The notes: a model not told the origin generated them from the sequence alone. Numbered from the stretch's first letter, positions 1-64,000 are shown. The stretch: DNA of 64,000 bases from an uncultured Acidobacteriota bacterium (GCA_963822445.1 CAWGHO010000003.1:320001-384000); one strand, 5' to 3'. A program made the numbers and translations.

Positions 1-1103
1 GCCTCGCTGCGATGAATCAGAGCATCGGAACCGCGCTCCTCCGCACGTTCGTTCCGGACGAGTTCTTCGCGAGCCGGTGGTTCGCGCTCGGCGGCCCGGA
101 GAGTCCGCCGGATTCGCTCTTCAATCAGATCGTCGACATCGTCAACGACGTCGACGAGTTCCTCGCCGAGCGGATGCGCGATGACGAGCTGCGCATCCTG
201 AATCATCTGTTCGCGATGGTCATTCGCGACGAGCAACGCGACACGGGGGGGGTGATTTTCACTCCGGAGGAACGCAGCGCAACGCTGTTTGGCGGGATCC
301 CCATCTCTCAACCGTCGACGACGAACAACGACGATCGGTTTTCGCTGTACGACTTCTGCTGCCGCTTCCGTCGCGTGTTGTGGGAGCTCTACGCCGAGAA
401 CCCGCTGAACGTCCGCTGCGCGGGATTCGAGTGTCCGCCATGCCTCGGCACGCCCGGGCCGACCGGATCCACCGGTCCGGCGAGACCCACCGGTCCCACC
501 GGACCTGCTGTTGGAACAGTTAAGGTCGCAAAGGAGGGGGGATTCGTCACGGAACGCTTCGACGGCAACTTCGAGCAGGACATCACATTTCGCGATGGTC
601 CGGCCTCGCTCGCGATGAGCGACATGTCCAATCTACGTAGCGGCGCGACTTTCAGCACCGGCGGCGGCGGTGCCACCGGCGCTACCGGGATGCCTGAGAC
701 GCGTGCCGACCGCGAGCCGCTCCTCTGCCTCCTGAACGCGCTCATCGACTACATCGTCGACGCGGTCTGCATGAAGCTGCTCCCGCCGTGTCCGGCGTCG
801 CCGTGCGACGACCGCCTCATCCTCGCGTGCGTCACCATCAAGAACGACAAGATCGTCCACATCTGCAACTTCGCCTGCCGCCATTACGCGGGTAGCTTCA
901 ACTCGCTTGCGTACTGGACCTCGGTCGTACCGGTCGTTTCCGCGATCAATTCCGTGGTGCGGAAGATCTGCTGCGCGCCTCATGCGCTGCCGGGCCTCTT
1001 CGGTCTGCGGCGGCGCAAAGGGCGGGTCATCGACAACCCCGGAGCAACGGGAACCACCGACAGCGGCGGCGGGATCGCCACCCCGGTCAACCCCAATCGG
1101 TGA
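1..1103 (+). CDS. eCIS-associated Cys-rich protein with short collagen-like repeat (probably 5'-truncated by the window edge)
   Basis: Frame is open from position 3. Contains G-x-x repeats GTPGPTGSTGPARPTGPTGPA and a Cys-rich segment (CMKLLPPCPASPCDDRLILACVTI...ICNFACRHY). Lies directly upstream of the fibre/TMP/ATPase genes. Confidence 0.55.
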   Translation, partial: LAAMNQSIGTALLRTFVPDEFFASRWFALGGPESPPDSLFNQIVDIVNDVDEFLAERMRDDELRILNHLFAMVIRDEQRDTGGVIFTPEERSATLFGGIPISQPSTTNNDDRFSLYDFCCRFRRVLWELYAENPLNVRCAGFECPPCLGTPGPTGSTGPARPTGPTGPAVGTVKVAKEGGFVTERFDGNFEQDITFRDGPASLAMSDMSNLRSGATFSTGGGGATGATGMPETRADREPLLCLLNALIDYIVDAVCMKLLPPCPASPCDDRLILACVTIKNDKIVHICNFACRHYAGSFNSLAYWTSVVPVVSAINSVVRKICCAPHALPGLFGLRRRKGRVIDNPGATGTTDSGGGIATPVNPNR

Positions 1104-1115
1104 CGCGAGGGAGCC

Positions 1116-2996
1116 ATGTCCGAAGACATCGAACGGGTCAACTACTACCAGCTCCAATACCTCGGCGCCGAGGATTTCAAGGCCGAGCAGGCATACCACC
1201 GCGACATGCGGCGCCGGCACAACGTCGGACATCATCTCCTCGGCATCGTCGCCGGACTGGAGATCCTCGAAGTGCAGAAAGGGAGCGGCAACGGATTCGA
1301 CGTCTACGTGCAGCCGGGCCTCGCCATCGACGGCTTTGGCCGCGAGATCGTCGTCACCGCGCCGTACAAGCTCGACGCCACGGATTTCCGTTCGTTCAAA
1401 GACACCCGCTCCCATGAAGTCTGGATCGCGTATCGCGAGCAGCTCGACACCCCGCCCGGCGCCGGCTACAACGCGTGTGAAGACGAGGATCAGAACAAGC
1501 GCGTGCGGGAGGAGTTCCGCATCGTCATCGATCCGCCGTCGCCGAAACATCCGGCGGTGATCGTCGGCGGAAAACCCGCGGTCGTGAAGAGCGATCCCGC
1601 CGCGGCTACCGCCGCCGTCGTCATCCCCGACGACGAATCCGTCCCGTATCAGGACTTTCCCGATGACCGCGAGCGGTGGCTCATTCGCCTGGGAAGGGCG
1701 ACGTGGAATCCGAGCGGATTCTTCGAGCCCGACGCGAATCTCGACGACGGTCGCGTCTACACCGGCGTCATTGCGGAGAACGTGCTGTCGCCCGCGGCGA
1801 AGCTTTTTCTTCGTCCACGCAATTTCACGGCCGGCAAGGAAGACGATGCCGAGTTCGCCGAGATCCAGGGGCAGCTGCAGGTCGACGGACGCATCGTCGC
1901 GAAGAAGGACGTCCATCTCCACGGCGGCAAGCTCCTGCTGCAAAGAGCCGGCGGTGACGACGACAAAGTTCCGTTCTGGCTGCAGCGCAAGTTCGATCAG
2001 GCGTATGACTTCCGCGTCGACATCGGGCCCGAGAAAGGAACGCAGCGTTTATCGATCGGAACCGACGGCGATGATCCGGCCAAGGCGAAAACGCTTCTGG
2101 CCGTGCGCGCCGACGACAACGTCGACATCGCCACGGGGAAGTTGAATTTCGGCACGGCGCCGCTGCGCCAGATGCTGAATCTCAAGGACGAGGACTACGG
2201 CATCGGCGTGCAAGGCGGCACGCTCTACAACCGAAGCCTCAGTGCCTACGCGTGGTATCGCGGTGGAAAGCACGACGACACGCCCGCGCCGGCGGGCCCC
2301 GGCGGCGCGATGGCCATGGAGCTCACGTCCGCGAACAAACTGAAGGTCTACGGCGCGATCGAAGGCACGAGTCTCAGTGCGCCGAGCGTGCAGACGACCG
2401 ACGTTTACGTCGACGGCGGCAAAGTCCATCTGCGTCTGCCGGGCGGCGTCATCGACACGGACGAGATCTCGATCGGGCGCGTGAACCACGCCGCGAACTT
2501 TAACGAGCTCCGCGTCATCATCGGCGACGAAGCTCTCGGGCTGGACGCGTTCACCGTCGGTCCGATGCAGGGCAACAGTTATGTGACGGCGTTCCGCGTC
2601 GCGAACAACGGCAATGTGTCGATGGGGGGGCACCTCACGCTCGACGCCGGGAAGTTCATCAACATCGGCTCGATGCGCCTGGGCGGGAGCTTTCCGGTGG
2701 ACGTGATCATCGCCCGCTACTTCCTCAACGTTCAGAATGCCTCCGACGTCTTTCCGGCGAACGCGTCTCCGCCGATCACGATCATGTCCCGCATGCCGGT
2801 GGTCTCGTCCGCGTCCGTTCACGTCGCGCTCTCGCACATTTCGAACTCCGGCCAGGCGGTCAATGCCGCCTGGGCCGTGTATCCGACGGCCGTGAGCGTC
2901 AGCGGCAATCAGGTCTCGTTTCGCATCGGCTATTCGGTGACGGATTCCGACGGCTTTCTGCATTACGCGACGGCAATCATCGTGATGGTGCCTTGA
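1116..2996 (+). CDS. eCIS tail-fibre-like protein (baseplate-anchor N-terminus, beta-rich body)
   Basis: N-terminal ERVNYYQLQYLGAEDFKAEQAYHR...GIVAGLEI...VQPGLAIDGFGREIVV matches the RxNY/F..L...DF..EQ.Y module of eCIS fibre proteins. SD GGAG precedes ATG 1116. Confidence 0.7.
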   Translation: MSEDIERVNYYQLQYLGAEDFKAEQAYHRDMRRRHNVGHHLLGIVAGLEILEVQKGSGNGFDVYVQPGLAIDGFGREIVVTAPYKLDATDFRSFKDTRSHEVWIAYREQLDTPPGAGYNACEDEDQNKRVREEFRIVIDPPSPKHPAVIVGGKPAVVKSDPAAATAAVVIPDDESVPYQDFPDDRERWLIRLGRATWNPSGFFEPDANLDDGRVYTGVIAENVLSPAAKLFLRPRNFTAGKEDDAEFAEIQGQLQVDGRIVAKKDVHLHGGKLLLQRAGGDDDKVPFWLQRKFDQAYDFRVDIGPEKGTQRLSIGTDGDDPAKAKTLLAVRADDNVDIATGKLNFGTAPLRQMLNLKDEDYGIGVQGGTLYNRSLSAYAWYRGGKHDDTPAPAGPGGAMAMELTSANKLKVYGAIEGTSLSAPSVQTTDVYVDGGKVHLRLPGGVIDTDEISIGRVNHAANFNELRVIIGDEALGLDAFTVGPMQGNSYVTAFRVANNGNVSMGGHLTLDAGKFINIGSMRLGGSFPVDVIIARYFLNVQNASDVFPANASPPITIMSRMPVVSSASVHVALSHISNSGQAVNAAWAVYPTAVSVSGNQVSFRIGYSVTDSDGFLHYATAIIVMVP

Positions 2997-3006
2997 GGAG
3001 GCGGAC

Positions 3007-3297
3007 ATGTGGGTCCTGCAAAACGACGTGCTGATGGAGCTTCCGGACGACGTCCCGATGCCCCCGAACGGCAAGAAGGTCGACGTGCCCGCGGACTTCC
3101 TGGTCTCGCCGCGGGACTACAAGATCAAGAACGGCGCGCTGCTCCATGAACCGCAGACGCTCGTCGTCGCGCTCTTACCGCAACTCACCTCGAACGAGAT
3201 CCAGTTCATCAAGGAGCTCGCGGCGAAGAATGCGCCCGCGCCGGCGCCAGTAGAGGACAGCGCGCGCAAACCGGGCCGCCGCAAGGAGAAGAAATGA
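3007..3297 (+). CDS. small hypothetical protein, possible fibre-associated chaperone
   Basis: SD GAGGAGG, host-like codon usage, and a stop that overlaps the next ATG (ATGA). Confidence 0.6.
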   Translation: MWVLQNDVLMELPDDVPMPPNGKKVDVPADFLVSPRDYKIKNGALLHEPQTLVVALLPQLTSNEIQFIKELAAKNAPAPAPVEDSARKPGRRKEKK

Positions 3298-3476
3298 TCG
3301 AAGCACGGCTGCAGGAGCTACGCGGCGAATGGGAGAAGGGAGCGCGCCAGCTCGAGCTGCTCGACCGCCAGCGCGGCGAGCTCCGCGAGACGCTGCTGCG
3401 CATCGAGGGAGCGATTCAGGTGCTCGAAGAGCTCTCGCGCGCGGAGACGCGGCCGGCGCTCGCACAGATCTCGTGA
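3294..3476 (+). CDS. small coiled-coil protein of eCIS loci
   Basis: 60 aa with heptad pattern RLQELRGEWEKG...LRETLLRIEGAIQVLEEL; translationally coupled to the upstream gene. Confidence 0.65.
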   Translation: MIEARLQELRGEWEKGARQLELLDRQRGELRETLLRIEGAIQVLEELSRAETRPALAQIS

Positions 3477-3483
3477 GGCGCGC

Positions 3484-4944
3484 ATGGCCGCCGCCGATCG
3501 GATGACGTTCGGGCGCGCGGAGACGACGTACTTCGTCCCGCGCGATCGCGTTTTCGAGTTGCGCGCGCGCGGCGAGACGGCGTGGCGAGCGCACCTCGGC
3601 AGCGCACTCGAAGCCGTCCTCGCTCCGATCCTGCCACGCGACGATCCGCGCGTGTGGGTCATCCGCAATCTCGACGTCGATTTCACGTTTCCCGCGGAAG
3701 TCGACGACCCTCGCGCGCTCGCATACGCGTGGGCAAGGGAGATCGCGCGGAGCCTCGCCTGCGCGATTCGCGACGGCGAGGGCGTGACGCATTTCGCGAG
3801 CCGCGCGGCGTTTCTCGCGCAGTTCGCCGCCGACGTCGCCGCAGGCCGCGACACCGGGTGCTGGTATTACGAATCGTTCGCGTCGCTCCGCGCGCTGCCG
3901 CGCAGCGCGGTGATCCGCGAGGCGATCGTGCGCGAGCCGGAGGAAGCGGCGGCCGTGCTTTTCGAGCTGGCGCGCACGCAGCGGCTCGAACCGGTGCTCC
4001 GAGTGCTTCACGAGAACAGCGCGCGCCTGATCGCCGACGCCGCGTTTCCTGCTTCCGACGCGAACGTCGCACCGTCGCCGCGCATGATCGAGAGCCTCCT
4101 CGCGCTCGCCGACGGGCTCGCGGAACGCGCGCCCGACGGTTCGTTCGCGAGCGCGCACAACGCGATCCGTCTCTGCGTCGCGCTGAGCGCGACGTCGCCG
4201 TCGCTTGCGCTCGTCGACGTTCGCACGCACGTGGACCGCGTCCTCGCGTTCACGGCGATTCTCGCGGCGAGCGCGGAGCCGTGGAGCGTCGTCGAGGCGC
4301 TCATCGACGGGGATGCGACGGCGGCGCTCGCGATGAGCGTGGCGGACGGACGCCTGCCCGACGTCGCGACGATCGAATTCTTCACGCGCCTCGCCGCCAC
4401 GCGTCCGGACGTCGTCACCTGCGCCGCGGGAACGCTCGCCCCGTCGCCGGCTGGCGAACTGCGATCGGAAAAACGCGTCGCCAGTGCGTTCGCCGGCCTT
4501 GCGCTGCTGCTCCAGCCGCTCGCCGAGCTGGAGATCGAAGACGATCGCGAGCTGCGGCGGCGCATCGCGGCGCAGTGCGCGATTGGCGTGCATCCCGCCG
4601 AGGTGCTCGGCGATGCGATCGTGGAGCTCTTTGCGGGGCCTCGCCGTGATGAAGAGGAGGAGCCCGTCGTTTCCGAAGAGCGAGTCGTCGAGCTCGCGCA
4701 CGAGGTGATGACGAGGTTCGCATCGCGTCTTTTCGGCTTCGCCGGCAGCAGCGGTGAATTCCTCTACGCGAATTTCATCGAGGGTCGCGGCGCGCTGCGC
4801 GAAGACGAGGGGACGATCGTCGTCGAGCTTCCGCAGGTCCCGCTCGAGATCATTCTCCACCTCGCCGGCGTCCACGGCCGCCGATTCCCGCTGCCGTGGC
4901 TTCCCGATCGCACGATCGAGCTGCGCCTCGGAGGCGCCGCATGA
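3484..4944 (+). CDS. contractile injection system tape-measure-like protein (Afp14/Pvc14-like)
   Basis: N-terminal VWVIRNLDVDF and C-terminal AGLALL...LYANFIEGRG...PLEIILHLAG...LPWL are typical of CIS tape-measure proteins. Sits immediately before the ATPase. Confidence 0.7.
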   Translation: MAAADRMTFGRAETTYFVPRDRVFELRARGETAWRAHLGSALEAVLAPILPRDDPRVWVIRNLDVDFTFPAEVDDPRALAYAWAREIARSLACAIRDGEGVTHFASRAAFLAQFAADVAAGRDTGCWYYESFASLRALPRSAVIREAIVREPEEAAAVLFELARTQRLEPVLRVLHENSARLIADAAFPASDANVAPSPRMIESLLALADGLAERAPDGSFASAHNAIRLCVALSATSPSLALVDVRTHVDRVLAFTAILAASAEPWSVVEALIDGDATAALAMSVADGRLPDVATIEFFTRLAATRPDVVTCAAGTLAPSPAGELRSEKRVASAFAGLALLLQPLAELEIEDDRELRRRIAAQCAIGVHPAEVLGDAIVELFAGPRRDEEEEPVVSEERVVELAHEVMTRFASRLFGFAGSSGEFLYANFIEGRGALREDEGTIVVELPQVPLEIILHLAGVHGRRFPLPWLPDRTIELRLGGAA

Positions 4945-6989
4945 CGCTGCACCCGGTCGAGCCGAAAGCGATCGACGATGCGCGCGCGCAGTTTTGTTCC
5001 GCGCTGTCCCTGCTCGATCTGTTGCTCGCGCGCCACGTGCTTCGCCTGCGCGCCGCGCAACTGCTCGACGAGACAGATTTCCGCGGCCTCTACATCGCCG
5101 ACGGGCACGTCGACGCGCTACTCCGTTCCACGGGCCGTCTTGCCGAAGACGATGCCGGCGCGGCCGCGCTCACGGCGCGCATCGACGCCCTACGCGGCGA
5201 AGCGTTTCCGGTGCCGCTCGGACTCTCCCGATTCGAATATGAGCTGCTCGTCGTCGCCGCCGCGCCCGACGCCGACCTTCGCTATCAAACGCTGTTCGCG
5301 TACGCGCAGAACGACGTCACGCGCAAGCTTCCGACGGTCTCCCTCACGTTGCAGCTCCTCTGCGACGATGCCGATGAGCGTTTCGAGCGACGGCGCGCGT
5401 TCGCGGCTGGTGCGCCGCTCTTCCGCGACCGTCTAATCCGATTTACGGACGAGATCGAGGTGCCGCTTCTCGCGCAGTCGCTGCGCGCCGATACGCGCGT
5501 GGTCGATTTCCTCCTCGGCATCGACAACCTCGACGTGCGCCTGGCCGTTTGCACGCGGCGCGTCGTTCCACGGTCGAGCTTCCGCGACCTGCACCTCGAC
5601 GACGCGACTCGCGCGCGGATCGCGAATCTGATCCCGCAACTCGACGGATCCGCCGTGATCGCGCTGGAAGGTGTCGAAGGCTCGGGTCGTAAACGGATCG
5701 CGGAAGCGATCGCCGCGCAGCTCGGCCTGCGGCTGGCGGTCTTCGATGCGGCGCAGCCGATGCCGCCGGACGCACTAGCGCTTCTGCGACGCGAAGCGCT
5801 GCTCAGCGGCGACGCTGTGGTCATCGATCATCACGAGCGCATCGCGGCCGAAACGCTGCCGGCGTTTCCCGCTCCGCTGTTTCTGGTCACGACGGAGAAC
5901 CGTCGCACCGACGCCTTCACGATCGCGGTCCCGCTTCCTGATGCCGCGAGCCGCACGCTCATCTGGATGGACGCGCTTCGCGGCGATGCGGCGCCGGCCG
6001 ATGCCGAGCCGGTCGCGCAGAAATTCGCGCTCACGCCGCGGCAGATTCACGGAGCGGTCGCCGCCGCTCGCGCGAGCGCGGCGCTTCGTGCGCCCGGCCA
6101 GCGCGCGCTCACCGCGGACGATCTGCACGCCGGCGCGCGCTCGCAGTCGAGCGACGCGTTGCGCAAGCTCGCGTCGCGTGTGGAATTGAAGTACGAGTGG
6201 GACGACGTCGTGCTCCCGGCGCGTGCAATCCGGCAGCTCCGCGACGTCTGCCGCGCGATCGAGCTCCGCCACGTCGTGCACGGTGAGTGGGGCCTTGCGC
6301 GCCGCATCAGCGGCACGGGTGTGTCCGTGCTCTTCACCGGCGCGAGCGGCACGGGGAAGACGATGTCCGCGTCGATCCTCGCGCGCGAGCTCGGGCTGGA
6401 GATGTTCCGCATCGACTTGTCGGCCGTGGTCAGTAAATACATCGGCGAGACGGAGAAGAACCTCGAACGGATCTTCACCGCCGCGCAGAACAGCAACGCG
6501 GTGCTGTTCTTCGACGAAGCGGACGCGCTGTTCGGCAGGCGCTCGGAGGTGAAGGACGCGCACGATCGCTACGCGAACATCGAGACCGCATACCTCCTGC
6601 AGCGCATGGAGTGCTACGACGGCATCGTCATCCTGGCCACGAACCTCGGCCGCAACATCGACGAGGCATTCGCGCGCCGGATGTTCGACACGATCGAATT
6701 TCCCTTTCCCGACGCCGCGCACCGGCAGCGCATCTGGAGCGCCCTGCTCGCCGCCGGCGCGCCTGTCGCAAGCGACGCCGACGCGGCGTTTCTCGCGCGC
6801 CGCTTCGAGCTCTCCGGCGGCAACATCCGCAACATCGTCATCGCCGCCGCCTTCACGGCCGCCGCCGCGAAGACGCCGATCACCATGCGCGGCCTCATCC
6901 TCGCGACCGCGCGCGAGCTGCAGAAGATCGGCCGCCTGCCGTCGCGGGAGGATTTCGGCGAGTTTTACGACTCGATTCGTGAACCGTGA
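4941..6989 (+). CDS. eCIS AAA+ ATPase (Afp15/Pvc15-like)
   Basis: Walker A GASGTGKT, IDLSAVVSKYIGETEKNL, Walker B LFFDEADALFGRRSEV, and DRYANIETAYLLQRME; degenerate first AAA module GVEGSGRK. Start taken at ATG 4941 (ATGA overlap). Confidence 0.9.
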   Translation: MTLHPVEPKAIDDARAQFCSALSLLDLLLARHVLRLRAAQLLDETDFRGLYIADGHVDALLRSTGRLAEDDAGAAALTARIDALRGEAFPVPLGLSRFEYELLVVAAAPDADLRYQTLFAYAQNDVTRKLPTVSLTLQLLCDDADERFERRRAFAAGAPLFRDRLIRFTDEIEVPLLAQSLRADTRVVDFLLGIDNLDVRLAVCTRRVVPRSSFRDLHLDDATRARIANLIPQLDGSAVIALEGVEGSGRKRIAEAIAAQLGLRLAVFDAAQPMPPDALALLRREALLSGDAVVIDHHERIAAETLPAFPAPLFLVTTENRRTDAFTIAVPLPDAASRTLIWMDALRGDAAPADAEPVAQKFALTPRQIHGAVAAARASAALRAPGQRALTADDLHAGARSQSSDALRKLASRVELKYEWDDVVLPARAIRQLRDVCRAIELRHVVHGEWGLARRISGTGVSVLFTGASGTGKTMSASILARELGLEMFRIDLSAVVSKYIGETEKNLERIFTAAQNSNAVLFFDEADALFGRRSEVKDAHDRYANIETAYLLQRMECYDGIVILATNLGRNIDEAFARRMFDTIEFPFPDAAHRQRIWSALLAAGAPVASDADAAFLARRFELSGGNIRNIVIAAAFTAAAAKTPITMRGLILATARELQKIGRLPSREDFGEFYDSIREP

Positions 6990-8980
6990 AAACCGCGGCC
7001 ACAAAGCAGAAGCCGGATCACGCGGAGGCCGCGCGAGCCCCCGCGAAGAGCCCGTTCGAGCAGACGCGCGTCGAATCGCTCGTCGGCAACTTCGCGATGC
7101 AGCGCGCCGTCCAGGCGAGTCTCTCGGTAGGCGGTGGCGGCGACAAGTTTGAAGAGGAAGCCGATCGCGTCGCGGAAACCGCGGCAGGTCCGGCACCCGA
7201 AATCGAGCGCCGGGAAGACGAGGAGCTTCGCGTTCAGACGAAGCGCGACGCGGGAGCAGCGGCGCCGAAGGCGACCGAATCAGTCGAGCGCTTCCTCGGC
7301 GGAGCTCGCGGCGGCGGCACATCGCTGCCGGCATCGATGCGCACACTCGCGGAGTCGCGGCTGCGTCATGATTTCAGCAACGTGCGCGTACACACGGACG
7401 CGAACGCCGCCAGTGCGGCGCGCTCATTCGGCGCTGAGGCATTCACATATGGGAGCGATATCTACTTCGCGCGCGGCCGGTATCAACCCACATCGGTCGC
7501 GGGACAAAAACTCCTGGCGCATGAGCTGACGCATGTCGTGCAGCAGGGAGCGGCGGCGCCGGCCCTTCAACGGAAGGCTGCGAATGATCACGACGAAGTG
7601 GAGGCCGATCCCGACGAGGGAGGCGCTGCAGCAAGCGGACAGGAAGGCGTGACGATCAACAGGCCGGGCGTCATGGCGTGCACTCCGGCGTCACCGGAGA
7701 CTCAGTATCTGCGGAAGATACCGTCGCCGGAAGCAGGCACCAACGTCATCGAGACGCTCTCGTTCAACCAACGAGTACTGGTGGAGCAACGAGGCGGCGC
7801 CGGGAACGCCTGGTATCAGATCTTCGTCGGTGCCGGACAACACGGCTGGGTGCCGGCCGCCTCCGTCGCGCTGGATCCGCCGGAGCCGAATGCAATTCTG
7901 TATCGCGTTCAACCCGGCGATACACCGATGGGTCTCGTCGGCGCCTGGTATTGGGACGGTCGCTGGGGGAATTGGATCGGCACGGATGCGCCGGGCGGCG
8001 ACGCGCGGTTCTATGTGGGCGCACTCGCCTATGCCAACAAGGGTCGCGCGGGCATGCTCAGTCCCGAAGCTCTCACGGAACGGCCGGCGTGGAAGAGCGT
8101 GACGCTGACTGCCGGCCACACGATCTGGCGGCCGAGCAAGGCGTTTCTGCAAACGCTCCGAGGAAAGATCAGTTCCGGATCGATTACCACCGAGGTCTGG
8201 GAGGCAGTGAAGGTCGTCGCGATCTACATGGCGGGCTTCGTCGCCGGCATTCTCTATGGCGCGTACGAAGCGATCGAGGATCTGCTGACGGGCGTCGTCG
8301 GCCTGATCAAGATGCTCTGGGACATCGTGAAGAGCGTGATCGAGGGAACGATCCTCAGCGACGCCGCTGCGTGGTGGGAACAGCTCAAGAAACTCAAGAT
8401 CTCCGATCTGGAAACGTGGTTCCTCAGCAAATGGAACGCCGCCGACCCATGGGACCAGGCGTTTTTCCGCGGACGGGTGGTCGGGTACGTCATCATGGAA
8501 ATTCTCATGGCGTTGTTCTCGGGGGCAATCCTGAACGCCATCAAATGGGTCGGCAAGTTTGCAAAGATCGGTGCGCTCATCGCCAAACTGCCGGGGATCG
8601 TCAAGGGAATCGAGACGGCGCAAAAAGCCCTGAAGCTGCCGGAGAAGATCATCAAGGAGGTGAAAGCCGCTCGCGCAGCGAAAGCCGCGGCCAAAGAAAA
8701 GAAGGCGGCAGAAGCGGCGGCGAAGGCGACCCGAATACGGGCCAGCACGATGCATCACGTTTTCAGTCAGAAGAGGCACAAGTTGGATGATCTCGTGACA
8801 CTCTTCGGCTCTGAAGACAAAGCGTTCGACGCAGTTCAGAAAGCGACCAACGCCGCCGTTAAATCTCAGCGGATCGATGGGGTATTCGAGGTCGCCGTCA
8901 AGGTAGGAACAGAAGCGATCACGGTGCGCGGGAGCGTCATCGATGGCATCGTGAGGATTTCGACATTCTTCAAGCCATGA
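6986..8980 (+). CDS. DUF4157 (eCIS core) protein with SH3-like, LysM-like and hydrophobic segments and a C-terminal polymorphic toxin domain
   Basis: DFSNVRVHTD...AFTYGSDIYF...LLAHELTHVVQQ (DUF4157, HExxH); YLRKIPS...WYQI...GWV (SH3b-like); YRVQPGDT (LysM-like); C-terminal HHVFSQKRHKL...ITVRGSVIDGIVRISTFF resembles small RNase-type toxin tips. Confidence 0.85.
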   Translation: MKTAATKQKPDHAEAARAPAKSPFEQTRVESLVGNFAMQRAVQASLSVGGGGDKFEEEADRVAETAAGPAPEIERREDEELRVQTKRDAGAAAPKATESVERFLGGARGGGTSLPASMRTLAESRLRHDFSNVRVHTDANAASAARSFGAEAFTYGSDIYFARGRYQPTSVAGQKLLAHELTHVVQQGAAAPALQRKAANDHDEVEADPDEGGAAASGQEGVTINRPGVMACTPASPETQYLRKIPSPEAGTNVIETLSFNQRVLVEQRGGAGNAWYQIFVGAGQHGWVPAASVALDPPEPNAILYRVQPGDTPMGLVGAWYWDGRWGNWIGTDAPGGDARFYVGALAYANKGRAGMLSPEALTERPAWKSVTLTAGHTIWRPSKAFLQTLRGKISSGSITTEVWEAVKVVAIYMAGFVAGILYGAYEAIEDLLTGVVGLIKMLWDIVKSVIEGTILSDAAAWWEQLKKLKISDLETWFLSKWNAADPWDQAFFRGRVVGYVIMEILMALFSGAILNAIKWVGKFAKIGALIAKLPGIVKGIETAQKALKLPEKIIKEVKAARAAKAAAKEKKAAEAAAKATRIRASTMHHVFSQKRHKLDDLVTLFGSEDKAFDAVQKATNAAVKSQRIDGVFEVAVKVGTEAITVRGSVIDGIVRISTFFKP

Positions 8981-9372
8981 AAACTCTAACGGACTTCGAA
9001 ATGGCGGTACTCAGGAAGCTCCTGAGTGGAGACCATCACGTGCTGGCAATCCTGCGACAGCAACTGGAGGTTTGCCGCGTCAGCAAAAGAGAGACGACCG
9101 GAGTGGGAGTCTACGTCGAGCTCGATGCGAGTGCTCATCCTGGAGCGAGGCTCGCTTTGGATCTGAAATTCGGCGACGTCATTGCCGAAATCGAAGGGCT
9201 CGAGCACGGCGCGGGCTTCTTGCTCTACGTCGAGGCTGGCCTCATGGTCATGTTGGAAGGCTATACCTTTGGTGAGACCTGGCCCGAGCGAGTCGATCGT
9301 TACGAGCTCCGTTACGTGAACGAAGGAAACAGGGATCGCGCGATTGCCAAACTCCTCGGCGACTGCAGCTGA
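8977..9372 (+). CDS. putative immunity protein for the upstream toxin tip
   Basis: ATGA overlap with the toxin gene. RETTGVGVY...GDVIAEIEGLEHGAGFLLYV..G...LEGYTFGETWP pattern resembles small proteins found after polymorphic toxins. Confidence 0.7.
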   Translation: MKTLTDFEMAVLRKLLSGDHHVLAILRQQLEVCRVSKRETTGVGVYVELDASAHPGARLALDLKFGDVIAEIEGLEHGAGFLLYVEAGLMVMLEGYTFGETWPERVDRYELRYVNEGNRDRAIAKLLGDCS

Positions 9373-9609
9373 AGAAACGAGAGGAGCCCTGATCAACGCG
9401 CATTCGCGCGAAGGAAAACGGGGGACCTCGGAAATGCGGCGAATCGGGCGCTGCGGCACGCACGCATCATGGCGATCCTTTCGCAGCCCTGCAGCGTAAC
9501 GTCGGCAATCAGGCGATTCAGCGGTGGGGCAGGAAGGTGGAGGGAACGCCCGACAACGTCGACGAGATCGTTCAGCGGAAGGGACCCGAGCCCGGAGCGC
9601 TGCAGCCGT

Positions 9610-10063
9610 CTACCCAGGCTCCGTCCCCGTCGCCGCCCCCGTCGCCCACTCCCGCCCCGCCGCCGGCCCCCACCCAGGCCGCGACGAGCGCGACGAGCGG
9701 CTCATCGAGAAACGCGTCCGCGCGAAACCAGCCGCTTTCCAGAGGTCCGCGCCGCGCACTGACGCGCGAAACATCGGCCGGGCATCCGATGCGAGGACCG
9801 GTCCGCGCGCGAGAAGCTCGTTCTCCGATGCCGCCGGCTCGGCGTCGCCGAGGTGGCCGTCGGAACGGCGCATGCGCGTAGAACAGATCGCACTCCGGTC
9901 ATCGAACGCCGCGTGGATGCGAGCGATCGCATCGGGAGCGATGATGTCGGTGGGATCGAATTCGATTTCGCTCGTGACCAAGGCGAATTCGCGATCGTCC
10001 TGATGCCGCAGCGACTCCAGCAAATCGTCGCATTGCGCGTCCGCGCTCACCACGATTTTGATC
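9610..10063 (-). pseudogene. 3' part of decayed GT2-TPR-GT2 glycosyltransferase (second GT2 domain)
   Basis: Removing the IS plus one target copy joins ...APRGRIK|IVVSADAQCDDLLESLRHQDDREF..., a GT2 N-terminal pattern; the sequence degenerates further downstream. Confidence 0.55.
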
Positions 10064-10100
10064 GGTAGTGGGTCAATTTGATAGTTATATTGAGTGATAG

Positions 10101-10382
10101 TTACATCTCTGCGATGAACGTCTCCCGGTGTGCGGGTCCCGCATAGGCCTGCATCCGCCGCCGAACGCCGGACCCGCTCATTTCGACGTAGATCCTCGCC
10201 GCCTGCTCCAACCGCTCGCGCGTTTCTTCGAGTGTTCGCCCCTGCGCGGTGATGCCCGTCAACTCCTCAACGTATCCGAAGAAACCGCCGTCACTCTCGA
10301 AGTAGTTGCCGGTGAGCGTGGTGCGGATGACGAGATCGTCGTCTACCGCTGGTCGTTTTCGAGAACGAGGTCTAGCAGCCAT
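10101..10382 (-). CDS. HicB-like antitoxin domain protein
   Basis: GFFGYVEELTGITAQGRTLEETRERLEQA is the HicB N-terminal pattern. No hicA seen adjacent. Confidence 0.7.
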   Translation of the reverse strand: MAARPRSRKRPAVDDDLVIRTTLTGNYFESDGGFFGYVEELTGITAQGRTLEETRERLEQAARIYVEMSGSGVRRRMQAYAGPAHRETFIAEM

Positions 10383-10681
10383 CGGTCATCGCTCCTCGCT
10401 GGTGGTGCCACGAGCATCAGTAGGTCATCCTCTTGGCAGTCGAATAGCTCCGAGAGCCACACACGGCGGTCTAGGAGCGCGATACAGCCGTCCCGAAGCC
10501 GCAGCATCACGCTCATGGTCGGGTCCATCAGGCCGTAGCGGAGGCGGTAGATGTGCTGCCTGCTGACGCAGGAAGCTAGCTGAAGCTGCGACGCCTTCAC
10601 GTGGTGAATGTCCATGAACCGACCGAGCCGCGTCCGCAGGTGACGCGAGCGGTAGGCTTCGGGTGGTGGTTTGCGCGGCAT
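10343..10681 (-). CDS. Cro/XRE-like helix-turn-helix protein
   Basis: SQLQLASCVSRQHIYRLRYGLMDPTMSVMLRL...LSELFD resembles an XRE HTH; divergent from the 10762 HTH gene. Confidence 0.6.
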   Translation of the reverse strand: MPRKPPPEAYRSRHLRTRLGRFMDIHHVKASQLQLASCVSRQHIYRLRYGLMDPTMSVMLRLRDGCIALLDRRVWLSELFDCQEDDLLMLVAPPARSDDRWLLDLVLENDQR

Positions 10682-10710
10682 CGAACGTCACTCCGTGAGC
10701 AGAGGCGATT

Positions 10711-10753
10711 CCTAGCCATGGGAGGGTGGAGTGTATTCCGAGCCATGGCTAGG
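10711..10753. promoter_or_regulatory. inverted repeat (putative operator) between divergent HTH genes
   Basis: CCTAGCCATGG (10711-10721) and CCATGGCTAGG (10743-10753) are perfect 11-bp inverted arms. Confidence 0.5.
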
Positions 10754-10761
10754 GTGCAAGG

Positions 10762-11022
10762 ATGCCACGGCGCGCAGAGCGAAGCCCGGAAGGGAAGCAG
10801 TTCGGCGACGGTCTGCGCCGCATGCGGAAGGCTCGCGGGTGGAGTCAGGAAGTGCTCGCAGAGCGCGCCGGACTCGCGACGGATTACCTCGGCTTCGTGG
10901 AGCGCGGCGAGAACGTCCCGACGCTGACGGTGATCCTCAAGCTGGCTCGCGCGCTCGACGTGGATGCGGCGGAGCTACTCTCCGAGTTCACCAGGAGCGC
11001 GCTACGCCGGATGAAGCTGTAG
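10762..11022 (+). CDS. XRE-family transcriptional regulator
   Basis: FGDGLRRMRKARGWSQEVLAERAGL...LGFVERGENVPTLTVILKLARALDV is a canonical HTH_3. Confidence 0.9.
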   Translation: MPRRAERSPEGKQFGDGLRRMRKARGWSQEVLAERAGLATDYLGFVERGENVPTLTVILKLARALDVDAAELLSEFTRSALRRMKL

Positions 11023-11037
11023 GAGTATCATCGAGGC

Positions 11038-11190
11038 GTGAAGGCTAAGCCTGAAAAGCGCGACGTGAATCAGAACGTGAAGCGCATCTTTGACGAGATG
11101 GTCGAGCGTTCCGAGGAACCGCCCAACCGAGGGAAGCTGAAGGCCGCGCCGACTCCGGCCAAGAAGACCGGCGCGACCAAGTCGAGGTAG
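11038..11190 (+). CDS. small basic protein (50 aa), not in ORF track
   Basis: GTG..TAG encodes MKAKPEKRDVNQNVKRIFDEMVERSEEPPNRGKLKAAPTPAKKTGATKSR. TATCAT -10 lies 6 nt upstream. The RDxNQ motif recalls small proteins beside IS1-like transposases. Confidence 0.5.
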   Translation: MKAKPEKRDVNQNVKRIFDEMVERSEEPPNRGKLKAAPTPAKKTGATKSR

Positions 11191-11259
11191 GCCCGGGCTC
11201 GCCCCGGGCCGCCTGTTGTCGTGCTTACCACGGTCACCCCCTTGGTGGTGGTGGCTCGA

Positions 11260-11814
11260 TCAGTTGATGTCGTCGTCGTCATCGTCGATGCCATCGGGAT
11301 ACGTCGTCGGCATGTTCAGCTCATCGATGTCCTTATTGAAGTCGTAGTCCATCGGGTCGAGCTTCGTGCCGTAGACGTTGTTGTCGTTGTACGACCTGAA
11401 GTCCAAGTCCATCTGCATTACGTCGCGCTCGACACCACGGCGTCGAAGCTTGAAGGACGCCTCCATGTGCTCGGGTGGCGCTTGAAACAACTTCTTGTAG
11501 AGCGGGCGAAGCTTTTCACCGTCGGGTGTCTTGACCGGGATCATGACCGGATGGTTCTCGCGGACTTCACGTCCCTGGGGATCGGTGATGTACGCGTTCC
11601 GTAGATGCCGCGAGAGATCGCGGCGAAGTTGAACGACCGGGTCAAGTGGCGGCCGGTTGTAGTGTCCGTGCCTGATCGCCCATTCGGCCACCAAGTGAGG
11701 CGCGACGGTGGCCGGATCTTCGTCGGGGTGAGCCTTATGGTAAAGCTCAATCACGTACTGCAACTCGCGGGCTTTGGTGCTGCGTGGGAATGGGACAACC
11801 GGGTTAGATGCCAT
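11260..11814 (-). CDS. hypothetical protein co-transcribed with HigA-ImmA (candidate toxin or partner)
   Basis: SD GGAG, 8 bp after the upstream stop; motifs VAEWAI, YITDPQGREVRENH, HMEASF..RR, SYNDNN; acidic tail. Confidence 0.75.
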   Translation of the reverse strand: MASNPVVPFPRSTKARELQYVIELYHKAHPDEDPATVAPHLVAEWAIRHGHYNRPPLDPVVQLRRDLSRHLRNAYITDPQGREVRENHPVMIPVKTPDGEKLRPLYKKLFQAPPEHMEASFKLRRRGVERDVMQMDLDFRSYNDNNVYGTKLDPMDYDFNKDIDELNMPTTYPDGIDDDDDDIN

Positions 11815-11822
11815 GAGTCTCC

Positions 11823-12971
11823 CTAGACGAGTGTGGGGCTGATCGTGTGTCCCCAGCCGTCAGTCAAAGCGGTCCCGGTGATGATCGCCCTGACCTTCAC
11901 CAATAGATCGCGGTAAGCTCTGTAACCGACCTCGCCCCGATGCTGAAGTTGCCCAACGATCACTCCGGGATGGATCTTCATTCGGTGCGCAAACTGGATA
12001 ATTCGGTCCGTGGAGTAAAGCGGCGCAATCCGCCTGACAAACGAAGTCATTTCGTCCGCCGGTACGAGGGAGTTGGCCGCCGCCAAGTTCGCCTTCTGCT
12101 CGGCATCATCGTCGGTCAGAAGTACGCTGATCTTTCCGTCCTTCTCGCTAAGCAGGTTTGAATCGAACGACGCAGCATCGCCGTGTTCGATGTGCTTGAA
12201 CTCATGCATCAAAGTGAACCAGAACGCGTCGAGCCGGTCGTGCCGCAGCGACACGGCGATCACAGGGCTGTGGTCATCCATCCAGAAAGCAGCTCCATCT
12301 AACTTGGCACCCGGGAGCGGTTCAATGACCATGAATCGAATGCCGTGTTCCGACAGGATGCGCGGCACCTTCCTAATCTCTTTAGGAAATGCTGCGGCTG
12401 CTCGCAACTCACGTTCGGCCGATGCCAATCGTCGCGTAGAGAAAGCCGCTTGAACCGGGACCGCTGCGGCGAGTTGTCGCGCCCTGAAGCACCACGCGCG
12501 TTCTGCGCTGTTCAAGTCAGTCAGCTCGACCGTCCGGCGGGCAGCAACAGGGAACACCATATCCTCGGTCAGTGACGCTCCGAAGAACCTCGTAAGTGAC
12601 CGCTCCAGTTCCTCAGTTTCATCAGCCTCGGTTATCCACGCGCGGCGCTGCATGTCGCGGATGGGGGCAAGGCTAAAAATCCGGGCCCGGCGCTCGATCT
12701 CCGACGGGTCCGTTTCAGAGACCGCCAGTTCGTATTGCGCATTCCACCGTAGCCACTCAGCTGGATCGTTCTCGAAAGCGGCACCGAGGGCTATCGCCAT
12801 CTGCGAAGTGATGCTACGTTTGCCGGCGACGATGTAGTTGATCGTCTGACGACTCCAACCCGTGATTGCTGAGAGGTCATCCTGTGTCCATCCCTTGGCT
12901 GCCATCAACTCGTGCAGGAACTTTCCGGGATGCTTCGGCGGGCGAGGTTCAATAGTTTGATCGGCGCTCAC
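11823..12971 (-). CDS. HigA-like HTH fused to ImmA/IrrE (DUF955) zinc metallopeptidase
   Basis: HPGKFLHELM..KGWTQDDLS...KRSITSQMAIAL (HigA HTH) and LRHDRLDAFWFTLMHEFKH (HExxH)...EQKAN. Start placed at GTG 12971, just after a TTGACA-N17-GATACT promoter. Confidence 0.85.
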   Translation of the reverse strand: MSADQTIEPRPPKHPGKFLHELMAAKGWTQDDLSAITGWSRQTINYIVAGKRSITSQMAIALGAAFENDPAEWLRWNAQYELAVSETDPSEIERRARIFSLAPIRDMQRRAWITEADETEELERSLTRFFGASLTEDMVFPVAARRTVELTDLNSAERAWCFRARQLAAAVPVQAAFSTRRLASAERELRAAAAFPKEIRKVPRILSEHGIRFMVIEPLPGAKLDGAAFWMDDHSPVIAVSLRHDRLDAFWFTLMHEFKHIEHGDAASFDSNLLSEKDGKISVLLTDDDAEQKANLAAANSLVPADEMTSFVRRIAPLYSTDRIIQFAHRMKIHPGVIVGQLQHRGEVGYRAYRDLLVKVRAIITGTALTDGWGHTISPTLV

Positions 12972-12978
12972 GAACGAC

Positions 12979-13056
12979 AGTATCGAGGCTAAATGTCCCG
13001 ATGTCAACAGCGAGTTGACATTTGTACTTGACGGCGAGCGGAACCGGACCCATATT
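12979..13056. promoter_or_regulatory. back-to-back sigma70 promoters with palindromic operator
   Basis: Minus strand: TTGACA (13007-13002)-N17-GATACT (12984-12979). Plus strand: TTGACG (13028-13033)-N17-CATATT (13051-13056). Palindrome ATGTCAAC-N5-GTTGACAT at 13001-13021. Confidence 0.65.
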
Positions 13057-13062
13057 GAGGGT

Positions 13063-13938
13063 GTGAACAAGCTGTCTGCCGAACGTCGCGCCGCCGTCCT
13101 GTCCTGTCTCGTGGATGGGAACTCCATCCGGGCCACCACCCGCATCACGGGCGTTGCGAAGGGAACAATCCTCCGGCTGTTGGAACAGGCCGGAGCCGTC
13201 TGCGCGGCCTATCAGGATCAGGTGCTTCGCAACCTGCCGTGCCGTCGCGTGCAGGCTGACGAAATTTGGTCCTTCGTCCTCGGGAAGGACCGGAACCTGT
13301 CCGCTGAAGTCCGTAACCATGCGCCCTCGCAGGTCGGCAGCACTTGGACGTGGACGGCCCTATGCGCCGAGACGAAATTGATGATCTCGTGGTACGTCGG
13401 CTCGCGCGACGACTACAGCGCGCGGGAGTTTGTGCGCGATCTGGAATCGCGACTTCCTCGCCGGATTCAGCTCACGACGGATGGCCTTCGCCTATACATC
13501 AACGCCGTCTCGGAGTCGTTCGGCGATGACATCGATTACGCAATGCTGACAAAACTGTATGGCCCGAGCGGTAACGACAAGTCGCCCGAAGTGCGCTATT
13601 CACCGGGCCGCATCAAAGGCATTGACCTGCGCGAGATCAGCGGCGCGCCCGATCAGCGTTTCATCAACACGAGCTACGTGGAGCGCGCGAACCTGACGCA
13701 TCGCATGGGCATGCGCCGGTTCACTCGGTTAACCAACGGGTTCTCTAAGAAGTTTGAGAATCACTGCCACGCCGTTAGCCTGCACATGATGTATTACAAC
13801 TTCATCCGCGTGCATCAGACCATTCGCCGCACTCCGGCGATGGCGGCTGGAATCACGGATCGCCAGTGGTCAATGCTCAACGTGGTCGAGCTGATCGAGT
13901 CTCGGGAGTGTGAAGCGGCGGCCTATGTACAGGCGTAA
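13063..13938 (+). CDS. IS1-family DDE transposase (single ORF, HTH, no N-terminal zinc ribbon)
   Basis: MNKLSAERRAAVLSCLVDGNSIRATTRITGV HTH; catalytic motifs VQADEIWSFV, LTTDG, TSYVERANLTHRMGMRRFTRLTNGFSKK; YYNF.R.H...TPAMAAG. Confidence 0.92.
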   Translation: MNKLSAERRAAVLSCLVDGNSIRATTRITGVAKGTILRLLEQAGAVCAAYQDQVLRNLPCRRVQADEIWSFVLGKDRNLSAEVRNHAPSQVGSTWTWTALCAETKLMISWYVGSRDDYSAREFVRDLESRLPRRIQLTTDGLRLYINAVSESFGDDIDYAMLTKLYGPSGNDKSPEVRYSPGRIKGIDLREISGAPDQRFINTSYVERANLTHRMGMRRFTRLTNGFSKKFENHCHAVSLHMMYYNFIRVHQTIRRTPAMAAGITDRQWSMLNVVELIESRECEAAAYVQA

Positions 13939-13963
13939 GGTTCGTTGTCACGGGAGGCAAGTC

Positions 13964-14203
13964 ATGATGGTGGTACACGGTACGTTGGGTCCCTTCGGAG
14001 AAATCGTGAAGGAATATGGTGATGCTCTTCTAACGGGCGAAAGCGCGGACCTGCTGATATCCGAAGAGAACGGTGTCGTCATGGTTCTCCCGGCAGTAAC
14101 GAATCGAGCAGGGAATGCCTGCACGTTTAGGGGAGACGAGTCTAGACGCGAAATTCACGAGCGGCTGCAGGCTTTCATCGGCGAAGCAAAACAGGATGCT
14201 TAG
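13964..14203 (+). CDS. hypothetical passenger protein
   Basis: SD GGAGG before ATG 13964; ends just inside the right TIR. Confidence 0.4.
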   Translation: MMVVHGTLGPFGEIVKEYGDALLTGESADLLISEENGVVMVLPAVTNRAGNACTFRGDESRREIHERLQAFIGEAKQDA

Positions 14204-14229
14204 ATGTAACATCAAACTGACCCACTACC

Positions 14230-15061
14230 TTTTGATCCGGCCGCGGGGCGCCGCCGCGCGTTGTTCGTCTTGATGGCGGCGGCGTGATCGCCGACGTAAC
14301 ACGCCGCGGCCGCGTATTCGACGGGCATCAGGTAGTTGTAAAGACTCTGCTCGATGAACAGGCGATTGCCGGTCGGTCGCGGAACCGCCATCGCCCGCGA
14401 CAGAAAGAGATGCGAGATCGCGAATTGCCGCTCCGTCTGGTAGTGCATCGCGATGCGGAAGAGCGGTACGGCATGATCCGGACAGTACGGCCACGCCGTC
14501 AGATACGCCTGCAGCACCTCCGGCCATGGCCGCCCGATCCGCTCCCCGAGCTGCGCGATCTGGAGGTTTCCGGGTCGCGGGCGCGCGCGCCGTCATTACA
14601 CGGAATAGTGCGAATGCCCGGAAGCAAGGCCTCGGACGTCGCGGCGGGGCAGTGGATGTGCTCGTGCAGCACTCCAATTACTTCCAGGGGTGCGCGTCGC
14701 GCACGAGCTGCCTGCGCAGATACGAATAGTTGCCGTAGAGCACTTCGACGTTGTACGAGTCGGAAGTCAGATGCGGCAGCGCCAACCCGTCCATGGCAAG
14801 AGGTAGCCGGCGCGCCCCCGCGCCAGAGCGAGCGCCTCGCTGCGGTTGTGTGCGAAGTCGACCGATGGCCGCTCGACGAGCTCGCCCGGGACATCGTGCA
14901 GAAATCGCCGGATCACTTCCTGCGTGCCGTCGGTCGAGCCGGTGTCGACGATGAGCCACGCATTGATCAGCGGCTGCGCGGATCCCAGACAGCGCCGGAT
15001 CACGTGCGCCTCGCTCTTGACGTTCATTCACCAGACAGATCGACTGGCCCTGATCGTTCAC
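14230..15061 (-). pseudogene. 5' part of decayed GT2-TPR glycosyltransferase
   Basis: Fragments in several frames: SICLV / MNVKSEAHVIRRCL...IVDTGSTDGT...DFAHNRSEAL, then GVLHEHI, then TPR-like LQAYLTAW...PLFRIAMHY...RLFIEQSLY. Multiple frameshifts and deletions. Confidence 0.75.
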
Positions 15062-15097
15062 GGGAAGGAAGTTGGTACCCCGGTCGGCTCGACCGGT

Positions 15098-15138
15098 TGG
15101 TGCGCATACGGGATTCGAACCCGTGTTACCGCCGTGAG
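15098..15138 (-). repeat. att site: 3' fragment of tRNA-Glu (distal copy, 1-nt deletion)
   Basis: TGGT-GCGCATACGGGATTCGAACCCGTGTTACCGCCGTGAG matches 31338-31379 except for one missing A. Confidence 0.9.
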
Positions 15139-15533
15139 CTGGCTAATCTGACGAAGCTATATCTATCTGATTTCACGAGTTTAACGCGAATTGTGGTTTC
15201 GAGGTGTCCACGGAAACATGCTGGTTTTGGGCGTGTCCGTGGGCAAGTATGCGAGTGGTTTTGCGAGTGGCAGACCGCCGGCCTGGACTCGCCGTCGCGC
15301 GGCAATAGCACCGTTCGTGTTCTGGATCTTCCCTTGGTTTCGGCTACGTCGAGGTAGGGAAAGGGACCGCTCCGTCACTCCAAGGGAAGGGACACTCAGC
15401 AAACGTCGCCGCGGAACGGGCACGCTGCCGCCTCGAATCGAACGCGGCCGTGCTGTTCGTCTACGACATTGAAGTCGAAAGGAGTACCTTTACCTATCCA
15501 GCCTAGGGAACGGTCGTTCATGAGGAACTCGCG

Positions 15534-18230
15534 ATGAGGTTACGACAGCACGCCCAAGAGATCTTCGATGCTTCCAAGCGTGCCCGGCGCGCACATGCCG
15601 GCATCAAGGTCGCTGGAACGCGACTCATCGTGTGCATTACCGTTCTGCTATTGCTCCGGTTCTTGGCGTTCACGCCGAATCATGAGCAGGTGTCGGGCAT
15701 CCTGGCTACCTATGCACTCGTGGTCATTTTTCTCGTGGTGGCCTTTGAGGAAGTCATTGACCAGCGGCGATTCCGGCTCGTCGCGACCGTCTTGGACGTT
15801 TTCGCTATCTCACTTGTGATCAAGCTGACAGGCGGTCTCGAAACGTCATGGTTCCTCCTGTACGTGTTCCCGATCATGTCTGTCGCGCGTTACCTCGGTG
15901 TCGGCTGGAGCGTCGTCGTCGCGCTCGTCGCCGCAGCGGCATATGGGGGAGCCTCGCTTCCACTGTATTCGTCCACGGAGATCGGTACGTTCTCCCTGCG
16001 CTCGGTCATGCTAGTGATGGTCGCCTTCACGGCTGCCAGACTCGCCCGGACGCGATATCGCGAGGAAGCGACCTTTGCGGAAATGTTGCAGGATGCCGGC
16101 CAGCCAATTGTGACCGATATCGAGTTCGATCGCGCTCTGGCGCGGCTTCTCCAACTCGCGATCCGAGTTACAAAGTCCGGTTTCAGCGGTGTTGTGCTGC
16201 TGGACACTGGTCATCCAAAGATTCACGCCGAAGGACGGCTCAACTTTCGCCAGAACCATCTCGAGGAGGTCAAGAAACTGTTGGCCGCTCACTATCAGAA
16301 GGCAATCGAAACGAGACGCGCCGTTTCTCTGGCAAAGAGCGGGATCGGGGCATTGTTCAGCGGCTTGCGGTCGGAAAGGACGACGGGATGGACGGGGAGG
16401 CTCGTGCCACTGTCAATCGGCGGCCCTCCTTTTGCGGTCCTCGGCGTCTTCTCGCGGCGCACGATCCACTATCGGCCCGACGACATCCTGAAACTGAGTC
16501 GCATGGCCTCGGCCATGGCCATTCTCATGCAGAACGCGGCAGTGTCGCGGCCTCTCGATGCTAGGGCCGCGGCAATCCAGCGGCTGCGAGAGGAAAACGA
16601 GGCCCGGCTCCGCATGCTGTACGAGATCGGCGACATCTTGAAGGAGGAGGTCGGTCTGAGCGACGTCTTCAGGAGAATCGTAAAGATCGTTTCGGAACGA
16701 CTGCAATCCGAGGAAGCCTCGCTGTTCTTGTGGGACGAGCATGAAGAGCAGCTATTCAAGAAATCCGTGGCCGGTCCCGATGAGGTGACGACCAGAAAGC
16801 TCTCCGCCATCGAGGTGTCATATGCGAGCGGCGAAAGTCTCACGGGAGAGGTTTTTGCGACGCGTCGCGAGAAATTGATCGACAAGGTTCTTGCGAACGT
16901 CAGTCATGTCGAGGACTACGCGATCGCGTTGCCGTCGCGCTGCATCAAGCACTATCTCGCCGTGCCTCTCGTCATCGGCAACGAAATTCTCGGTGTGATT
17001 CGCGTTCTCAACCGGAAATCGGCGACGTACGCGCCTGAGCCGGAGGCGGCGACGATCCCGGACGACGGATTCGACGAGGCGGATCTCCATCTTCTGAGGA
17101 TGACTGCGCGCCTGATCGCGGTCGCGATCAGGAGTGCGGGATTCGTCGAGCAGAAGCGTTACTTCGAGAATCTCGTCTATCAGTCGCCCGATCCGATCAT
17201 CGTTCTCGACGAGAACAAGAAGATCAAGAACTTCAATCGAGCGTGCACTGCTCTCTGGAATGTGGAAGAGAAAGAGGTCCGCGGGCAGTCGGCCGAACAA
17301 TTCTACAAATCGCCGGATCACGCCCGGCAGATCGGAAAGGCCCTCGGAAAAGCCAAAGATCACATGATTCGCGACTACAAGACATGGATTCGAGACCCGA
17401 GCGGAAAGATCGTTCCGATTCGGTTGTCCGCGACCGAGTTTCGCTCGAAGAGCGGTCGATTCACAGGCAGCGTCGGCATATTCAACGATGCACGGGGCGA
17501 GCACGAGGACAGGCTAAAGGCGCTCGCGAATCTGTCGCGGGACGCAAGCCACGACATCAAGAACGACGTCCGGGCGATTACCTACTATTTCGAGGACCTC
17601 GAACGGCTGTCGCGGACTTCCGCCGAACTGCTCCCGATCTATCAGGCAATTCGCGCGGCGGCGGAGGCGGCGCTGAGCAAACTGCAAAGTCTACTCATGA
17701 CGGCGGCCCCCCCTCCCGCGCGAGCTGCCTTGATCCCGATCGTGGCCGAACTGGCCGAGTGGCTAGCGTCCATGCAGGAGAGGATGGAGGCGGCGAACAT
17801 CCTATTGACGTTCACGCGGCCGGATGACGATGCAATTGTGAGCGCCGACAGGGAACAGTTGAGACACGTGCTGTCCAATCTGCTCGGCAATTCCGTGGAC
17901 GCGATCCTGGAAGCCAAACGGGAACTGGACAATCGCCGGATCCACGTCACGATCGAGCTCGCCGATGAGCAGGCCATTCTGCAATGGCGTGACAACGGTA
18001 TCGGGATGCCGGAAGGAGCGGCTCGAGACGCATTCACGGCATTTTATACTACTAAAGAAAATGGTAATGGGCTTGGACTCTCGATCAGCAGGAATATCGT
18101 GAAGAGTCACGGCGGCGACATTGGCATCGAGTCGACGACCGGCAAGGGAACCTGCATCACCATCACCCTTCCGTTGATCGTCGCTTCCACGTCTCTGGCC
18201 TCCACCGCAACAGGCAATGCCCATGTTTGA
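15534..18230 (+). CDS. membrane sensor histidine kinase (multi-TM, GAF, GAF, PAS, HisKA, HATPase)
   Basis: About six TM helices (LDVFAISLVIKLTGG...FLLYVFPI); GAFs (LVPLSIGG; HYLAVPLVIGNEILGVIRVLNRK); PAS (SPDPIIVLD...FNRA); H-box ASHDIKN, N-box NLLGNSVDA, DNGIGM, FYTTK, GNGLGL. Confidence 0.9.
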   Translation: MRLRQHAQEIFDASKRARRAHAGIKVAGTRLIVCITVLLLLRFLAFTPNHEQVSGILATYALVVIFLVVAFEEVIDQRRFRLVATVLDVFAISLVIKLTGGLETSWFLLYVFPIMSVARYLGVGWSVVVALVAAAAYGGASLPLYSSTEIGTFSLRSVMLVMVAFTAARLARTRYREEATFAEMLQDAGQPIVTDIEFDRALARLLQLAIRVTKSGFSGVVLLDTGHPKIHAEGRLNFRQNHLEEVKKLLAAHYQKAIETRRAVSLAKSGIGALFSGLRSERTTGWTGRLVPLSIGGPPFAVLGVFSRRTIHYRPDDILKLSRMASAMAILMQNAAVSRPLDARAAAIQRLREENEARLRMLYEIGDILKEEVGLSDVFRRIVKIVSERLQSEEASLFLWDEHEEQLFKKSVAGPDEVTTRKLSAIEVSYASGESLTGEVFATRREKLIDKVLANVSHVEDYAIALPSRCIKHYLAVPLVIGNEILGVIRVLNRKSATYAPEPEAATIPDDGFDEADLHLLRMTARLIAVAIRSAGFVEQKRYFENLVYQSPDPIIVLDENKKIKNFNRACTALWNVEEKEVRGQSAEQFYKSPDHARQIGKALGKAKDHMIRDYKTWIRDPSGKIVPIRLSATEFRSKSGRFTGSVGIFNDARGEHEDRLKALANLSRDASHDIKNDVRAITYYFEDLERLSRTSAELLPIYQAIRAAAEAALSKLQSLLMTAAPPPARAALIPIVAELAEWLASMQERMEAANILLTFTRPDDDAIVSADREQLRHVLSNLLGNSVDAILEAKRELDNRRIHVTIELADEQAILQWRDNGIGMPEGAARDAFTAFYTTKENGNGLGLSISRNIVKSHGGDIGIESTTGKGTCITITLPLIVASTSLASTATGNAHV

Positions 18231-18732
18231 GGAGATGCCTATGATCACACAGTCTTTGTTGGCTGGATCGGTTTCGCCGACGATTCACGCATGGCTTGGT
18301 AAGGGAGAGCCGGTCTCGCTCGCGGATGCGGCTGCCGGACACGAAGCGGTATTGCGAAAAATCAGAGAGCTAGCGCTCAAGGTACTCGTAGTGGACGACG
18401 ATCGTACTGTTCGGCAGGCATTATGCCACCGGCTCGAGAACGACTACGGCGCAGAGGTGGTTGACGTCCCCTCCGGCGATGCTGCGCTGCATGCCGATCT
18501 CGCTCAGTACGACGTCCTGCTCGTGGATGTGGTGATGCCAGGAATGAGCGGCGTCGTCACATGCGAGAAGATGATCGAGCTTCGGATCAAGGGAGTAATC
18601 GTGTTAATGTCGACCAACTCGGAAAACCAGGATGCGGCGACTGCGCACGATGTCGCCTTCTATGACAAGAACGATTCGGTCACGGCGCTTGAGCCGATCC
18701 TACTCGGTGTGGCAGGGCGCCGGGCTTCATGA
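18217..18732 (+). CDS. stand-alone response regulator receiver protein
   Basis: KVLVVDDD...DVLLVDVVMPGMSG...LMS...YDK; no output domain. Start is uncertain. Confidence 0.8.
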   Translation: MPMFEEMPMITQSLLAGSVSPTIHAWLGKGEPVSLADAAAGHEAVLRKIRELALKVLVVDDDRTVRQALCHRLENDYGAEVVDVPSGDAALHADLAQYDVLLVDVVMPGMSGVVTCEKMIELRIKGVIVLMSTNSENQDAATAHDVAFYDKNDSVTALEPILLGVAGRRAS

Positions 18733-21504
18733 GTCGGGAAGTTTTGCTGGTCGACGACGAGAAGCGCTTCCGCATGGCGCTGATGCAGAAATTGCCGGAG
18801 TACACGTTCCTCGAAGCGATCTCGCCTGCGGATGGAAGGAAAGCGATTGACGCGAATCTCCAAATTCACGTCGTGCTTCTAGATCTCGACTACAAGGGAG
18901 TCGGTGACGCGACTTCCGTCATCGATCACGTCAAGGAACGCGCTGGCGATTATCGCTTCATCGTCCTCACCGCACACCAAGAGATGCTCGGCGCCGATGC
19001 CGCCGGCGAGCATGCCGTCTTTCGCTATCTGTCGAAGGACGAGCGAGTCGAGACCATTAAGTTCGCGCTCGATCAGGCATTCAAAGACCTGGAACGACAG
19101 CATCTCGCCGCGAAGTTGAGTTACCACCTCGACATCCAGGAGCGGATCGGGAGGAATGAACAACTCACCGACGTCCTGAACCTGATCTGCGAGGGAGTGC
19201 AGAGAATCGTCGGCGCATACACGTGCCACATCCGTATCTACGACTTTGCCCGGGGCGACTTTCCACTCGGAGGTTTCGCCGGCCCGAAGACATTGCGCGA
19301 GGTGCTCGATCAGCCGAAGGTGAGCGGCACGCTTTTTTCCGGAAGAGCCATCTCCACGGGATTCGAGGAGGTCATCGATGACCTTCAGACGATGCCGGAG
19401 TTTAGCGAATTCGCGAAAAAATCTCGTGAATCGCGCCGTCTGATCCCCGAACCCGAACAGAGGTACTGGCAGACCGTCCGCTCGTGTTACCTCGTTCCGA
19501 TCCGTACCGGAGTGCTCGGCAGGCGCGTGGACGCGGTTCTTAATGTGAGCAGCGAAAAACGCGCCTTCTTCACCGAGGAAAAACAAGCCCTGGTGAGGGA
19601 GTTCGTCACGCAGGCGTCTCTCGCCCTCGCCAAGCGCTGGCTCGAGCAGAAGCGCTCGGAGATCCACGAAGATCACAGCGAGATCGGCAAGATGTTTAAC
19701 GAGATGAGCGAGCTGAACAGTCTCGGCCAAATCTTCGACGTGGTGACGTCCGGCATCGCGAAACTCATCAGCGCCGAAGTCGTATCTATTTTTCTCTTCG
19801 ACGAGGAAGACGGTGTATTGAAGAACTTCGCCAGCTACAGTGGAAGCGACTATGTAAGCGACGATGATCTGGTCAAGGAGGTATACAAACCCGGCGAGAG
19901 CTTCACGGGCACCGTCTATGCCAAAGAAGATACGATCATGCGCCCCGACCCGCGCGAGGAAAAGCAGCTCAAGCCGGAAGAGGATCCTCTGCACGAATAC
20001 GAGATGCTCAAGGTGCACTTGAAGGGGATTCCGTGCGGGAAGCTGGAGCACTACGTCGGTGTGCCGCTGAGGGTTCGGGGGAAAACGCGCGGAGTGCTGC
20101 GCGCGGTGAACAAGAAGTCGAAGTATTACGACACGAAGAGGGCCCGCGGCGGAGATCCGGCGGTCCTCCTAGAGCGCGGCTTCAGCGTCGACTGTCTCAA
20201 TGCATTAACGCTCACCGCAGGCCACTTGGCAGTGACCATCCGTAATGCCGAGCTGCTCGAAAAAGAGGGACGAGCGTGTCCGGCAGGTCGAGACGCTCGT
20301 CGCGGTCGGCAAGATCGTTAACCAGACATTAGAGATGAATGATGTCCTCGCGCGCACCATCGAACAGATGGCGACGGTGATGCGGGCGCGAATCGGCATG
20401 CTCTTCCTCAAGGACGATCACGATTCCGACCGGGTCGTATTGAAGGCATGTTACGGAATGCCAGTTATCAATGCGTCATACAAGAAGGGCGAAGGCACTA
20501 CAGGGCGCTGCTATGAGAGCAACAGTCCGATCTTGATCTCCGTGGGTAGCCTGAACGACGGAAAATACAACGACCAAATCCGCGAGCACTTGCAGTCCGC
20601 GGACGGCACACCCGCGGAGATCGAGTCGTTGATGGTGGTGCCGGTCAATGTCAAGGGCATGGCCTTCGGCGTCATGAAGGTCGTGAACCGACAGGAAGGG
20701 CATGGCCCTTTCACGGTCGAAGACCTTGAGCTCTTCCAGATGTTCGCCGAATTGGTGGCGGTGACCATCGACAATGCGCAGATCTACAAGGCGGCAAACG
20801 AAAATGCGGTGCTTTCTCTGATGGTCTCCGTCGCCGCGCACGAGATCGGCAATACGTCAGGCGTCATTCCCGCCAATGTCGCCGGCATCCGCGATGCGCT
20901 CGGTACGCCGCCGCCGGAAATTGAGAACATGCTCGCCACCATTGAGGCGTCGGCCCTGGAAGCGACCGACTTCGCTAAGGAAATCTCCGGGTTCTCTCCT
21001 ACCCGTCCAGATCAGAAAGAAGATCTCGACCTAAATGAACTCGTCGACAGTATGGTGACGACATTTAAATTCGATCTGCAACGCCACAAGCAGTCGCCGC
21101 AGAGTAGGCTGGAGATCATCCCGTCGGCCGAGACGCTCATGTGCCGGATTTTTCGGCGGCCGTTCGAACAGACGATCCGGAACATCATCATCAACGCATT
21201 CCAGGCTCTCGGCGATAAGGACGACGGCTACGTGCGGGTCTCGATGGCTTCCGAGGAGCGCGAAGACGGCAGGTTCGCGGCAATCTCGGTCGAGGACAAC
21301 GGCTGCGGCATTGACCCCAAAGACACTTCCAGGATCTTCGACGGCGGCTTCACGAGAAAACCGCGCGGGAGCGGAGTGGGACTGTGGCTCGCACAGAAAC
21401 ACTTGGCACTCCTGAACGGAACGATTGCCGTCGACAGCGAACTGAATCGAGGATCGAAATTCACTGTCCGCCTTCCTCTGATCGCGGGAGGGCAGGGGGG
21501 GTGA
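18729..21504 (+). CDS. REC-GAF-GAF-GAF histidine kinase, split by a +1 frameshift at about 20260
   Basis: ORFs 18729-20321 and 20245-21504 join if one A is removed from the A5 run at 20260-20264 (NAELLEKRDERVRQVETL), collinear with paralog 25192-27945. H-box AAHEIGN, NIIINA, DNGCGI, GSGVGL. Confidence 0.85.
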
Positions 21505-22745
21505 TCCAACGTGCCCGCGTATTGATCATCGACGACCGGCTCGGCGTGCGCCAGACGCTTCGCAATGTCCTGTTCGGCCTCGATTGCATCTTCACCGAGG
21601 CGGTGAGCGGCGACAGCGCGCTCGCGATTCTGAGCAGTCAGAAATTCGACATTACGTTTCTCGATCTGTCGCTTCCGGACATTTCCGGTCTCGAGGTTCT
21701 GAAGCAGGGCAGCGAGAACGCCGACGCCATGGGAAAGGTGATCGTGCTGACCGGACTCCCAGAGGAATCTACGCGCGCGCATGCGATGGCGCTCGGGGCG
21801 TTCGCCTATCTGTCGAAAGATCCGATCGATCGAACCGCGATCCGGCAGACGTTCACGAAAGCGGTTAAGCCCGCTCGACCGTCGACGACACAGTCCCTCG
21901 CGCTGCCCGCTACTCCCGAGAAAGCCCCGTCCAAACGGAGAGCGCGTAGGATCTCACGCCCTCAGACGACAACGACACCGCAACGTCGCAAGCTCCTCGT
22001 GTTGGACGATAAGGCGTATTGGCTCGAAACGATTGAGCGTTTGTTACAGGATGAGTTCGAGGTCGTCGGCGCAGCGACCCCGAACGAGGCCTACGCGAAG
22101 ATGAAAAAGGGAAATTTTGCGCTGGTGGTGCTCGATATGAAACTGCCGGGGGACGAATCCGGTCTCGATGTCCTGAGCCGCATGCGCCGCGCGCGGCACG
22201 ATCTCCGCGCGATCATTCTGACCGAATACCCCGATTGGAAAGAGGCCGTCGAGAGCGGCAGGCGGGGCGCAATCGACTATGTGTCGAAGGCCGATCCGAC
22301 GATGCTGAAGAGCGTCGTGACGCGCATTCTAGGCGAGCGCCCGCCCACCCGCGTTTTTCTCTCCTATGACCGCCGCGACAAGGCGCGGGTACTCCAACTC
22401 TACCAACGTCTGATGACGCGCGGTTTCATTCCGTGGATCGACGTGAAGAGCCTCATCCCCGGACAGCGGTACGTGCTGCAGATCGAGGATGCGATCAAGG
22501 ATTGCGACTACTTCGTATTCTGCGTTTCCCATCACTCGGTCGAGTCAAGGGACGGGCTAATCCAGCAGGAACTGCGCGTCGCGCTCGATCTCGAGAGGCA
22601 GAAGCGTCGCGGTTCGAGTTTCCTGATTCCAGTCCGGCTTGAGCCCTGCGAGGATCATCCCGATCTGGAGGATTTTCAAGCCGTCGATCTCTATCATCGG
22701 GAAGGCTTCGCGAGTTTGATGAAGGCGCTTTCGTCGAAGCGTTAA
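21501..22745 (+). CDS. REC-REC-TIR protein
   Basis: Two intact receiver domains (IIDD..FLD..T..K; VLDD..VLD..T..K), then TIR_2 RVFLSYDRRD...PWIDVKSLIPG...AIKDCDYFVFCVS..SV...QQE...LIPVRLE. GTG start overlaps the upstream TGA. Confidence 0.9.
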   Translation: MIQRARVLIIDDRLGVRQTLRNVLFGLDCIFTEAVSGDSALAILSSQKFDITFLDLSLPDISGLEVLKQGSENADAMGKVIVLTGLPEESTRAHAMALGAFAYLSKDPIDRTAIRQTFTKAVKPARPSTTQSLALPATPEKAPSKRRARRISRPQTTTTPQRRKLLVLDDKAYWLETIERLLQDEFEVVGAATPNEAYAKMKKGNFALVVLDMKLPGDESGLDVLSRMRRARHDLRAIILTEYPDWKEAVESGRRGAIDYVSKADPTMLKSVVTRILGERPPTRVFLSYDRRDKARVLQLYQRLMTRGFIPWIDVKSLIPGQRYVLQIEDAIKDCDYFVFCVSHHSVESRDGLIQQELRVALDLERQKRRGSSFLIPVRLEPCEDHPDLEDFQAVDLYHREGFASLMKALSSKR

Positions 22746-22762
22746 ACGAATAGGTGAGACCA

Positions 22763-23635
22763 ATGACGGATCGTCGAAGAATTCTCATCGTCGATGACAG
22801 CGAATCGTGGCTGCAGACCATACGACTGATTCTTGGCGCACAATACGATCTCACATGTGTGACCAGCGCCGCCGAAGCTCAGGCTCTGATTGCGACGGAG
22901 AGATTCAACCTCGCCATCCTCGATCAGAGGCTTCCCGGGGGGCCTTCCGGTGTCGAGCTGTTTATGGTGCTGCGTGCGGTCCAGCCTGATCTGCGCGCCA
23001 TCATCCTGACCGCGCACGCCGAGGTCGGCGACGCAGTCCACAGCATAAAAAGCGGCCTGTACGACTACATTTCGAAGAGCGATGGAGCAGATCTGCGGAC
23101 AGAGCTACGCTCGCGCGTCGAACAAGCATTGCAGACCGCCCCGCGTGACGTAGACGTTGCGACTCTGCTGCAATGCGACGAAGGTGACCTCCTCGAGTTC
23201 AAGTCATCCGCACGATGGGACATGCGCGCGGCGCGCGCCAGCCATGACATCGAGACGATCATCGTGAAGGCCGTGGCCGGCTTCCTCAATTCCGACCGCG
23301 GTGGCGTGCTTCTGATCGGCGTTGATGACAATCACAACGCGATAGGTCTCGAACATGATTACCGCACGTTCAAAAAGTCGGGCCGCGATAGTTTCGCCAA
23401 TTTCCTGCGCACCCTCTTGCTCGACGCGTGCGAGAAAGACATCAGCCGGCTGATTGAGATCGACTTCCACGACATCTCCGGCAAAGACATTTGCCGTGTC
23501 CGCATCGGTCCATCTCCTCGCCCAGTCTTCGTCAAAGAGGGCCCGACCGAGGTTTTCTACCTGCGAACCGGAAACTCGACCCGGCCACTGAAGCCAAGGG
23601 AGCTCTTGGAGTTCAGTAAAGTGCGATGGAAGTAG
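22763..23635 (+). CDS. REC-AlbA_2 (Schlafen-like) protein
   Basis: Receiver (IVDD..ILD..LT..SK) followed by EGDLLEFKSS.RWD...KAVAGFLNS..GGVLLIGVDD...FYLRTGNST, the AlbA_2/Schlafen pattern. Confidence 0.88.
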   Translation: MTDRRRILIVDDSESWLQTIRLILGAQYDLTCVTSAAEAQALIATERFNLAILDQRLPGGPSGVELFMVLRAVQPDLRAIILTAHAEVGDAVHSIKSGLYDYISKSDGADLRTELRSRVEQALQTAPRDVDVATLLQCDEGDLLEFKSSARWDMRAARASHDIETIIVKAVAGFLNSDRGGVLLIGVDDNHNAIGLEHDYRTFKKSGRDSFANFLRTLLLDACEKDISRLIEIDFHDISGKDICRVRIGPSPRPVFVKEGPTEVFYLRTGNSTRPLKPRELLEFSKVRWK

Positions 23636-23971
23636 CGTGTGCGAATTACGCCCTCGCTCCCGGCTCAGCGCGAATGATCTCGTCTTCTAATGCGGCGCTT
23701 CGACAAGATCACACCCACAAGCTCCAAATACGCATAGATCGTGTCTTTCACGCCTTGCGAATTGCGCGTAGACATCTTGGATCGCGAAACGCTCCGTCGT
23801 GGTGGTCGTTCGTGGAGGCGGAACTTTACGCTCCATCCGGCAAAGAATTGCAGCGGGAGCCGGAGGCCCGCTGCCTTAACGAGCTCTGTGCCTTGCCGCA
23901 CGCGCAAGCTCTTCAAAGCAAACTTTAGCGCTTGAAGGTTTTTCGCCCGCGCTCAGTAGCGCGTTGTGGTG

Positions 23972-25195
23972 CTACCCGGCGCGCGGCACTTTTGGTGGCG
24001 ACAACGCGTCGAGGAGTGCAGCAAACCCGTTCCTTTTGAAAATATCGACGTGTTGGAAGCGATGGAGCGACGGTTCCCGTGGACAGTCTTCGAGCCGTGC
24101 CGGGATGAAGAATGTTGCACCATCCGCCTTCTCATCCTGACGGCGTAAAGCGAGCTTCACTTCGCGACGCATCACGCCCTCACGTCCCACGGAATTTCTC
24201 GAGACGAAGAAAACGAAGTAATGCGAATCTTTGATCGCTCTCTCGATCTCGAGTTCCCACTCGCTTCCCACGCGAAGCGATTTTTCGTCCATCCATGGAT
24301 AAAACCCTATCTTCGTCAATCTGCTGTGCAGCCGGGAGACAGTGGCGAAGTCCGCTCGCGCGTAACAGAGGAACACCTTCGTGGCAGGGCGCTGATCATT
24401 CAGGATGCTGTTAATCATCGCTGGAAGGGAAGTCAGCCGGTTCTTGAGGATGTGTTTGAGAGCACCGCGCCGCGCGCTTTCGAACACGGCGTCGGGGTCG
24501 TTCTCGTCCGAGATCATGATCGCCCGCAAATCGGGAACGCGCTTCCGCAGGCGCATCAGCAGGTCCAACCCAGAGACATGGCCAGCGAGGTTCACATCGA
24601 CGATGGCGAGGGCTGGGGGGTGCTGAGTGAACTTTCTGAACGCGTCATCGGCATCCGTCGCCGCGATCGGCTCGAATTCTTCGCTGAGGATGTCGAGCAT
24701 TTGCTCAAGCGAGGACGGATCGCTGTCGACGAGGAGTAAGGCGGGACGCGACTCATTTGGCACGAAACATCGCTTCTGTCCGCGTGATGCCCGCACGCTG
24801 GTCGGAGCAACGGTAGCAGGTGCAATGCCGATCGCGTCCTGAAACGCACGGCGGATGCCGCTCCATGACATCGAGCCCTTCGACAAATACCGAAACGCGC
24901 CGAGTTCATCGGCCTCCTTCGCGGAGTCCAGGTCGGGATAGCCCGTCAGAACGATAACTTTTCCAACCGCCAAATGCCGTCTGCGGGCTTCTTTGAGAAT
25001 GTCGAGTCCGGACATGTCACGCAATTTCAAATCGAGAACGATGACATCAAAGACGTTGGACTCGATCAACTCCAGTGCTCTCGAGCCGTCGTCGGCTTCG
25101 GTGAATACGCAGTCGAATCCCGTTAGCGTACTCCGCAGCATGTTGCGGATGTCGTCGCGATCGTCCACGAGCAATACTCGTGAGCGCCGCGTCAC
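23972..25195 (-). CDS. REC-REC-TIR protein (paralog of 21501-22745)
   Basis: RVLLVDD..VLD..LT..SK; second receiver LLVDSD..IVD..IS..K; TIR KVFLCYARAD...PWMDEKSLRVG...FFVSRNSV...RRE...FIPARLE. GTG at 25195 overlaps the upstream TGA. Confidence 0.9.
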   Translation of the reverse strand: MTRRSRVLLVDDRDDIRNMLRSTLTGFDCVFTEADDGSRALELIESNVFDVIVLDLKLRDMSGLDILKEARRRHLAVGKVIVLTGYPDLDSAKEADELGAFRYLSKGSMSWSGIRRAFQDAIGIAPATVAPTSVRASRGQKRCFVPNESRPALLLVDSDPSSLEQMLDILSEEFEPIAATDADDAFRKFTQHPPALAIVDVNLAGHVSGLDLLMRLRKRVPDLRAIMISDENDPDAVFESARRGALKHILKNRLTSLPAMINSILNDQRPATKVFLCYARADFATVSRLHSRLTKIGFYPWMDEKSLRVGSEWELEIERAIKDSHYFVFFVSRNSVGREGVMRREVKLALRRQDEKADGATFFIPARLEDCPREPSLHRFQHVDIFKRNGFAALLDALSPPKVPRAG

Positions 25196-27945
25196 CGCGT
25201 TGCTCCACGTTCGGCGTCTGGGAGTGTGATGACGAACCGGGAACCGCACTCTGCTCCACCGTAGACCTCGATGTTTCCGCCGAGCGTCTGCAGCTGAGCC
25301 CGCGCCAGCCACAGTCCCAACCCATTTCCCCTCGGTTTCGTGGTGAAGTCTGCGTCGAAGATTCGCCGCAGGTGCTCAGGTTTGATTCCGATTCCGTTGT
25401 CCTCGACAGATACCTCAGCCATTCCATGACTCCCTACGGCAGTGCTGATGCGAACGACGCCGGGCCTCGTGCCATCCAAAGCCTGAAAGGCATTGAGAAC
25501 GACATTGCGGATGATCTGTTTGAAGGGCGCCGGGTAAATGCCTCGAACGATCGGGCGCTCGCTCAGGGCAAGCTCGAGCCTTCCGTCATAGCGATCGAGT
25601 GTCGGAGTGAGCTCGCGGATCGTCTCCGTAATCACTTCATTGAGCTCGGATGGTTCCTTGTCGCGCACTCGTCCGGAAGAAAACCCGGCGATCCCGTTCG
25701 CAAAATCGGTTGCCTGCTCCGCGACGTTCTCGAGCCGCGAAAGCATTTGCACCACGTGCATGTTAGGGTCGCGGAGCTCCGCGCGGATCGCGGCGACTGT
25801 TACCGGGATGATGCCGATGGTGTTGTTGATCTCGTGCGCGACCGCCGCGACCATCGTCGATAGAGCTGCATTTCGTTCGGCTATCGCGAGACGCTCGTTC
25901 TGGTGCTCGTAAATCTGCGCGTTGTCGATGGCCACGGCTACGTGATCGGCGAACGTGCTGAAAAGCGCGAGATCGCTGTCCGCTTGCCCGCTCTGCACGC
26001 CGGTTCTCTTGATCACTTTCATCACGCCTATGACGCGGTGTCTGGCAACGACCGGCACGATCATCAGGGAAAACATTTCCGCGGAGAGACCATGTTTGGT
26101 TCGGAGGAAATCAAGCACGATCTTGTCGTCCTTGCTGTTCACGACCTCCGCGGCCGGCAGCAGGAGGGGATTTTGGCTCTCAGCGACCGTGCCAGTGAGG
26201 GCCTCTCCAATGCGATAAGACGCGCGCTCCACCAGCGACCGCGGGATGCCGAACGACTCCTTCAATACAAGTCGGTCGCCGTCGAGCAGGAAGAGTAAAC
26301 AGATATCCGCCTGCATCACTTCGGCGGCTTTTCCGATCGTGAGCTTCAGCAGTTCATCGATGTCAGTTTCGGAGTTGATGATGTGCGCGACTTCGCTGAG
26401 AGTTCGGGTCTGCTCGACCTGCCGGTTTTTGTCGTGCAGCAACTCTGAATTCTGAATGGCAATGCCAAGATGATTGGCCGCTATCTCCAGAACGACGAGG
26501 TCATCGCGTACGAAGCCGCGCTCCAGGAGCGCTTGGCGGTCTGTCATCGCGGTGGCACGGTCGTAATAAATCGACTTCTTGTTAATCGCGCGCAACACTC
26601 CGCGAACGTGGCCGCCGATGCGGATCGGCACTCCGAGATAGTGATCGACTCTGGCCGATGGAATGTGCCTCATCGAGACATGACGGCCTTCGTGATCGAA
26701 ACGCGTATCGTCATGCGCCCGTGAGATCGGAGTATGAGTCAATTCGGGCAGTAGCACCGACTTCGCGCTAGTGAATACATAGCCGGTCAGACTCTGGCCG
26801 GGTGCATATCCTTCTTCGAGTCCGGTAATGGTTTCGCCGCTCAGATCGACGACCTTCCGGAGAACTCCGTCTTCAAGGTCATATAGGAACACCGAGACGA
26901 CTTCGGCACCGATGATTCCCGCTATGCGGCGCGCCACGATCTCGCACAAGCTCGTGACGTCGCTGAGCTCCAGCCCATTGCTGATCGAAGCGAGCATCCA
27001 CGCGAGCGCGTCGTAGCGAGACTGAAGTTCCTCGCGCCTGTGGTGGAGCCAATGCTTTGAAATCGCCAGCGCCGCCTGATCGACGAATTCGCTGATCAGT
27101 GCGCGCCGTTCTTCGCTGAAGTAATTCGCGAGCTCGCTGCTGACATTCAGCGCGGCATCGACGCTCTGGCCGTAGAGACCAGTCCGGATCGGAACGATGT
27201 ACGCCGCACGCGCCGTTTCGAAATAGGCCCCCCCGCTGTCCATCGCTGGGTCGCGCATCTGTCTGAACTCGGGTAGTGCTTGCAGGTCGTCGAACAGCTC
27301 TGCTGAACCTGATTCCACGACTCTGCCGGAGAACAGCTCACCTTTCTTGCGCGGGGGTTCGAATGCGGAGCGCAGCCGGGCATCGCCGGCGTATCCGCGG
27401 AGCTGGTAATCGCCCGCCCGCGTGTCGTAGACGCGAATGTGACACGTGTAAGCACCGGCAGTGGTCCGTACAGCTTCGCAGATCTGGTCGAGAGTCCGGG
27501 TGAGTTCGTAGCCTTCATTGATGCCGCGCTGAATGTCGAGCAGCATTCGCATTTTGCGGTCGAGGGCCTGACGCTCCAGATCGGCGAACGCCTGATCGAT
27601 GGAGAATCGCAGCGACTCGGCGCCGTTGTCGGACTTCGAGAGGTACCTGAAAACGTCATAGTGATGCGCACTCTCCGCGCTAAGCGACGTCGAATGTGCC
27701 GTGAGAATGATGACCCGGTAGTTATCCGAGCGCGGACGGATGTGATCCAAGACTTCGGTTCCCGAACCAGGACCGAGAAACAAGTCAAGAATGATCACCT
27801 TGATCTGAGGATCGGAGTCGATGATCTCTATCGCTTCAGTCACCGATGTGGCGTTGACAAAGCGATAGTTGCGTTTTCGGAACATTCGAATGACGGTCTC
27901 GCGATACGCCCGATCGTCCTCAATGAAAAGGACATCTTTGCTCAT
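25192..27945 (-). CDS. REC-GAF-GAF-GAF histidine kinase (intact paralog of 18729-21504)
   Basis: MSKDVLFIEDD receiver; shared GAYTCHIRVYD, IRTGLYG..VDAALNVSSE, HYLGVPIR...RGVLRAINKKS; H-box VAHEINN, NVVLNA, DNGIGI, FTTKPRGNGLGL. Confidence 0.9.
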   Translation of the reverse strand: MSKDVLFIEDDRAYRETVIRMFRKRNYRFVNATSVTEAIEIIDSDPQIKVIILDLFLGPGSGTEVLDHIRPRSDNYRVIILTAHSTSLSAESAHHYDVFRYLSKSDNGAESLRFSIDQAFADLERQALDRKMRMLLDIQRGINEGYELTRTLDQICEAVRTTAGAYTCHIRVYDTRAGDYQLRGYAGDARLRSAFEPPRKKGELFSGRVVESGSAELFDDLQALPEFRQMRDPAMDSGGAYFETARAAYIVPIRTGLYGQSVDAALNVSSELANYFSEERRALISEFVDQAALAISKHWLHHRREELQSRYDALAWMLASISNGLELSDVTSLCEIVARRIAGIIGAEVVSVFLYDLEDGVLRKVVDLSGETITGLEEGYAPGQSLTGYVFTSAKSVLLPELTHTPISRAHDDTRFDHEGRHVSMRHIPSARVDHYLGVPIRIGGHVRGVLRAINKKSIYYDRATAMTDRQALLERGFVRDDLVVLEIAANHLGIAIQNSELLHDKNRQVEQTRTLSEVAHIINSETDIDELLKLTIGKAAEVMQADICLLFLLDGDRLVLKESFGIPRSLVERASYRIGEALTGTVAESQNPLLLPAAEVVNSKDDKIVLDFLRTKHGLSAEMFSLMIVPVVARHRVIGVMKVIKRTGVQSGQADSDLALFSTFADHVAVAIDNAQIYEHQNERLAIAERNAALSTMVAAVAHEINNTIGIIPVTVAAIRAELRDPNMHVVQMLSRLENVAEQATDFANGIAGFSSGRVRDKEPSELNEVITETIRELTPTLDRYDGRLELALSERPIVRGIYPAPFKQIIRNVVLNAFQALDGTRPGVVRISTAVGSHGMAEVSVEDNGIGIKPEHLRRIFDADFTTKPRGNGLGLWLARAQLQTLGGNIEVYGGAECGSRFVITLPDAERGATR

Positions 27946-28697
27946 TCGAGCTCCGAGGATGTCGGGCGCGGCAGCTCGATGGTGAAATACGCACCGGCTC
28001 TCTTGCCCGATCCAACTGAGATGTTGCCGCTGTGCGCTTCGACGATGCGCCGCGCCGCAAACAGCCGCAGGCCGATGGTCCATTGATAGGTCGTAAAAAA
28101 CAGCTTGAAACATTTCTCCTCGACTGCCTCGAACATCCCGCAGCCATTGTCTCGCCAGAACAACAGGACGTCACGCGCTGTAACATGCGACGGGATATGG
28201 ATTGCCGCTCGTGCCCCCGCGAGGGCGATGGCATATTTCGAGTTCGCCAGTGGAATTTCCAACACGAACGTCATCTGATCCGGGTCCGCGACGACGAGTA
28301 TCTCGTCATCGGGCAGGACGATTGAGACGCCGATCCCTTCGATGCCCAAGGCGAATCGCGACAGCATCGATCGCATCGACACAATTTCGCGCTGGGGCGG
28401 CTCGGGATTCAGTGCGAGCTGCCGTTGTTGCAACCGCCCGATAGCTTTGCGCGTTGCGGCGCGAATCGCCTCGCACACCTTTTTGATTTCATCGCTCGGG
28501 GGGCCGTTCAGTTCCAGAGTCTCGACCCATCCGCGAATGATCCCGATGGTATGTTTCAAGTCATGCGCGAAAAGAGAAGCAAACCCGGACACCATTCTCA
28601 GAGCCAGCGCATCCGCCTCAGCGCGCACCTTCGCCGGCCGCAAGCGGACGAGGCGTCTCTGTAGAGCAACGAAACTTAGGAACTGCCCTCGTATCAT
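27942..28697 (-). pseudogene. truncated, degenerate histidine kinase core (remnant of the first kinase of operon B)
   Basis: FAHDLKH H-box, ADPDQM, LFWRDNGCGM and FFTT are present, but the G2 box is eroded (WTIGLRL) and the sensor domains are missing next to the att site. Start is uncertain. Confidence 0.6.
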
Positions 28698-28959
28698 GTC
28701 GATGCGGAAGTATGATAGAGCCCTCAGCTTTGAGAAGGCAGAAGACTTCACAGCGCTATTCCTCTCGACGCGTTCCCCAGCGCGCGGGCTCTTCCAAGTC
28801 GGTCGCCAATATTGGCGGATCAACGCGAGAGCTATCTCGATCCCGCGTCGGCAACGAGACATGACCTGGCGATGCTCGCGCACTCGCTACGGAAGAGCGG
28901 AGCAAGTTGCATGTTGCGCTCCGAATACTTTTCGGTTCTCTCCTCCGATGGGGTTTCTT

Positions 28960-29001
28960 TGGTAGCGCATACGGGATTCGAACCCGTGTTACCGCCGTGA
29001 G
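28960..29001 (-). repeat. att site: 3' fragment of tRNA-Glu (proximal copy)
   Basis: 42-bp identity to 31338-31379, ending in the anticodon loop. Confidence 0.93.
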
Positions 29002-29148
29002 CGGGGCAGCAGAAGAGAGCTACATCTCTCTGATTCCACGTACTTAGCGCAGTGTGATCGATTTCGTGCGTCCACGGAGATACGCCGTTTTAGGCGCCCG
29101 GGTGGCCAAGTATGGAAGTGGTTTTGAGAGTGGCGAAATCGCCGCTTT

Positions 29149-29787
29149 TCAGAGGAGAGATGGCGATGATTCGACTTTTGTTGGTGATGGCGGTGAGTTG
29201 GTTTGTTCGGCTTCACTCGCTGCCTCGAAGAGGTCAATTGCGAGACTGCTCGTTCGGTACGTAATGCGGCCGAGGACGAAGGGCTCGACGCTCGCCGCCC
29301 GGAGTTTCCAGTCGCGACGTAGGTAGACGAAGAGCCGGTGCGTGAGCAGCTCGTGCACGATGAGGTCCGTTCGAAGCACGAAGTTGCGCGGAGTCGCCTG
29401 TGACGGTGGAACGAGGGCCGCCGTCACGTAGAGATGTGCGACGCCTGCTCCCGAATGCCCGGCACCTGGCTCGATGACGATCTCGACGTCACCCACTTCG
29501 GTGCACCACACCGTGCCGTCCCGATTGGAAGCGGTCAGGTGATCGGCGACGTAACGTGCGATGTCGCGCCGCAGGCCGGCGGAGAGCGCTTCGCTGGTGC
29601 GAGGCACCGGTTTGCCGAAGCCGATCTCGAACTGCGCGGCAGGGAGACGCAGCTCCGCCTCGACGTGCCCGCGACCGACGTCGAGAAAGATCGTGCTGTC
29701 GGGGAGAGGATGGCTGAATACCTCGGGCGCTGCGAACAGCATCGAAGCAATCAGCAGCATGGCAGACCCCAGACGCATCGCCTTCAC
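29149..29787 (-). CDS. HupE/UreJ-like protein N-terminal domain, probably truncated
   Basis: Signal peptide, then HPLPDSTIFLDV...ELRLP...DLIVHELLTHR...LRRDW. The C-terminal membrane domain is absent and the ORF ends at the island arm. Confidence 0.55.
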   Translation of the reverse strand: MKAMRLGSAMLLIASMLFAAPEVFSHPLPDSTIFLDVGRGHVEAELRLPAAQFEIGFGKPVPRTSEALSAGLRRDIARYVADHLTASNRDGTVWCTEVGDVEIVIEPGAGHSGAGVAHLYVTAALVPPSQATPRNFVLRTDLIVHELLTHRLFVYLRRDWKLRAASVEPFVLGRITYRTSSLAIDLFEAASEAEQTNSPPSPTKVESSPSLL

Positions 29788-31232
29788 TCTGAGTGCCGGA
29801 CCGTGCGGCGTCGCCCGGCCGGTTCGTCGTCGTGGATCGTCAGCATGGTCGAAGCCGGACTGCCGAGCGCCGCGCCACCGGCAGCACTGCTCAGCGTGAA
29901 GACGACGGTCTCCGGGCCTTCAACCAACTGGTCGTCGAGGATCGGAATCTGAAAGCTCTTGCTGCCGCTCTCACCATCGGCCCAGGTCAGCACACCGCTC
30001 ACTGATTCGAGATCACTCCCTGCGGTTGCCGTCCCTCCGGCCACTGCGTATGCGACGCTCACCGCTCCGGTCGTGCCGCCGATGCGCTGAATCTGAATCG
30101 TCGCGACGCCGGCACTCTCGGCGACCTCGTAGCTCGTCTCCGCGAACGTGATCGTTCCAGGCTCGAGCACGAGCGTGCCGTCACCTCCGTAGTCGAGGGT
30201 CTGATCGCGCCAGATCGCGTGATAGTGAACCTGGTCGGGGATCGCCGCGGGGCCCTGCACGACGATCTCCATCCACGCACGGGGCCCGTCGATGCGGATG
30301 TACGAGCCTTGCGTCGCGAGAGTGGCGTTGCTTCCCGCCCAGCCGATATATGTGTTCTCGAGTGCGCTACTGCTCGTGTAAGCGGCGAGAAAATCCGAAG
30401 CGACGCCGCTCGGCGTGTCATTCACCCAGGCCTCCATCGCGTCGACGACGAGTGCCTGCTGCGTCGCCGACAGTGTCGAGACCTTCAGGCCGGATGGCGT
30501 CGGGAAAAGATTGTCGTCGCCTGGACCGAGCAGAACGTCGCCGAATGTACCGCTGAGCTTCGCCGCGGCGCGCTGCGTCGCATCGAGGCCGGCGATCATC
30601 GCGACCATCACGTCCACCTTCGGTTTGAGCGGCTCGTAGCTCTGACCGTTGAGCGTGAATCTCTGCGGATTCATGCCGGTGAAGTACGGCGTCGGGCTCT
30701 CGACGGAGCCGTGATAGTAGAAATTGAGCGCGTAGTGGTGTCCGCCGAGCTGGAGGATCCACTCCCCGGTCGACGAGGGCGTGCCGATGAAGGCGATGAA
30801 GTAGATCCCGCTGTTGTACGTGGAGCTCTGGCCGAGGGAGCCTAAAAAGTCGTCGGCCATACGGATGCCGTGGAAAGTGCCGTAGCCCGCACTGGAGAGC
30901 GCCGCCTGGGCGACGGCGAGCGCGGCCTCGAGCTGCGTCGCAGACAACGTGCTGAATCGCAGACCGTTGTTGCAGGCAGCAGCGCATGGAAGGTTCGACC
31001 ATTTGCTCGATGCCGTGGCGCGGTTGAAGGCGTATTGAACGCCGTTCCTCTGTGTCGCCGAGAGTGTCGCGAGGAAACTCTCGGCAGCGCTGCAGACCGC
31101 TTTGGCCGGAGCGCTGCTGCCCGCGGTGCAGTTGCTCGTCTGTGCGGTAACCGTCGTGGCGCTCAGCAGGAGCGCGAGTGCAAAAGTGCATGCGATCAAG
31201 ACCTTCGATGGCTGATTCGGCATGGTCGCCAT
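29784..31232 (-). CDS. secreted DUF3500 protein with C-terminal Calx-beta domain
   Basis: Signal peptide; FLATLSATQR, WSNLP, FIGTPS..GEWILQLGGHHYALN, YIRIDGPRAWME, HYHAIWRD...DYG; Calx-beta TATAGSD...GVLTWADGE...ILDD..VEGPET. Confidence 0.8.
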   Translation of the reverse strand: MATMPNQPSKVLIACTFALALLLSATTVTAQTSNCTAGSSAPAKAVCSAAESFLATLSATQRNGVQYAFNRATASSKWSNLPCAAACNNGLRFSTLSATQLEAALAVAQAALSSAGYGTFHGIRMADDFLGSLGQSSTYNSGIYFIAFIGTPSSTGEWILQLGGHHYALNFYYHGSVESPTPYFTGMNPQRFTLNGQSYEPLKPKVDVMVAMIAGLDATQRAAAKLSGTFGDVLLGPGDDNLFPTPSGLKVSTLSATQQALVVDAMEAWVNDTPSGVASDFLAAYTSSSALENTYIGWAGSNATLATQGSYIRIDGPRAWMEIVVQGPAAIPDQVHYHAIWRDQTLDYGGDGTLVLEPGTITFAETSYEVAESAGVATIQIQRIGGTTGAVSVAYAVAGGTATAGSDLESVSGVLTWADGESGSKSFQIPILDDQLVEGPETVVFTLSSAAGGAALGSPASTMLTIHDDEPAGRRRTVRHSE

Positions 31233-31337
31233 TCTGGTCGTTCAAGAGGCGTTTCGCGGCAACCGACCTGCGACAATCCAGGAAATCGAGGCGATTCACC
31301 GCATCGTCGCGGCGGACGTGGAGCGGGGGGAAGGGTT

Positions 31338-31413
31338 TGGTAGCGCATACGGGATTCGAACCCGTGTTACCGCCGTGAGAGGGCGGCGTCCTGGACCCCT
31401 AGACGAATGCGCC
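31338..31413 (-). tRNA. tRNA-Glu (anticodon CTC)
   Basis: Reverse complement GGCGCATTCGTCTAGGGGTCCAGGACGCCGCCCTCTCACGGCGGTAACACGGGTTCGAATCCCGTATGCGCTACCA: 76 nt, cloverleaf, encoded CCA. Confidence 0.97.
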
Positions 31414-31457
31414 GGATCGGGTGGGACGCGGAGAGTAGCCGGGGCTTCTTCCGCGTG

Positions 31458-32339
31458 TCAAGCCGGTCTAACTCCTGCCGCCCCAGCCACATTCCCGCGT
31501 TTCAGCACCTCTTCCGCCGGCGTCGGGGTTACGCCGAACTCCCGAGCGAGATCGCTCATCTCGATCACCACGTCCTGCTGCTCCAGGCTGGCCGCGAGGT
31601 TGCCGATCAGCTGATCGATCGGCGGCGGGAGGGTGGGGATGGGCGAGCCGGGCGGGATCGATTCGGTTTCGATCGGCCGGCCGGCGATCGCGCTCGCTTT
31701 CGCGACGATGTCCGTCCACGAAAGCGCTTCCGGGCCGCCGAGGACGAGGCGGCGATTCATCGCGGCGGGATTGCCGACGGAAGCGACGGCGAACGCGGCG
31801 ACATCCTGCACGGCGATGAACGAGTGGCGGCGTTTCCCGCCCCCGACGAGCGGCACTGGTCTGCCCGCGGCGAGCGCGCTGCCGATGATCATCGGGAACC
31901 AGACGTCCATGAACACGTGCGGCGCGACGATGGTCCAGTTCATCCCGCTTTCGCGCAGATGACGTTCCGCGCGTGCCTTCGCGGCGAACAGCGGAACGGG
32001 ACTCGCTTCATCAACCGCAGCAGCGGACACGAAAATGAACTGACGCACGCCGGCTTTCTTCGCCGCGTCGATCAGGGCCGCGTTTCCTTCGAGGTCGACG
32101 GTGGCGACGTTGTCCTCGCCGCCGCGCTGCGCGGAATTCGCGGTGGTGATCACGGTCGTGACTCCCGCGCACGCCGCGTCGAGCGACGCCGGATCCTTGA
32201 GATCCCCCCGAACGGCCTCGGCGTCGGCGAAGTCCGTCGAGCCACTGCGCACCAACACCCTGACCGGAGCGCCTTTGTCGAGGAGCATCTTCGTGATCGC
32301 ACCACCGAGTAATCCCGTTGAGCCAGCGACGAGGTTCAT
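31458..32339 (-). CDS. NmrA/atypical SDR NAD(P)-binding oxidoreductase
   Basis: LVAGSTGLLG Rossmann motif; VRGDLKDPASL; VDLEGNAALIDAAKKAGV; AKARAERHL. Confidence 0.85.
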   Translation of the reverse strand: MNLVAGSTGLLGGAITKMLLDKGAPVRVLVRSGSTDFADAEAVRGDLKDPASLDAACAGVTTVITTANSAQRGGEDNVATVDLEGNAALIDAAKKAGVRQFIFVSAAAVDEASPVPLFAAKARAERHLRESGMNWTIVAPHVFMDVWFPMIIGSALAAGRPVPLVGGGKRRHSFIAVQDVAAFAVASVGNPAAMNRRLVLGGPEALSWTDIVAKASAIAGRPIETESIPPGSPIPTLPPPIDQLIGNLAASLEQQDVVIEMSDLAREFGVTPTPAEEVLKRGNVAGAAGVRPA

Positions 32340-32347
32340 CTTTTCTC

Positions 32348-34207
32348 CTATCGGTCCAATCCGGCGGCGGACATCAACTCGCGGAAACGGGGGTCATCGC
32401 GGATTCCATCGAATCGCGGCTCGATCGCACTCTGCCAGAGCCATCCGGTGCGATCCTCGAGCGCCCGCGCGAGCCATTCCAGGGCCAGGTCGATCTCTCC
32501 CAGTCCGAGGTGAACGAGCATGACGTTGTACGGCGAGACATAGCGCTCGCGCGAGCGTTCGTCCAGCTCGCGGAGAACGGCTCGCGCGGCTTCCTGCTGG
32601 CCGCTCACTCCGTAACAGTGGCCGAGCGCGCCGAGGAACAGACCGCCGCGGTTGGCGATCTCCGCGGAGCGGTTGAAGTTGCGAAGGGCCCTGTCGTAGT
32701 CCTCGAGCTGTTCGTACGTGAGACCGATGTAGTAGTGCGCCGGCGCGAACGAGGCCTCGCTGTCCAGAACCTGCGTGTAGAGGCGCAATGCGGCCGTGTA
32801 CTCGCGGTGCCAGTGATGGGCGAGGCCGATGGCGGTGTGGATGATCGGCGAAAGCGGGTCGAGCTCGTGGGCCAGCGTGACGTGGCGCAGTGATTCCTCG
32901 TAGGACTTCGGCGCCGCGATGATGCCGTACCAGTGCGGCGCCCAGGGGTAAGCGGGATTCAGCTCCATCGCCAGACGCAGCTCGCGCTGTGCGGCCGGCC
33001 AATCCCATTCGAAGATGCCCGAGAGATATCCGAGAGATGCATGCGGCTCCGCCCGCGCGGGATCGATCTCGATCGCGCGCAAGGCCGCGGCCTTCGCCTT
33101 GGGCATCACATCGCGCGGCGAGATGACTTGAAGAAAGCCGAGCATGATGTACGCGTCGGCGAGGCCGGCGTACGAGTTCGCGTGCAGCGGATCGATCTCG
33201 ACGGCCTCGTGAAAGAGCCCGATGGCTTCGCGGATCGCCTCGGGATGACGCTTGTTCCATTGGGCGCGGCCTCGAAGGTAGAGCTTTTCCGCGGCGGGAT
33301 CGACAGCTGGAGCTTTCTTGCGACGCTTTCGCGGGATGGACGCCGTCACCCGCTTCGTCGGAGCGGACCGCCCCTCGGCAACCGAAGACAACGCTTCATG
33401 CATCGCCGAGGCATCGGGGAAGCGTCTTGCGACCGGCTTCGCGAGTGCGCGGAGAATGATCGGCTCGAGAGCGATCAGGTCCGCGGTGTCGAGCGGATCG
33501 GGATCGGTCATGAGGATGGCGTTGATCGTCGCCGCGGCCGTGCGCCGGTCGAAGGGGCGCCTGCCGGTGGCGATCTCGTAGAGGACGATGCCGAGGCTGA
33601 AGATGTCGCTGCGGCCGTCGAGAGGCTCGCCGAGGAGTTGCTCCGGGGACATGTACGGCGTTGTGCCCGACACGACGTCCGCGCGCGAGATCACGATCTC
33701 TGTCGCGTCGTCGGGCGCGCGCATGAAGGATTTCGCCAGTCCGAAGTCGAGCACTTTCACGACACCCGAGGAGCTGAGCATGATGTTGCCCGGCTTGATG
33801 TCGCGATGGACGATTCCGCGCTTGTGAGCCTCGCTGAGCGCCGCGGTGATCTGCCGGCCGATGTCGACTGCTTCGGCGAGTGAGAGCCGGCCGCGGCGCA
33901 TGCGCTGGGCGAGCGTTTCCCCCTGGACGTACTGCATGACGATGTAGGGCTGCGCGTTCTCTTCGCCGATCTCGTAAATCGTGCAGACGTTCGGGTGCTC
34001 GATCGTGGCGATGAGGCGGGCCTCGCGAAGCATGCGCTGTTGCGCTTCCGCGTCCGCGCTCGTGGTCGCCGGCAGGATCTTGATGGCGACGCTGCGGCTC
34101 AGGCGCGTGTCGGTGGCGAGGTAGACCTCGCCCATGCCGCCTGCGCCGAGAGGGGAAACGATCTGGTAGTGCCCGAGCGAGACCGGGGCGGAGAGACGTT
34201 CGGACAT
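32348..34207 (-). CDS. Ser/Thr protein kinase with TPR repeats
   Basis: LGAGGMGEVY, VAIK, HRDIKPGN, DFGLA, YMSPEQ, DIFSLG; TPR-rich C-terminal half. Confidence 0.93.
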   Translation of the reverse strand: MSERLSAPVSLGHYQIVSPLGAGGMGEVYLATDTRLSRSVAIKILPATTSADAEAQQRMLREARLIATIEHPNVCTIYEIGEENAQPYIVMQYVQGETLAQRMRRGRLSLAEAVDIGRQITAALSEAHKRGIVHRDIKPGNIMLSSSGVVKVLDFGLAKSFMRAPDDATEIVISRADVVSGTTPYMSPEQLLGEPLDGRSDIFSLGIVLYEIATGRRPFDRRTAAATINAILMTDPDPLDTADLIALEPIILRALAKPVARRFPDASAMHEALSSVAEGRSAPTKRVTASIPRKRRKKAPAVDPAAEKLYLRGRAQWNKRHPEAIREAIGLFHEAVEIDPLHANSYAGLADAYIMLGFLQVISPRDVMPKAKAAALRAIEIDPARAEPHASLGYLSGIFEWDWPAAQRELRLAMELNPAYPWAPHWYGIIAAPKSYEESLRHVTLAHELDPLSPIIHTAIGLAHHWHREYTAALRLYTQVLDSEASFAPAHYYIGLTYEQLEDYDRALRNFNRSAEIANRGGLFLGALGHCYGVSGQQEAARAVLRELDERSRERYVSPYNVMLVHLGLGEIDLALEWLARALEDRTGWLWQSAIEPRFDGIRDDPRFRELMSAAGLDR

Positions 34208-34229
34208 GCGCGCTGCGGCATCTTAGCGC

Positions 34230-34298
34230 TGGTGTGGTGCAGGCCTCCGGCCTGCCTTGGACAGAACCGAAGGCAGGCCGGAGGCCTGCACTACACCA
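34230..34298. repeat. REP-like palindromic element (intergenic copy)
   Basis: TGGTGTGGTGCAGGCCTCCGGCCTGCCTT...AAGGCAGGCCGGAGGCCTGCACTACACCA hairpin; related copy at 40375. Confidence 0.8.
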
Positions 34299-34304
34299 AA
34301 ATCC

Positions 34305-37300
34305 CTACCGCACCGACCGGCGTTTGCCGGTCTCGCCCGGCTCCGACACGGTGATGGTGCGCACCATCTGATCCGAACCGGCGGTGTTGGTCACGGTGAG
34401 CGTCACCGTGAACGTGCCGGTCGTCGCGTAGGTGTGAGTGGGGTTCTGCAGCGTCGAGGAAGCGCCGTCGCCGAAATCCCAGTGCCAGGACGTCGGCACG
34501 CCGGCCGACCTGTCGCGGAACTGCACCGGCAGGCCGCGGGCGGGGAAGCCGGGCGCGAAGTCGAAGACCGCGTCCGGAGTCACGACCACGGCCAGGCACA
34601 CGCCGGGAACCTTCACGTTGGTGATGGCGATGTCGTCGAGATAGAAGCCGTCGTACTCGAGTCCCGGATCGCTGGTGAAACGCCAGCGGATGCGAACCGG
34701 TTTGCCCGCGTGCGCCGCGAGCGAGGACTTGTACTGCGTCCATTCGGTCGTGTTCGCGTTTCCGTCCGGACCGGTGAACGCGGGAGTGGTCTTCAGATCG
34801 CCGCAGGCATTCGCCGGTGGCTGGCTGCCGCTCGTCCCCTGCGTGTCGGCCAGCGTGCCGGGATATCCGCTCGCCGGCGGCAGCGCGGACCAGGTCAGGC
34901 CGTTGTCCGTCGAGAGCTCGACGATGACGCCGTCCCACTCCCACTCCAGGTTGAAGCGCGCGTAGTACGAAAGCTCGGCGTTCGCGTCGAGCACGATCTC
35001 CGGCGTCACCAGCGACGCGCAGGTGTTGCGCGCGTAGATGTCGCGGTCCGGAGCGTTGTGATACGAGTGCGTTCCGGTTCGCCCCTGCACGGAGCTGATC
35101 TGCCACGGAGCCTCGGGCGTCAGAAACGCGCCGGTATCGCCGGCCGTGTCGGTCCAGGTGCCGACCGCGCCCGGAGCGCCGAACGCCGTCGCGAAGAGCC
35201 GCGTGTCGTTGGTCTCCTGGTTGCCGCGATTCGGTCCGGTCGATCCGTTCGTCGAGTCTTCGGCGCGGACGACGTAGTAGTACGTCGTGCCGGAGTTCAC
35301 GTTGATGTCGCTGAACGACGTGGCGGTCGTCGTCGCGTACGGCGTGCCGCTCGGAACGAACTCGGGCGACGTGGAACGGTAGATGTTGTAGCGAAGCGCT
35401 GCGCCGAGGGGGCAGTTCGACTGACCGGCGGCCCAGGACAGATTGATGCGGCAGGCCGTGCCGTCGGCGAGTGCGGTCGCCAGACCAGTGAAGTTCGGGG
35501 CGAGGTCGCACAGACCGGCGGCAATGATCGACACAGCGTTGGAAGCGGGACCTTCACCGCAGTCGTCCGCGCCGCGGATGATGTACGAGTAGATGTAGCC
35601 ACCCTGCGCGAAGCGGTCGGTGAAGGTGGAACCGGTGGCCGTGCCGATGTAGCGGAAGTCAGCGGGATTCGGATTCGTGCCGGTGGCGCGATAGACCTGC
35701 GTCCGCGTCGAAGAGCTGGCCGCGGTCCAGGAGAGGTCGACGCCGCGCGTCGGGTTCGTACCCGCCCGCAGACTCGCGGGCGCGGCGGAGATCGAGGTCG
35801 AACAGGTTGCCGCAGAGACCGCGAGTGCGAATCCCTGACGGTTCGTCGCGCTGCGGCCGTTGCCGGGGACGCTCGCTCCGCGAACGGTGATCGTGTACGT
35901 GCCGCCGACAGGCGCCGCGAAGCGGACCTGTTCGACGTTGTTGAGCCGGTCCGCGAAGCCGCCGGTGATCGAGTCGGAGGTCGCGTTGAAGACGTTGCCC
36001 ATGAACGTGCCGGCGCCGTTGGTCACGGTGAGATCGAGATCATTCACCAGCGCCTTCGCCGCCCCCGGCGTCCCCTCGGGATCAGTCCAGACCAGCGTCG
36101 CCCGGAACTCCTGACCGGCGGCCACGCTGACGGTGAAGCTCTGGCTCTCACCGGTCAGCAGGCCCTGCGCGTTCGGCAGGTCCCACACGCGAAGCTTTCG
36201 CGCGTCGCCGGGGAAATAGATGTTGTTGTCGAGGTGGATCTTCCCCCAGCCGAAGCGCGGATTGCCGAACTGCTCGTTGGTGGGAAGGGCCAGCGTGCCG
36301 TTGAGGAGCGTCGCTTTGACCAGCGGTGCCGAGGGGTTGAGGCGATCGTTCGTGGTGCGGGTTCCGCTCGGGTAGAAGCCGTCCGCGAAATACTGGCGGA
36401 CCAGCACCGCGCCGCCGGCGACCGTCGGAGCGGCCATCGACGTTCCCTGTTTCGTCGACGTGCCGCAGTTGTTGCTGTCGTGCACGCCGTCGCCGCCCGC
36501 GGAGATGATGCCCGCGCCCGGGGCGACGATGTCCGGCTTGATGCGGCCATCGACTGTCGGGCCGCGGCTGGAGAAGACGGCCAGGAGCATGCTCAGGCCC
36601 GTGTTCACCGCGCCGACGGTGATGAGGTTCTTCGCATTGGACGGTGAGCCGGTGCTCGTGATCGCCGGTCCGTCGTTGCCCGCGGAGAAGATGATGGTCA
36701 TCTCGTCGTGGTCGAAGAGGAACTGGTCGACGATCTGCTCGTACGCGGTGTACGCGCCCTTGCTCGGCGATCCGTACGAGTTGCTGTGAACGCGTGCGCC
36801 GCCGCGGAGGGCCTGCAGGAACAGGTCGTAGGGATTGCCGCCGCCGCCCAGGTTGCCGTCGGACGCGCCGATGTCCTGGAAGAGGATCTGGGCGTTGGGG
36901 GCCATGCCGTCGCCGCGATCGACTCCGCCGCTGGTCGGGGATGAAGGATTGACGAAGTCGTCGCCGGCGGCCGTTCCGGCGGTGTGCGTGCCGTGGAAGC
37001 TGTTCGCGTCGTAGGCGTCGGCACCTTCCTGCACCCAGTAGCCGATGACTTTGTTCGTCGGGAAGAGCGGTCCCGGCTGATCGGTGGTCGCGCTGGCCGC
37101 GTCGGTCACGGCGTTCACGCCGTTCAGGACGCGGAAGAAGCACATGTCGGAGTCGAGACCCGAGTCGGCGACGGCGACGATCTGCCCAGTGCCGGTGATG
37201 CCTTTGGCGAAGAGGGTCCGTCCGGCATCGCCGTCCTTGTTGCCCTGAATCGCCGCGGAGGAGTTGCCGTTGTGCAGCTCCATGCCGTCATCAGGCTCGA

Positions 37301-37940
37301 TCCAGGCGATGCCTTCGATGTCCGCGGCCTTGCGGATGAAGTAATCCGCTGTACCGGCCGGAATCTGCAGCTCGATGAAGTGTCCGTGTGCGCCGTCGAC
37401 GGTCTTCGTCACGGCGAGGTCGGGATTCGCGCGCTTCAGCAGCTCGATGGTCTTGCCCACCGACATGTCCTCGAAGGGGAGGACGCGGAGGGCGAGGATC
37501 TCCTCGCTGTGCGAGGGCCAGAGGCGGGGATGAACTTTGAAGCCGGGCTCGTAATCGCCGACCCAGCGGACCGCCGCATGCGACGCGACGGTTTTCCTGG
37601 CGGACGGCGCGACGCGCGCGACGTAGGTGTTCTCCGGCAGATAGCGCAGGAACTTCACGCCGAGACGCTCGAGGTCTTCTTTGTTGGCGCCGGCGCGAAG
37701 CTGGACGATCGAGTACTCGATGCCTGCTCGCGGGCGGCCGAAGCCGACCTGCTGAAAGTCGGGACGCTCGGCCAGCGGATCGAAGATGGCCGAGCTGAGG
37801 AAGATCTGGTTTCCTTCCCGGGCCTTGCCGACTTCGGTTGCGGTGATGTCCCGCGGCGCGACTTTGCGCGGAGCGGCGGTACCGGCGAACAGGGAAACGG
37901 TGAAGAACAGCGCGATCAGCACTCGAGCAGTTGATTTCAT
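34305..37940 (-). CDS. secreted S8 subtilisin-like protease (KP-43-like) with PPC, FN3-like and PKD domains
   Basis: Catalytic triad VADSGLD, HGTHTAG, GTSMAAP; SAGNDG; DLDL...NNVEQV; PKD WHWDFGDG. Start taken at MKSTARV. Confidence 0.9.
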   Translation of the reverse strand: MKSTARVLIALFFTVSLFAGTAAPRKVAPRDITATEVGKAREGNQIFLSSAIFDPLAERPDFQQVGFGRPRAGIEYSIVQLRAGANKEDLERLGVKFLRYLPENTYVARVAPSARKTVASHAAVRWVGDYEPGFKVHPRLWPSHSEEILALRVLPFEDMSVGKTIELLKRANPDLAVTKTVDGAHGHFIELQIPAGTADYFIRKAADIEGIAWIEPDDGMELHNGNSSAAIQGNKDGDAGRTLFAKGITGTGQIVAVADSGLDSDMCFFRVLNGVNAVTDAASATTDQPGPLFPTNKVIGYWVQEGADAYDANSFHGTHTAGTAAGDDFVNPSSPTSGGVDRGDGMAPNAQILFQDIGASDGNLGGGGNPYDLFLQALRGGARVHSNSYGSPSKGAYTAYEQIVDQFLFDHDEMTIIFSAGNDGPAITSTGSPSNAKNLITVGAVNTGLSMLLAVFSSRGPTVDGRIKPDIVAPGAGIISAGGDGVHDSNNCGTSTKQGTSMAAPTVAGGAVLVRQYFADGFYPSGTRTTNDRLNPSAPLVKATLLNGTLALPTNEQFGNPRFGWGKIHLDNNIYFPGDARKLRVWDLPNAQGLLTGESQSFTVSVAAGQEFRATLVWTDPEGTPGAAKALVNDLDLTVTNGAGTFMGNVFNATSDSITGGFADRLNNVEQVRFAAPVGGTYTITVRGASVPGNGRSATNRQGFALAVSAATCSTSISAAPASLRAGTNPTRGVDLSWTAASSSTRTQVYRATGTNPNPADFRYIGTATGSTFTDRFAQGGYIYSYIIRGADDCGEGPASNAVSIIAAGLCDLAPNFTGLATALADGTACRINLSWAAGQSNCPLGAALRYNIYRSTSPEFVPSGTPYATTTATSFSDINVNSGTTYYYVVRAEDSTNGSTGPNRGNQETNDTRLFATAFGAPGAVGTWTDTAGDTGAFLTPEAPWQISSVQGRTGTHSYHNAPDRDIYARNTCASLVTPEIVLDANAELSYYARFNLEWEWDGVIVELSTDNGLTWSALPPASGYPGTLADTQGTSGSQPPANACGDLKTTPAFTGPDGNANTTEWTQYKSSLAAHAGKPVRIRWRFTSDPGLEYDGFYLDDIAITNVKVPGVCLAVVVTPDAVFDFAPGFPARGLPVQFRDRSAGVPTSWHWDFGDGASSTLQNPTHTYATTGTFTVTLTVTNTAGSDQMVRTITVSEPGETGKRRSVR

Positions 37941-38035
37941 GGCCACCATTGATGTTCTCGGACGATAAGAGAGCAAAGAAGGTAAGCCAAGGTGCGCATT
38001 CCCGCGAGGGGAAAGTGTTATTGGGCGCTCCGAGC

Positions 38036-40018
38036 CTACTTCCGCTTCTTCGGTCCCTTCTTCGCGCCGGCGTAGAACGGCGTCTCCGCGCGCGGCCCGC
38101 GCGCGGGGCGAGGGCCGGGGCGGCCAGTCGTGGCCTCGCGACGCGGGCCGGCTGGCTTGGCGTAGCGAGGAGGACCGGACGGGCGGGCGGGGCGATCGTC
38201 GCGCGGGCCGGCATCGCGGCCGTAGCGCGGAGGTCCGCTCGGCCGAGGCGGACGGTCATCGCGCGATGGCCGATCCTCGCGAGGCGCAGCATCGCGTCCA
38301 TATCGCGGCGGTCCCGTCGGCCGCGCGGGGCGTTCGCGATCGCGGTCGGCGTATCGAGGCGGCGGCGGTCCGCTCGGGCGCGACGGTCTTTCGCGCGGCG
38401 GCGGCTCGTTGCCGGCCACGCGGATGTTCACCTTCTTGCCGCGGAACTTCGCGTGGCCGACTTTTGCGATCACCGTCTCGACGAGATGCTCGGGAATGCC
38501 GACGTACGTCATGTCATCGCGAATGTCGATCGGGCCGATGTCGCGGCCGGGGATGTCCGCTTCGTTGGCGATCGAGCCGACGATGTCCGCGGGGCGGATG
38601 CCGTCGCGTTTGCCGACGGCCATCGACAGCCGCACTGTTTTCCCGGGCCTGTCCTCGGACGGCGGTTCGGGACGCGCCGCGACGACAGGCTCCGGCACGA
38701 CGGCCAGAGATCGGGCGTTGTTCGCGATCCGAGCCGCCGCCGCAGCAACCTCCGCCATGTCGAACGGACCTTCCTCGGCCAGCTGCTCGACGAGCTCGAC
38801 GTACAGATCGAGATCGCCTTCCGCGATGGTCTTGCGGATCGCTTCCTTGAATACGCCGATGCGCTTCGCCGCCACGTCCGCGCGAGTGGGGATCTTCATC
38901 GGCTTGATCGGCGAGCCGGTGTAGCGCTCGATCTCGCGCATCATCCGCCGTTCGCGAGGGGTGACGAAGAGCGTGGCCACACCGGTGCGCCCCGCGCGTC
39001 CGGTGCGTCCGATGCGATGCACGTACGCCTCGACGTCATGAGGAACGTCGTAGTTGATGACGTGGGTCGATCTGCTCGACGTCGAGCCCGCGCGCGGCAA
39101 CGTCGGTCGCGACCACGATCTCCACCTGTCCCGCGCGCAGTCGGCGGATGACGCTCTCGCGCAGCGGCCTGGGTCATGTCGCCGTGCATGGCCACGGCGG
39201 CGAATCCGCGGCCTTCGAGCTTCTCCGCGAGCTCCGCCGATCCGGTCTTCGTCCGGCGGAAGATGAGCACGGCCTCGGTCGGCTGTTCGAGCTCCAGGAT
39301 CTGCGTCAGCACCTCGAGCTTCTGCCCCTCGGAGACGTTGAGGAAACGCTGCTCGATGAGCCGGCGTGCTCACGTCGGATGCTCGATCTCGATCCGCTCC
39401 GGATTGCGCAGGTGGCGCTTGGCGATGCGCAGGACTTCGTCGGGCATGGTCGCGGAGAAGAGCGCGATCTGCCGCTCGGCCGGTGCGGCGCCGAGGATGC
39501 GCTCGACTTCTTCGATGAAGCCCATCTTCAGCATCTCGTCCGCTTCATCGAGGACGATCACTCTTGATCTTGTCGAGCTTGAGGCTGCCCCGATCGAGAT
39601 GATCGATGAGGCGGCCGGGCGTGCCGACGACGACATGCGCGCCGCGCTCGAGGCGCTTGAGCTGCGGCACGATCGGCGCGCCGCCGTAAACGGGCAGCAC
39701 GCTGACGTGCTCCATCTTCGCGGCATACGAATGAATGGCCTCGGCGACCTGCATCGCCAGCTCGCGCGTCGGCGTGAGCACGAGCGCCTGCGTGTCGCGG
39801 CTTTTCGGGTCGATTTTCTGAAGGATCGGCAGCGCGAATGCGGCGGTCTTGCCGGTGCCGGTCTGCGCCTGGCCGATGAGGTCGCCGCCGGCGAGCAGCA
39901 GGGGAATGGTGCGCTCCTGGATCGGCGTCGGCACTTCGTATCCGAGACCCGTGAGCGCTTCGAGCAGCTTCGGGTCGAGGCCGAGGTCGGCGAAGGTGAG
40001 CGTGTCGCTTTCGTTCAT
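38036..40018 (-). CDS. deaD: DEAD-box RNA helicase with DbpA-type RNA-binding domain (several apparent frameshifts)
   Basis: Q motif [65 protein letters not shown] spread over several frames; Arg/Pro-rich repeated tail. Confidence 0.85.
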
Positions 40019-40037
40019 GCGTGATAAGAGATCACAA

Positions 40038-41068
40038 ATGCGGGACTTTCGCTCCGACAACACGCAGGGCTGTTCTCCGGAGGTCCTCGAGGCCATCGCG
40101 CGCGCCGCCGCGGGGACCATGAGCTCGTACGGCAGCGACGAGATCACCAGGCGCGTGCAGAAGCAGTGCCGGGAGATTTTCGAGACCGACCTCGAGGTTT
40201 TTCCGGTGATCACCGGCACGGCCGGAAACGCGCTGGCCATCGCCTCCATGCGGCCGTCGATCGTGCTCTGCCACGAGGATGCGCACATCGTTCGCGACGA
40301 ATTGGGGCGCCGGAGTTTTATGCGGATGGGGCGAGGATGGTGGCGGTGGCGGGGGCGGCGGGGAAATTGAGCCCCGGTGTAGTGTGGGCCTCTGGCCTAC
40401 CTCTGACCCCCGCCCAAGGTAGGCCGGAGGCCCACACTACACCGCTAGTCCTCAGCCTCACCACCGTCACCGAAGCGGGCACGGTATACACCGCCGACGA
40501 GATTCGCGCGCTCACTTCATCCGGCCGTTACTCCGTCCACCTCGACGGCGCGCGGTTCGCGAACGCCGTCGTCTCGACCGGCAGCTCGCCGGCCGATCTG
40601 ACCTGGCGCGCGGGGGTGGACATCCTCGTCTTCGGCGGGACGAAGAACGGCCTCCTCGCCGCGGAGCTGATCGTCGTCTTTCGAAAAGAGCTCGCCACCG
40701 AGCTCGCGCCGCGCATTCATCGCGCGGGACATCGTCCGGCGAAGATGCGCTTTCTGTCCGCGCAGTTCGAGGCTTACCTGACCGACGATCTCTGGCTCCG
40801 CAATGCCCGCCACGCCAACGCGATGGCGACGCAGCTCGCGGAAGGGCTGGAGACGATCTACCCGGTCGAGGCAAACATCGTCTTCACGCGATTCAAACCG
40901 GAGGTCGCGAAGAAGCTGACCGAGGACGGATTTCAGTTCTTCGATTGGCCGATTTTCGGCGAGGACGCGTTCAGGCTCGTGACCGGATTCGCCACGACCG
41001 CTTCCGAAGTCAGCGATTTCTCGAGCAGCATCGCCGCCGCATCGGGCGGCAGCGGCCGCGCGAAGTAG
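40038..41068 (+). CDS. ltaE: low-specificity L-threonine aldolase (one frameshift at about 40305)
   Basis: MRDFRSDN...YGSD...GTAGNALA...DE(L)GAPEF...TEAGTVY...HLDGARFANA...FGGTKNG. One G is missing in a G-run. Confidence 0.85.
40375..40444. repeat. REP-like palindromic element inside the threonine aldolase CDS
   Basis: CGGTGTAGTGTGGGCCTCTGGCCTACCT...AGGTAGGCCGGAGGCCCACACTACACCG; homologous to 34230-34298. Confidence 0.8.
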
Positions 41069-43101
41069 AAGCCCTGCGCGTAGTCGACGCCGAGGCCGCG
41101 CATCCGCCTGGCCTGCTCCTCGATCTCCAGCCCTTCGACGGTGACGGCCATGCCCAGCACGCGCGCCAGGCCGGAGATGGTCCGCACGATCTCGTTCCCT
41201 CGAACGGCATCGGCATCGAGCAGGAAGGAGCGATCGATCTTCAGCATGTCGAACGGAAACTCCCGCAAGGAGCTCAGCGACGAATAGCCCGTACCGAAGT
41301 CGTCGAGACTCAGCTTCACGTTGAGCGCGCACAACCTCCGCAACAGTTGCGCGGCGGCATCAGCATTGTCGATGAGCAGGCTCTCCGTGACCTCGAGATG
41401 CAACCGCTCCGGCGCCACGCCCGATGCGTTGACGATCTCTTCGACGCGCTCGACGAAATTCGGCTGCAGCAGCTGGCGCGGCGACAGGTTGACGTGCAGG
41501 TCGATCGCGTGGCCGGTGAGTCCCGCGTCATCCCATTCCTTCATCTGCCGCAGCGACTCGCTCAGCACCCACTCCCCGATCGGCACGATCAGCCCCGTCT
41601 CCTCGGCGATATTGATGATGGCATCGGCCTGCACGAGTTGATCGCCGCGCTGCCAGCGCACCAGCGCCTCGAAGCCGACCAGCATCGAGTCGCGCATGGC
41701 AACGATGGGCTGGTAGAAGACGCGCAGTTCCTCGCGCTCGATGGCGCGGCGCAAGTCGGTCTCGAACTGGAGCAGTTCCACGGTCCGCTCGTGCATCGCC
41801 GTGTCGAAGACCTCATGCCTGGCCTTGCCGCGCTCTTTCGCGCGATACATGGCGATGTCGGCATCGCGCAGCGCGTCCTGCGGATTGCGGTAGCCCGTGG
41901 TGCTCACGGCGATGCCGATGCTGACGGTGGTGAAGACCTCATGGCCGCCGAGTTGAAAGGGCTCGACGAGCGCTTCCTGGATGCGCCGCGCGGTCCGCAC
42001 CGCTTCGGCCGCCTGATCGAGGCAGTCGATGAGGATCGCGAACTCGTCACCGCCGAGGCGGGCGATGGTGTCGCTGGAGCGGAGCGTGTCGGACAGCCGG
42101 CGGGCGACGGCGATGAGCAGGTCGTCGCCGAGGGTGTGGCCGAGGCTGTCGTTGACGACTTTGAAGCGATCGAGGTCGAGGAAGAGCACGGCGAAAACGC
42201 TGTCCGGGCGGCGGCGATGCGTTTCCATCGCCCGTTGCAGCCGATCCATGAACAGCGCGCGATTCGGAAGCTGGGTGAGGGCGTCGTGAAAGGCGTCGTG
42301 GGTGAGCCGCTCGACGGCGACCTTCCGTTCGGTGACGTCGGTCTGGGATCCGGCGATGCGCGTGGCACTGCCGCTCGCGTCGCGAACCGCCAGTCCGCGG
42401 CTGAGCATCCAGCGGTACGAGCCGTCCTTCGTGCGCATGCGGTGCTCGTTCTCGAAATGCGGGGTCAGCCCGCGCACGTGACGATCCATCTCGCTGCGCA
42501 GAATCACCACGTCATCGGGATGAATGCGCGACCACCACTCATCCGGCGCGTCGCCGACCTCATCCTCGGCATGACCGAGCATCTCCTTCCAGCGAGGGGA
42601 GAGGTAGATCTCGTTCGCGCGCAGGTCCCACACCCACAGCCCGTCGTTCGCGCCGCGCGCGGAGAGCGCGTAACGCTCTTCACTTTCGCGCAAGGCCTGG
42701 AGCGTGCGGCTTTGCTCGAGCGCGTAACGGATCGAGCGCTCGAGCAGGCGCGCGTCGATCTGCCCCTTCACGAGGTAATCCGCGGCCCCTTCCTTCATCG
42801 CGGCGAGATCGATGTCGCCGTCGCCCTGGCCGGTGAGGAGGATCAGCGGCGCGGAAACGCCCGCCTTTCGCGCGTGGCGCAGGACTTCCAGGCCGTCGTG
42901 CTCGCCGAGACGGAAGTCGACGAGAAAGAGATCGTGTCCGTCGCGGGCGATGGCCGGCAGCGCTTCTTCGAATGACGAGACCCATTCGAGCTCGAACTTC
43001 GTGCGGCGGCTGTCGGCAAGGAGATCGCGAGTGAGAACGAAATCGTCCTCATCGTCCTCGACGAGCAGGATCCGTACGGCGCGCGTGTCCAGATCAGTCA
43101 A
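40933..43101 (-). CDS. REC-PAS-GGDEF-EAL protein
   Basis: ILLVEDD receiver; GANDGLWVWD PAS; HDALTQLPNR, RLGGDEF; FEALVRW, LDDFGTGYSSL. Confidence 0.93.
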   Translation of the reverse strand: MTDLDTRAVRILLVEDDEDDFVLTRDLLADSRRTKFELEWVSSFEEALPAIARDGHDLFLVDFRLGEHDGLEVLRHARKAGVSAPLILLTGQGDGDIDLAAMKEGAADYLVKGQIDARLLERSIRYALEQSRTLQALRESEERYALSARGANDGLWVWDLRANEIYLSPRWKEMLGHAEDEVGDAPDEWWSRIHPDDVVILRSEMDRHVRGLTPHFENEHRMRTKDGSYRWMLSRGLAVRDASGSATRIAGSQTDVTERKVAVERLTHDAFHDALTQLPNRALFMDRLQRAMETHRRRPDSVFAVLFLDLDRFKVVNDSLGHTLGDDLLIAVARRLSDTLRSSDTIARLGGDEFAILIDCLDQAAEAVRTARRIQEALVEPFQLGGHEVFTTVSIGIAVSTTGYRNPQDALRDADIAMYRAKERGKARHEVFDTAMHERTVELLQFETDLRRAIEREELRVFYQPIVAMRDSMLVGFEALVRWQRGDQLVQADAIINIAEETGLIVPIGEWVLSESLRQMKEWDDAGLTGHAIDLHVNLSPRQLLQPNFVERVEEIVNASGVAPERLHLEVTESLLIDNADAAAQLLRRLCALNVKLSLDDFGTGYSSLSSLREFPFDMLKIDRSFLLDADAVRGNEIVRTISGLARVLGMAVTVEGLEIEEQARRMRGLGVDYAQGFYFARPLPPDAAAMLLEKSLTSEAVVANPVTSLNASSPKIGQSKN

Positions 43102-43552
43102 TGTTGTTGGGTGGGAGCTCCACGATCTCGATCCAGTAGCGCCCGATCTCGCGCATCACTGCGACCAGCCCTTCGAAGCTGACCGGCTTGGTGATGAACG
43201 AGTTCGCGCCGAGATCGTACGTGCGGTAGATGTCTTCTTCTGCCTTCGACGTGGTGAGCACGACGATGGGGATGCGACGGAGGTCGGGATCGTTCTTGAT
43301 TTCGCGCAGCGCCTCGCGGCCGTCTTTGCGAGGCATGTTGAGATCGAGCAGGATCAGGCCGGGCGCCGGCGACGAGCCGGCATCGGCGTAGCGGCCGCGG
43401 TGATAGAGGTAGTCGAGCAGCTCGTCACCGTCCTCGACGAAGCGGAGATCGTTGACCACGCGGCTCTCCGCCAGCGCGTCGGCGGCGAGCATGCGATCTT
43501 CCTCGTCGTCGTCTGCGAGAAGAATGATGATTGGCTTTCCTGGATCGATCAT
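43094..43552 (-). CDS. single-domain response regulator
   Basis: LLADDD...LILLDLNMPRKDG...VLTTS...GANSFITKP. Confidence 0.92.
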   Translation of the reverse strand: MIDPGKPIIILLADDDEEDRMLAADALAESRVVNDLRFVEDGDELLDYLYHRGRYADAGSSPAPGLILLDLNMPRKDGREALREIKNDPDLRRIPIVVLTTSKAEEDIYRTYDLGANSFITKPVSFEGLVAVMREIGRYWIEIVELPPNNID

Positions 43553-45306
43553 GAATGGTCCGGAAGCGTCACGATGAACACGGAGCCCTCCCCTGGTGTG
43601 CTGTACGCGACGATCTCTCCCCCGTGGCGTTCCGCTATTTTGCGACAGATCGCCAGTCCAATGCCCGTCCCATCGTATTTTCCGCGTGCGTGCAGCCGCT
43701 CGAACATCGTGAAAATGCGGTCGGCGTACTTGTCCTCGAAGCCGATTCCGTTATCGGTGACGGTGATGGTCCGGGTGCCGCGGTCATCGCGCTGGCTCTC
43801 GATCTCCACGACCGGCGGGATGCCGGGGCGATGGAACTTCAGCGCGTTCGAGATCAGGTTCTGCAGCAGTTGGCGCATCTGCAGCGGATCGGCGGAGATG
43901 GTCGGCAGGTTGCGAATGACGATCTTTCCGTTGACGTCGTGAGCGCGCGTTTCCAGGTCTTTCGCCACCTCGTGGGCGATCTGGTTCAAATCGACCGGAA
44001 CGAACGGCTGGGCTTTGGTCGTGACGCGGGAGAAGGTGAGGAGGTCGTTGATCAGCACCTGCATCCGCTTCGCCGCGGACTGCATGCGCTCGATGTAGTC
44101 GCGGGCCTGGGCGTCGAGCTCGGCGGCGTGCTTCGACTTGAGCAGGTCCCCGAACGCCTGGATTTTTCGCAGTGGCTCCTGCAGATCGTGCGAGGCGACG
44201 TAGGCGAAGTCCTCGAGCTCGCGGTTGCTCTGCTCGAGGCGTTTCATGGTCAGGCGCAGCTCTTCGTCGGCGCGTTTGCGCTCGCGGATGTCGCGGGCGA
44301 TGACCACCGCGCCCTGCTGCACGTCGTGCTCGCTGACCGGCGAAATGGAGACGCTCACGTCGATGCCGTGGCCTTCCTTGTGATGCAGGCGGCGCTCGGA
44401 ATCGCGAATGGGACCGCGCTGGGAAAGCTCGCGCAGGGTCCGGGAGATCGTCACTTCCTTGTCGACCTCCTCGAGAGCGTCGATGGAGCGGCCGAGGAGG
44501 TCGTGCTCGCCGTAGCCGAGGAGGGTGCGGACCGCGCCGTTGATCACGCGGATGCGGCCGTCGGCGTCGATCACGAACAGCGCGTCAGCCATCGTCTCCA
44601 GAATCTCGCGCGACGCGCGCGCCGCGGTGATGGAAGTGAAGCGATGCCGCCGGATCGTGCCCCAGGCCACGGCGATGAACGCGATCACGGGGACGTAGCC
44701 GATGGGCCGGGTCTCGAAGCCGAACATCGGCAGGAAGTCGTGCACCGCGAAGTAGACGACCATGAACGCGGCGAGAAGGCGGCCGATGCGGCGGCGGCGC
44801 GCTGGATCCCTGGTGCGCCGGTATTCGAGAAATCCCTCGATCAGCTGGCCGATCAGCGCGGCGAAAAAGAACAGCAGGAAGGGAATCGCAGCCGGTCCGG
44901 CAGTCGGATAGAAGCCCCAGGAATGGCTGGTCACGTTCTTCGCGAGCGCGGGAGTGAAGGCGGCGACGATCGCGAACGCGGTGGCCACGACCCAGACGGC
45001 GAGGATCACTTTCTTGCGCGAGGAGTAGAGCCGCAACGCGGTCGCGGTGAAGTCGTAAATCGCCGCGGGCAGAAAACAGACCGCGGCGAGAGCGATGCGT
45101 CCCCAGACCACGGCCATCGAAGGCGCGCTCGAAAGGAACATCGCGGCGAAGCCGGTGAACCAGATCGCGACCAGCACGATCATCAGGCAGAAGAGCACTG
45201 CCACGCGGGACGCGCGTTGTCGCCTGAAGATGATGGCCGCAAGGGTGAACAGCGCTGCGCCGACGATCGCCCAGGGCAATGCGTGTAGGTTCCAGCGGTA
45301 GAGCAA
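43549..45306 (-). CDS. 7TM-PAS sensor histidine kinase
   Basis: Multiple TM helices, PAS, FAYVASHDLQEPLR, NLISNALKF, DNGIGF, GTGIGL. Start is uncertain (TTG 45306 chosen). Confidence 0.88.
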   Translation of the reverse strand: MLYRWNLHALPWAIVGAALFTLAAIIFRRQRASRVAVLFCLMIVLVAIWFTGFAAMFLSSAPSMAVVWGRIALAAVCFLPAAIYDFTATALRLYSSRKKVILAVWVVATAFAIVAAFTPALAKNVTSHSWGFYPTAGPAAIPFLLFFFAALIGQLIEGFLEYRRTRDPARRRRIGRLLAAFMVVYFAVHDFLPMFGFETRPIGYVPVIAFIAVAWGTIRRHRFTSITAARASREILETMADALFVIDADGRIRVINGAVRTLLGYGEHDLLGRSIDALEEVDKEVTISRTLRELSQRGPIRDSERRLHHKEGHGIDVSVSISPVSEHDVQQGAVVIARDIRERKRADEELRLTMKRLEQSNRELEDFAYVASHDLQEPLRKIQAFGDLLKSKHAAELDAQARDYIERMQSAAKRMQVLINDLLTFSRVTTKAQPFVPVDLNQIAHEVAKDLETRAHDVNGKIVIRNLPTISADPLQMRQLLQNLISNALKFHRPGIPPVVEIESQRDDRGTRTITVTDNGIGFEDKYADRIFTMFERLHARGKYDGTGIGLAICRKIAERHGGEIVAYSTPGEGSVFIVTLPDHS

Positions 45307-45368
45307 GTGGTGGCTATGATCGCATGGGGCTACACTCGTCCACGTCCTGCTGACAATGGAGGGATCGA

Positions 45369-45689
45369 ATGGCCCGAAAGATCGCAACCCTGGTCGTGTT
45401 TTGTCTGGTGCTCGCCGCTCCCGCCGCGATGGCCGCGGAGTGGACGGGCTGGATCACCGACGAGCATTGCGGCGCGAAAGGCGCGAAGGCGGAGCATCAG
45501 AGCTGCGCCATTCGCTGCGCGGATCGCGGTGCGGCGCTGGTCTTCTACAACCTCGCCGACGAGAAGGTCTACAAGATCGATGACCAGGCCGCGGCGAAGA
45601 AGCACCTCGGCCACAAGGTCAAGGTCACGGGAACGATGGACGAGGCCACGATCAAGGTCGAAGCCATCGACGAAGTTCCGGCCGAGTGA
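45369..45689 (+). CDS. small secreted OB-fold-like protein with Cys/His motif
   Basis: Signal peptide; GWITDEHCG...HQSCAIRC...GHKVKVTG. Confidence 0.7.
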   Translation: MARKIATLVVFCLVLAAPAAMAAEWTGWITDEHCGAKGAKAEHQSCAIRCADRGAALVFYNLADEKVYKIDDQAAAKKHLGHKVKVTGTMDEATIKVEAIDEVPAE

Positions 45690-46396
45690 AGGCTCTGTCC
45701 CGCGCGGCGGCGCTGCTGCTGTTGATCGCGTGCCGGAACGAAGGTGTATCGACGGCTACTACCGCGACGGCAACGCCGCCCGCGCCGGCATCGGACATCG
45801 TCACCTGTGCGCCGGCGGCGCATCGCCTCTGTCCCGTCGATGAGGGAACCAGCGACGCCTCCTTCGTGGCATTTCGCGATGCGTTGAGCGATGCGGTCAG
45901 CCGCAAGGACGAGACGGCGCTGCTCGCGCTGATCGATCCCGCCATTCGAACGAGTTTCGGTGGCGGCAGTGGATTGGAAGACTTCCGGAACCAATGGAGG
46001 TCTTCTTCAGCGGACAGCAAGCTCTGGGCGGAGCTCTCGGAGGTTCTCAATCTCGGCGGAACGTTCCGCGGGGAAGGGACGGACCGTTCGTTCTGGGCGC
46101 CTTACGTTTACGCGGCCTGGCCCGATTCGATCGACGCGTTTCAGCACGTCGCGGCGACACGCGCGAACGTCCCCATCCGGCGTGAGCCGGCACAACAGGC
46201 GGAGATCGTGGCAACGGTCGATTGGGAGATCCTCGCCGCGAGCGAGCGTGCGAGCGGTTGGATTCAGGTGAAGACGAGCGACGGCAAACAAGGCTGGGTC
46301 CAGGAATCCGATGTGCGTAGCCCCGTCGGCTATCGCGCCGGATTCTCGAAGCGAAGCGGTGCCTGGAAGATGGAAGCGCTGGTCGCCGGCGACTGA
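45686..46396 (+). CDS. lipoprotein with C-terminal SH3-like domain
   Basis: Lipobox LIAC; SFGG, LNLGG, FWAPY; WIQVKTSDGKQGWV. Confidence 0.7.
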   Translation: MKALSRAAALLLLIACRNEGVSTATTATATPPAPASDIVTCAPAAHRLCPVDEGTSDASFVAFRDALSDAVSRKDETALLALIDPAIRTSFGGGSGLEDFRNQWRSSSADSKLWAELSEVLNLGGTFRGEGTDRSFWAPYVYAAWPDSIDAFQHVAATRANVPIRREPAQQAEIVATVDWEILAASERASGWIQVKTSDGKQGWVQESDVRSPVGYRAGFSKRSGAWKMEALVAGD

Positions 46397-46399
46397 GTC

Positions 46400-47032
46400 G
46401 TGAGAACGAAAGCGGAACCGGTCACTGTGTTTGTTTCGGCGGCCCTGATCCTGGTCGCCGTTGCAGTTTCATGGCGCGCTTCCGACTTTCGATCTGCCGT
46501 CTCGCTCGATGAGCTGGCGCTCCTCGGAATCCCGATCACGATGGCAGCGCTGGTGGCTTTCGGCATTCGCGTCGCCGACGGCAAGCTCGCGCACATCTCC
46601 AGTGTGCGTCCGGACACCGGGCATGCGTTTCAGGTTCCGGAGCTGGCGCAGGCGGCGGTGGTCGCGTTCATTGGTTCGCTCTTTTCGGGCACGGCCTACG
46701 TCGCCGCGGCAGTCCTGGATCTGCCACCTTCGTATCGCTGGATCCCGCCTGTGCTTCTCGCCGGTCCGGAGCTGGTGGTCATGTACTACTTCGCGCGCCG
46801 GCTCATCGACATCGACATGCTCCGTCCCGACGTACGTCCCTGGTTTCTGACCGCAATGCTCACCCTCGGCTCGGCAGGCATGGCCACGGCGAAGTTCTTC
46901 ACCTCGCAGCCCGTGAAGAGTGGCCAGAACGAAGGCACTTCGGCGATGACGATTCCCTTGATCATCCTCGCGGTCTTTGCCTGGATCGGCATGAGCTGGA
47001 AACGCTCGAACCATGAACATCCGACCAGTTGA
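46400..47032 (+). CDS. hypothetical membrane protein
   Basis: About six hydrophobic segments; in operon order. Confidence 0.6.
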   Translation: MRTKAEPVTVFVSAALILVAVAVSWRASDFRSAVSLDELALLGIPITMAALVAFGIRVADGKLAHISSVRPDTGHAFQVPELAQAAVVAFIGSLFSGTAYVAAAVLDLPPSYRWIPPVLLAGPELVVMYYFARRLIDIDMLRPDVRPWFLTAMLTLGSAGMATAKFFTSQPVKSGQNEGTSAMTIPLIILAVFAWIGMSWKRSNHEHPTS

Positions 47033-47450
47033 TAAGGCCGACGCCGCGGAATGGCTCCGCATGCGGACCACGCTCTGGCCGGGCGATCACACGTCCGAGA
47101 TCGAAGAGTTTTTTCGCTCCGGTGGCTCGCCATTGCTGGCCGCGGTATTGGTCGCCGAGCGATCGCCGTCGGGCCTCTGTGGATTCCTCGAGATCGGACT
47201 CCGAGGGTATGCGGAAGGATGCGAGTCGTCGCCGGTTCCCTTCATCGAAGGCTGGTATGTGGACGAGGACGTGCGCGGCACCGGCATCGGTGCGCGACTC
47301 GTTCGCGCGGCGGAGGATTGGGCGCGCGAACGCGGATACAGCGAGATCGCCAGCGATGTCGAGATCGACAACGAGGGCAGTCTCGCCGCCCACCGCGCCC
47401 TCGGCTACGAAGAGGTCACGCGGATCGTTTGCTTCCGTCGCGCGCTGTAA
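47013..47450 (+). CDS. GNAT acetyltransferase, AAC(6')-I-like
   Basis: WLRMRTTLWP...LRGYAEGC...FIEGWYV...RGTGIGARLV..AEDWAR.RG..EIASD...N..S.AAH.ALG. Confidence 0.85.
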   Translation: MNIRPVDKADAAEWLRMRTTLWPGDHTSEIEEFFRSGGSPLLAAVLVAERSPSGLCGFLEIGLRGYAEGCESSPVPFIEGWYVDEDVRGTGIGARLVRAAEDWARERGYSEIASDVEIDNEGSLAAHRALGYEEVTRIVCFRRAL

Positions 47451-47550
47451 GACGCTCCTCGCTCTACGCGTTCTCTTCGCTCCGCGCGAACACGACGAAC
47501 AGCATCAGAAAAAGGCCGATCAGGCCGAAGACTTCCATGGGTCCTCCCTC

Positions 47551-48846
47551 CTACGCGCTCCGCGCGAGCTCGTCGCCGTTGCCGGCCAGCTCTTCGAGCA
47601 ACTCGGCGCCGGTCGTCGCTGCGTCGAGGCCCGCCATCTCGTAACGAATGGCCTCGGCGCGCGCGGCGTACGTAGGAGTACTGATTACGCGGCGAACCGC
47701 GTTACGGATTTGCTTTTCCGTGGGAACGAGCACTTTCAATCCGATCCCCACACCGGACCATTGGATGCGATTGGCGATCTCCGGTTTCTCCTCGGTCTTC
47801 CCGATGGCCACGACCGGTACTCCATGGGCCAGCGCGATCTGAATCGAGCCGTAACCGCCATTGGTGAGCAGCAGATCGACCTTCGGCATCAGGTGGGCGT
47901 AAGGGATGAATCGTTCCACGCGGACATTCGCCGGCAGAGGATCGCTTTCCACTTCGCTCGCCGGACGGCTTCCCGTTGTTACGACGACCAGCACGTCTTC
48001 GTTTGCCAGTGCGCGGATCGCGGGCCGGATCAGCTGGTCATAGTCATTGTTGATGGTGCCCTGCGTTACCAGTACGACCGGCCGTCCCGAGAGGTCGCCC
48101 CACCAGGACGGTGGCGTCCAATGCAGCGACGGAGGCGGAACCGAGGCGCCGATGAACCGGACCTGGTGGGGCATGTCCGTCCGCGGATATTCGAATGACG
48201 GCACGCTGCCCTGTAAATAGAGGTCGCTCCGCCGCGTGAATGAAAACAGGCTGCCGTTCGAACGGGCCATGCCCAGCTCGCGGCGGATGCGGCGGTAACG
48301 CTTCATCGCGCCGCGGAAAATCACGTTGTCGACCAGCCAGTACAGGGCGCGATTGCGCAGGCGTCCGAAGTACGTGGAGCTCGGCATGAGGGCGAGTCCG
48401 AAGGGCGCCGTGTCGATGCTCGGAATCGACAGCGGATTGATTCCATAGACCGCCCACGGCGTTCCCTTGCGCTCGCTCACCAGACCCGCGACGGCGAACG
48501 CGTTGTCGCTCACGAGTACGTCCGCGGGCTCTTTCGCCAGCTCGTGCTCGAGGTCGAGCAGCGCGCCCGGAACGATGTTCACGAAGATGTGCTCGATGTC
48601 GAACTGAAGCTGGGCGATGCCGCCGGAGGGGCGGCCGGGAAACTGCTCCGGCAGCCACTCCTCATCGATCGCCGTCGCGGCGCGAAAGGGAACCCAGCGC
48701 GCGCCGACGGCCTCGATGGCCCGCCGGAAACGCGGCGTCGAGTACCAGCGGACGTCGTGACCGCGCGCGACGAGCTCGCGCGCGATCGGAAGTCCCGGGT
48801 TGACGTGGCCGCTCACCGGGAAGACGGCGAAGAGATAGCGGGTCAT
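47551..48846 (-). CDS. GT1/MGT-family UDP-glycosyltransferase
   Basis: SGHVNPGLPIA.ELVARGHDV; VLVTQGT; FIPYAHLMP..DLLLTNGGYGS...EKPE. Confidence 0.88.
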   Translation of the reverse strand: MTRYLFAVFPVSGHVNPGLPIARELVARGHDVRWYSTPRFRRAIEAVGARWVPFRAATAIDEEWLPEQFPGRPSGGIAQLQFDIEHIFVNIVPGALLDLEHELAKEPADVLVSDNAFAVAGLVSERKGTPWAVYGINPLSIPSIDTAPFGLALMPSSTYFGRLRNRALYWLVDNVIFRGAMKRYRRIRRELGMARSNGSLFSFTRRSDLYLQGSVPSFEYPRTDMPHQVRFIGASVPPPSLHWTPPSWWGDLSGRPVVLVTQGTINNDYDQLIRPAIRALANEDVLVVVTTGSRPASEVESDPLPANVRVERFIPYAHLMPKVDLLLTNGGYGSIQIALAHGVPVVAIGKTEEKPEIANRIQWSGVGIGLKVLVPTEKQIRNAVRRVISTPTYAARAEAIRYEMAGLDAATTGAELLEELAGNGDELARSA

Positions 48847-48856
48847 GCGGATGCTC

Positions 48857-49756
48857 CTAGGCCAGAAGGCGTGCGAACGCGTCGCGTTTCGAATCAGCCC
48901 ACTGCTCGAACGTCTGCATCGCGGGATACAGCGCGCGGCTCTGCTCGACGTCCGCCGCACGCGTCGGGATGAAGCGGCGGTTGAAATCGAACATGTCCGC
49001 GAGATCGTCCGCACCGCGGAATCCGAACGACGCGAAGACTTCGCGGGGGATGTAGTTGTACTGAACGTTCTTGCCGGAAACGCGCGACATGACCGCGGCG
49101 TACTCCTCGCCGCGCAGGTCCTCGCCGACGATGCCCACGGTCTTGCCGATGAACTCCGCCGGCTTGGCGAAAATCGACGCGACCACGCCGCCGATGTCTT
49201 CCGCGGCCACGCCGGCCAGCGGCGTTTCGCCCTGCGGGAAGCCGAAGTGATACGCGCCGTCTTCGCCCTTCTGCGGCGGGAAGAAGCTGAAGAAGTTGTC
49301 GTAGTAGAAGGCGACGTGCACGAAGGTCGAGGGGATGCCCAGGCTCTTCGTGTACTCCTCGAGCGCGTGCTTCTGATCGAAGTGCGGCGAATTCAGCTCG
49401 CCGTTGCTGGGCTTCCTCACCGAGGGGAGGGAGCTGAAGACGAAGTGCTCGACGCTCGCGCCGGCAACGGCGTTGATCAGATTGCGGCCCTGCTCGAGCT
49501 CTTTCTCGAAATGCTCCCAGTAGTTCGTGACGCCGAAGACGCCGTAGACGTCTTTCATCGCCGCGCGCAGCGACGCGCGATCGTCGAGCGTGCCCTGCAC
49601 GACTTCCGCGCCCAGCGCGCGCAGCTTCTGCGCGGATTCCGATTCGGTGTTGCGGGTGAGCGCGCGAACGGCGAACTCACCACGTGACAGCAGGTGCCGC
49701 GCGACACCGCCGCCCTGCGCTCCAGTGGCTCCGACGACGAGAATGATTTTCTTCAT
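48857..49756 (-). CDS. NmrA/HSCARG family protein
   Basis: VVGATGAQGGGV...VRALTRN...GVFGVTNYWE...PHFDQK. Confidence 0.88.
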   Translation of the reverse strand: MKKIILVVGATGAQGGGVARHLLSRGEFAVRALTRNTESESAQKLRALGAEVVQGTLDDRASLRAAMKDVYGVFGVTNYWEHFEKELEQGRNLINAVAGASVEHFVFSSLPSVRKPSNGELNSPHFDQKHALEEYTKSLGIPSTFVHVAFYYDNFFSFFPPQKGEDGAYHFGFPQGETPLAGVAAEDIGGVVASIFAKPAEFIGKTVGIVGEDLRGEEYAAVMSRVSGKNVQYNYIPREVFASFGFRGADDLADMFDFNRRFIPTRAADVEQSRALYPAMQTFEQWADSKRDAFARLLA

Positions 49757-49776
49757 GATGGTTATGGCCTCCGATT

Positions 49777-50805
49777 TCAAGAAAGTGGGACGTAGCCGTT
49801 CTGCTCGACCACGCGAATGCTCGACTCACAGCGAAGCGCCGCGATCTGCGCCTGCGTCAGGTTCTCCACGTAGAACACGCCGAACGCGTAGACGCTCTTC
49901 GCTTCGAAACCGTGCTTGTTCTCGAGCTCTTCAGTCGTGGAGTACGGCTCGACACCGGGTTTGAAGATGATCGAGTAACCGGCGGCGGGCAGCGCGGCGA
50001 GACTCAGCGTTGCGGCGGTGGAGCACTGCGGCTGGACGATGTCGTTCGAGTGGTCGATCTCCGTCGCGACGCCGGTGACGAAATCGGCGTCACCGCTGTC
50101 GCTGCGCACGATCGACGCGTAGGGATAGACGCCGTGCGACGAGCGAACCTGAATCGTCGCACCGTCGAGCGGTCCGGTCTGGAAGTGGCTGAAGACGTCG
50201 TTGAGGCGCAGGACCTGATACGCGCCCACTTCCGTCGAGAAACTGCCGCTGAATTCACCGTCGACGTCGAAAATGCTGATCGTGACGCCGGCCGGTTTGT
50301 CGCCGGGATTAGCGATGCCGACGTTCGTGCGGTTGCCGTCCACGCCGGAGAGTCCGGTGAGGACCGCTTCGCGACTGAGCTTCGTGAACGGCATCGCCGG
50401 CACGGTCTGGCCGTACTGGCCAGGATCGGAGCCGGCGTTGTAGATGCGGGCGCGGGCGGTGATCTTCGCGTCGGGTTCCGACGAGGTGATCAGAAGGAGT
50501 CCGGTCGCCTGCTGTTTGCCGAACGAGGAACTGATGACGTCGGCCATCACTCGCGATTCGCGCGGCCAGAGGTTGGCGATGACCGGGCTGGTGACATAGC
50601 CGTCGACGATCAGAAAGATCTGCACGCTCACCGGCTCGCCCTGTCGCGCGGCGTTCGTCACGACGAGGTCCGTTCTCCACTGCGATCCGTTCACGCCGGG
50701 CGTACGGCCGGTGATCGGGATCAGCAGGTGATGGCCGGCGAAATCGGTGGCCGTCGCCGGCAAGGCGATGAGTGCGAGGACTGCGATCAAGAGAAGTCGT
50801 TTCAT
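49777..50805 (-). CDS. secreted hypothetical protein (GxNGSxWRTDL domain)
   Basis: Signal peptide MKRLLLIAVLALIALPA; IPITGRTPGVNGSQWRTDLVVTN...RIYN...GQTVP...RTNVGIAN. Confidence 0.7.
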   Translation of the reverse strand: MKRLLLIAVLALIALPATATDFAGHHLLIPITGRTPGVNGSQWRTDLVVTNAARQGEPVSVQIFLIVDGYVTSPVIANLWPRESRVMADVISSSFGKQQATGLLLITSSEPDAKITARARIYNAGSDPGQYGQTVPAMPFTKLSREAVLTGLSGVDGNRTNVGIANPGDKPAGVTISIFDVDGEFSGSFSTEVGAYQVLRLNDVFSHFQTGPLDGATIQVRSSHGVYPYASIVRSDSGDADFVTGVATEIDHSNDIVQPQCSTAATLSLAALPAAGYSIIFKPGVEPYSTTEELENKHGFEAKSVYAFGVFYVENLTQAQIAALRCESSIRVVEQNGYVPLS

Positions 50806-50819
50806 GGTCGGATCCTTTT

Positions 50820-51413
50820 TCAGCTCGCTGGAATTGCGGCCGGCGGCGCGGCGGCGATGATCGGATCGGGGACTTCGTTTCGGACCGGCTTGACGGTGCG
50901 CAGGTAGGCGAAGATCGCCTTGAGGTCCTCGTCGTTGAGGTGATTGAGGTTTTCCCACGGCATCGGCGGGAGGATCGGACGCGACACGCCCATGTGCCGC
51001 CCCGTGCGCATGGTCTTGATGAACATCTCCTCGGTCCAGATGCCGAGGCCGGAGACCTGGTCGGGCGTGAGATTGCGGCCGTAGCTGACGCCCCACGGAC
51101 CGGCGAAGGCGGTGTTGGTGCCGGCGCCGCTCCAGACCCACGGCCCATCCATCTTCGGAGGGGTGGGCATGACCAGATTGGCGGGATGGCCGGAGAGCGC
51201 GCGGCTCATGTCCGGCGCGGGACCGTTCGGACCCATGGTCCAGGGGGTGTGGCAGTGATGGCAGCCGCCGAAGTTGACCAGGTACTCACCCCGCTCGACA
51301 CGCTGCGCGGCGGCGTTCTGCTGCTGCGCGGGTTTGGCGCTCATGTCCTCCGTACAGGCGGTGACGAGCGGCACGGCGATGATGAGGACGACCAGGGCGA
51401 TGACAGGTTTCAT
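50820..51413 (-). CDS. c-type cytochrome lipoprotein
   Basis: Lipobox VTAC; RGEYLV..GCHHCHTP heme motif; NLTPD..G.G.W; PPMPW. Confidence 0.85.
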   Translation of the reverse strand: MKPVIALVVLIIAVPLVTACTEDMSAKPAQQQNAAAQRVERGEYLVNFGGCHHCHTPWTMGPNGPAPDMSRALSGHPANLVMPTPPKMDGPWVWSGAGTNTAFAGPWGVSYGRNLTPDQVSGLGIWTEEMFIKTMRTGRHMGVSRPILPPMPWENLNHLNDEDLKAIFAYLRTVKPVRNEVPDPIIAAAPPAAIPAS

Positions 51414-51438
51414 GACTTCCTCCCTTACTTCGCGGCGA

Positions 51439-51482
51439 AGGTTACGAATCGCGTCTTACGGGGTGCTTACGGGGGTGCTTAC
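51439..51482 (-). promoter_or_regulatory. phased direct repeats upstream of a -10 element (putative activator site)
   Basis: CTTAC at 51455, 51466 and 51478 (11-12 bp phasing); TAACCT on the minus strand at 51444-51439. Confidence 0.45.
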
Positions 51483-51486
51483 TCGC

Positions 51487-51578
51487 GGGGTTCCGGGGTT
51501 GCGGGGTTTCGGGGTTGCGAGGGTAACGGCGGCTCGGTCCTCCCTCGTAACCCCGTAACCTCCGAGACCTCGTAACCT
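51487..51578. repeat. inverted array of 8-9 bp tandem repeats
   Basis: GGGGTTCC/GGGGTTGC/GGGGTTTC/GGGGTTGC facing CTCGTAAC/CCCGTAAC/CTCCGAGAC/CTCGTAAC. Confidence 0.65.
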
Positions 51579-51601
51579 ACAATTGCGTGCGGAGGTGAGG
51601 C

Positions 51602-52021
51602 ATGAATTCTCCGAGGGAAGTGGCGCGCAGGTGGTTTGAAGAGGCCTGGAATCAGAGGAAGAACGACACCATCACTGAATTGATGGCCGAGGACGCGGCC
51701 GGGCATGTGGAGGGTGGGGAGTTGCGCGGGCCGGCGCAGTTTTCCGAGATGCGCGCGACGTTCCTGGGCGCGTTTCCCGACCTGAAAATCACAGTGGAGG
51801 ACATCGCCGAGGATGGGGAGAACGCGATCGTGCGCTGGCGGTTCGCCGGGTCGCACACCGGAGACGCGGAAGGTCTCGGGCTGAAGGCAACGAATGCCGA
51901 GGTGACGGCGCGCGGCATTACGTGGCTGATCATCCGCAACGGCCAGATCGTGGAAGGCTGGGACGCCTGGAACCTCGGCCAGATGATGAACACGCTGCAG
52001 ACCGCCGCCGCGCAGACGTGA
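51602..52021 (+). CDS. SnoaL-like ester cyclase
   Basis: RWFEEAWNQ...AFPDLKITVEDI..G....VRW...GSHTG...GQIVEGW. Confidence 0.88.
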   Translation: MNSPREVARRWFEEAWNQRKNDTITELMAEDAAGHVEGGELRGPAQFSEMRATFLGAFPDLKITVEDIAEDGENAIVRWRFAGSHTGDAEGLGLKATNAEVTARGITWLIIRNGQIVEGWDAWNLGQMMNTLQTAAAQT

Positions 52022-52095
52022 TGTCCAGGTGCCCCGAGGTTCTAAGCGATTCGAGGAGCTGGGGATTTTTGGGGAGATTGGGGAGGCGTTGGTAG

Positions 52096-52512
52096 ATGGA
52101 TGATCTTTCACGCAGTGGTCCGTGGCAGCCATCGAGACCGGCGACGATCGCAATCGGTTTACTCAGCGTCTGGCCATTCCTCTACATGGGCCTGTTCTTC
52201 GCTGCGTTCGCGTACATGTGGTACTCGACGCCGCATCGAGGGCAAAGCGGCGAACCGGTGATCTTCAAGTACATCTTCGCCCTGCACTGTCTGACGATCC
52301 TGCTGATGTTCGTACTCATCGGCATCTACGTATTCCACGCGTACAAGACCGATCGAATTGCAAACGACAAGAAGGTGCTCTGGGTGGTGATCCTCTTTCT
52401 CGGCAACCTGATGGCGTTTCCAATCTACTGGTACCTCTACATGTGGACGCCCGTATCGCAAACCGGCAACGTCTCGAGCCCACCAGTGTCGCCAGACGGC
52501 TCGGCGGGTTGA
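52096..52512 (+). CDS. membrane protein (PLDc_N-like C-terminus)
   Basis: Three TM segments; DKKVLWVVILFLGN..AFPIYWY. Confidence 0.7.
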   Translation: MDDLSRSGPWQPSRPATIAIGLLSVWPFLYMGLFFAAFAYMWYSTPHRGQSGEPVIFKYIFALHCLTILLMFVLIGIYVFHAYKTDRIANDKKVLWVVILFLGNLMAFPIYWYLYMWTPVSQTGNVSSPPVSPDGSAG

Positions 52513-52883
52513 GTGCGGCGCGGGTGGGCGGCAGGCTGTTTGTCGGTCTCAGCGGGTGAAGCCAGCGTTTCATCATTGCTCGGCGTCACGGCGGTAGTAA
52601 ATCGTGCCTGAATATTGAGTTAGTTAGCTGCACGCAAACCACGTCTTCCGTGAACTCGCGGTCGAAGGAACGGTCCGAGAACCAAGAGCTGCGCTGGATG
52701 CATCACGTCATTCCCGCGTTGGAATTCTGTCGAGGAGGCGTGACATCATGACCACACGTTGGATGTTCCTGAACCGGCGACGTCCGGCACGGCATGCCCG
52801 GAACGGATCGATCAGAGCCGCACGCTCTCTCGGAGCACACATCTCGTTCCGTCTGTCTCGGGTCTCGCGTAAACTGCTCACCT

Positions 52884-53171
52884 GTGAAGTTTGAATGGGA
52901 TCCGGAGAAGGCGAACGCTAACGTGGAGAAGCACGGCGTTACCTTCGAAGAAGCATCAACGGCCTTCGCGGATTGGGACTCAATGACCGTACCCGACCCC
53001 GAACATTCGATCGCTGAGGAGCGATGGTATCTGCTTGGCGTCTCTGAGAAGGGTAACCTCTTGGTTGTCTGTCACACGGAGCGCGGCGAAAGATTTCGGA
53101 TCTTCAGTGCGTGGAATGCCAACAAGCGTCAACGGAAACAATATGAAGACCAGTTCGAAGAAAAGCGCTAA
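52884..53171 (+). CDS. brnT: BrnT family toxin
   Basis: FEWDPEKANANVEKHGVTFEEA..F.D...DPEHS..EERW..G...LLVVCHTER...RIFSA; TAAACT just upstream. Confidence 0.9.
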   Translation: MKFEWDPEKANANVEKHGVTFEEASTAFADWDSMTVPDPEHSIAEERWYLLGVSEKGNLLVVCHTERGERFRIFSAWNANKRQRKQYEDQFEEKR

Positions 53172-53415
53172 ATCTGCCCGTTCGACTACGGTTCCTGACA
53201 TTGATTTCTCTGGTGGGGTCCGCGGTAAGTACGCCGCACGCTACGCAGAGAGTACAAATATCGTCGTGCTTTCGCCCGAAGTCGCCGAAGTGTTTCCTAA
53301 CTCGGAAGCTGTCAATGAGGCGTTGCGTACTCTTGTCCGGCTCTCCGGGAAGACACTACGAGCACCGGCAACACCCACGCCAAAAAGGCGGCGGCTAACT
53401 ACTGCCAGAAGCTGA
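53143..53415 (+). CDS. BrnA-like antitoxin
   Basis: DFSGGVRGKYA...VLSPEVAEVFPNSEAVNEALR; overlaps brnT. Confidence 0.8.
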   Translation: MKTSSKKSAKSARSTTVPDIDFSGGVRGKYAARYAESTNIVVLSPEVAEVFPNSEAVNEALRTLVRLSGKTLRAPATPTPKRRRLTTARS

Positions 53416-53468
53416 CACGGCCCGGCTTCGGGCCTTGGCCGTGCAACCTAGGCGATGGACGTTAGCCG
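53392..53468 (+). other. integron attC-like recombination site
   Basis: CGGCTAAC (53392-53399) and GTTAGCCG (53461-53468) are complementary R boxes; L-like AAGCTGAC; central stem CACGGCC...GGCCGTG; overlaps the antitoxin stop. Confidence 0.6.
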
Positions 53469-53577
53469 GACCCGCCGAGCGCAGCGTGACGATCGGACAT
53501 CTCGCAATGCGTTTCAGCATCGTTCGGGATTCCGCCCGGTGCGTGTCGCGATACCGCACGGGACGTAAAATCGCGAC

Positions 53578-54291
53578 ATGACGCCGATCCTTGCCCTCAT
53601 CCTCGTCGCCACGAGCATCACCGGACGTTATGAAACGTCCAATGCCACGCTCGAACTGCACATCGGCCATGATGGGCAATTGCGCGGACATCTCATCGAC
53701 GAGGCGGGCGTGGCCGCTCTCGACCCGATTCGCGTCGACGGGCAGCAACTGATCGCGACTGCGAGACGTGAGGACGACAGTCGGGCGGAGTTGAAGGCGG
53801 AGGTCCGCAGCGACGGATCGATCCTTATCGGCACGAAAACCTTCAAGAGGAAAGCGGTTGAGCGGCCTGCTACGCCTGCGGTTCGGCGAGCGATTTTCGC
53901 CGCGTACGAGAAGCTGGCGGAAGCCGTGAACGAGAAGGACTTCGACGCGTTCCAGGCTCTTCGCACGAACGAATTCGCCACAATTCCGCCCGAGGGACCA
54001 CCGCGGGACGCAGAATTCATGGCGACGCGCGCACGCGGACTGCTCGCGGGGATTCAGCCACCAGTCAAGGCTCGAAATGACATTCTCACCTTGACCATGC
54101 GCGGCGAGGAGGCCATTGCCACCGTGCGACAGCATTTCTCGCGAAGACAACCGAATCCGCAAGGCGTGCTCCGCCGGGTGGAAACATCCGTCACTCAGCG
54201 TGAGACGTGGAGGCGCATGCCCGACGGCTGGAAGCTCATCTTCGTCGACGAAGTACGCGACCACGCGCGCTGGGCGGAAGACGAGAACTGA
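53578..54291 (+). CDS. secreted protein with NTF2/DUF4440-like domain
   Basis: AIFAAYEKL..A...KDFDA...RETWRR.PDGWKL; TAAAAT 6 nt upstream. Confidence 0.7.
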   Translation: MTPILALILVATSITGRYETSNATLELHIGHDGQLRGHLIDEAGVAALDPIRVDGQQLIATARREDDSRAELKAEVRSDGSILIGTKTFKRKAVERPATPAVRRAIFAAYEKLAEAVNEKDFDAFQALRTNEFATIPPEGPPRDAEFMATRARGLLAGIQPPVKARNDILTLTMRGEEAIATVRQHFSRRQPNPQGVLRRVETSVTQRETWRRMPDGWKLIFVDEVRDHARWAEDEN

Positions 54292-54334
54292 TAGTCGCGC
54301 ATCGCGCATGAGCGTTGAGCGTACGATAGCGCTG

Positions 54335-55312
54335 ATGAAGCACACGCTGGCCTCGCTTCTCCTGTTACTCACCTTCAATTCCAACGCGGACACGCTCTTC
54401 GTCGTCAACAAGCGTGATGCCACGCTCGTGCTCGTCGACCCGGCGGCAATGAAGGCCATCGGACGAATCGCGACTGGGGAGGCGCCGCACGAAGTGGCTG
54501 TATCAGACGACGGGAAGATTGCGGTGGTTTGCAACTATGGGACAGAAGAAAATCCCGGCTCGTCGCTTACGGTCGTCGACGTGAGTGCCAAGCGAGAGTT
54601 GCGGCGGTTTGCCCTGCCCGGACTGATCCGGCCGCATGGTATCCAGGCAATCGGTTCAAGGTTCTACCTCACGGCCGAGGGAAGCCTCGCGGTGGCGCGC
54701 TACGACGTCGCGTCGAATCGAATCGACTGGATCGCCGGCACGGGGCAGGACATGACTCACATGCTGGTCGTAACTCGCAACGAGAAGAAGATCTACACCT
54801 CGAACGTGGCCAGCAGCAGCGTCAGTGTAATGAACCTCACGAACGCGCCAGGGTACGTTGCTCTGAAGCAGATTGCCGTCGGAAGAGGCCCCGAAGGAAT
54901 CGACCTCGCTCCCGACGGCTCGGCGGTGTGGGTTACCGGAGTCGCCAGGCGAGGCGAGCCGGCCGTGATCAGCGTGATCGATCCGAAGAGCGGCAGCATC
55001 CTGCGATCGATTCCAACCAAGATGAAACTGGCGAACCGGTTGAAATTTACGCCCGATGGCACGCACGTAGCGGTTTCCGATCCGGGGACGAACCAGATCT
55101 CTATCTTCGACGCCGCTACCGGAAATGTCATAAAGGAGATTGCGACTGCCCCCGGACCGGCCGGTATCCTGTTTACACCGGACGGCAAACGACTCTTCGT
55201 TGCCTGTGCCGACGCGGGCAAGGTGCAGGTGATCGACACGGCGACGTGGAACGTCGCTGGAGAAGTCGTGACGGGGGCGGAGCCGGACGGGATGGCCTAC
55301 GCCCCGAGGTAA
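54335..55312 (+). CDS. YVTN/YncE-type beta-propeller protein
   Basis: Signal peptide; repeats TGEAPHEVAVS.DG, VGRGPEGIDL.PDG, FTPDG, TGAEPDGMAY. Confidence 0.85.
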   Translation: MKHTLASLLLLLTFNSNADTLFVVNKRDATLVLVDPAAMKAIGRIATGEAPHEVAVSDDGKIAVVCNYGTEENPGSSLTVVDVSAKRELRRFALPGLIRPHGIQAIGSRFYLTAEGSLAVARYDVASNRIDWIAGTGQDMTHMLVVTRNEKKIYTSNVASSSVSVMNLTNAPGYVALKQIAVGRGPEGIDLAPDGSAVWVTGVARRGEPAVISVIDPKSGSILRSIPTKMKLANRLKFTPDGTHVAVSDPGTNQISIFDAATGNVIKEIATAPGPAGILFTPDGKRLFVACADAGKVQVIDTATWNVAGEVVTGAEPDGMAYAPR

Positions 55313-55321
55313 GCCTGCCCG

Positions 55322-55843
55322 ATGAACCGCCGGGCTGAATCGAAGATGCTTCCCGACATCATCGACGACTATCGTGACTACACGCCGCCCTCCTGGGTGC
55401 GCGAAACGGTCATTCGTCTCCTTGAAAATCTCGATCCCGGCCATGTCGGGGGCCTGCAGTCCATTGTGCTCACGAATTCAGCGCGTCTGGGAAAGGGCAA
55501 GACCAATCGCGTGCGGGGGCGGAAATACCGCGAGCGGGATTGTCGCGGCTTCTATCATCACGCCGGCCGGAGTGGTGGGGCCTGGATCCAACTCGTGGTG
55601 GACAACATCGTTCGCCACCGGCGGCCGCGCTTGAAATTCATGCAGGACGTGATCGTCGGCCGGACGTTGTTCCATGAAATCGGGCATCATCTCCACGAAA
55701 CGATCGGTTCGGCAAAGAGGGGTGGCGAGGAGTCGGCCGACGATTGGAGCCATCGTCTGATGGACGTTTTCATACGCAGGCGTCATCGATGGCTCACGGT
55801 TCTGGCCAGGGTCATCGGATTCTTCAAACGCGAGAAACCATGA
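55322..55843 (+). CDS. hypothetical protein with HExxH motif
   Basis: TLFHEIGHH...EESAD; coupled to the next gene. Confidence 0.6.
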   Translation: MNRRAESKMLPDIIDDYRDYTPPSWVRETVIRLLENLDPGHVGGLQSIVLTNSARLGKGKTNRVRGRKYRERDCRGFYHHAGRSGGAWIQLVVDNIVRHRRPRLKFMQDVIVGRTLFHEIGHHLHETIGSAKRGGEESADDWSHRLMDVFIRRRHRWLTVLARVIGFFKREKP

Positions 55844-56250
55844 AAGAGACATTTCCCGGCGCCATCCCGGAGATCCCGGTGAGCGACCTCAAAACGGCGC
55901 TGGACTACTACGCCAACCGCCTCGGCTTCAGCATCGATTGGGGCGATCGGGGTGGAGGCGGCATTGCCGGTATCTCCAAAGGCGACTGCCGCATGTTTCT
56001 GACCGACGCCGCTTTCCGCGAAAATTACGGCAACCGTGGCCCGGTGCTGGTCTGGCTGAATCTCGACAACAAAGAAGAGGTGGACGCGCTCCACGAGCTC
56101 TGGCGAGGGAGTCAGGTCAGGATCATTTCGCCGCCGGAATCCAAGCCCTGGGGATTGCATGAGTTCACTGCCTCCGATCCGGATGGCAATCTGTTGCGCG
56201 TCTTCTATGACTTTGCCACTCCGGAGCATGAAGCTCTCCATTCGTCATGA
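55840..56250 (+). CDS. VOC/glyoxalase (bleomycin-resistance-like) protein
   Basis: IPVSDL..ALDYY..RLGF...KPWGLHEF...DPDGNLL. Confidence 0.85.
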   Translation: MKETFPGAIPEIPVSDLKTALDYYANRLGFSIDWGDRGGGGIAGISKGDCRMFLTDAAFRENYGNRGPVLVWLNLDNKEEVDALHELWRGSQVRIISPPESKPWGLHEFTASDPDGNLLRVFYDFATPEHEALHSS

Positions 56251-57215
56251 AAGCGATCGTCCAGGACCGCTACGGCTCGCCGGACGTCCTCGAGCTTCGC
56301 GACATCGAAACCCCCACTATCGATGATCGGGGAATCCTCGTTCGGATCCACGCCGCGTCCGTAAACGCTTTGGATTGGCACATTACCCGTGGCATGCCCT
56401 ACGTCGTGCGGATGGCAGGAGGCTTACGGCGGCCCGATGACACCACCAGAGGCGTCGATCTCGCGGGGCGGGTCGAGGCCGTCGGAAAAAATGTCACGCG
56501 GTTCAAAGTCGGGGACGACGTCTTCGGCGGAACCAACGGCAGTTTTGCCGAGTACACGGTCACCACCGAAGACCGTTTAGCGTTGAAGCCATCCGGCATT
56601 TCGTATGAGCAGGCAGCCGCGCTTCACGTCGCGGGGCTCACAGCGCTCCAGGGATTGCGGGACCAAGCGAAACTCCAGCGTGGCCAGAATGTTCTGATCA
56701 ACGGCGCCGGCGGCGGCGTGGGTACGTTCGCGGTGCAGATTGCGAAGTGGCTCGGCGCGCATGTCACGGCCGTGACCCGCACGGAAAGCGTCGATCTCGT
56801 CCGCTCGATCGGCGCGGACGCCGTCGTCGATCACCAGCGCGAAGACTTCACCGAGCGGAGCGACCGCTACGACGTTCTGTTCGATATCGGCGGCAATCGC
56901 CCGTTTGCGCAATGCCGGCGGGTGATGACCCGCAACGGAACGCTGGTCGTCGTGGGCGGGCCGCCGGGCCGATGGCTGGCGCCCGCGACGCGTCTGCTGA
57001 AGGCGATCGTCCTTTCACCCTTCGTATCCCAGCGGCTGGTGCCGTTCATCTCGAAGAACGACGCTGCCGGGCTGGCGCTTCTGGGCCAGCTCGCGGAAAC
57101 CGGAACCATTACTCCCGTCATCGACCGTCATTACCCGCTGAGAGACGTGCCGGAAGCCATCCGCTATGTAGGCACGGGTCGCGCGCGCGGCAAGGTCACA
57201 ATCAGAATCGAGTGA
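56247..57215 (+). CDS. NAD(P)-dependent MDR oxidoreductase (quinone reductase-like)
   Basis: MKAIVQDRYGSPDVL; ASVNALD; VLINGAGGGVGTFAVQ; GRARGKV. Confidence 0.9.
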   Translation: MKAIVQDRYGSPDVLELRDIETPTIDDRGILVRIHAASVNALDWHITRGMPYVVRMAGGLRRPDDTTRGVDLAGRVEAVGKNVTRFKVGDDVFGGTNGSFAEYTVTTEDRLALKPSGISYEQAAALHVAGLTALQGLRDQAKLQRGQNVLINGAGGGVGTFAVQIAKWLGAHVTAVTRTESVDLVRSIGADAVVDHQREDFTERSDRYDVLFDIGGNRPFAQCRRVMTRNGTLVVVGGPPGRWLAPATRLLKAIVLSPFVSQRLVPFISKNDAAGLALLGQLAETGTITPVIDRHYPLRDVPEAIRYVGTGRARGKVTIRIE

Positions 57216-57218
57216 GAT

Positions 57219-57518
57219 ATGGCAGACGCAAACAGCAAGACTCTGGACAAGCCGCAGCGGCGAAGTGTTCGCTGGACCTCTTTCGTCGCCAGCGCGCGAC
57301 GCGGAAGAGCGGTCCGTGGATTGGAGGAAGAAGGAAATCCTCGCCATCGCGTTCGCGTCGAGCACAACAAAGACACGCTCCTGGTCCACATCGCCGGCGA
57401 GGGTGGTCGCGGATGGACCACGCTCGCCATCGACAGGGCTACCCGCGAGTGGTCGATCGTCCAGCGCGATCGCCAGTCGGACGCGGCCAGCGCGGCGTAC
57501 GGCAATCTTTATCGATGA
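57219..57518 (+). CDS. hypothetical protein
   Basis: In operon order; host-like codon usage. Confidence 0.55.
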   Translation: MADANSKTLDKPQRRSVRWTSFVASARRGRAVRGLEEEGNPRHRVRVEHNKDTLLVHIAGEGGRGWTTLAIDRATREWSIVQRDRQSDAASAAYGNLYR

Positions 57519-57585
57519 GGTTCACGCTCCCACCCGCGCCGCCGCGGCGTTGGCGGCGGGATGGATCGCCTAAAATACCGGCACC

Positions 57586-57858
57586 ATGAAAGAGACGACT
57601 CGGTTCGCCCTCGGCGTCGGCGCCGGATTGGTTGGCTTGGTGGCTCTCTTCACGGAGAGGGAGCTTTCGTTCCTCTGGTTCTCGGCGTTCGCGCTTTCCA
57701 TCGCTCTCACAGCGCCGCAGCGCGAGCAGGACGCCCCCGCCAATCAGGACAGGGCAGTCACGATCATCATCGTCGTTCTGCTCGCCGCATTCGGCGCTGC
57801 GTTACTCCTTCTCTTGCTGGCGCCGTCTGTTCTGGACAATATCCACCGCTTTATCTAG
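57586..57858 (+). CDS. small membrane protein
   Basis: Hydrophobic segments; TAAAAT upstream. Confidence 0.5.
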   Translation: MKETTRFALGVGAGLVGLVALFTERELSFLWFSAFALSIALTAPQREQDAPANQDRAVTIIIVVLLAAFGAALLLLLLAPSVLDNIHRFI

Positions 57859-60577
57859 CTGGAAAGCGACTGATAAACCTTCCGCGTCGCCGGCTCGGGC
57901 TCGGTATCGAGCTCCTTCTTCAGCACGTCCGCCAGCCGTTTGTACACGCGCGCGGCGCCGGCCGCATCGCCCTGCTTCGCCAGGGCGGACATGAGATTGC
58001 GGCAGGCCTCTTCATCGAATTCATCGAGCGCAACCAGCCGCCGGAACGCATCGGCAGCGGTCGCGTGATCGCCTGCCGCGGTGCTGAGGCGGCCTAAAGA
58101 CGACAGCGCTCGTGCGTAGAGATCGCGGAGACGATCGCGCGTCTCGAGGTACCACTCGCCGTCGCTGCTCGCGTTCTCGAAGAAATCGCCGCGATAGAGC
58201 TCGATGGCCTTGGCCAGACTCGCGGCCTCTTTCGATTTCGCGTAACGCTCGAACGTGGTCACGTCGAAGTGGATCCCCGGCTTGAGCGAGTAAGCCTCGC
58301 CGTCGACGACGACCCAGTCCGCGTTGCCGAGGGTCTTGCGGAGACGATGCACGGTGACGTGGAAGTTGTTCCGCAGTTTCGCCGGATCGACTTCCGGCCA
58401 GAGCGCGGCGCCGATCTGTTCCTTCGTCGCGCCGGATGGATGGGACAGTAGATAGAGGAGGAGCTCGCGCGAGCGGCCCGCGTCGACGAGCTTGCCGTTC
58501 AGTTCGATCTCCAGCGGACCGAGGGCGCGAACGCGCAGTCCCGTGGCGACCGCGCCGGACGTGCCCGCGGCGGCAATGCGCTCCCGCGCGAGCGCCACCA
58601 TCGCCTCGTACGACAGACCCGCGCCCGAAGCGAGCGTCACGCGCAGCTTTTCATCGCCGAGGGCCTGGCGGATCCGCTCGTCCTTTTCGCGATCGAACTC
58701 CTCATTGCGCCCGGGCCGCGCTCCGAGTTGCAACCATGCCGCGGAGGCGGCGGCGAGCAGGCGCGTTCCCGTCTCGGCATCACCGCCATCGAGCAACAGA
58801 ATGCCGATCCCTTCGATGACCAGCGTCAGACCCCAGCGATCATCGATGCGCGCGTGAACGTCCAGCGCCTCGCGAAAGCAGCGGATGGCCTCCTCGCGCT
58901 TTCCTTCGATCAGCGAGAGATGCCCGAGGACGGTGAGCGAGTGGCCCATCGCCGGAAGGTTGTCGATCTCGCGGCCGAGCTGGTTCCCTTCTTCGAACGC
59001 CGCGCGGGCAGCGGCGAAGTCTCCGCGCAACTGCGCGCCGATTCCCATCCAGTAAAGCGCCAGGCCGAGACCGACGTCGCGGCCGTGCCTGCGCGCGGTG
59101 GCCACCGCTTCTTCGAACACCTCTCGCGCATCGCGTTCGCCGGTGAAAGCTTTGGCCGTGGCGAGAAGCGTCAACGCCCGCGACAGTGCGCGCGTGTCGC
59201 CGCTGTCGCGCAGCGCGTCCACGGCCTCGTCGGCCGACGGCCGGATCGCATTCCAGTCCGCCTGCCAGATCGCCGCGTCGCCGCTGGCGAGGAGGGCTCG
59301 GGCCCGCACGATGCGGATCGATGTTCGCGTTTGCCGCGCGCGCGAGTCCGGCGTCGATTCGCCTTCGGGCCTCGTGAAAATGGCCGCGCGCGAACCAGTA
59401 CCAGTGCAGCGCGTGAAGCATCCGCAGCTCGAGCTCCGCACGCCGACGCTTCTTCCTCGGTCCAATCGAACACAGCGCGGATGTTCCCGATCTCGCGATC
59501 GATCATGGCCATCGTCGGCGGATCGACGGCGCCCGCGAAAAGGCGCGGCTCGGCGCTCTCACGAGACTGGAGAAGTACTGCGCGTGCCGTTCGCGGAACT
59601 GCGCAGTCTCGCGCGCCTGCTCCAGTTTCTCCGCGGCGAACTGGCGGACGGTCTCGAGCAGGCGGTAACGCTCGTCGACAACCATCACCAGCGACTTGTC
59701 GACGAGCGCGGCCAGCGACGCGAGGACGTCGGTCCGCTCGTCTTCGCACACCGCTTCTGCCGCGGCGAGCGAGAAACTCCCCGAGAAAACAGCCAGGCGC
59801 CTCAGCAGAATCTGCTCATCCTCGGAGAGCAGGCGAAAACTCCAGTCGATCGTTTCGCGAATCGTGCGATGCCGCGGCAATGTGCGCGAGCCGGTGGAGA
59901 GCAGGCGGAAGGCGTCGATGAGACGCGCCGCGATCTGCTCGACGGACAGCACTTTCACGCGCGCCGCCGCAAGCTCGATGGCCAGCGGAATCCCGTCGAG
60001 GCGAACGCAGATCGCGCGACACGGCCGGCGTGTTCGCGTCGGTCAGCGCGAACGAAGGCGAGACAGCGCGGGCACGCTCGGCGAAGAGCTGCATCGCATC
60101 GGGCTCGGCCAGCGGCGGCACGAGCCAGGTCTGCTCGCCGGGGATGCCGAGGGCTTCGCGCGTTGTGGCCAGCATCGAGACACTCTCGCAACGGCGGAGG
60201 ATCGACTCGGCCAGCGCCGCACACGCATCGACGAGATGCTCACAGTTGTCGAGCACCAGCAGCGCGTGCCGCGGCTTGAGCGCCTCGATGATCACGTCGA
60301 CGTCGCGCACGTCGGCCACTTCGCGCAGACCCAGCGCCTCGAGGAGTTGCTCCGGAATGAGCTCCGGATCGGCGATCGGTGCGAGGTCGACCCAGACCAC
60401 TTCGTCGAAGCGATCGACCGCTCTTCGCGCCAGCTCCAGCGCAAGCCGCGTTTTGCCGCTGCCGCCCGCGCCGGTCAGCGTGAGCAGACGGGTCTTGTCC
60501 AGCAGACGCTCGGTCTCCGTGAGCTCGCGCTCACGGCCGAGGAGAGTCGTCAGCGGGACGGGGACCGACGAGGGCAT
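57855..60577 (-). CDS. STAND ATPase-TPR-wHTH-BTAD transcriptional regulator (apparent frameshifts)
   Basis: LLGRERE...LTLTGAGGSGKTRLA...LLVLDNCEHL; HRTIRETIDWS; TPRs; LRVRALGPL...ALWP...RLRKTL...LYRGDF. Frames shift near 60010, 59550 and 59310-59440. Confidence 0.8.
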
Positions 60578-60588
60578 GGGTAAGGATA

Positions 60589-60684
60589 AGTCGTAGTCGT
60601 TAGTGGTTAGTCGTTAGTCGTTAGTAGAACGAAAACCGCGGGCGCCGGTATCTACTAACGACTGACCACTAACGACTAACGACT
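60589..60684. repeat. inverted array of heptamer repeats (AGTCGTT)n
   Basis: AGTCGTTAGTGGTTAGTCGTTAGTCGTTAGTAGA facing TCTACTAACGACTGACCACTAACGACTAACGACT, between divergent genes. Confidence 0.8.
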
Positions 60685-60705
60685 CGAAAACCTATACTGC
60701 CGCGG

Positions 60706-62043
60706 ATGGCCGGACGTGCGGCGGTGATGCTGGTGGTGGGGCTTTGGGCGGCTGCCGCATGGGCCGACGACGTGTCCCGCGCGGAGCAGCTGGCCTGGGA
60801 CAAGAAGTTCGCCGAGTCCGAGGCTCTTTATCGCGAGGTCATCGCCAAAACGCCTTCGCGTCGCGCGAACCTCGGACTGGCCCGGGTGATCCTGTGGCGC
60901 GGCCGCTATCCCGAAGCGATCGAGCGGTTCAACGCGCTCCTGCGAACGAATGCGAAGGACGTCGATGCGCTGGAAGGCCGGGCGACGGCGGAGTACTGGA
61001 GCGGCGATCATCGCGCGGCGGCGCGCGATTTCCGTCGCGTGCTGCAGCTCGATCCAAAACGGGAGACTGCACGGACGTCGCTCGCGGAAATCGCCGCCAC
61101 GATGCGTCCGTCGCAACGGATCGTCGTTGGCGGCGTGCGAGACGATCAGCCGCTCGATGTGAATCGCGGCGAGATCGCGGCCACGTTCTTCTACGATCCA
61201 CTGACGCGATGGACGGTGGCCGTCGGGGCGATGCATCTCGATGCCGAGCGTCGTGGAACGAGAACCGCCGACTTCGTGCGCCTCGAAGGGGACACGCAGT
61301 GGCGGGGGATGGGATTCGCCGGCTCGCTGGGCCTCTTCGATGGCGATTTCATCGGACACGCGAGCGCCCGCCGTGGCAGTTTCACGCTGCGCGTCGAAAG
61401 GCAGGCGGAGCTCGCGAGCGCGACCGCGATTCGCGCGGATGTTTTCTCGACCACGACCACCTTGCGCTGGAGCCGCGAGCGCGATCGGTTGATCGCCGCC
61501 GCGGAACTGAGCGACCGGCGCTACTCCGACGACAACAACGGTCAGGCGCTCATCGCCTACGCCGTCGCGCCGGTGCTGAAGCGGGGCGAGTGGACGCTGT
61601 GGGCTGGCGCGTCTGCGGCGGTGCGGGACACGGCCGAGACGCGGTTTAAGCCCACCGCGGTTTCGTCGTCACTCGAAAACGGCTTCTTCCGCTATTCGTA
61701 TCGCGGCGAGTACGACGCTTACTGGACTCCCGAGGAGCTGATCGAAGGACGGGCTGTGTTCGCGCTGGAGCGGAAGCTTTCCCGCGGCCGGATCAAGATT
61801 CACGCGGACGGCGGCTACGCGCAGGATCGCGGCCACGCGTTCGGGCCCGAGATCGGCAGTGGTCCGCTTCCGCCGGAGATCTTCACGTTCGCGTTCGATC
61901 GCAATTACAACCCGTACCGCTTCGGATTGTCCGCCGGCCTGACCATCGCCCCGACGCTGGGCCTCGACATCGGAGTCGAGCGCAGCGTGACCGTAGACTA
62001 TCGATCGACTTCCTTTCATGCAGCCGTGGCACGACGACGCTGA
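60706..62043 (+). CDS. TPR plus beta-barrel-like outer-membrane protein (possible polysaccharide export)
   Basis: Signal peptide, N-terminal TPRs, alternating beta-strand C-terminal region; TATACT 7 nt upstream. Confidence 0.65.
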   Translation: MAGRAAVMLVVGLWAAAAWADDVSRAEQLAWDKKFAESEALYREVIAKTPSRRANLGLARVILWRGRYPEAIERFNALLRTNAKDVDALEGRATAEYWSGDHRAAARDFRRVLQLDPKRETARTSLAEIAATMRPSQRIVVGGVRDDQPLDVNRGEIAATFFYDPLTRWTVAVGAMHLDAERRGTRTADFVRLEGDTQWRGMGFAGSLGLFDGDFIGHASARRGSFTLRVERQAELASATAIRADVFSTTTTLRWSRERDRLIAAAELSDRRYSDDNNGQALIAYAVAPVLKRGEWTLWAGASAAVRDTAETRFKPTAVSSSLENGFFRYSYRGEYDAYWTPEELIEGRAVFALERKLSRGRIKIHADGGYAQDRGHAFGPEIGSGPLPPEIFTFAFDRNYNPYRFGLSAGLTIAPTLGLDIGVERSVTVDYRSTSFHAAVARRR

Positions 62044-63580
62044 GCTCTTCCGCCATCGCCGCGCAGACACCGTCCGAACCTGGCAGCGGTGGGTCCTCGG
62101 CATTCTCCTTTTCCTCGGCGTGCAGAGCGTCTTCTACTTCGGCATCTGGTGGTTCCAGGCGTTGCACGTCAACAACGTCTTTCTGTTCGTGCTGTTGTCG
62201 TTCGCGACCTGGTACGGCGTCTTCCGGATCATGGTCGGCTGGTACAACGTCTTTCACATCGAGCAGCCGGATCCCGTCGATGCGCCGCCGGGGATGCGGG
62301 TGGCCATTTTCACGACCTCCTCGCCGGGCGAGCCGTACGAGATGTTCGTGCGCACGCTCGAGGCCGCGCGAAAGATTACGTATCCGCACACGACCTATCT
62401 GCTCGACGACACGCGCGATCCTCGCTTCAAAGCTTTAGCGGAAGAGATGGGGGCGGTGCATCTCGAACTGATCGGCATCCCCGGCGCGAAGGCGGGAAAA
62501 ATCAACGCCGCGCTCGCACTAACGGATGAGGAGTTCATTCTCGTTCTCGATCCGGACCACATCCCGTTCCCGAATTTTCTCGATCGCGTTCTGGGATATT
62601 TCGCCAGCGAGGAAGTCGGCTTCGTGCAGGTCTCCCAGGCTTATGGCAATGCGCGCGAGTCCTTCGTGGCGCGCGCGGCGGCGGAACAGACGTACGCGTT
62701 TTACGGCCCGATCATGCAGGGGATGCATGGAACGGGAACGAGCGTGGCCATCGGCGCGAACTGCACGTTCCGGCGAAAAGCGCTGGAGTCGATCGGCGGA
62801 CATGGGATCGGACTCGCCGAAGATCTGGTCACTTCGATCCGCCTGCACGCGAAAGGGTGGAAATCGATCTACGTGCCGGAAGTGCTTTCCCGCGGTCTGG
62901 TTCCGTCGGATCTCGATTCCTATCTGAAGCAGCAACTGAAATGGTCGCGCGGCGTGTACGACGTGCTGTTCCGCGAGTATCCGCGCGCGTTCCGCTCGCT
63001 GACGGCCTACCAGAAAATCTCGTACTTCATGATCGGCAGCTACTATCTGGTCGGCGTGACCGCGCTGATCTTTCTGGCCGTGCCGCTGATTTATCTCTGG
63101 ACCGGGCGGCAACCGGCGTTTTTCCTCCTGAGCGAGTACATCCAGCATGCTCTGCCGGTGGGCCTCTTCGGCATCCTGATCTACCAGTTCGCGCAGCGCT
63201 GGATGTGCGATCCGCCGCGGGAGCGCGGCGTGCACTGGAGAGGGATGCTGCTGAAGATCGGCGCCTGGACGGTTTATCTGAAGGGGCTCGTGCTCGCGCT
63301 GGCGGGGATCGCGGTACCGTACATTCCGACGGCGAAAGAGCGGAAGCGGGGGCGTTTCCTGACGCTGGCCCGGGTGCCGCTGGCGGTGCTGATCGTGTCG
63401 CTGTTGACCGTCTTGCGGACGATCTATCTGCAGTTGTATGTCGTGCCTGAATCGGAAGTTCTGATCACCACGGAGGTGACCCTGGGTATGGTGACGTTTG
63501 CGATGATCAACGCGGTACTGATGAGCGGGAGGCTGTACGCAGCCCTTGATGATCTGCGTCAGGATCGGGATCGCGCATGA
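62018..63580 (+). CDS. processive GT2 glycosyltransferase (cellulose-synthase-like)
   Basis: YLLDD, AKAGKIN, LDPDH, AEDL, QQLKW motifs with flanking TM helices. Confidence 0.9.
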   Translation: MQPWHDDAELFRHRRADTVRTWQRWVLGILLFLGVQSVFYFGIWWFQALHVNNVFLFVLLSFATWYGVFRIMVGWYNVFHIEQPDPVDAPPGMRVAIFTTSSPGEPYEMFVRTLEAARKITYPHTTYLLDDTRDPRFKALAEEMGAVHLELIGIPGAKAGKINAALALTDEEFILVLDPDHIPFPNFLDRVLGYFASEEVGFVQVSQAYGNARESFVARAAAEQTYAFYGPIMQGMHGTGTSVAIGANCTFRRKALESIGGHGIGLAEDLVTSIRLHAKGWKSIYVPEVLSRGLVPSDLDSYLKQQLKWSRGVYDVLFREYPRAFRSLTAYQKISYFMIGSYYLVGVTALIFLAVPLIYLWTGRQPAFFLLSEYIQHALPVGLFGILIYQFAQRWMCDPPRERGVHWRGMLLKIGAWTVYLKGLVLALAGIAVPYIPTAKERKRGRFLTLARVPLAVLIVSLLTVLRTIYLQLYVVPESEVLITTEVTLGMVTFAMINAVLMSGRLYAALDDLRQDRDRA

Positions 63581-64000
63581 AAGAACCGAGGAGCCGGTAC
63601 AAGGTCGCCTTCTTCGCGCTGGGATGGCTCATCGCGGCGGGGATCGTCTTCCAGATCGCCATCGGCACGGGCTTCGGCAAGTTCTTCACGCTCGTCGACG
63701 AGCAGGTCAGCCGCATCGCCCAATATTTTTCGGACGCGCAGGGACGCGCGGTGCGCACTGCGCGGCAGACGTCGCGCAGTGAATATCTCGCGCCGCTGAA
63801 GCCGACTCTGAGCTCCGTCACCGCGCTTCGCAATCCGCAGAAAGTGTTGTTCGGCATCTACGACGGCGGCTTCCCGAACACGTTCGCGGGGATGGAGCAG
63901 CTGGAGGCCGCGACCAATTACAAGTTCCCGATCATTTCGTTTTACAGCGCGTGGGGCGACAAACCTACGCAGCAGTTTCCTGTGCGCATGGTTCAGACGG
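63577..64000 (+). CDS. membrane-anchored glycoside hydrolase, GH26-like (runs off the window)
   Basis: ATGA overlap; MKEPRSRYKVAFFALGWL...LFGIYDGG...LEAATNYKFPIISFYSAWGD..QQFP; open to the window end. Catalytic residues are not visible. Confidence 0.6.
   Translation, partial: MKEPRSRYKVAFFALGWLIAAGIVFQIAIGTGFGKFFTLVDEQVSRIAQYFSDAQGRAVRTARQTSRSEYLAPLKPTLSSVTALRNPQKVLFGIYDGGFPNTFAGMEQLEAATNYKFPIISFYSAWGDKPTQQFPVRMVQT

Follow-up and report, generated by a model that had tools for sequence, protein, structure and literature searches.

A candidate phosphorylation-gated immune or conflict cassette with TIR and Schlafen/AlbA_2 outputs in an uncultured acidobacterium

According to the sections of the report available to us, Detocs is a defense operon composed of a kinase, a stand-alone receiver and a receiver–effector protein with swappable effectors, whose defense is lost when the kinase histidine, the receiver aspartate or the effector is mutated (10.1101/2023.01.24.525353). 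The stand-alone receiver, DtcB, is proposed to be a phosphate buffer, and its Asp mutant is toxic; the alternative effectors named in those sections of the main text are an endonuclease and transmembrane domains, with no TIR or Schlafen among them (10.1101/2023.01.24.525353). Phage defense by Ambrosia, which combines restriction-modification with a two-component system, depends on a kinase together with a receiver protein, as stated in the available part of that report (10.1101/2025.09.30.679545). Bacterial Schlafens are likewise described, in the available part of their survey, as defending by tRNA cleavage, with an antiviral tRNase role shown for some and E15A/D20A as the nuclease-dead mutant (PMC13056530). 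The terms "receiver", "response regulator" and "two-component" are absent from the main text of that survey; a REC fusion may be among its 55 architectures (Supplementary Table 2).

We compared these systems with a block of genes in a 64,000-nt window (the whole stretch of DNA that was analysed) of an uncultured Acidobacteriota genome. The block is best explained as a "defensive phosphorelay" that moves horizontally and is present twice, in tandem, at a tRNA-Glu gene, operon A being a long five-gene cassette and operon B a short three-gene cassette (Table 1).

Gene content and phosphorelay residues

Table 1. Genes and repeats of the block, with positions counted from the first nucleotide of the window.
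Feature	Position	Strand	Description	Basis
A1	15534..18230	+	Membrane sensor kinase, ~5 TM, GAF-GAF-PAS, H-box SHDIKN, HATPase_c	Pfam, sequence
A2	18217..18732	+	Stand-alone receiver, conserved DD, D, S, K; candidate phosphate sink	Pfam; 17/18 related loci
A3	18729..21504	+	Hybrid kinase REC-GAF-GAF-GAF-HK, H-box AHEIGN, one-base insertion near 20262-20270	Pfam
A4	21501..22745	+	REC-REC-TIR_2 effector, 414 aa from GTG at 21501 (= P0005)	Pfam
A5	22754..23635	+	REC-SLFN_AlbA_2 (Schlafen/AlbA_2) effector	Pfam
B3	23972..25195	-	Second REC-REC-TIR_2	Pfam; open frame 23972-25312
B2	25192..27945	-	Intact hybrid kinase REC-GAFx3-HK, H-box AHEINN	Pfam; open frame 25192-28113
B1	27942..28883	-	Short sensor-less kinase, H-box AHDLKH, partial HATPase_c, start codon uncertain	Pfam
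Distal att-like repeat	15102..15138		Exact 37-nt copy of tRNA-Glu 3' part	Repeat match
Proximal att-like repeat	28960..29001		Exact 42-nt copy of tRNA-Glu 3' part (31338-31379)	Repeat match
tRNA-Glu(CTC)	31338..31413	-	Integration target	Sequence

The sequence-only reading had described two kinase operons whose sole outputs are TIR and Schlafen/AlbA_2 domains. Pfam searches of the nine island ORFs (E ≤ 0.01) matched every domain that it listed, and DNA-binding, cyclase and chemotaxis families, as well as any further output domain, were absent from these ORFs at the same threshold. In A1, GAF_2 was matched in two stretches, together with PAS and HATPase_c, and about five hydrophobic segments (aa 25–170) lie N-terminal to GAF_2. 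A DUF4118 domain was weakly hinted at in this protein, under the cut-off. GAF, PAS and multi-TM domains are the usual equipment of metabolic or environmental sensors rather than of known phage sensors. The open frame of A4 spans 21384–22745, with the true start taken as 21501, and A5 likely starts at ATG 22763, after AGGTGA. Operon B is without a stand-alone receiver, and its TIR protein B3 is 42% identical to A4.

Overlapping or coupled junctions, also claimed from the sequence, were found at most gene borders. A1 and A2 overlap by 14 nt; ATGA is common to A2 and A3 and to B1 and B2, and GTGA to A3 and A4 and to B2 and B3. The gap between A4 and A5 is 8–17 nt.

The kinase histidines and phosphoacceptor aspartates previously reported are indeed in place. 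All four kinases carry an H-box (Table 1), and HATPase_c scored 73–92 bits in A1, B2 and the second ORF of A3, compared with 32.7 bits for a partial match in B1. Among 29 aligned REC-REC-TIR sequences, the receiver residues D55, T84, K106, D212 and K263 are invariant; the same holds for D57, T86 and K108 in the receiver of 10 REC-AlbA_2 sequences. Of 18 related loci, 17 have a solo receiver with the pattern of an acidic pair, acceptor Asp, Thr/Ser and Lys. A tree of 94 REC domains separated two groups, with the solo receivers and the first TIR receiver on one side and the hybrid-kinase receivers, the second TIR receiver and the Schlafen receiver on the other (support 95/81). Within the latter, the second TIR receiver groups with the Schlafen receiver (100/99). 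It is from this tree that kinases can be provisionally assigned to receivers.

Two gene descriptions had to be revised. The hybrid kinase of operon A, previously read as a single frame, is split into two ORFs, REC-GAF-GAF (18729–20321) and GAF-HATPase_c (20245–21504), by a single additional base in CTCGAAAAAGAGG that three orthologues lack. Unless this is an assembly error, operon A may thus be impaired or rely on B2; the hybrid kinase of one related locus (L021) is likewise broken. B1 had been taken for a kinase remnant. It is 40% and 34% identical to short sensor-less kinases at the matching position in two metagenome contigs and therefore represents a recurrent gene type. Its G2 box is degenerate (GLRL in place of GLGL).

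Mobility, conservation and genomic context

The edges of the 13.9-kb island that had been proposed are real: the 3' part of tRNA-Glu recurs without mismatch on both sides of the block, over 37 nt and over 42 nt. Comparable signs were found at related loci: a 45-nt tRNA-Met copy 50 bp from the cassette (L017), tRNA genes abutting the cassette (L019 and L023), and 94%-identical direct repeats of 176 and 300 nt, together about 500 bp, flanking it (L025). In several loci, the cassette had a lower GC3 than its flanks. Separately, window GC was 0.57–0.61 against 0.64–0.69. A sample of 400 further genomes from the phylum contained no TIR protein at E ≤ 1e-40, yet the protein is present both in Acidobacteriota and in one Longimicrobiaceae genome. 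The cassette behaves as a mobile element that is rare and patchy and not lineage-conserved. A search with PF00589 yielded no integrase in or beside the block, all five matches in the genome lying off this part of contig 3. PHROGs gave no match for 10 neighboring ORFs, and no cassette copies were found on plasmids or phages. A weak DDE-transposase-like remnant is present at 13015–13938.

The sequence-only reading had suggested searching across genomes for the HK/REC-REC-TIR/REC-AlbA_2 neighborhood, and this proved to be strictly conserved. The genome scan gave 66 tblastn relatives (65 distinct loci), nine of which match the full-length TIR protein, and the order HK1, hybrid HK, REC-REC-TIR, REC-AlbA_2 is kept in all nine. 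Of the hybrid-kinase-anchored metagenome contigs, 12 extend far enough to be informative; in each of them the hybrid kinase is followed by REC-REC-TIR, and in nine REC-AlbA_2 comes next. The complete cassette order is HK, REC, REC-GAF3-HK, REC-REC-TIR, REC-AlbA_2. The short type also occurs in L082 and L083, and a tandem of the long and short types in L091. These comparisons of 22 related cassettes were made by tblastn to the window proteins, with few of the cassette genes scanned by Pfam.

The argument that such islands are defense hotspots was only weakly borne out, because many of the flanking genes are housekeeping genes. About half of the 20 Pfam-scanned proteins beside L017, L018, L020, L022 and L023 belong to this class (DnaE, PDH E1 and E3, aconitase, amylase, aminotransferase, a PALP enzyme and cytochrome c). 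Flanking ORFs matched 82 PADLOC families versus 8 in the control set, an enrichment that is only suggestive, since these are counts of families rather than proteins, one contig pair (L096/L104) is duplicated, and the control came from other phyla. In L104, three ThsB-like genes, one TIR gene and one SLOG gene adjoin the cassette. PADLOC itself returned no system-level match for the island, chance-level single matches alone for the kinases (best E 0.0027–0.0061), and no Dtc-named match in a release that may not include Detocs models.

The TIR and Schlafen/AlbA_2 effectors

The TIR_2 domains of the two REC-REC-TIR proteins scored 94.0 and 86.3 bits (Pfam cut-off 28). A glutamate, E357 in P0005 numbering, is invariant in 29 TIR sequences and aligns with Glu77 of SPARTA TIR-APAZ chains, which we take to be the catalytic residue. 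The best PADLOC matches of the TIR proteins were short-Argonaute TIR-APAZ models (1.6e-15 and 7.6e-17), whereas matches to ThsB models were weak (E 4e-5 or weaker); the best PDB sequence matches were Cat1 and SPARTA TIR-APAZ. The structure predicted for REC-REC-TIR (pLDDT 81.5) was closest to PleD (Foldseek E 3.7e-11). NAD+ cleavage is the putative output of the TIR effector.

SLFN_AlbA_2 of A5 scored 60.6 bits (Pfam cut-off 25.3). The residues E143, E148, D191 and D192, which form the acidic E-x4-E...D triad, are invariant in 10 of 10 orthologues and nearly invariant among 139 AlbA_2 relatives, and presumably map onto the catalytic residues of mammalian Schlafens. PDB sequence matches of A5 were weak (SLFN11, E 0.0016; Schlafen N-domain 5yd0, E 0.059) and lay over GGxLxIGVDD. 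In the structure search with the REC-AlbA_2 model (pLDDT 81.2), receiver matches took up the listing, and PADLOC gave zero matches for this protein. All of the 139 nearest AlbA_2 representatives match SLFN_AlbA_2; 27 carry REC and three carry TIR_2, and other partners include nSTAND2, AAA_16, AbiJ_NTD3, BrxL_ATPase, GmrSD_N, EAD4, CHAT and TRADD-like_N. The closest relatives are thus fused to conflict-system or immune-type modules (STAND, EAD4, TRADD-N, CHAT, AbiJ, TIR). RNA cleavage is the putative output of this effector.

Possible functions and comparison with known systems

The proposal of a phosphorylation-gated immune or conflict system gains from the conserved neighborhood, the mobility, the TIR glutamate, the AlbA_2 triad and the AlbA_2 partners; the GAF/PAS/TM sensors and the housekeeping flanks count against it. 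Our favored reading, held with slightly better than even confidence, is that the cassette resembles Detocs and serves abortive infection or conflict under phosphorylation control, with putative NADase and RNase outputs. Each cassette would employ two kinases. The first, of the HD[IL]K type, is bound to the membrane and carries GAF-PAS sensors in operon A and is sensor-less in operon B; the second is a HEINN-type hybrid kinase controlled by its own receiver and three GAF domains. The kinases would phosphorylate the effector receivers when triggered, most probably by an infecting phage or some other invading element. REC-REC-TIR would integrate two receiver channels, with phosphorylation leading to assembly as in PleD and then to NAD+ cleavage by the TIR domain, and REC-AlbA_2 would be activated in parallel as a Schlafen-type RNase. 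The stand-alone receiver, sister to the first TIR receiver, may drain stray phosphate and so avert self-killing, like DtcB. The infected cell would arrest growth or die.

A more specific version of this mechanism, which we put forward tentatively and consider rather unlikely in full, is a dual-key relay. The kinase that reads the membrane and the kinase that senses a cytoplasmic ligand with its three GAF domains would each have to phosphorylate one of the two TIR receivers before the NADase fires, the decoy receiver would compete for the first channel, and the Schlafen RNase would respond to the second channel alone. The response would be graded, with RNA cleavage first and NAD+ collapse only on a confirmed signal. 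If true, this would be a new control logic for suicide effectors and the first case of a receiver-gated TIR and of a receiver-gated Schlafen.

The same gene set could form a switch for physiological stress, dormancy or programmed death that has no phage as its target. Its GAF/PAS kinases would read a metabolic, redox or cell-density signal, and its TIR and Schlafen outputs would either impose growth arrest by lowering NAD+ and cutting RNA or serve in kin or cell–cell conflict among social soil bacteria. The sensor types and the housekeeping flanks agree with this, as do the 17 TIR_2 matches in the host genome and the listing of receiver domains among effector modules in the available parts of papers on conflict systems of multicellular prokaryotes. 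The rare and patchy distribution of a mobile cassette, the immune-type partners of its AlbA_2 subfamily, and an operon logic that mirrors Detocs, a proven defense system as far as its available report goes, argue against such a switch, and we regard it as a possibility with perhaps one chance in several. Non-lethal signaling, in which the TIR makes a nucleotide messenger (cADPR-like) and AlbA_2 acts as a nucleic-acid-binding regulatory output, so that the relay ends in gene regulation, seems to us quite improbable. Thoeris-type TIRs are signal generators, and the SLOG and ThsB-like genes beside the L104 cassette could read such signals. The Schlafen domain is, moreover, often fused to HTH modules according to the available part of the Schlafen survey (PMC13056530). 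Opposed to this are the invariant nuclease triad, the closeness of the TIR to the NAD+-depleting TIRs of SPARTA and Cat1, and the Pfam result that messenger receptors (SIR2, SLOG and Macro domains of the Thoeris ThsA type, as well as STING and SAVED) are absent from the nine island ORFs.

The block may also be a decaying relic with no function left in this genome. The frameshift in A3, the degenerate ATP lid and partial HATPase_c of B1, a lost integrase and the weak transposase-like remnant would fit, but all other genes are open with key residues intact, including B2 and B3. The extra base of A3 sits in an A-run, a typical site of assembly errors, and the host genome consists of three contigs, which suggests long reads. 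This explanation appears highly improbable.

Should the Detocs-like reading be correct, TIR NADases and Schlafen nucleases, families common to bacterial and animal or plant immunity, would prove to be switched on by phosphorylation as well as by ligand binding, filament seeding or the binding of a guide RNA. The Detocs principle would also be extended: to a relay of two kinases that contains its own decoy, to a pair of effectors that differ in target, and to soil Acidobacteriota, in which, to our knowledge, almost no defense system has been tested. The cassette is compact (eight kilobases) and self-contained and makes clear predictions for point mutants, so how the effectors stay silent is directly testable.

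Compared with known systems, the TIR resembles the immune TIR NADases (SPARTA TIR-APAZ, Cat1 and Thoeris ThsB) in its TIR_2 domain and conserved Glu. Those are activated by Argonaute-guide binding, cA4 or phage cues, whereas in the cassette two receivers are joined to the TIR, with kinases ahead of them, and Pfam detected no ThsA, Argonaute or CARF partner in the island. A5 and the prokaryotic Schlafens (pSlfn1-55) both contain an AlbA_2 domain that has the acidic catalytic motif and is joined to a regulatory domain of variable type. A5 differs in that AlbA_2 lies C-terminal to a receiver inside a kinase operon. PleD, the top structural match, likewise has tandem receivers before a catalytic domain that needs pairing or oligomerisation. 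Its second receiver is an adaptor; in the cassette, both receivers keep the acceptor Asp and the output is TIR instead of GGDEF. Ambrosia differs more: in the available part of its report, the receiver protein carries a wHTH and is proposed to be transcriptional, and a methylase and an HNH nuclease serve as effectors.

The claim that no described system has this architecture needs qualifying. The logic is already known from Detocs with its swappable effectors: in one operon, a sensor kinase and a protein consisting of a receiver alone accompany a third protein, in which the receiver is joined to a cell-killing enzyme in place of a DNA-binding domain and the effector position is modular. This core (kinase, stand-alone receiver, receiver–effector) is complete in operon A and related long cassettes. 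In Detocs, as given in the available sections, a single kinase with TPR sensors is paired with a single effector, in most cases a PNP ATP nucleosidase. In the island, Pfam found no TPR in the kinases, which have GAF, PAS and hydrophobic segments instead, and neither PNP nor a named alternative Detocs effector, the effectors being TIR_2 and SLFN_AlbA_2. With two kinases (GAF/PAS/TM, one of them hybrid), two receivers in tandem on the TIR and one effector more, the cassette looks like a variant of the two-component phage-defense systems described in 2023.

Gene content and borders of the island

Pfam searches confirmed every domain that the sequence-only reading had listed for operons A (long cassette) and B (short cassette), and added no further output domain. 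Coupled or overlapping junctions, also claimed in that reading, were seen throughout both operons except before A5. A1 and A2 overlap by 14 nt, and start and stop codons overlap as ATGA or GTGA at A2/A3, A3/A4, B1/B2, and B2/B3, which sets the true starts of A4, B2, and B3. The gap between A4 and A5 is 8-17 nt. H-boxes were found in all four kinases, as expected from the kinase His residues reported earlier.

Genes of the two operons and tRNA-Glu-derived sequences in the window
Feature	Position	Strand	Content	Basis
A1	15534-18230	+	GAF, GAF, PAS, HATPase_c after ~5 hydrophobic segments at residues 25-170	Pfam
A2	18217-18732	+	Receiver alone	Pfam
A3	18729-21504	+	REC-GAF-GAF-GAF-HATPase_c	Pfam
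A4	True start 21501	+	REC-REC-TIR_2	Pfam, junction reading
A5	Operon A	+	REC-SLFN_AlbA_2	Pfam
B1	27942-28883	-	HATPase_c, partial match	Pfam
B2	True start 27945	-	REC-GAFx3-HATPase_c	Pfam, junction reading
B3	True start 25195	-	REC-REC-TIR_2	Pfam, junction reading
tRNA-Glu(CTC)	31338-31413	-		
Exact copy of tRNA-Glu 3' 42 nt	28960-29001			
Exact 37-nt copy of tRNA-Glu part	15102-15138			

The description of A3 as a REC-GAFx3-HK protein was correct for its domains but not for its reading frame, which is broken near 20262-20270 by one extra base. Alignment with three orthologous loci located the single surplus base in CTCGAAAAAGAGG. The surplus base either truly inactivates the gene or is an assembly error in the A-run. 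A search of sequencing runs yielded one soil-metagenome DNA run with ~0.10 of the sampled words and listed no RNA run. Programmed frameshifting at GAAAAAG was rejected because the downstream frame needs +1 and such heptamers give -1; the three unshifted orthologues also contradict it.

B1 had been taken for the remnant of a kinase gene, a view we revised. In two metagenome contigs, the same hybrid kinase (REC-GAFx3-HK) and REC-REC-TIR genes are directly preceded by sensor-less kinases of 260 and 282 residues with full HATPase_c matches. B1 shares 40% and 34% identity with these kinases, including the H, N, G1, and F boxes, and its G2 box reads GLRL, versus GLGL. Given these kinases at the same position, B1 is not simply debris.

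The positions of the tRNA-Glu repeats make the two operons the exact content of one repeat-bounded segment. A second segment of 2.3 kb (29005-31336), between the proximal repeat and the tRNA-Glu gene, resembles an insertion that took place at this tRNA before or after that of the island. It encodes a DUF3500 and Calx-beta protein (29784-31232, reverse strand) and a 212-aa ORF without a family match. A Ser/Thr protein kinase with TPR repeats is encoded just past the tRNA (32348-34207, reverse strand).

GC content is 0.57-0.61 over 8-30 kb versus 0.64-0.69 on both sides. The low-GC stretch continues left of the island (8000-15100) with an HTH_3 and Peptidase_M78 (ImmA/IrrE-like) gene (11823-13148, reverse strand), several further ORFs without a family match, and a sub-threshold hint of a DDE transposase (13015-13938); the stretch may represent a further mobile element in decay. 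The composition profile contains a second dip (0.586-0.611) at 52000-56000. No tyrosine integrase was found at the island, all five matches in the genome being located elsewhere, and a PHROGs search with 10 ORFs around the island gave no match.

Conservation, mobility, and surroundings of the cassette

All of the ~34 REC-REC-TIR relatives returned by a word-based protein search came from metagenomes or MAGs. A scan of species-representative genomes, anchored on a 10-sequence REC-REC-TIR alignment, matched 114 stretches, 66 of which encode a relative (65 distinct loci). Matches covered the whole protein at nine loci (L017-L025) and the receivers only at the other 56 (L026-L081). The nine belong to Thermoanaerobaculia, Terriglobia, other Acidobacteriota, and one Longimicrobiaceae genome. 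The search for the gene neighbourhood across genomes, proposed in the sequence-only reading, showed the order to be kept: the first kinase gene (HK1), hybrid kinase, REC-REC-TIR, and REC-AlbA_2 follow one another on the same strand at 9/9 loci. The genes that flank the island in the window are not conserved at any of them.

In metagenomes, a scan with the hybrid kinase as anchor yielded 43 loci. Synteny was assessed on the 23 strong ones (L082-L104), and the 20 matching in the kinase core only (L105-L124) were left out. REC-REC-TIR followed the hybrid kinase in all 12 distinct contigs with at least 1.3 kb downstream, L104, a duplicate of L096, being counted once. REC-AlbA_2 came after the TIR gene in nine of these contigs and was absent despite room in three (L082, L083, and L089), two of which (L082 and L083) are of the short type, as operon B. 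At 17 of the 18 loci examined, HK1 and the hybrid kinase are separated by a stand-alone receiver; L019 is broken there. In contig L091, a long cassette is followed in tandem by a short one, and in both the TIR protein is split into REC and REC-TIR genes (5867-7041, 10823-12110). At L089 (11645-16120), the REC-REC-TIR frame is extended by ~540 residues without a family match, and ORFs of 419 and 168 aa, with sub-threshold STAND/AAA hints only, replace REC-AlbA_2.

The cassette family is rare. With four candidates scored per genome, the TIR protein was detected at E<=1e-40 in 0/400 other sampled genomes of the same phylum, including 0/7 of the same family.

Related cassettes show further signs of mobility, and several border on tRNA sequences or repeats. 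At L017, a 45-nt copy of the 3' part of tRNA-Met lies 50 bp past the cassette. The cassettes of L019 and L023 are abutted by tRNA-Pro and tRNA-Ala genes; a tRNA-derived repeat was not found at L023, and the search at L019 gave a 13-nt match only (E 0.012). At L025 the cassette lies between direct repeats of 176 and 300 nt (~500 bp together, 94% identity; 3573-4077, 12183-12687). These repeats come from a PKD-domain gene whose 3' end is duplicated, looking as though the element had brought along a substitute for the end of the gene. Third-position GC of the cassette genes was lower than that of their neighbours in L018, L020, L022, and L025. No full-length REC-REC-TIR was found in plasmid or phage collections.

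Pfam analysis of 20 flanking proteins from five loci identified about half as plainly housekeeping enzymes; the set also included PIN, patatin, a DUF4365 nuclease-like protein, and a KaiC-like ATPase with a kinase. Just upstream of the L017 cassette (480-2926), a KaiC-like double ATPase is followed by a HisKA-HATPase_c kinase. PADLOC models matched 82 families at E<=1e-10 among 129 flanking ORFs of 21 loci (131 less two removed for size), including a type I restriction enzyme, SNF2-type DpdE/ZorD/DrmD, AriA, MADS components, and three ThsB-like proteins, versus eight families among 129 control ORFs from the unrelated receiver-anchored loci (L026-L081). The enrichment near defence genes that the earlier reading had proposed to check is suggestive only: families rather than proteins were counted, the control loci belong to other phyla, and one pair of contigs is a duplicate. 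Beside the cassette of L104 (4090-8426; same sequence as L096) lie genes for a TIR_2 protein, a SLOG protein, and three paralogous ThsB-like proteins. The latter match PADLOC ThsB at E 1e-42 to 3e-53, and the cluster is Thoeris-like.

Effectors, receivers, and proposed wiring

The acceptor Asp and Lys are kept in both receivers (D55/K106, D212/K263) of 29 aligned REC-REC-TIR proteins, and the TIR residue E357 is invariant. Receiver residues D57, T86, and K108 are likewise invariant in 10 REC-AlbA_2 orthologues, so the phosphoacceptor Asp noted earlier is retained in both effectors. The best PADLOC models for the TIR domain were those of short-Argonaute TIR-APAZ, and its best PDB sequence matches were Cat1 and SPARTA TIR-APAZ (E ~0.004-0.007). 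E357 aligned opposite residue 77 of TIR-APAZ, which we take to be the catalytic Glu. The AlphaFold model of REC-REC-TIR (pLDDT 81.5; linker 125-159 disordered) was most similar to PleD, a REC-REC-GGDEF enzyme, in a Foldseek list dominated by receivers. The window's own genome (6.0 Mb) is TIR-rich, with 17 TIR_2 matches on several contigs; several cluster at C2:2.16-2.23 Mb, where two 450-aa frames are identical.

In the AlbA_2 domain, E143, E148, D191, and D192 are invariant among the 10 orthologues. Its GGVLLIGVDD segment weakly matched SLFN11 and a rodent Schlafen N-domain; the structure search with REC-AlbA_2 returned receiver matches only. HMMER found 1346 proteins at E<=1e-30 among 1.84 billion representatives. 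Among the best 150 of these, less 11 longer than 700 residues, Pfam detected AlbA_2 in 139/139, a receiver in 27, and TIR_2 in three. Other partners in the 139 were nSTAND2, AAA_16, AbiJ_NTD3, BrxL_ATPase, GmrSD_N, EAD4, CHAT, TRADD-like_N, and bPH_2; such a set of partners is that of conflict-system effector modules, not of transcription factors.

A maximum-likelihood tree of 94 receiver domains contained five monophyletic classes on two sides: stand-alone REC and TIR-REC1 on one, and hybrid-kinase REC, TIR-REC2, and Slfn-REC on the other (support 95/81), with TIR-REC2 and Slfn-REC joined at 100/99. Each cassette type has two kinds of kinase, HD[IL]K (A1, B1) and HEINN (A3, B2). From the two-sided tree and the two kinase kinds we infer two phosphotransfer channels, which would converge on REC-REC-TIR; the stand-alone receiver would compete with TIR-REC1.

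Interpretation and comparison with known systems

The cassette is real, conserved, and mobile. We lean, by a little, towards a candidate phosphorylation-gated conflict system with TIR and Schlafen effectors. Its main rival is a stress or death switch that responds to something other than phages, a serious but clearly less probable explanation. A circuit that signals without killing seems unlikely, and least probable of all, though close to it, is that the cassette is a relic in the window's genome.

Literature searches found no description of a REC-TIR architecture or of kinase-gated TIR plus Schlafen effectors, and those combining histidine kinase, response regulator, TIR, and anti-phage returned nothing relevant except Ambrosia. 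That restriction-like system pairs a kinase with a wHTH receiver protein in the text available (10.1101/2025.09.30.679545). Two conflict-system surveys, in their accessible parts, place receivers among effector modules, without kinases. Bacterial Schlafens come in 55 architectures, and defence by tRNA cleavage has been demonstrated for them (PMC13056530); 'receiver', 'response regulator', and 'two-component' are absent from the main text of that paper.

Detocs, a defence two-component system, consists of a kinase, a stand-alone receiver, and a receiver-PNP effector; as far as its available text goes, mutation of the kinase His, the receiver Asp, or the PNP abolishes defence, the Asp mutant of the stand-alone receiver DtcB is toxic, and ~20% of operons carry other effectors, with endonuclease and transmembrane domains named (10.1101/2023.01.24.525353). 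A TIR variant was not found in the accessible text of literature naming both. By this comparison, the cassette is Detocs-like in operation but lacks two features that define Detocs: a TPR kinase, and an effector that is either PNP or another one listed in the main text. Its operating principle is already known (published in 2023), and both of its effector families are established immune effectors.
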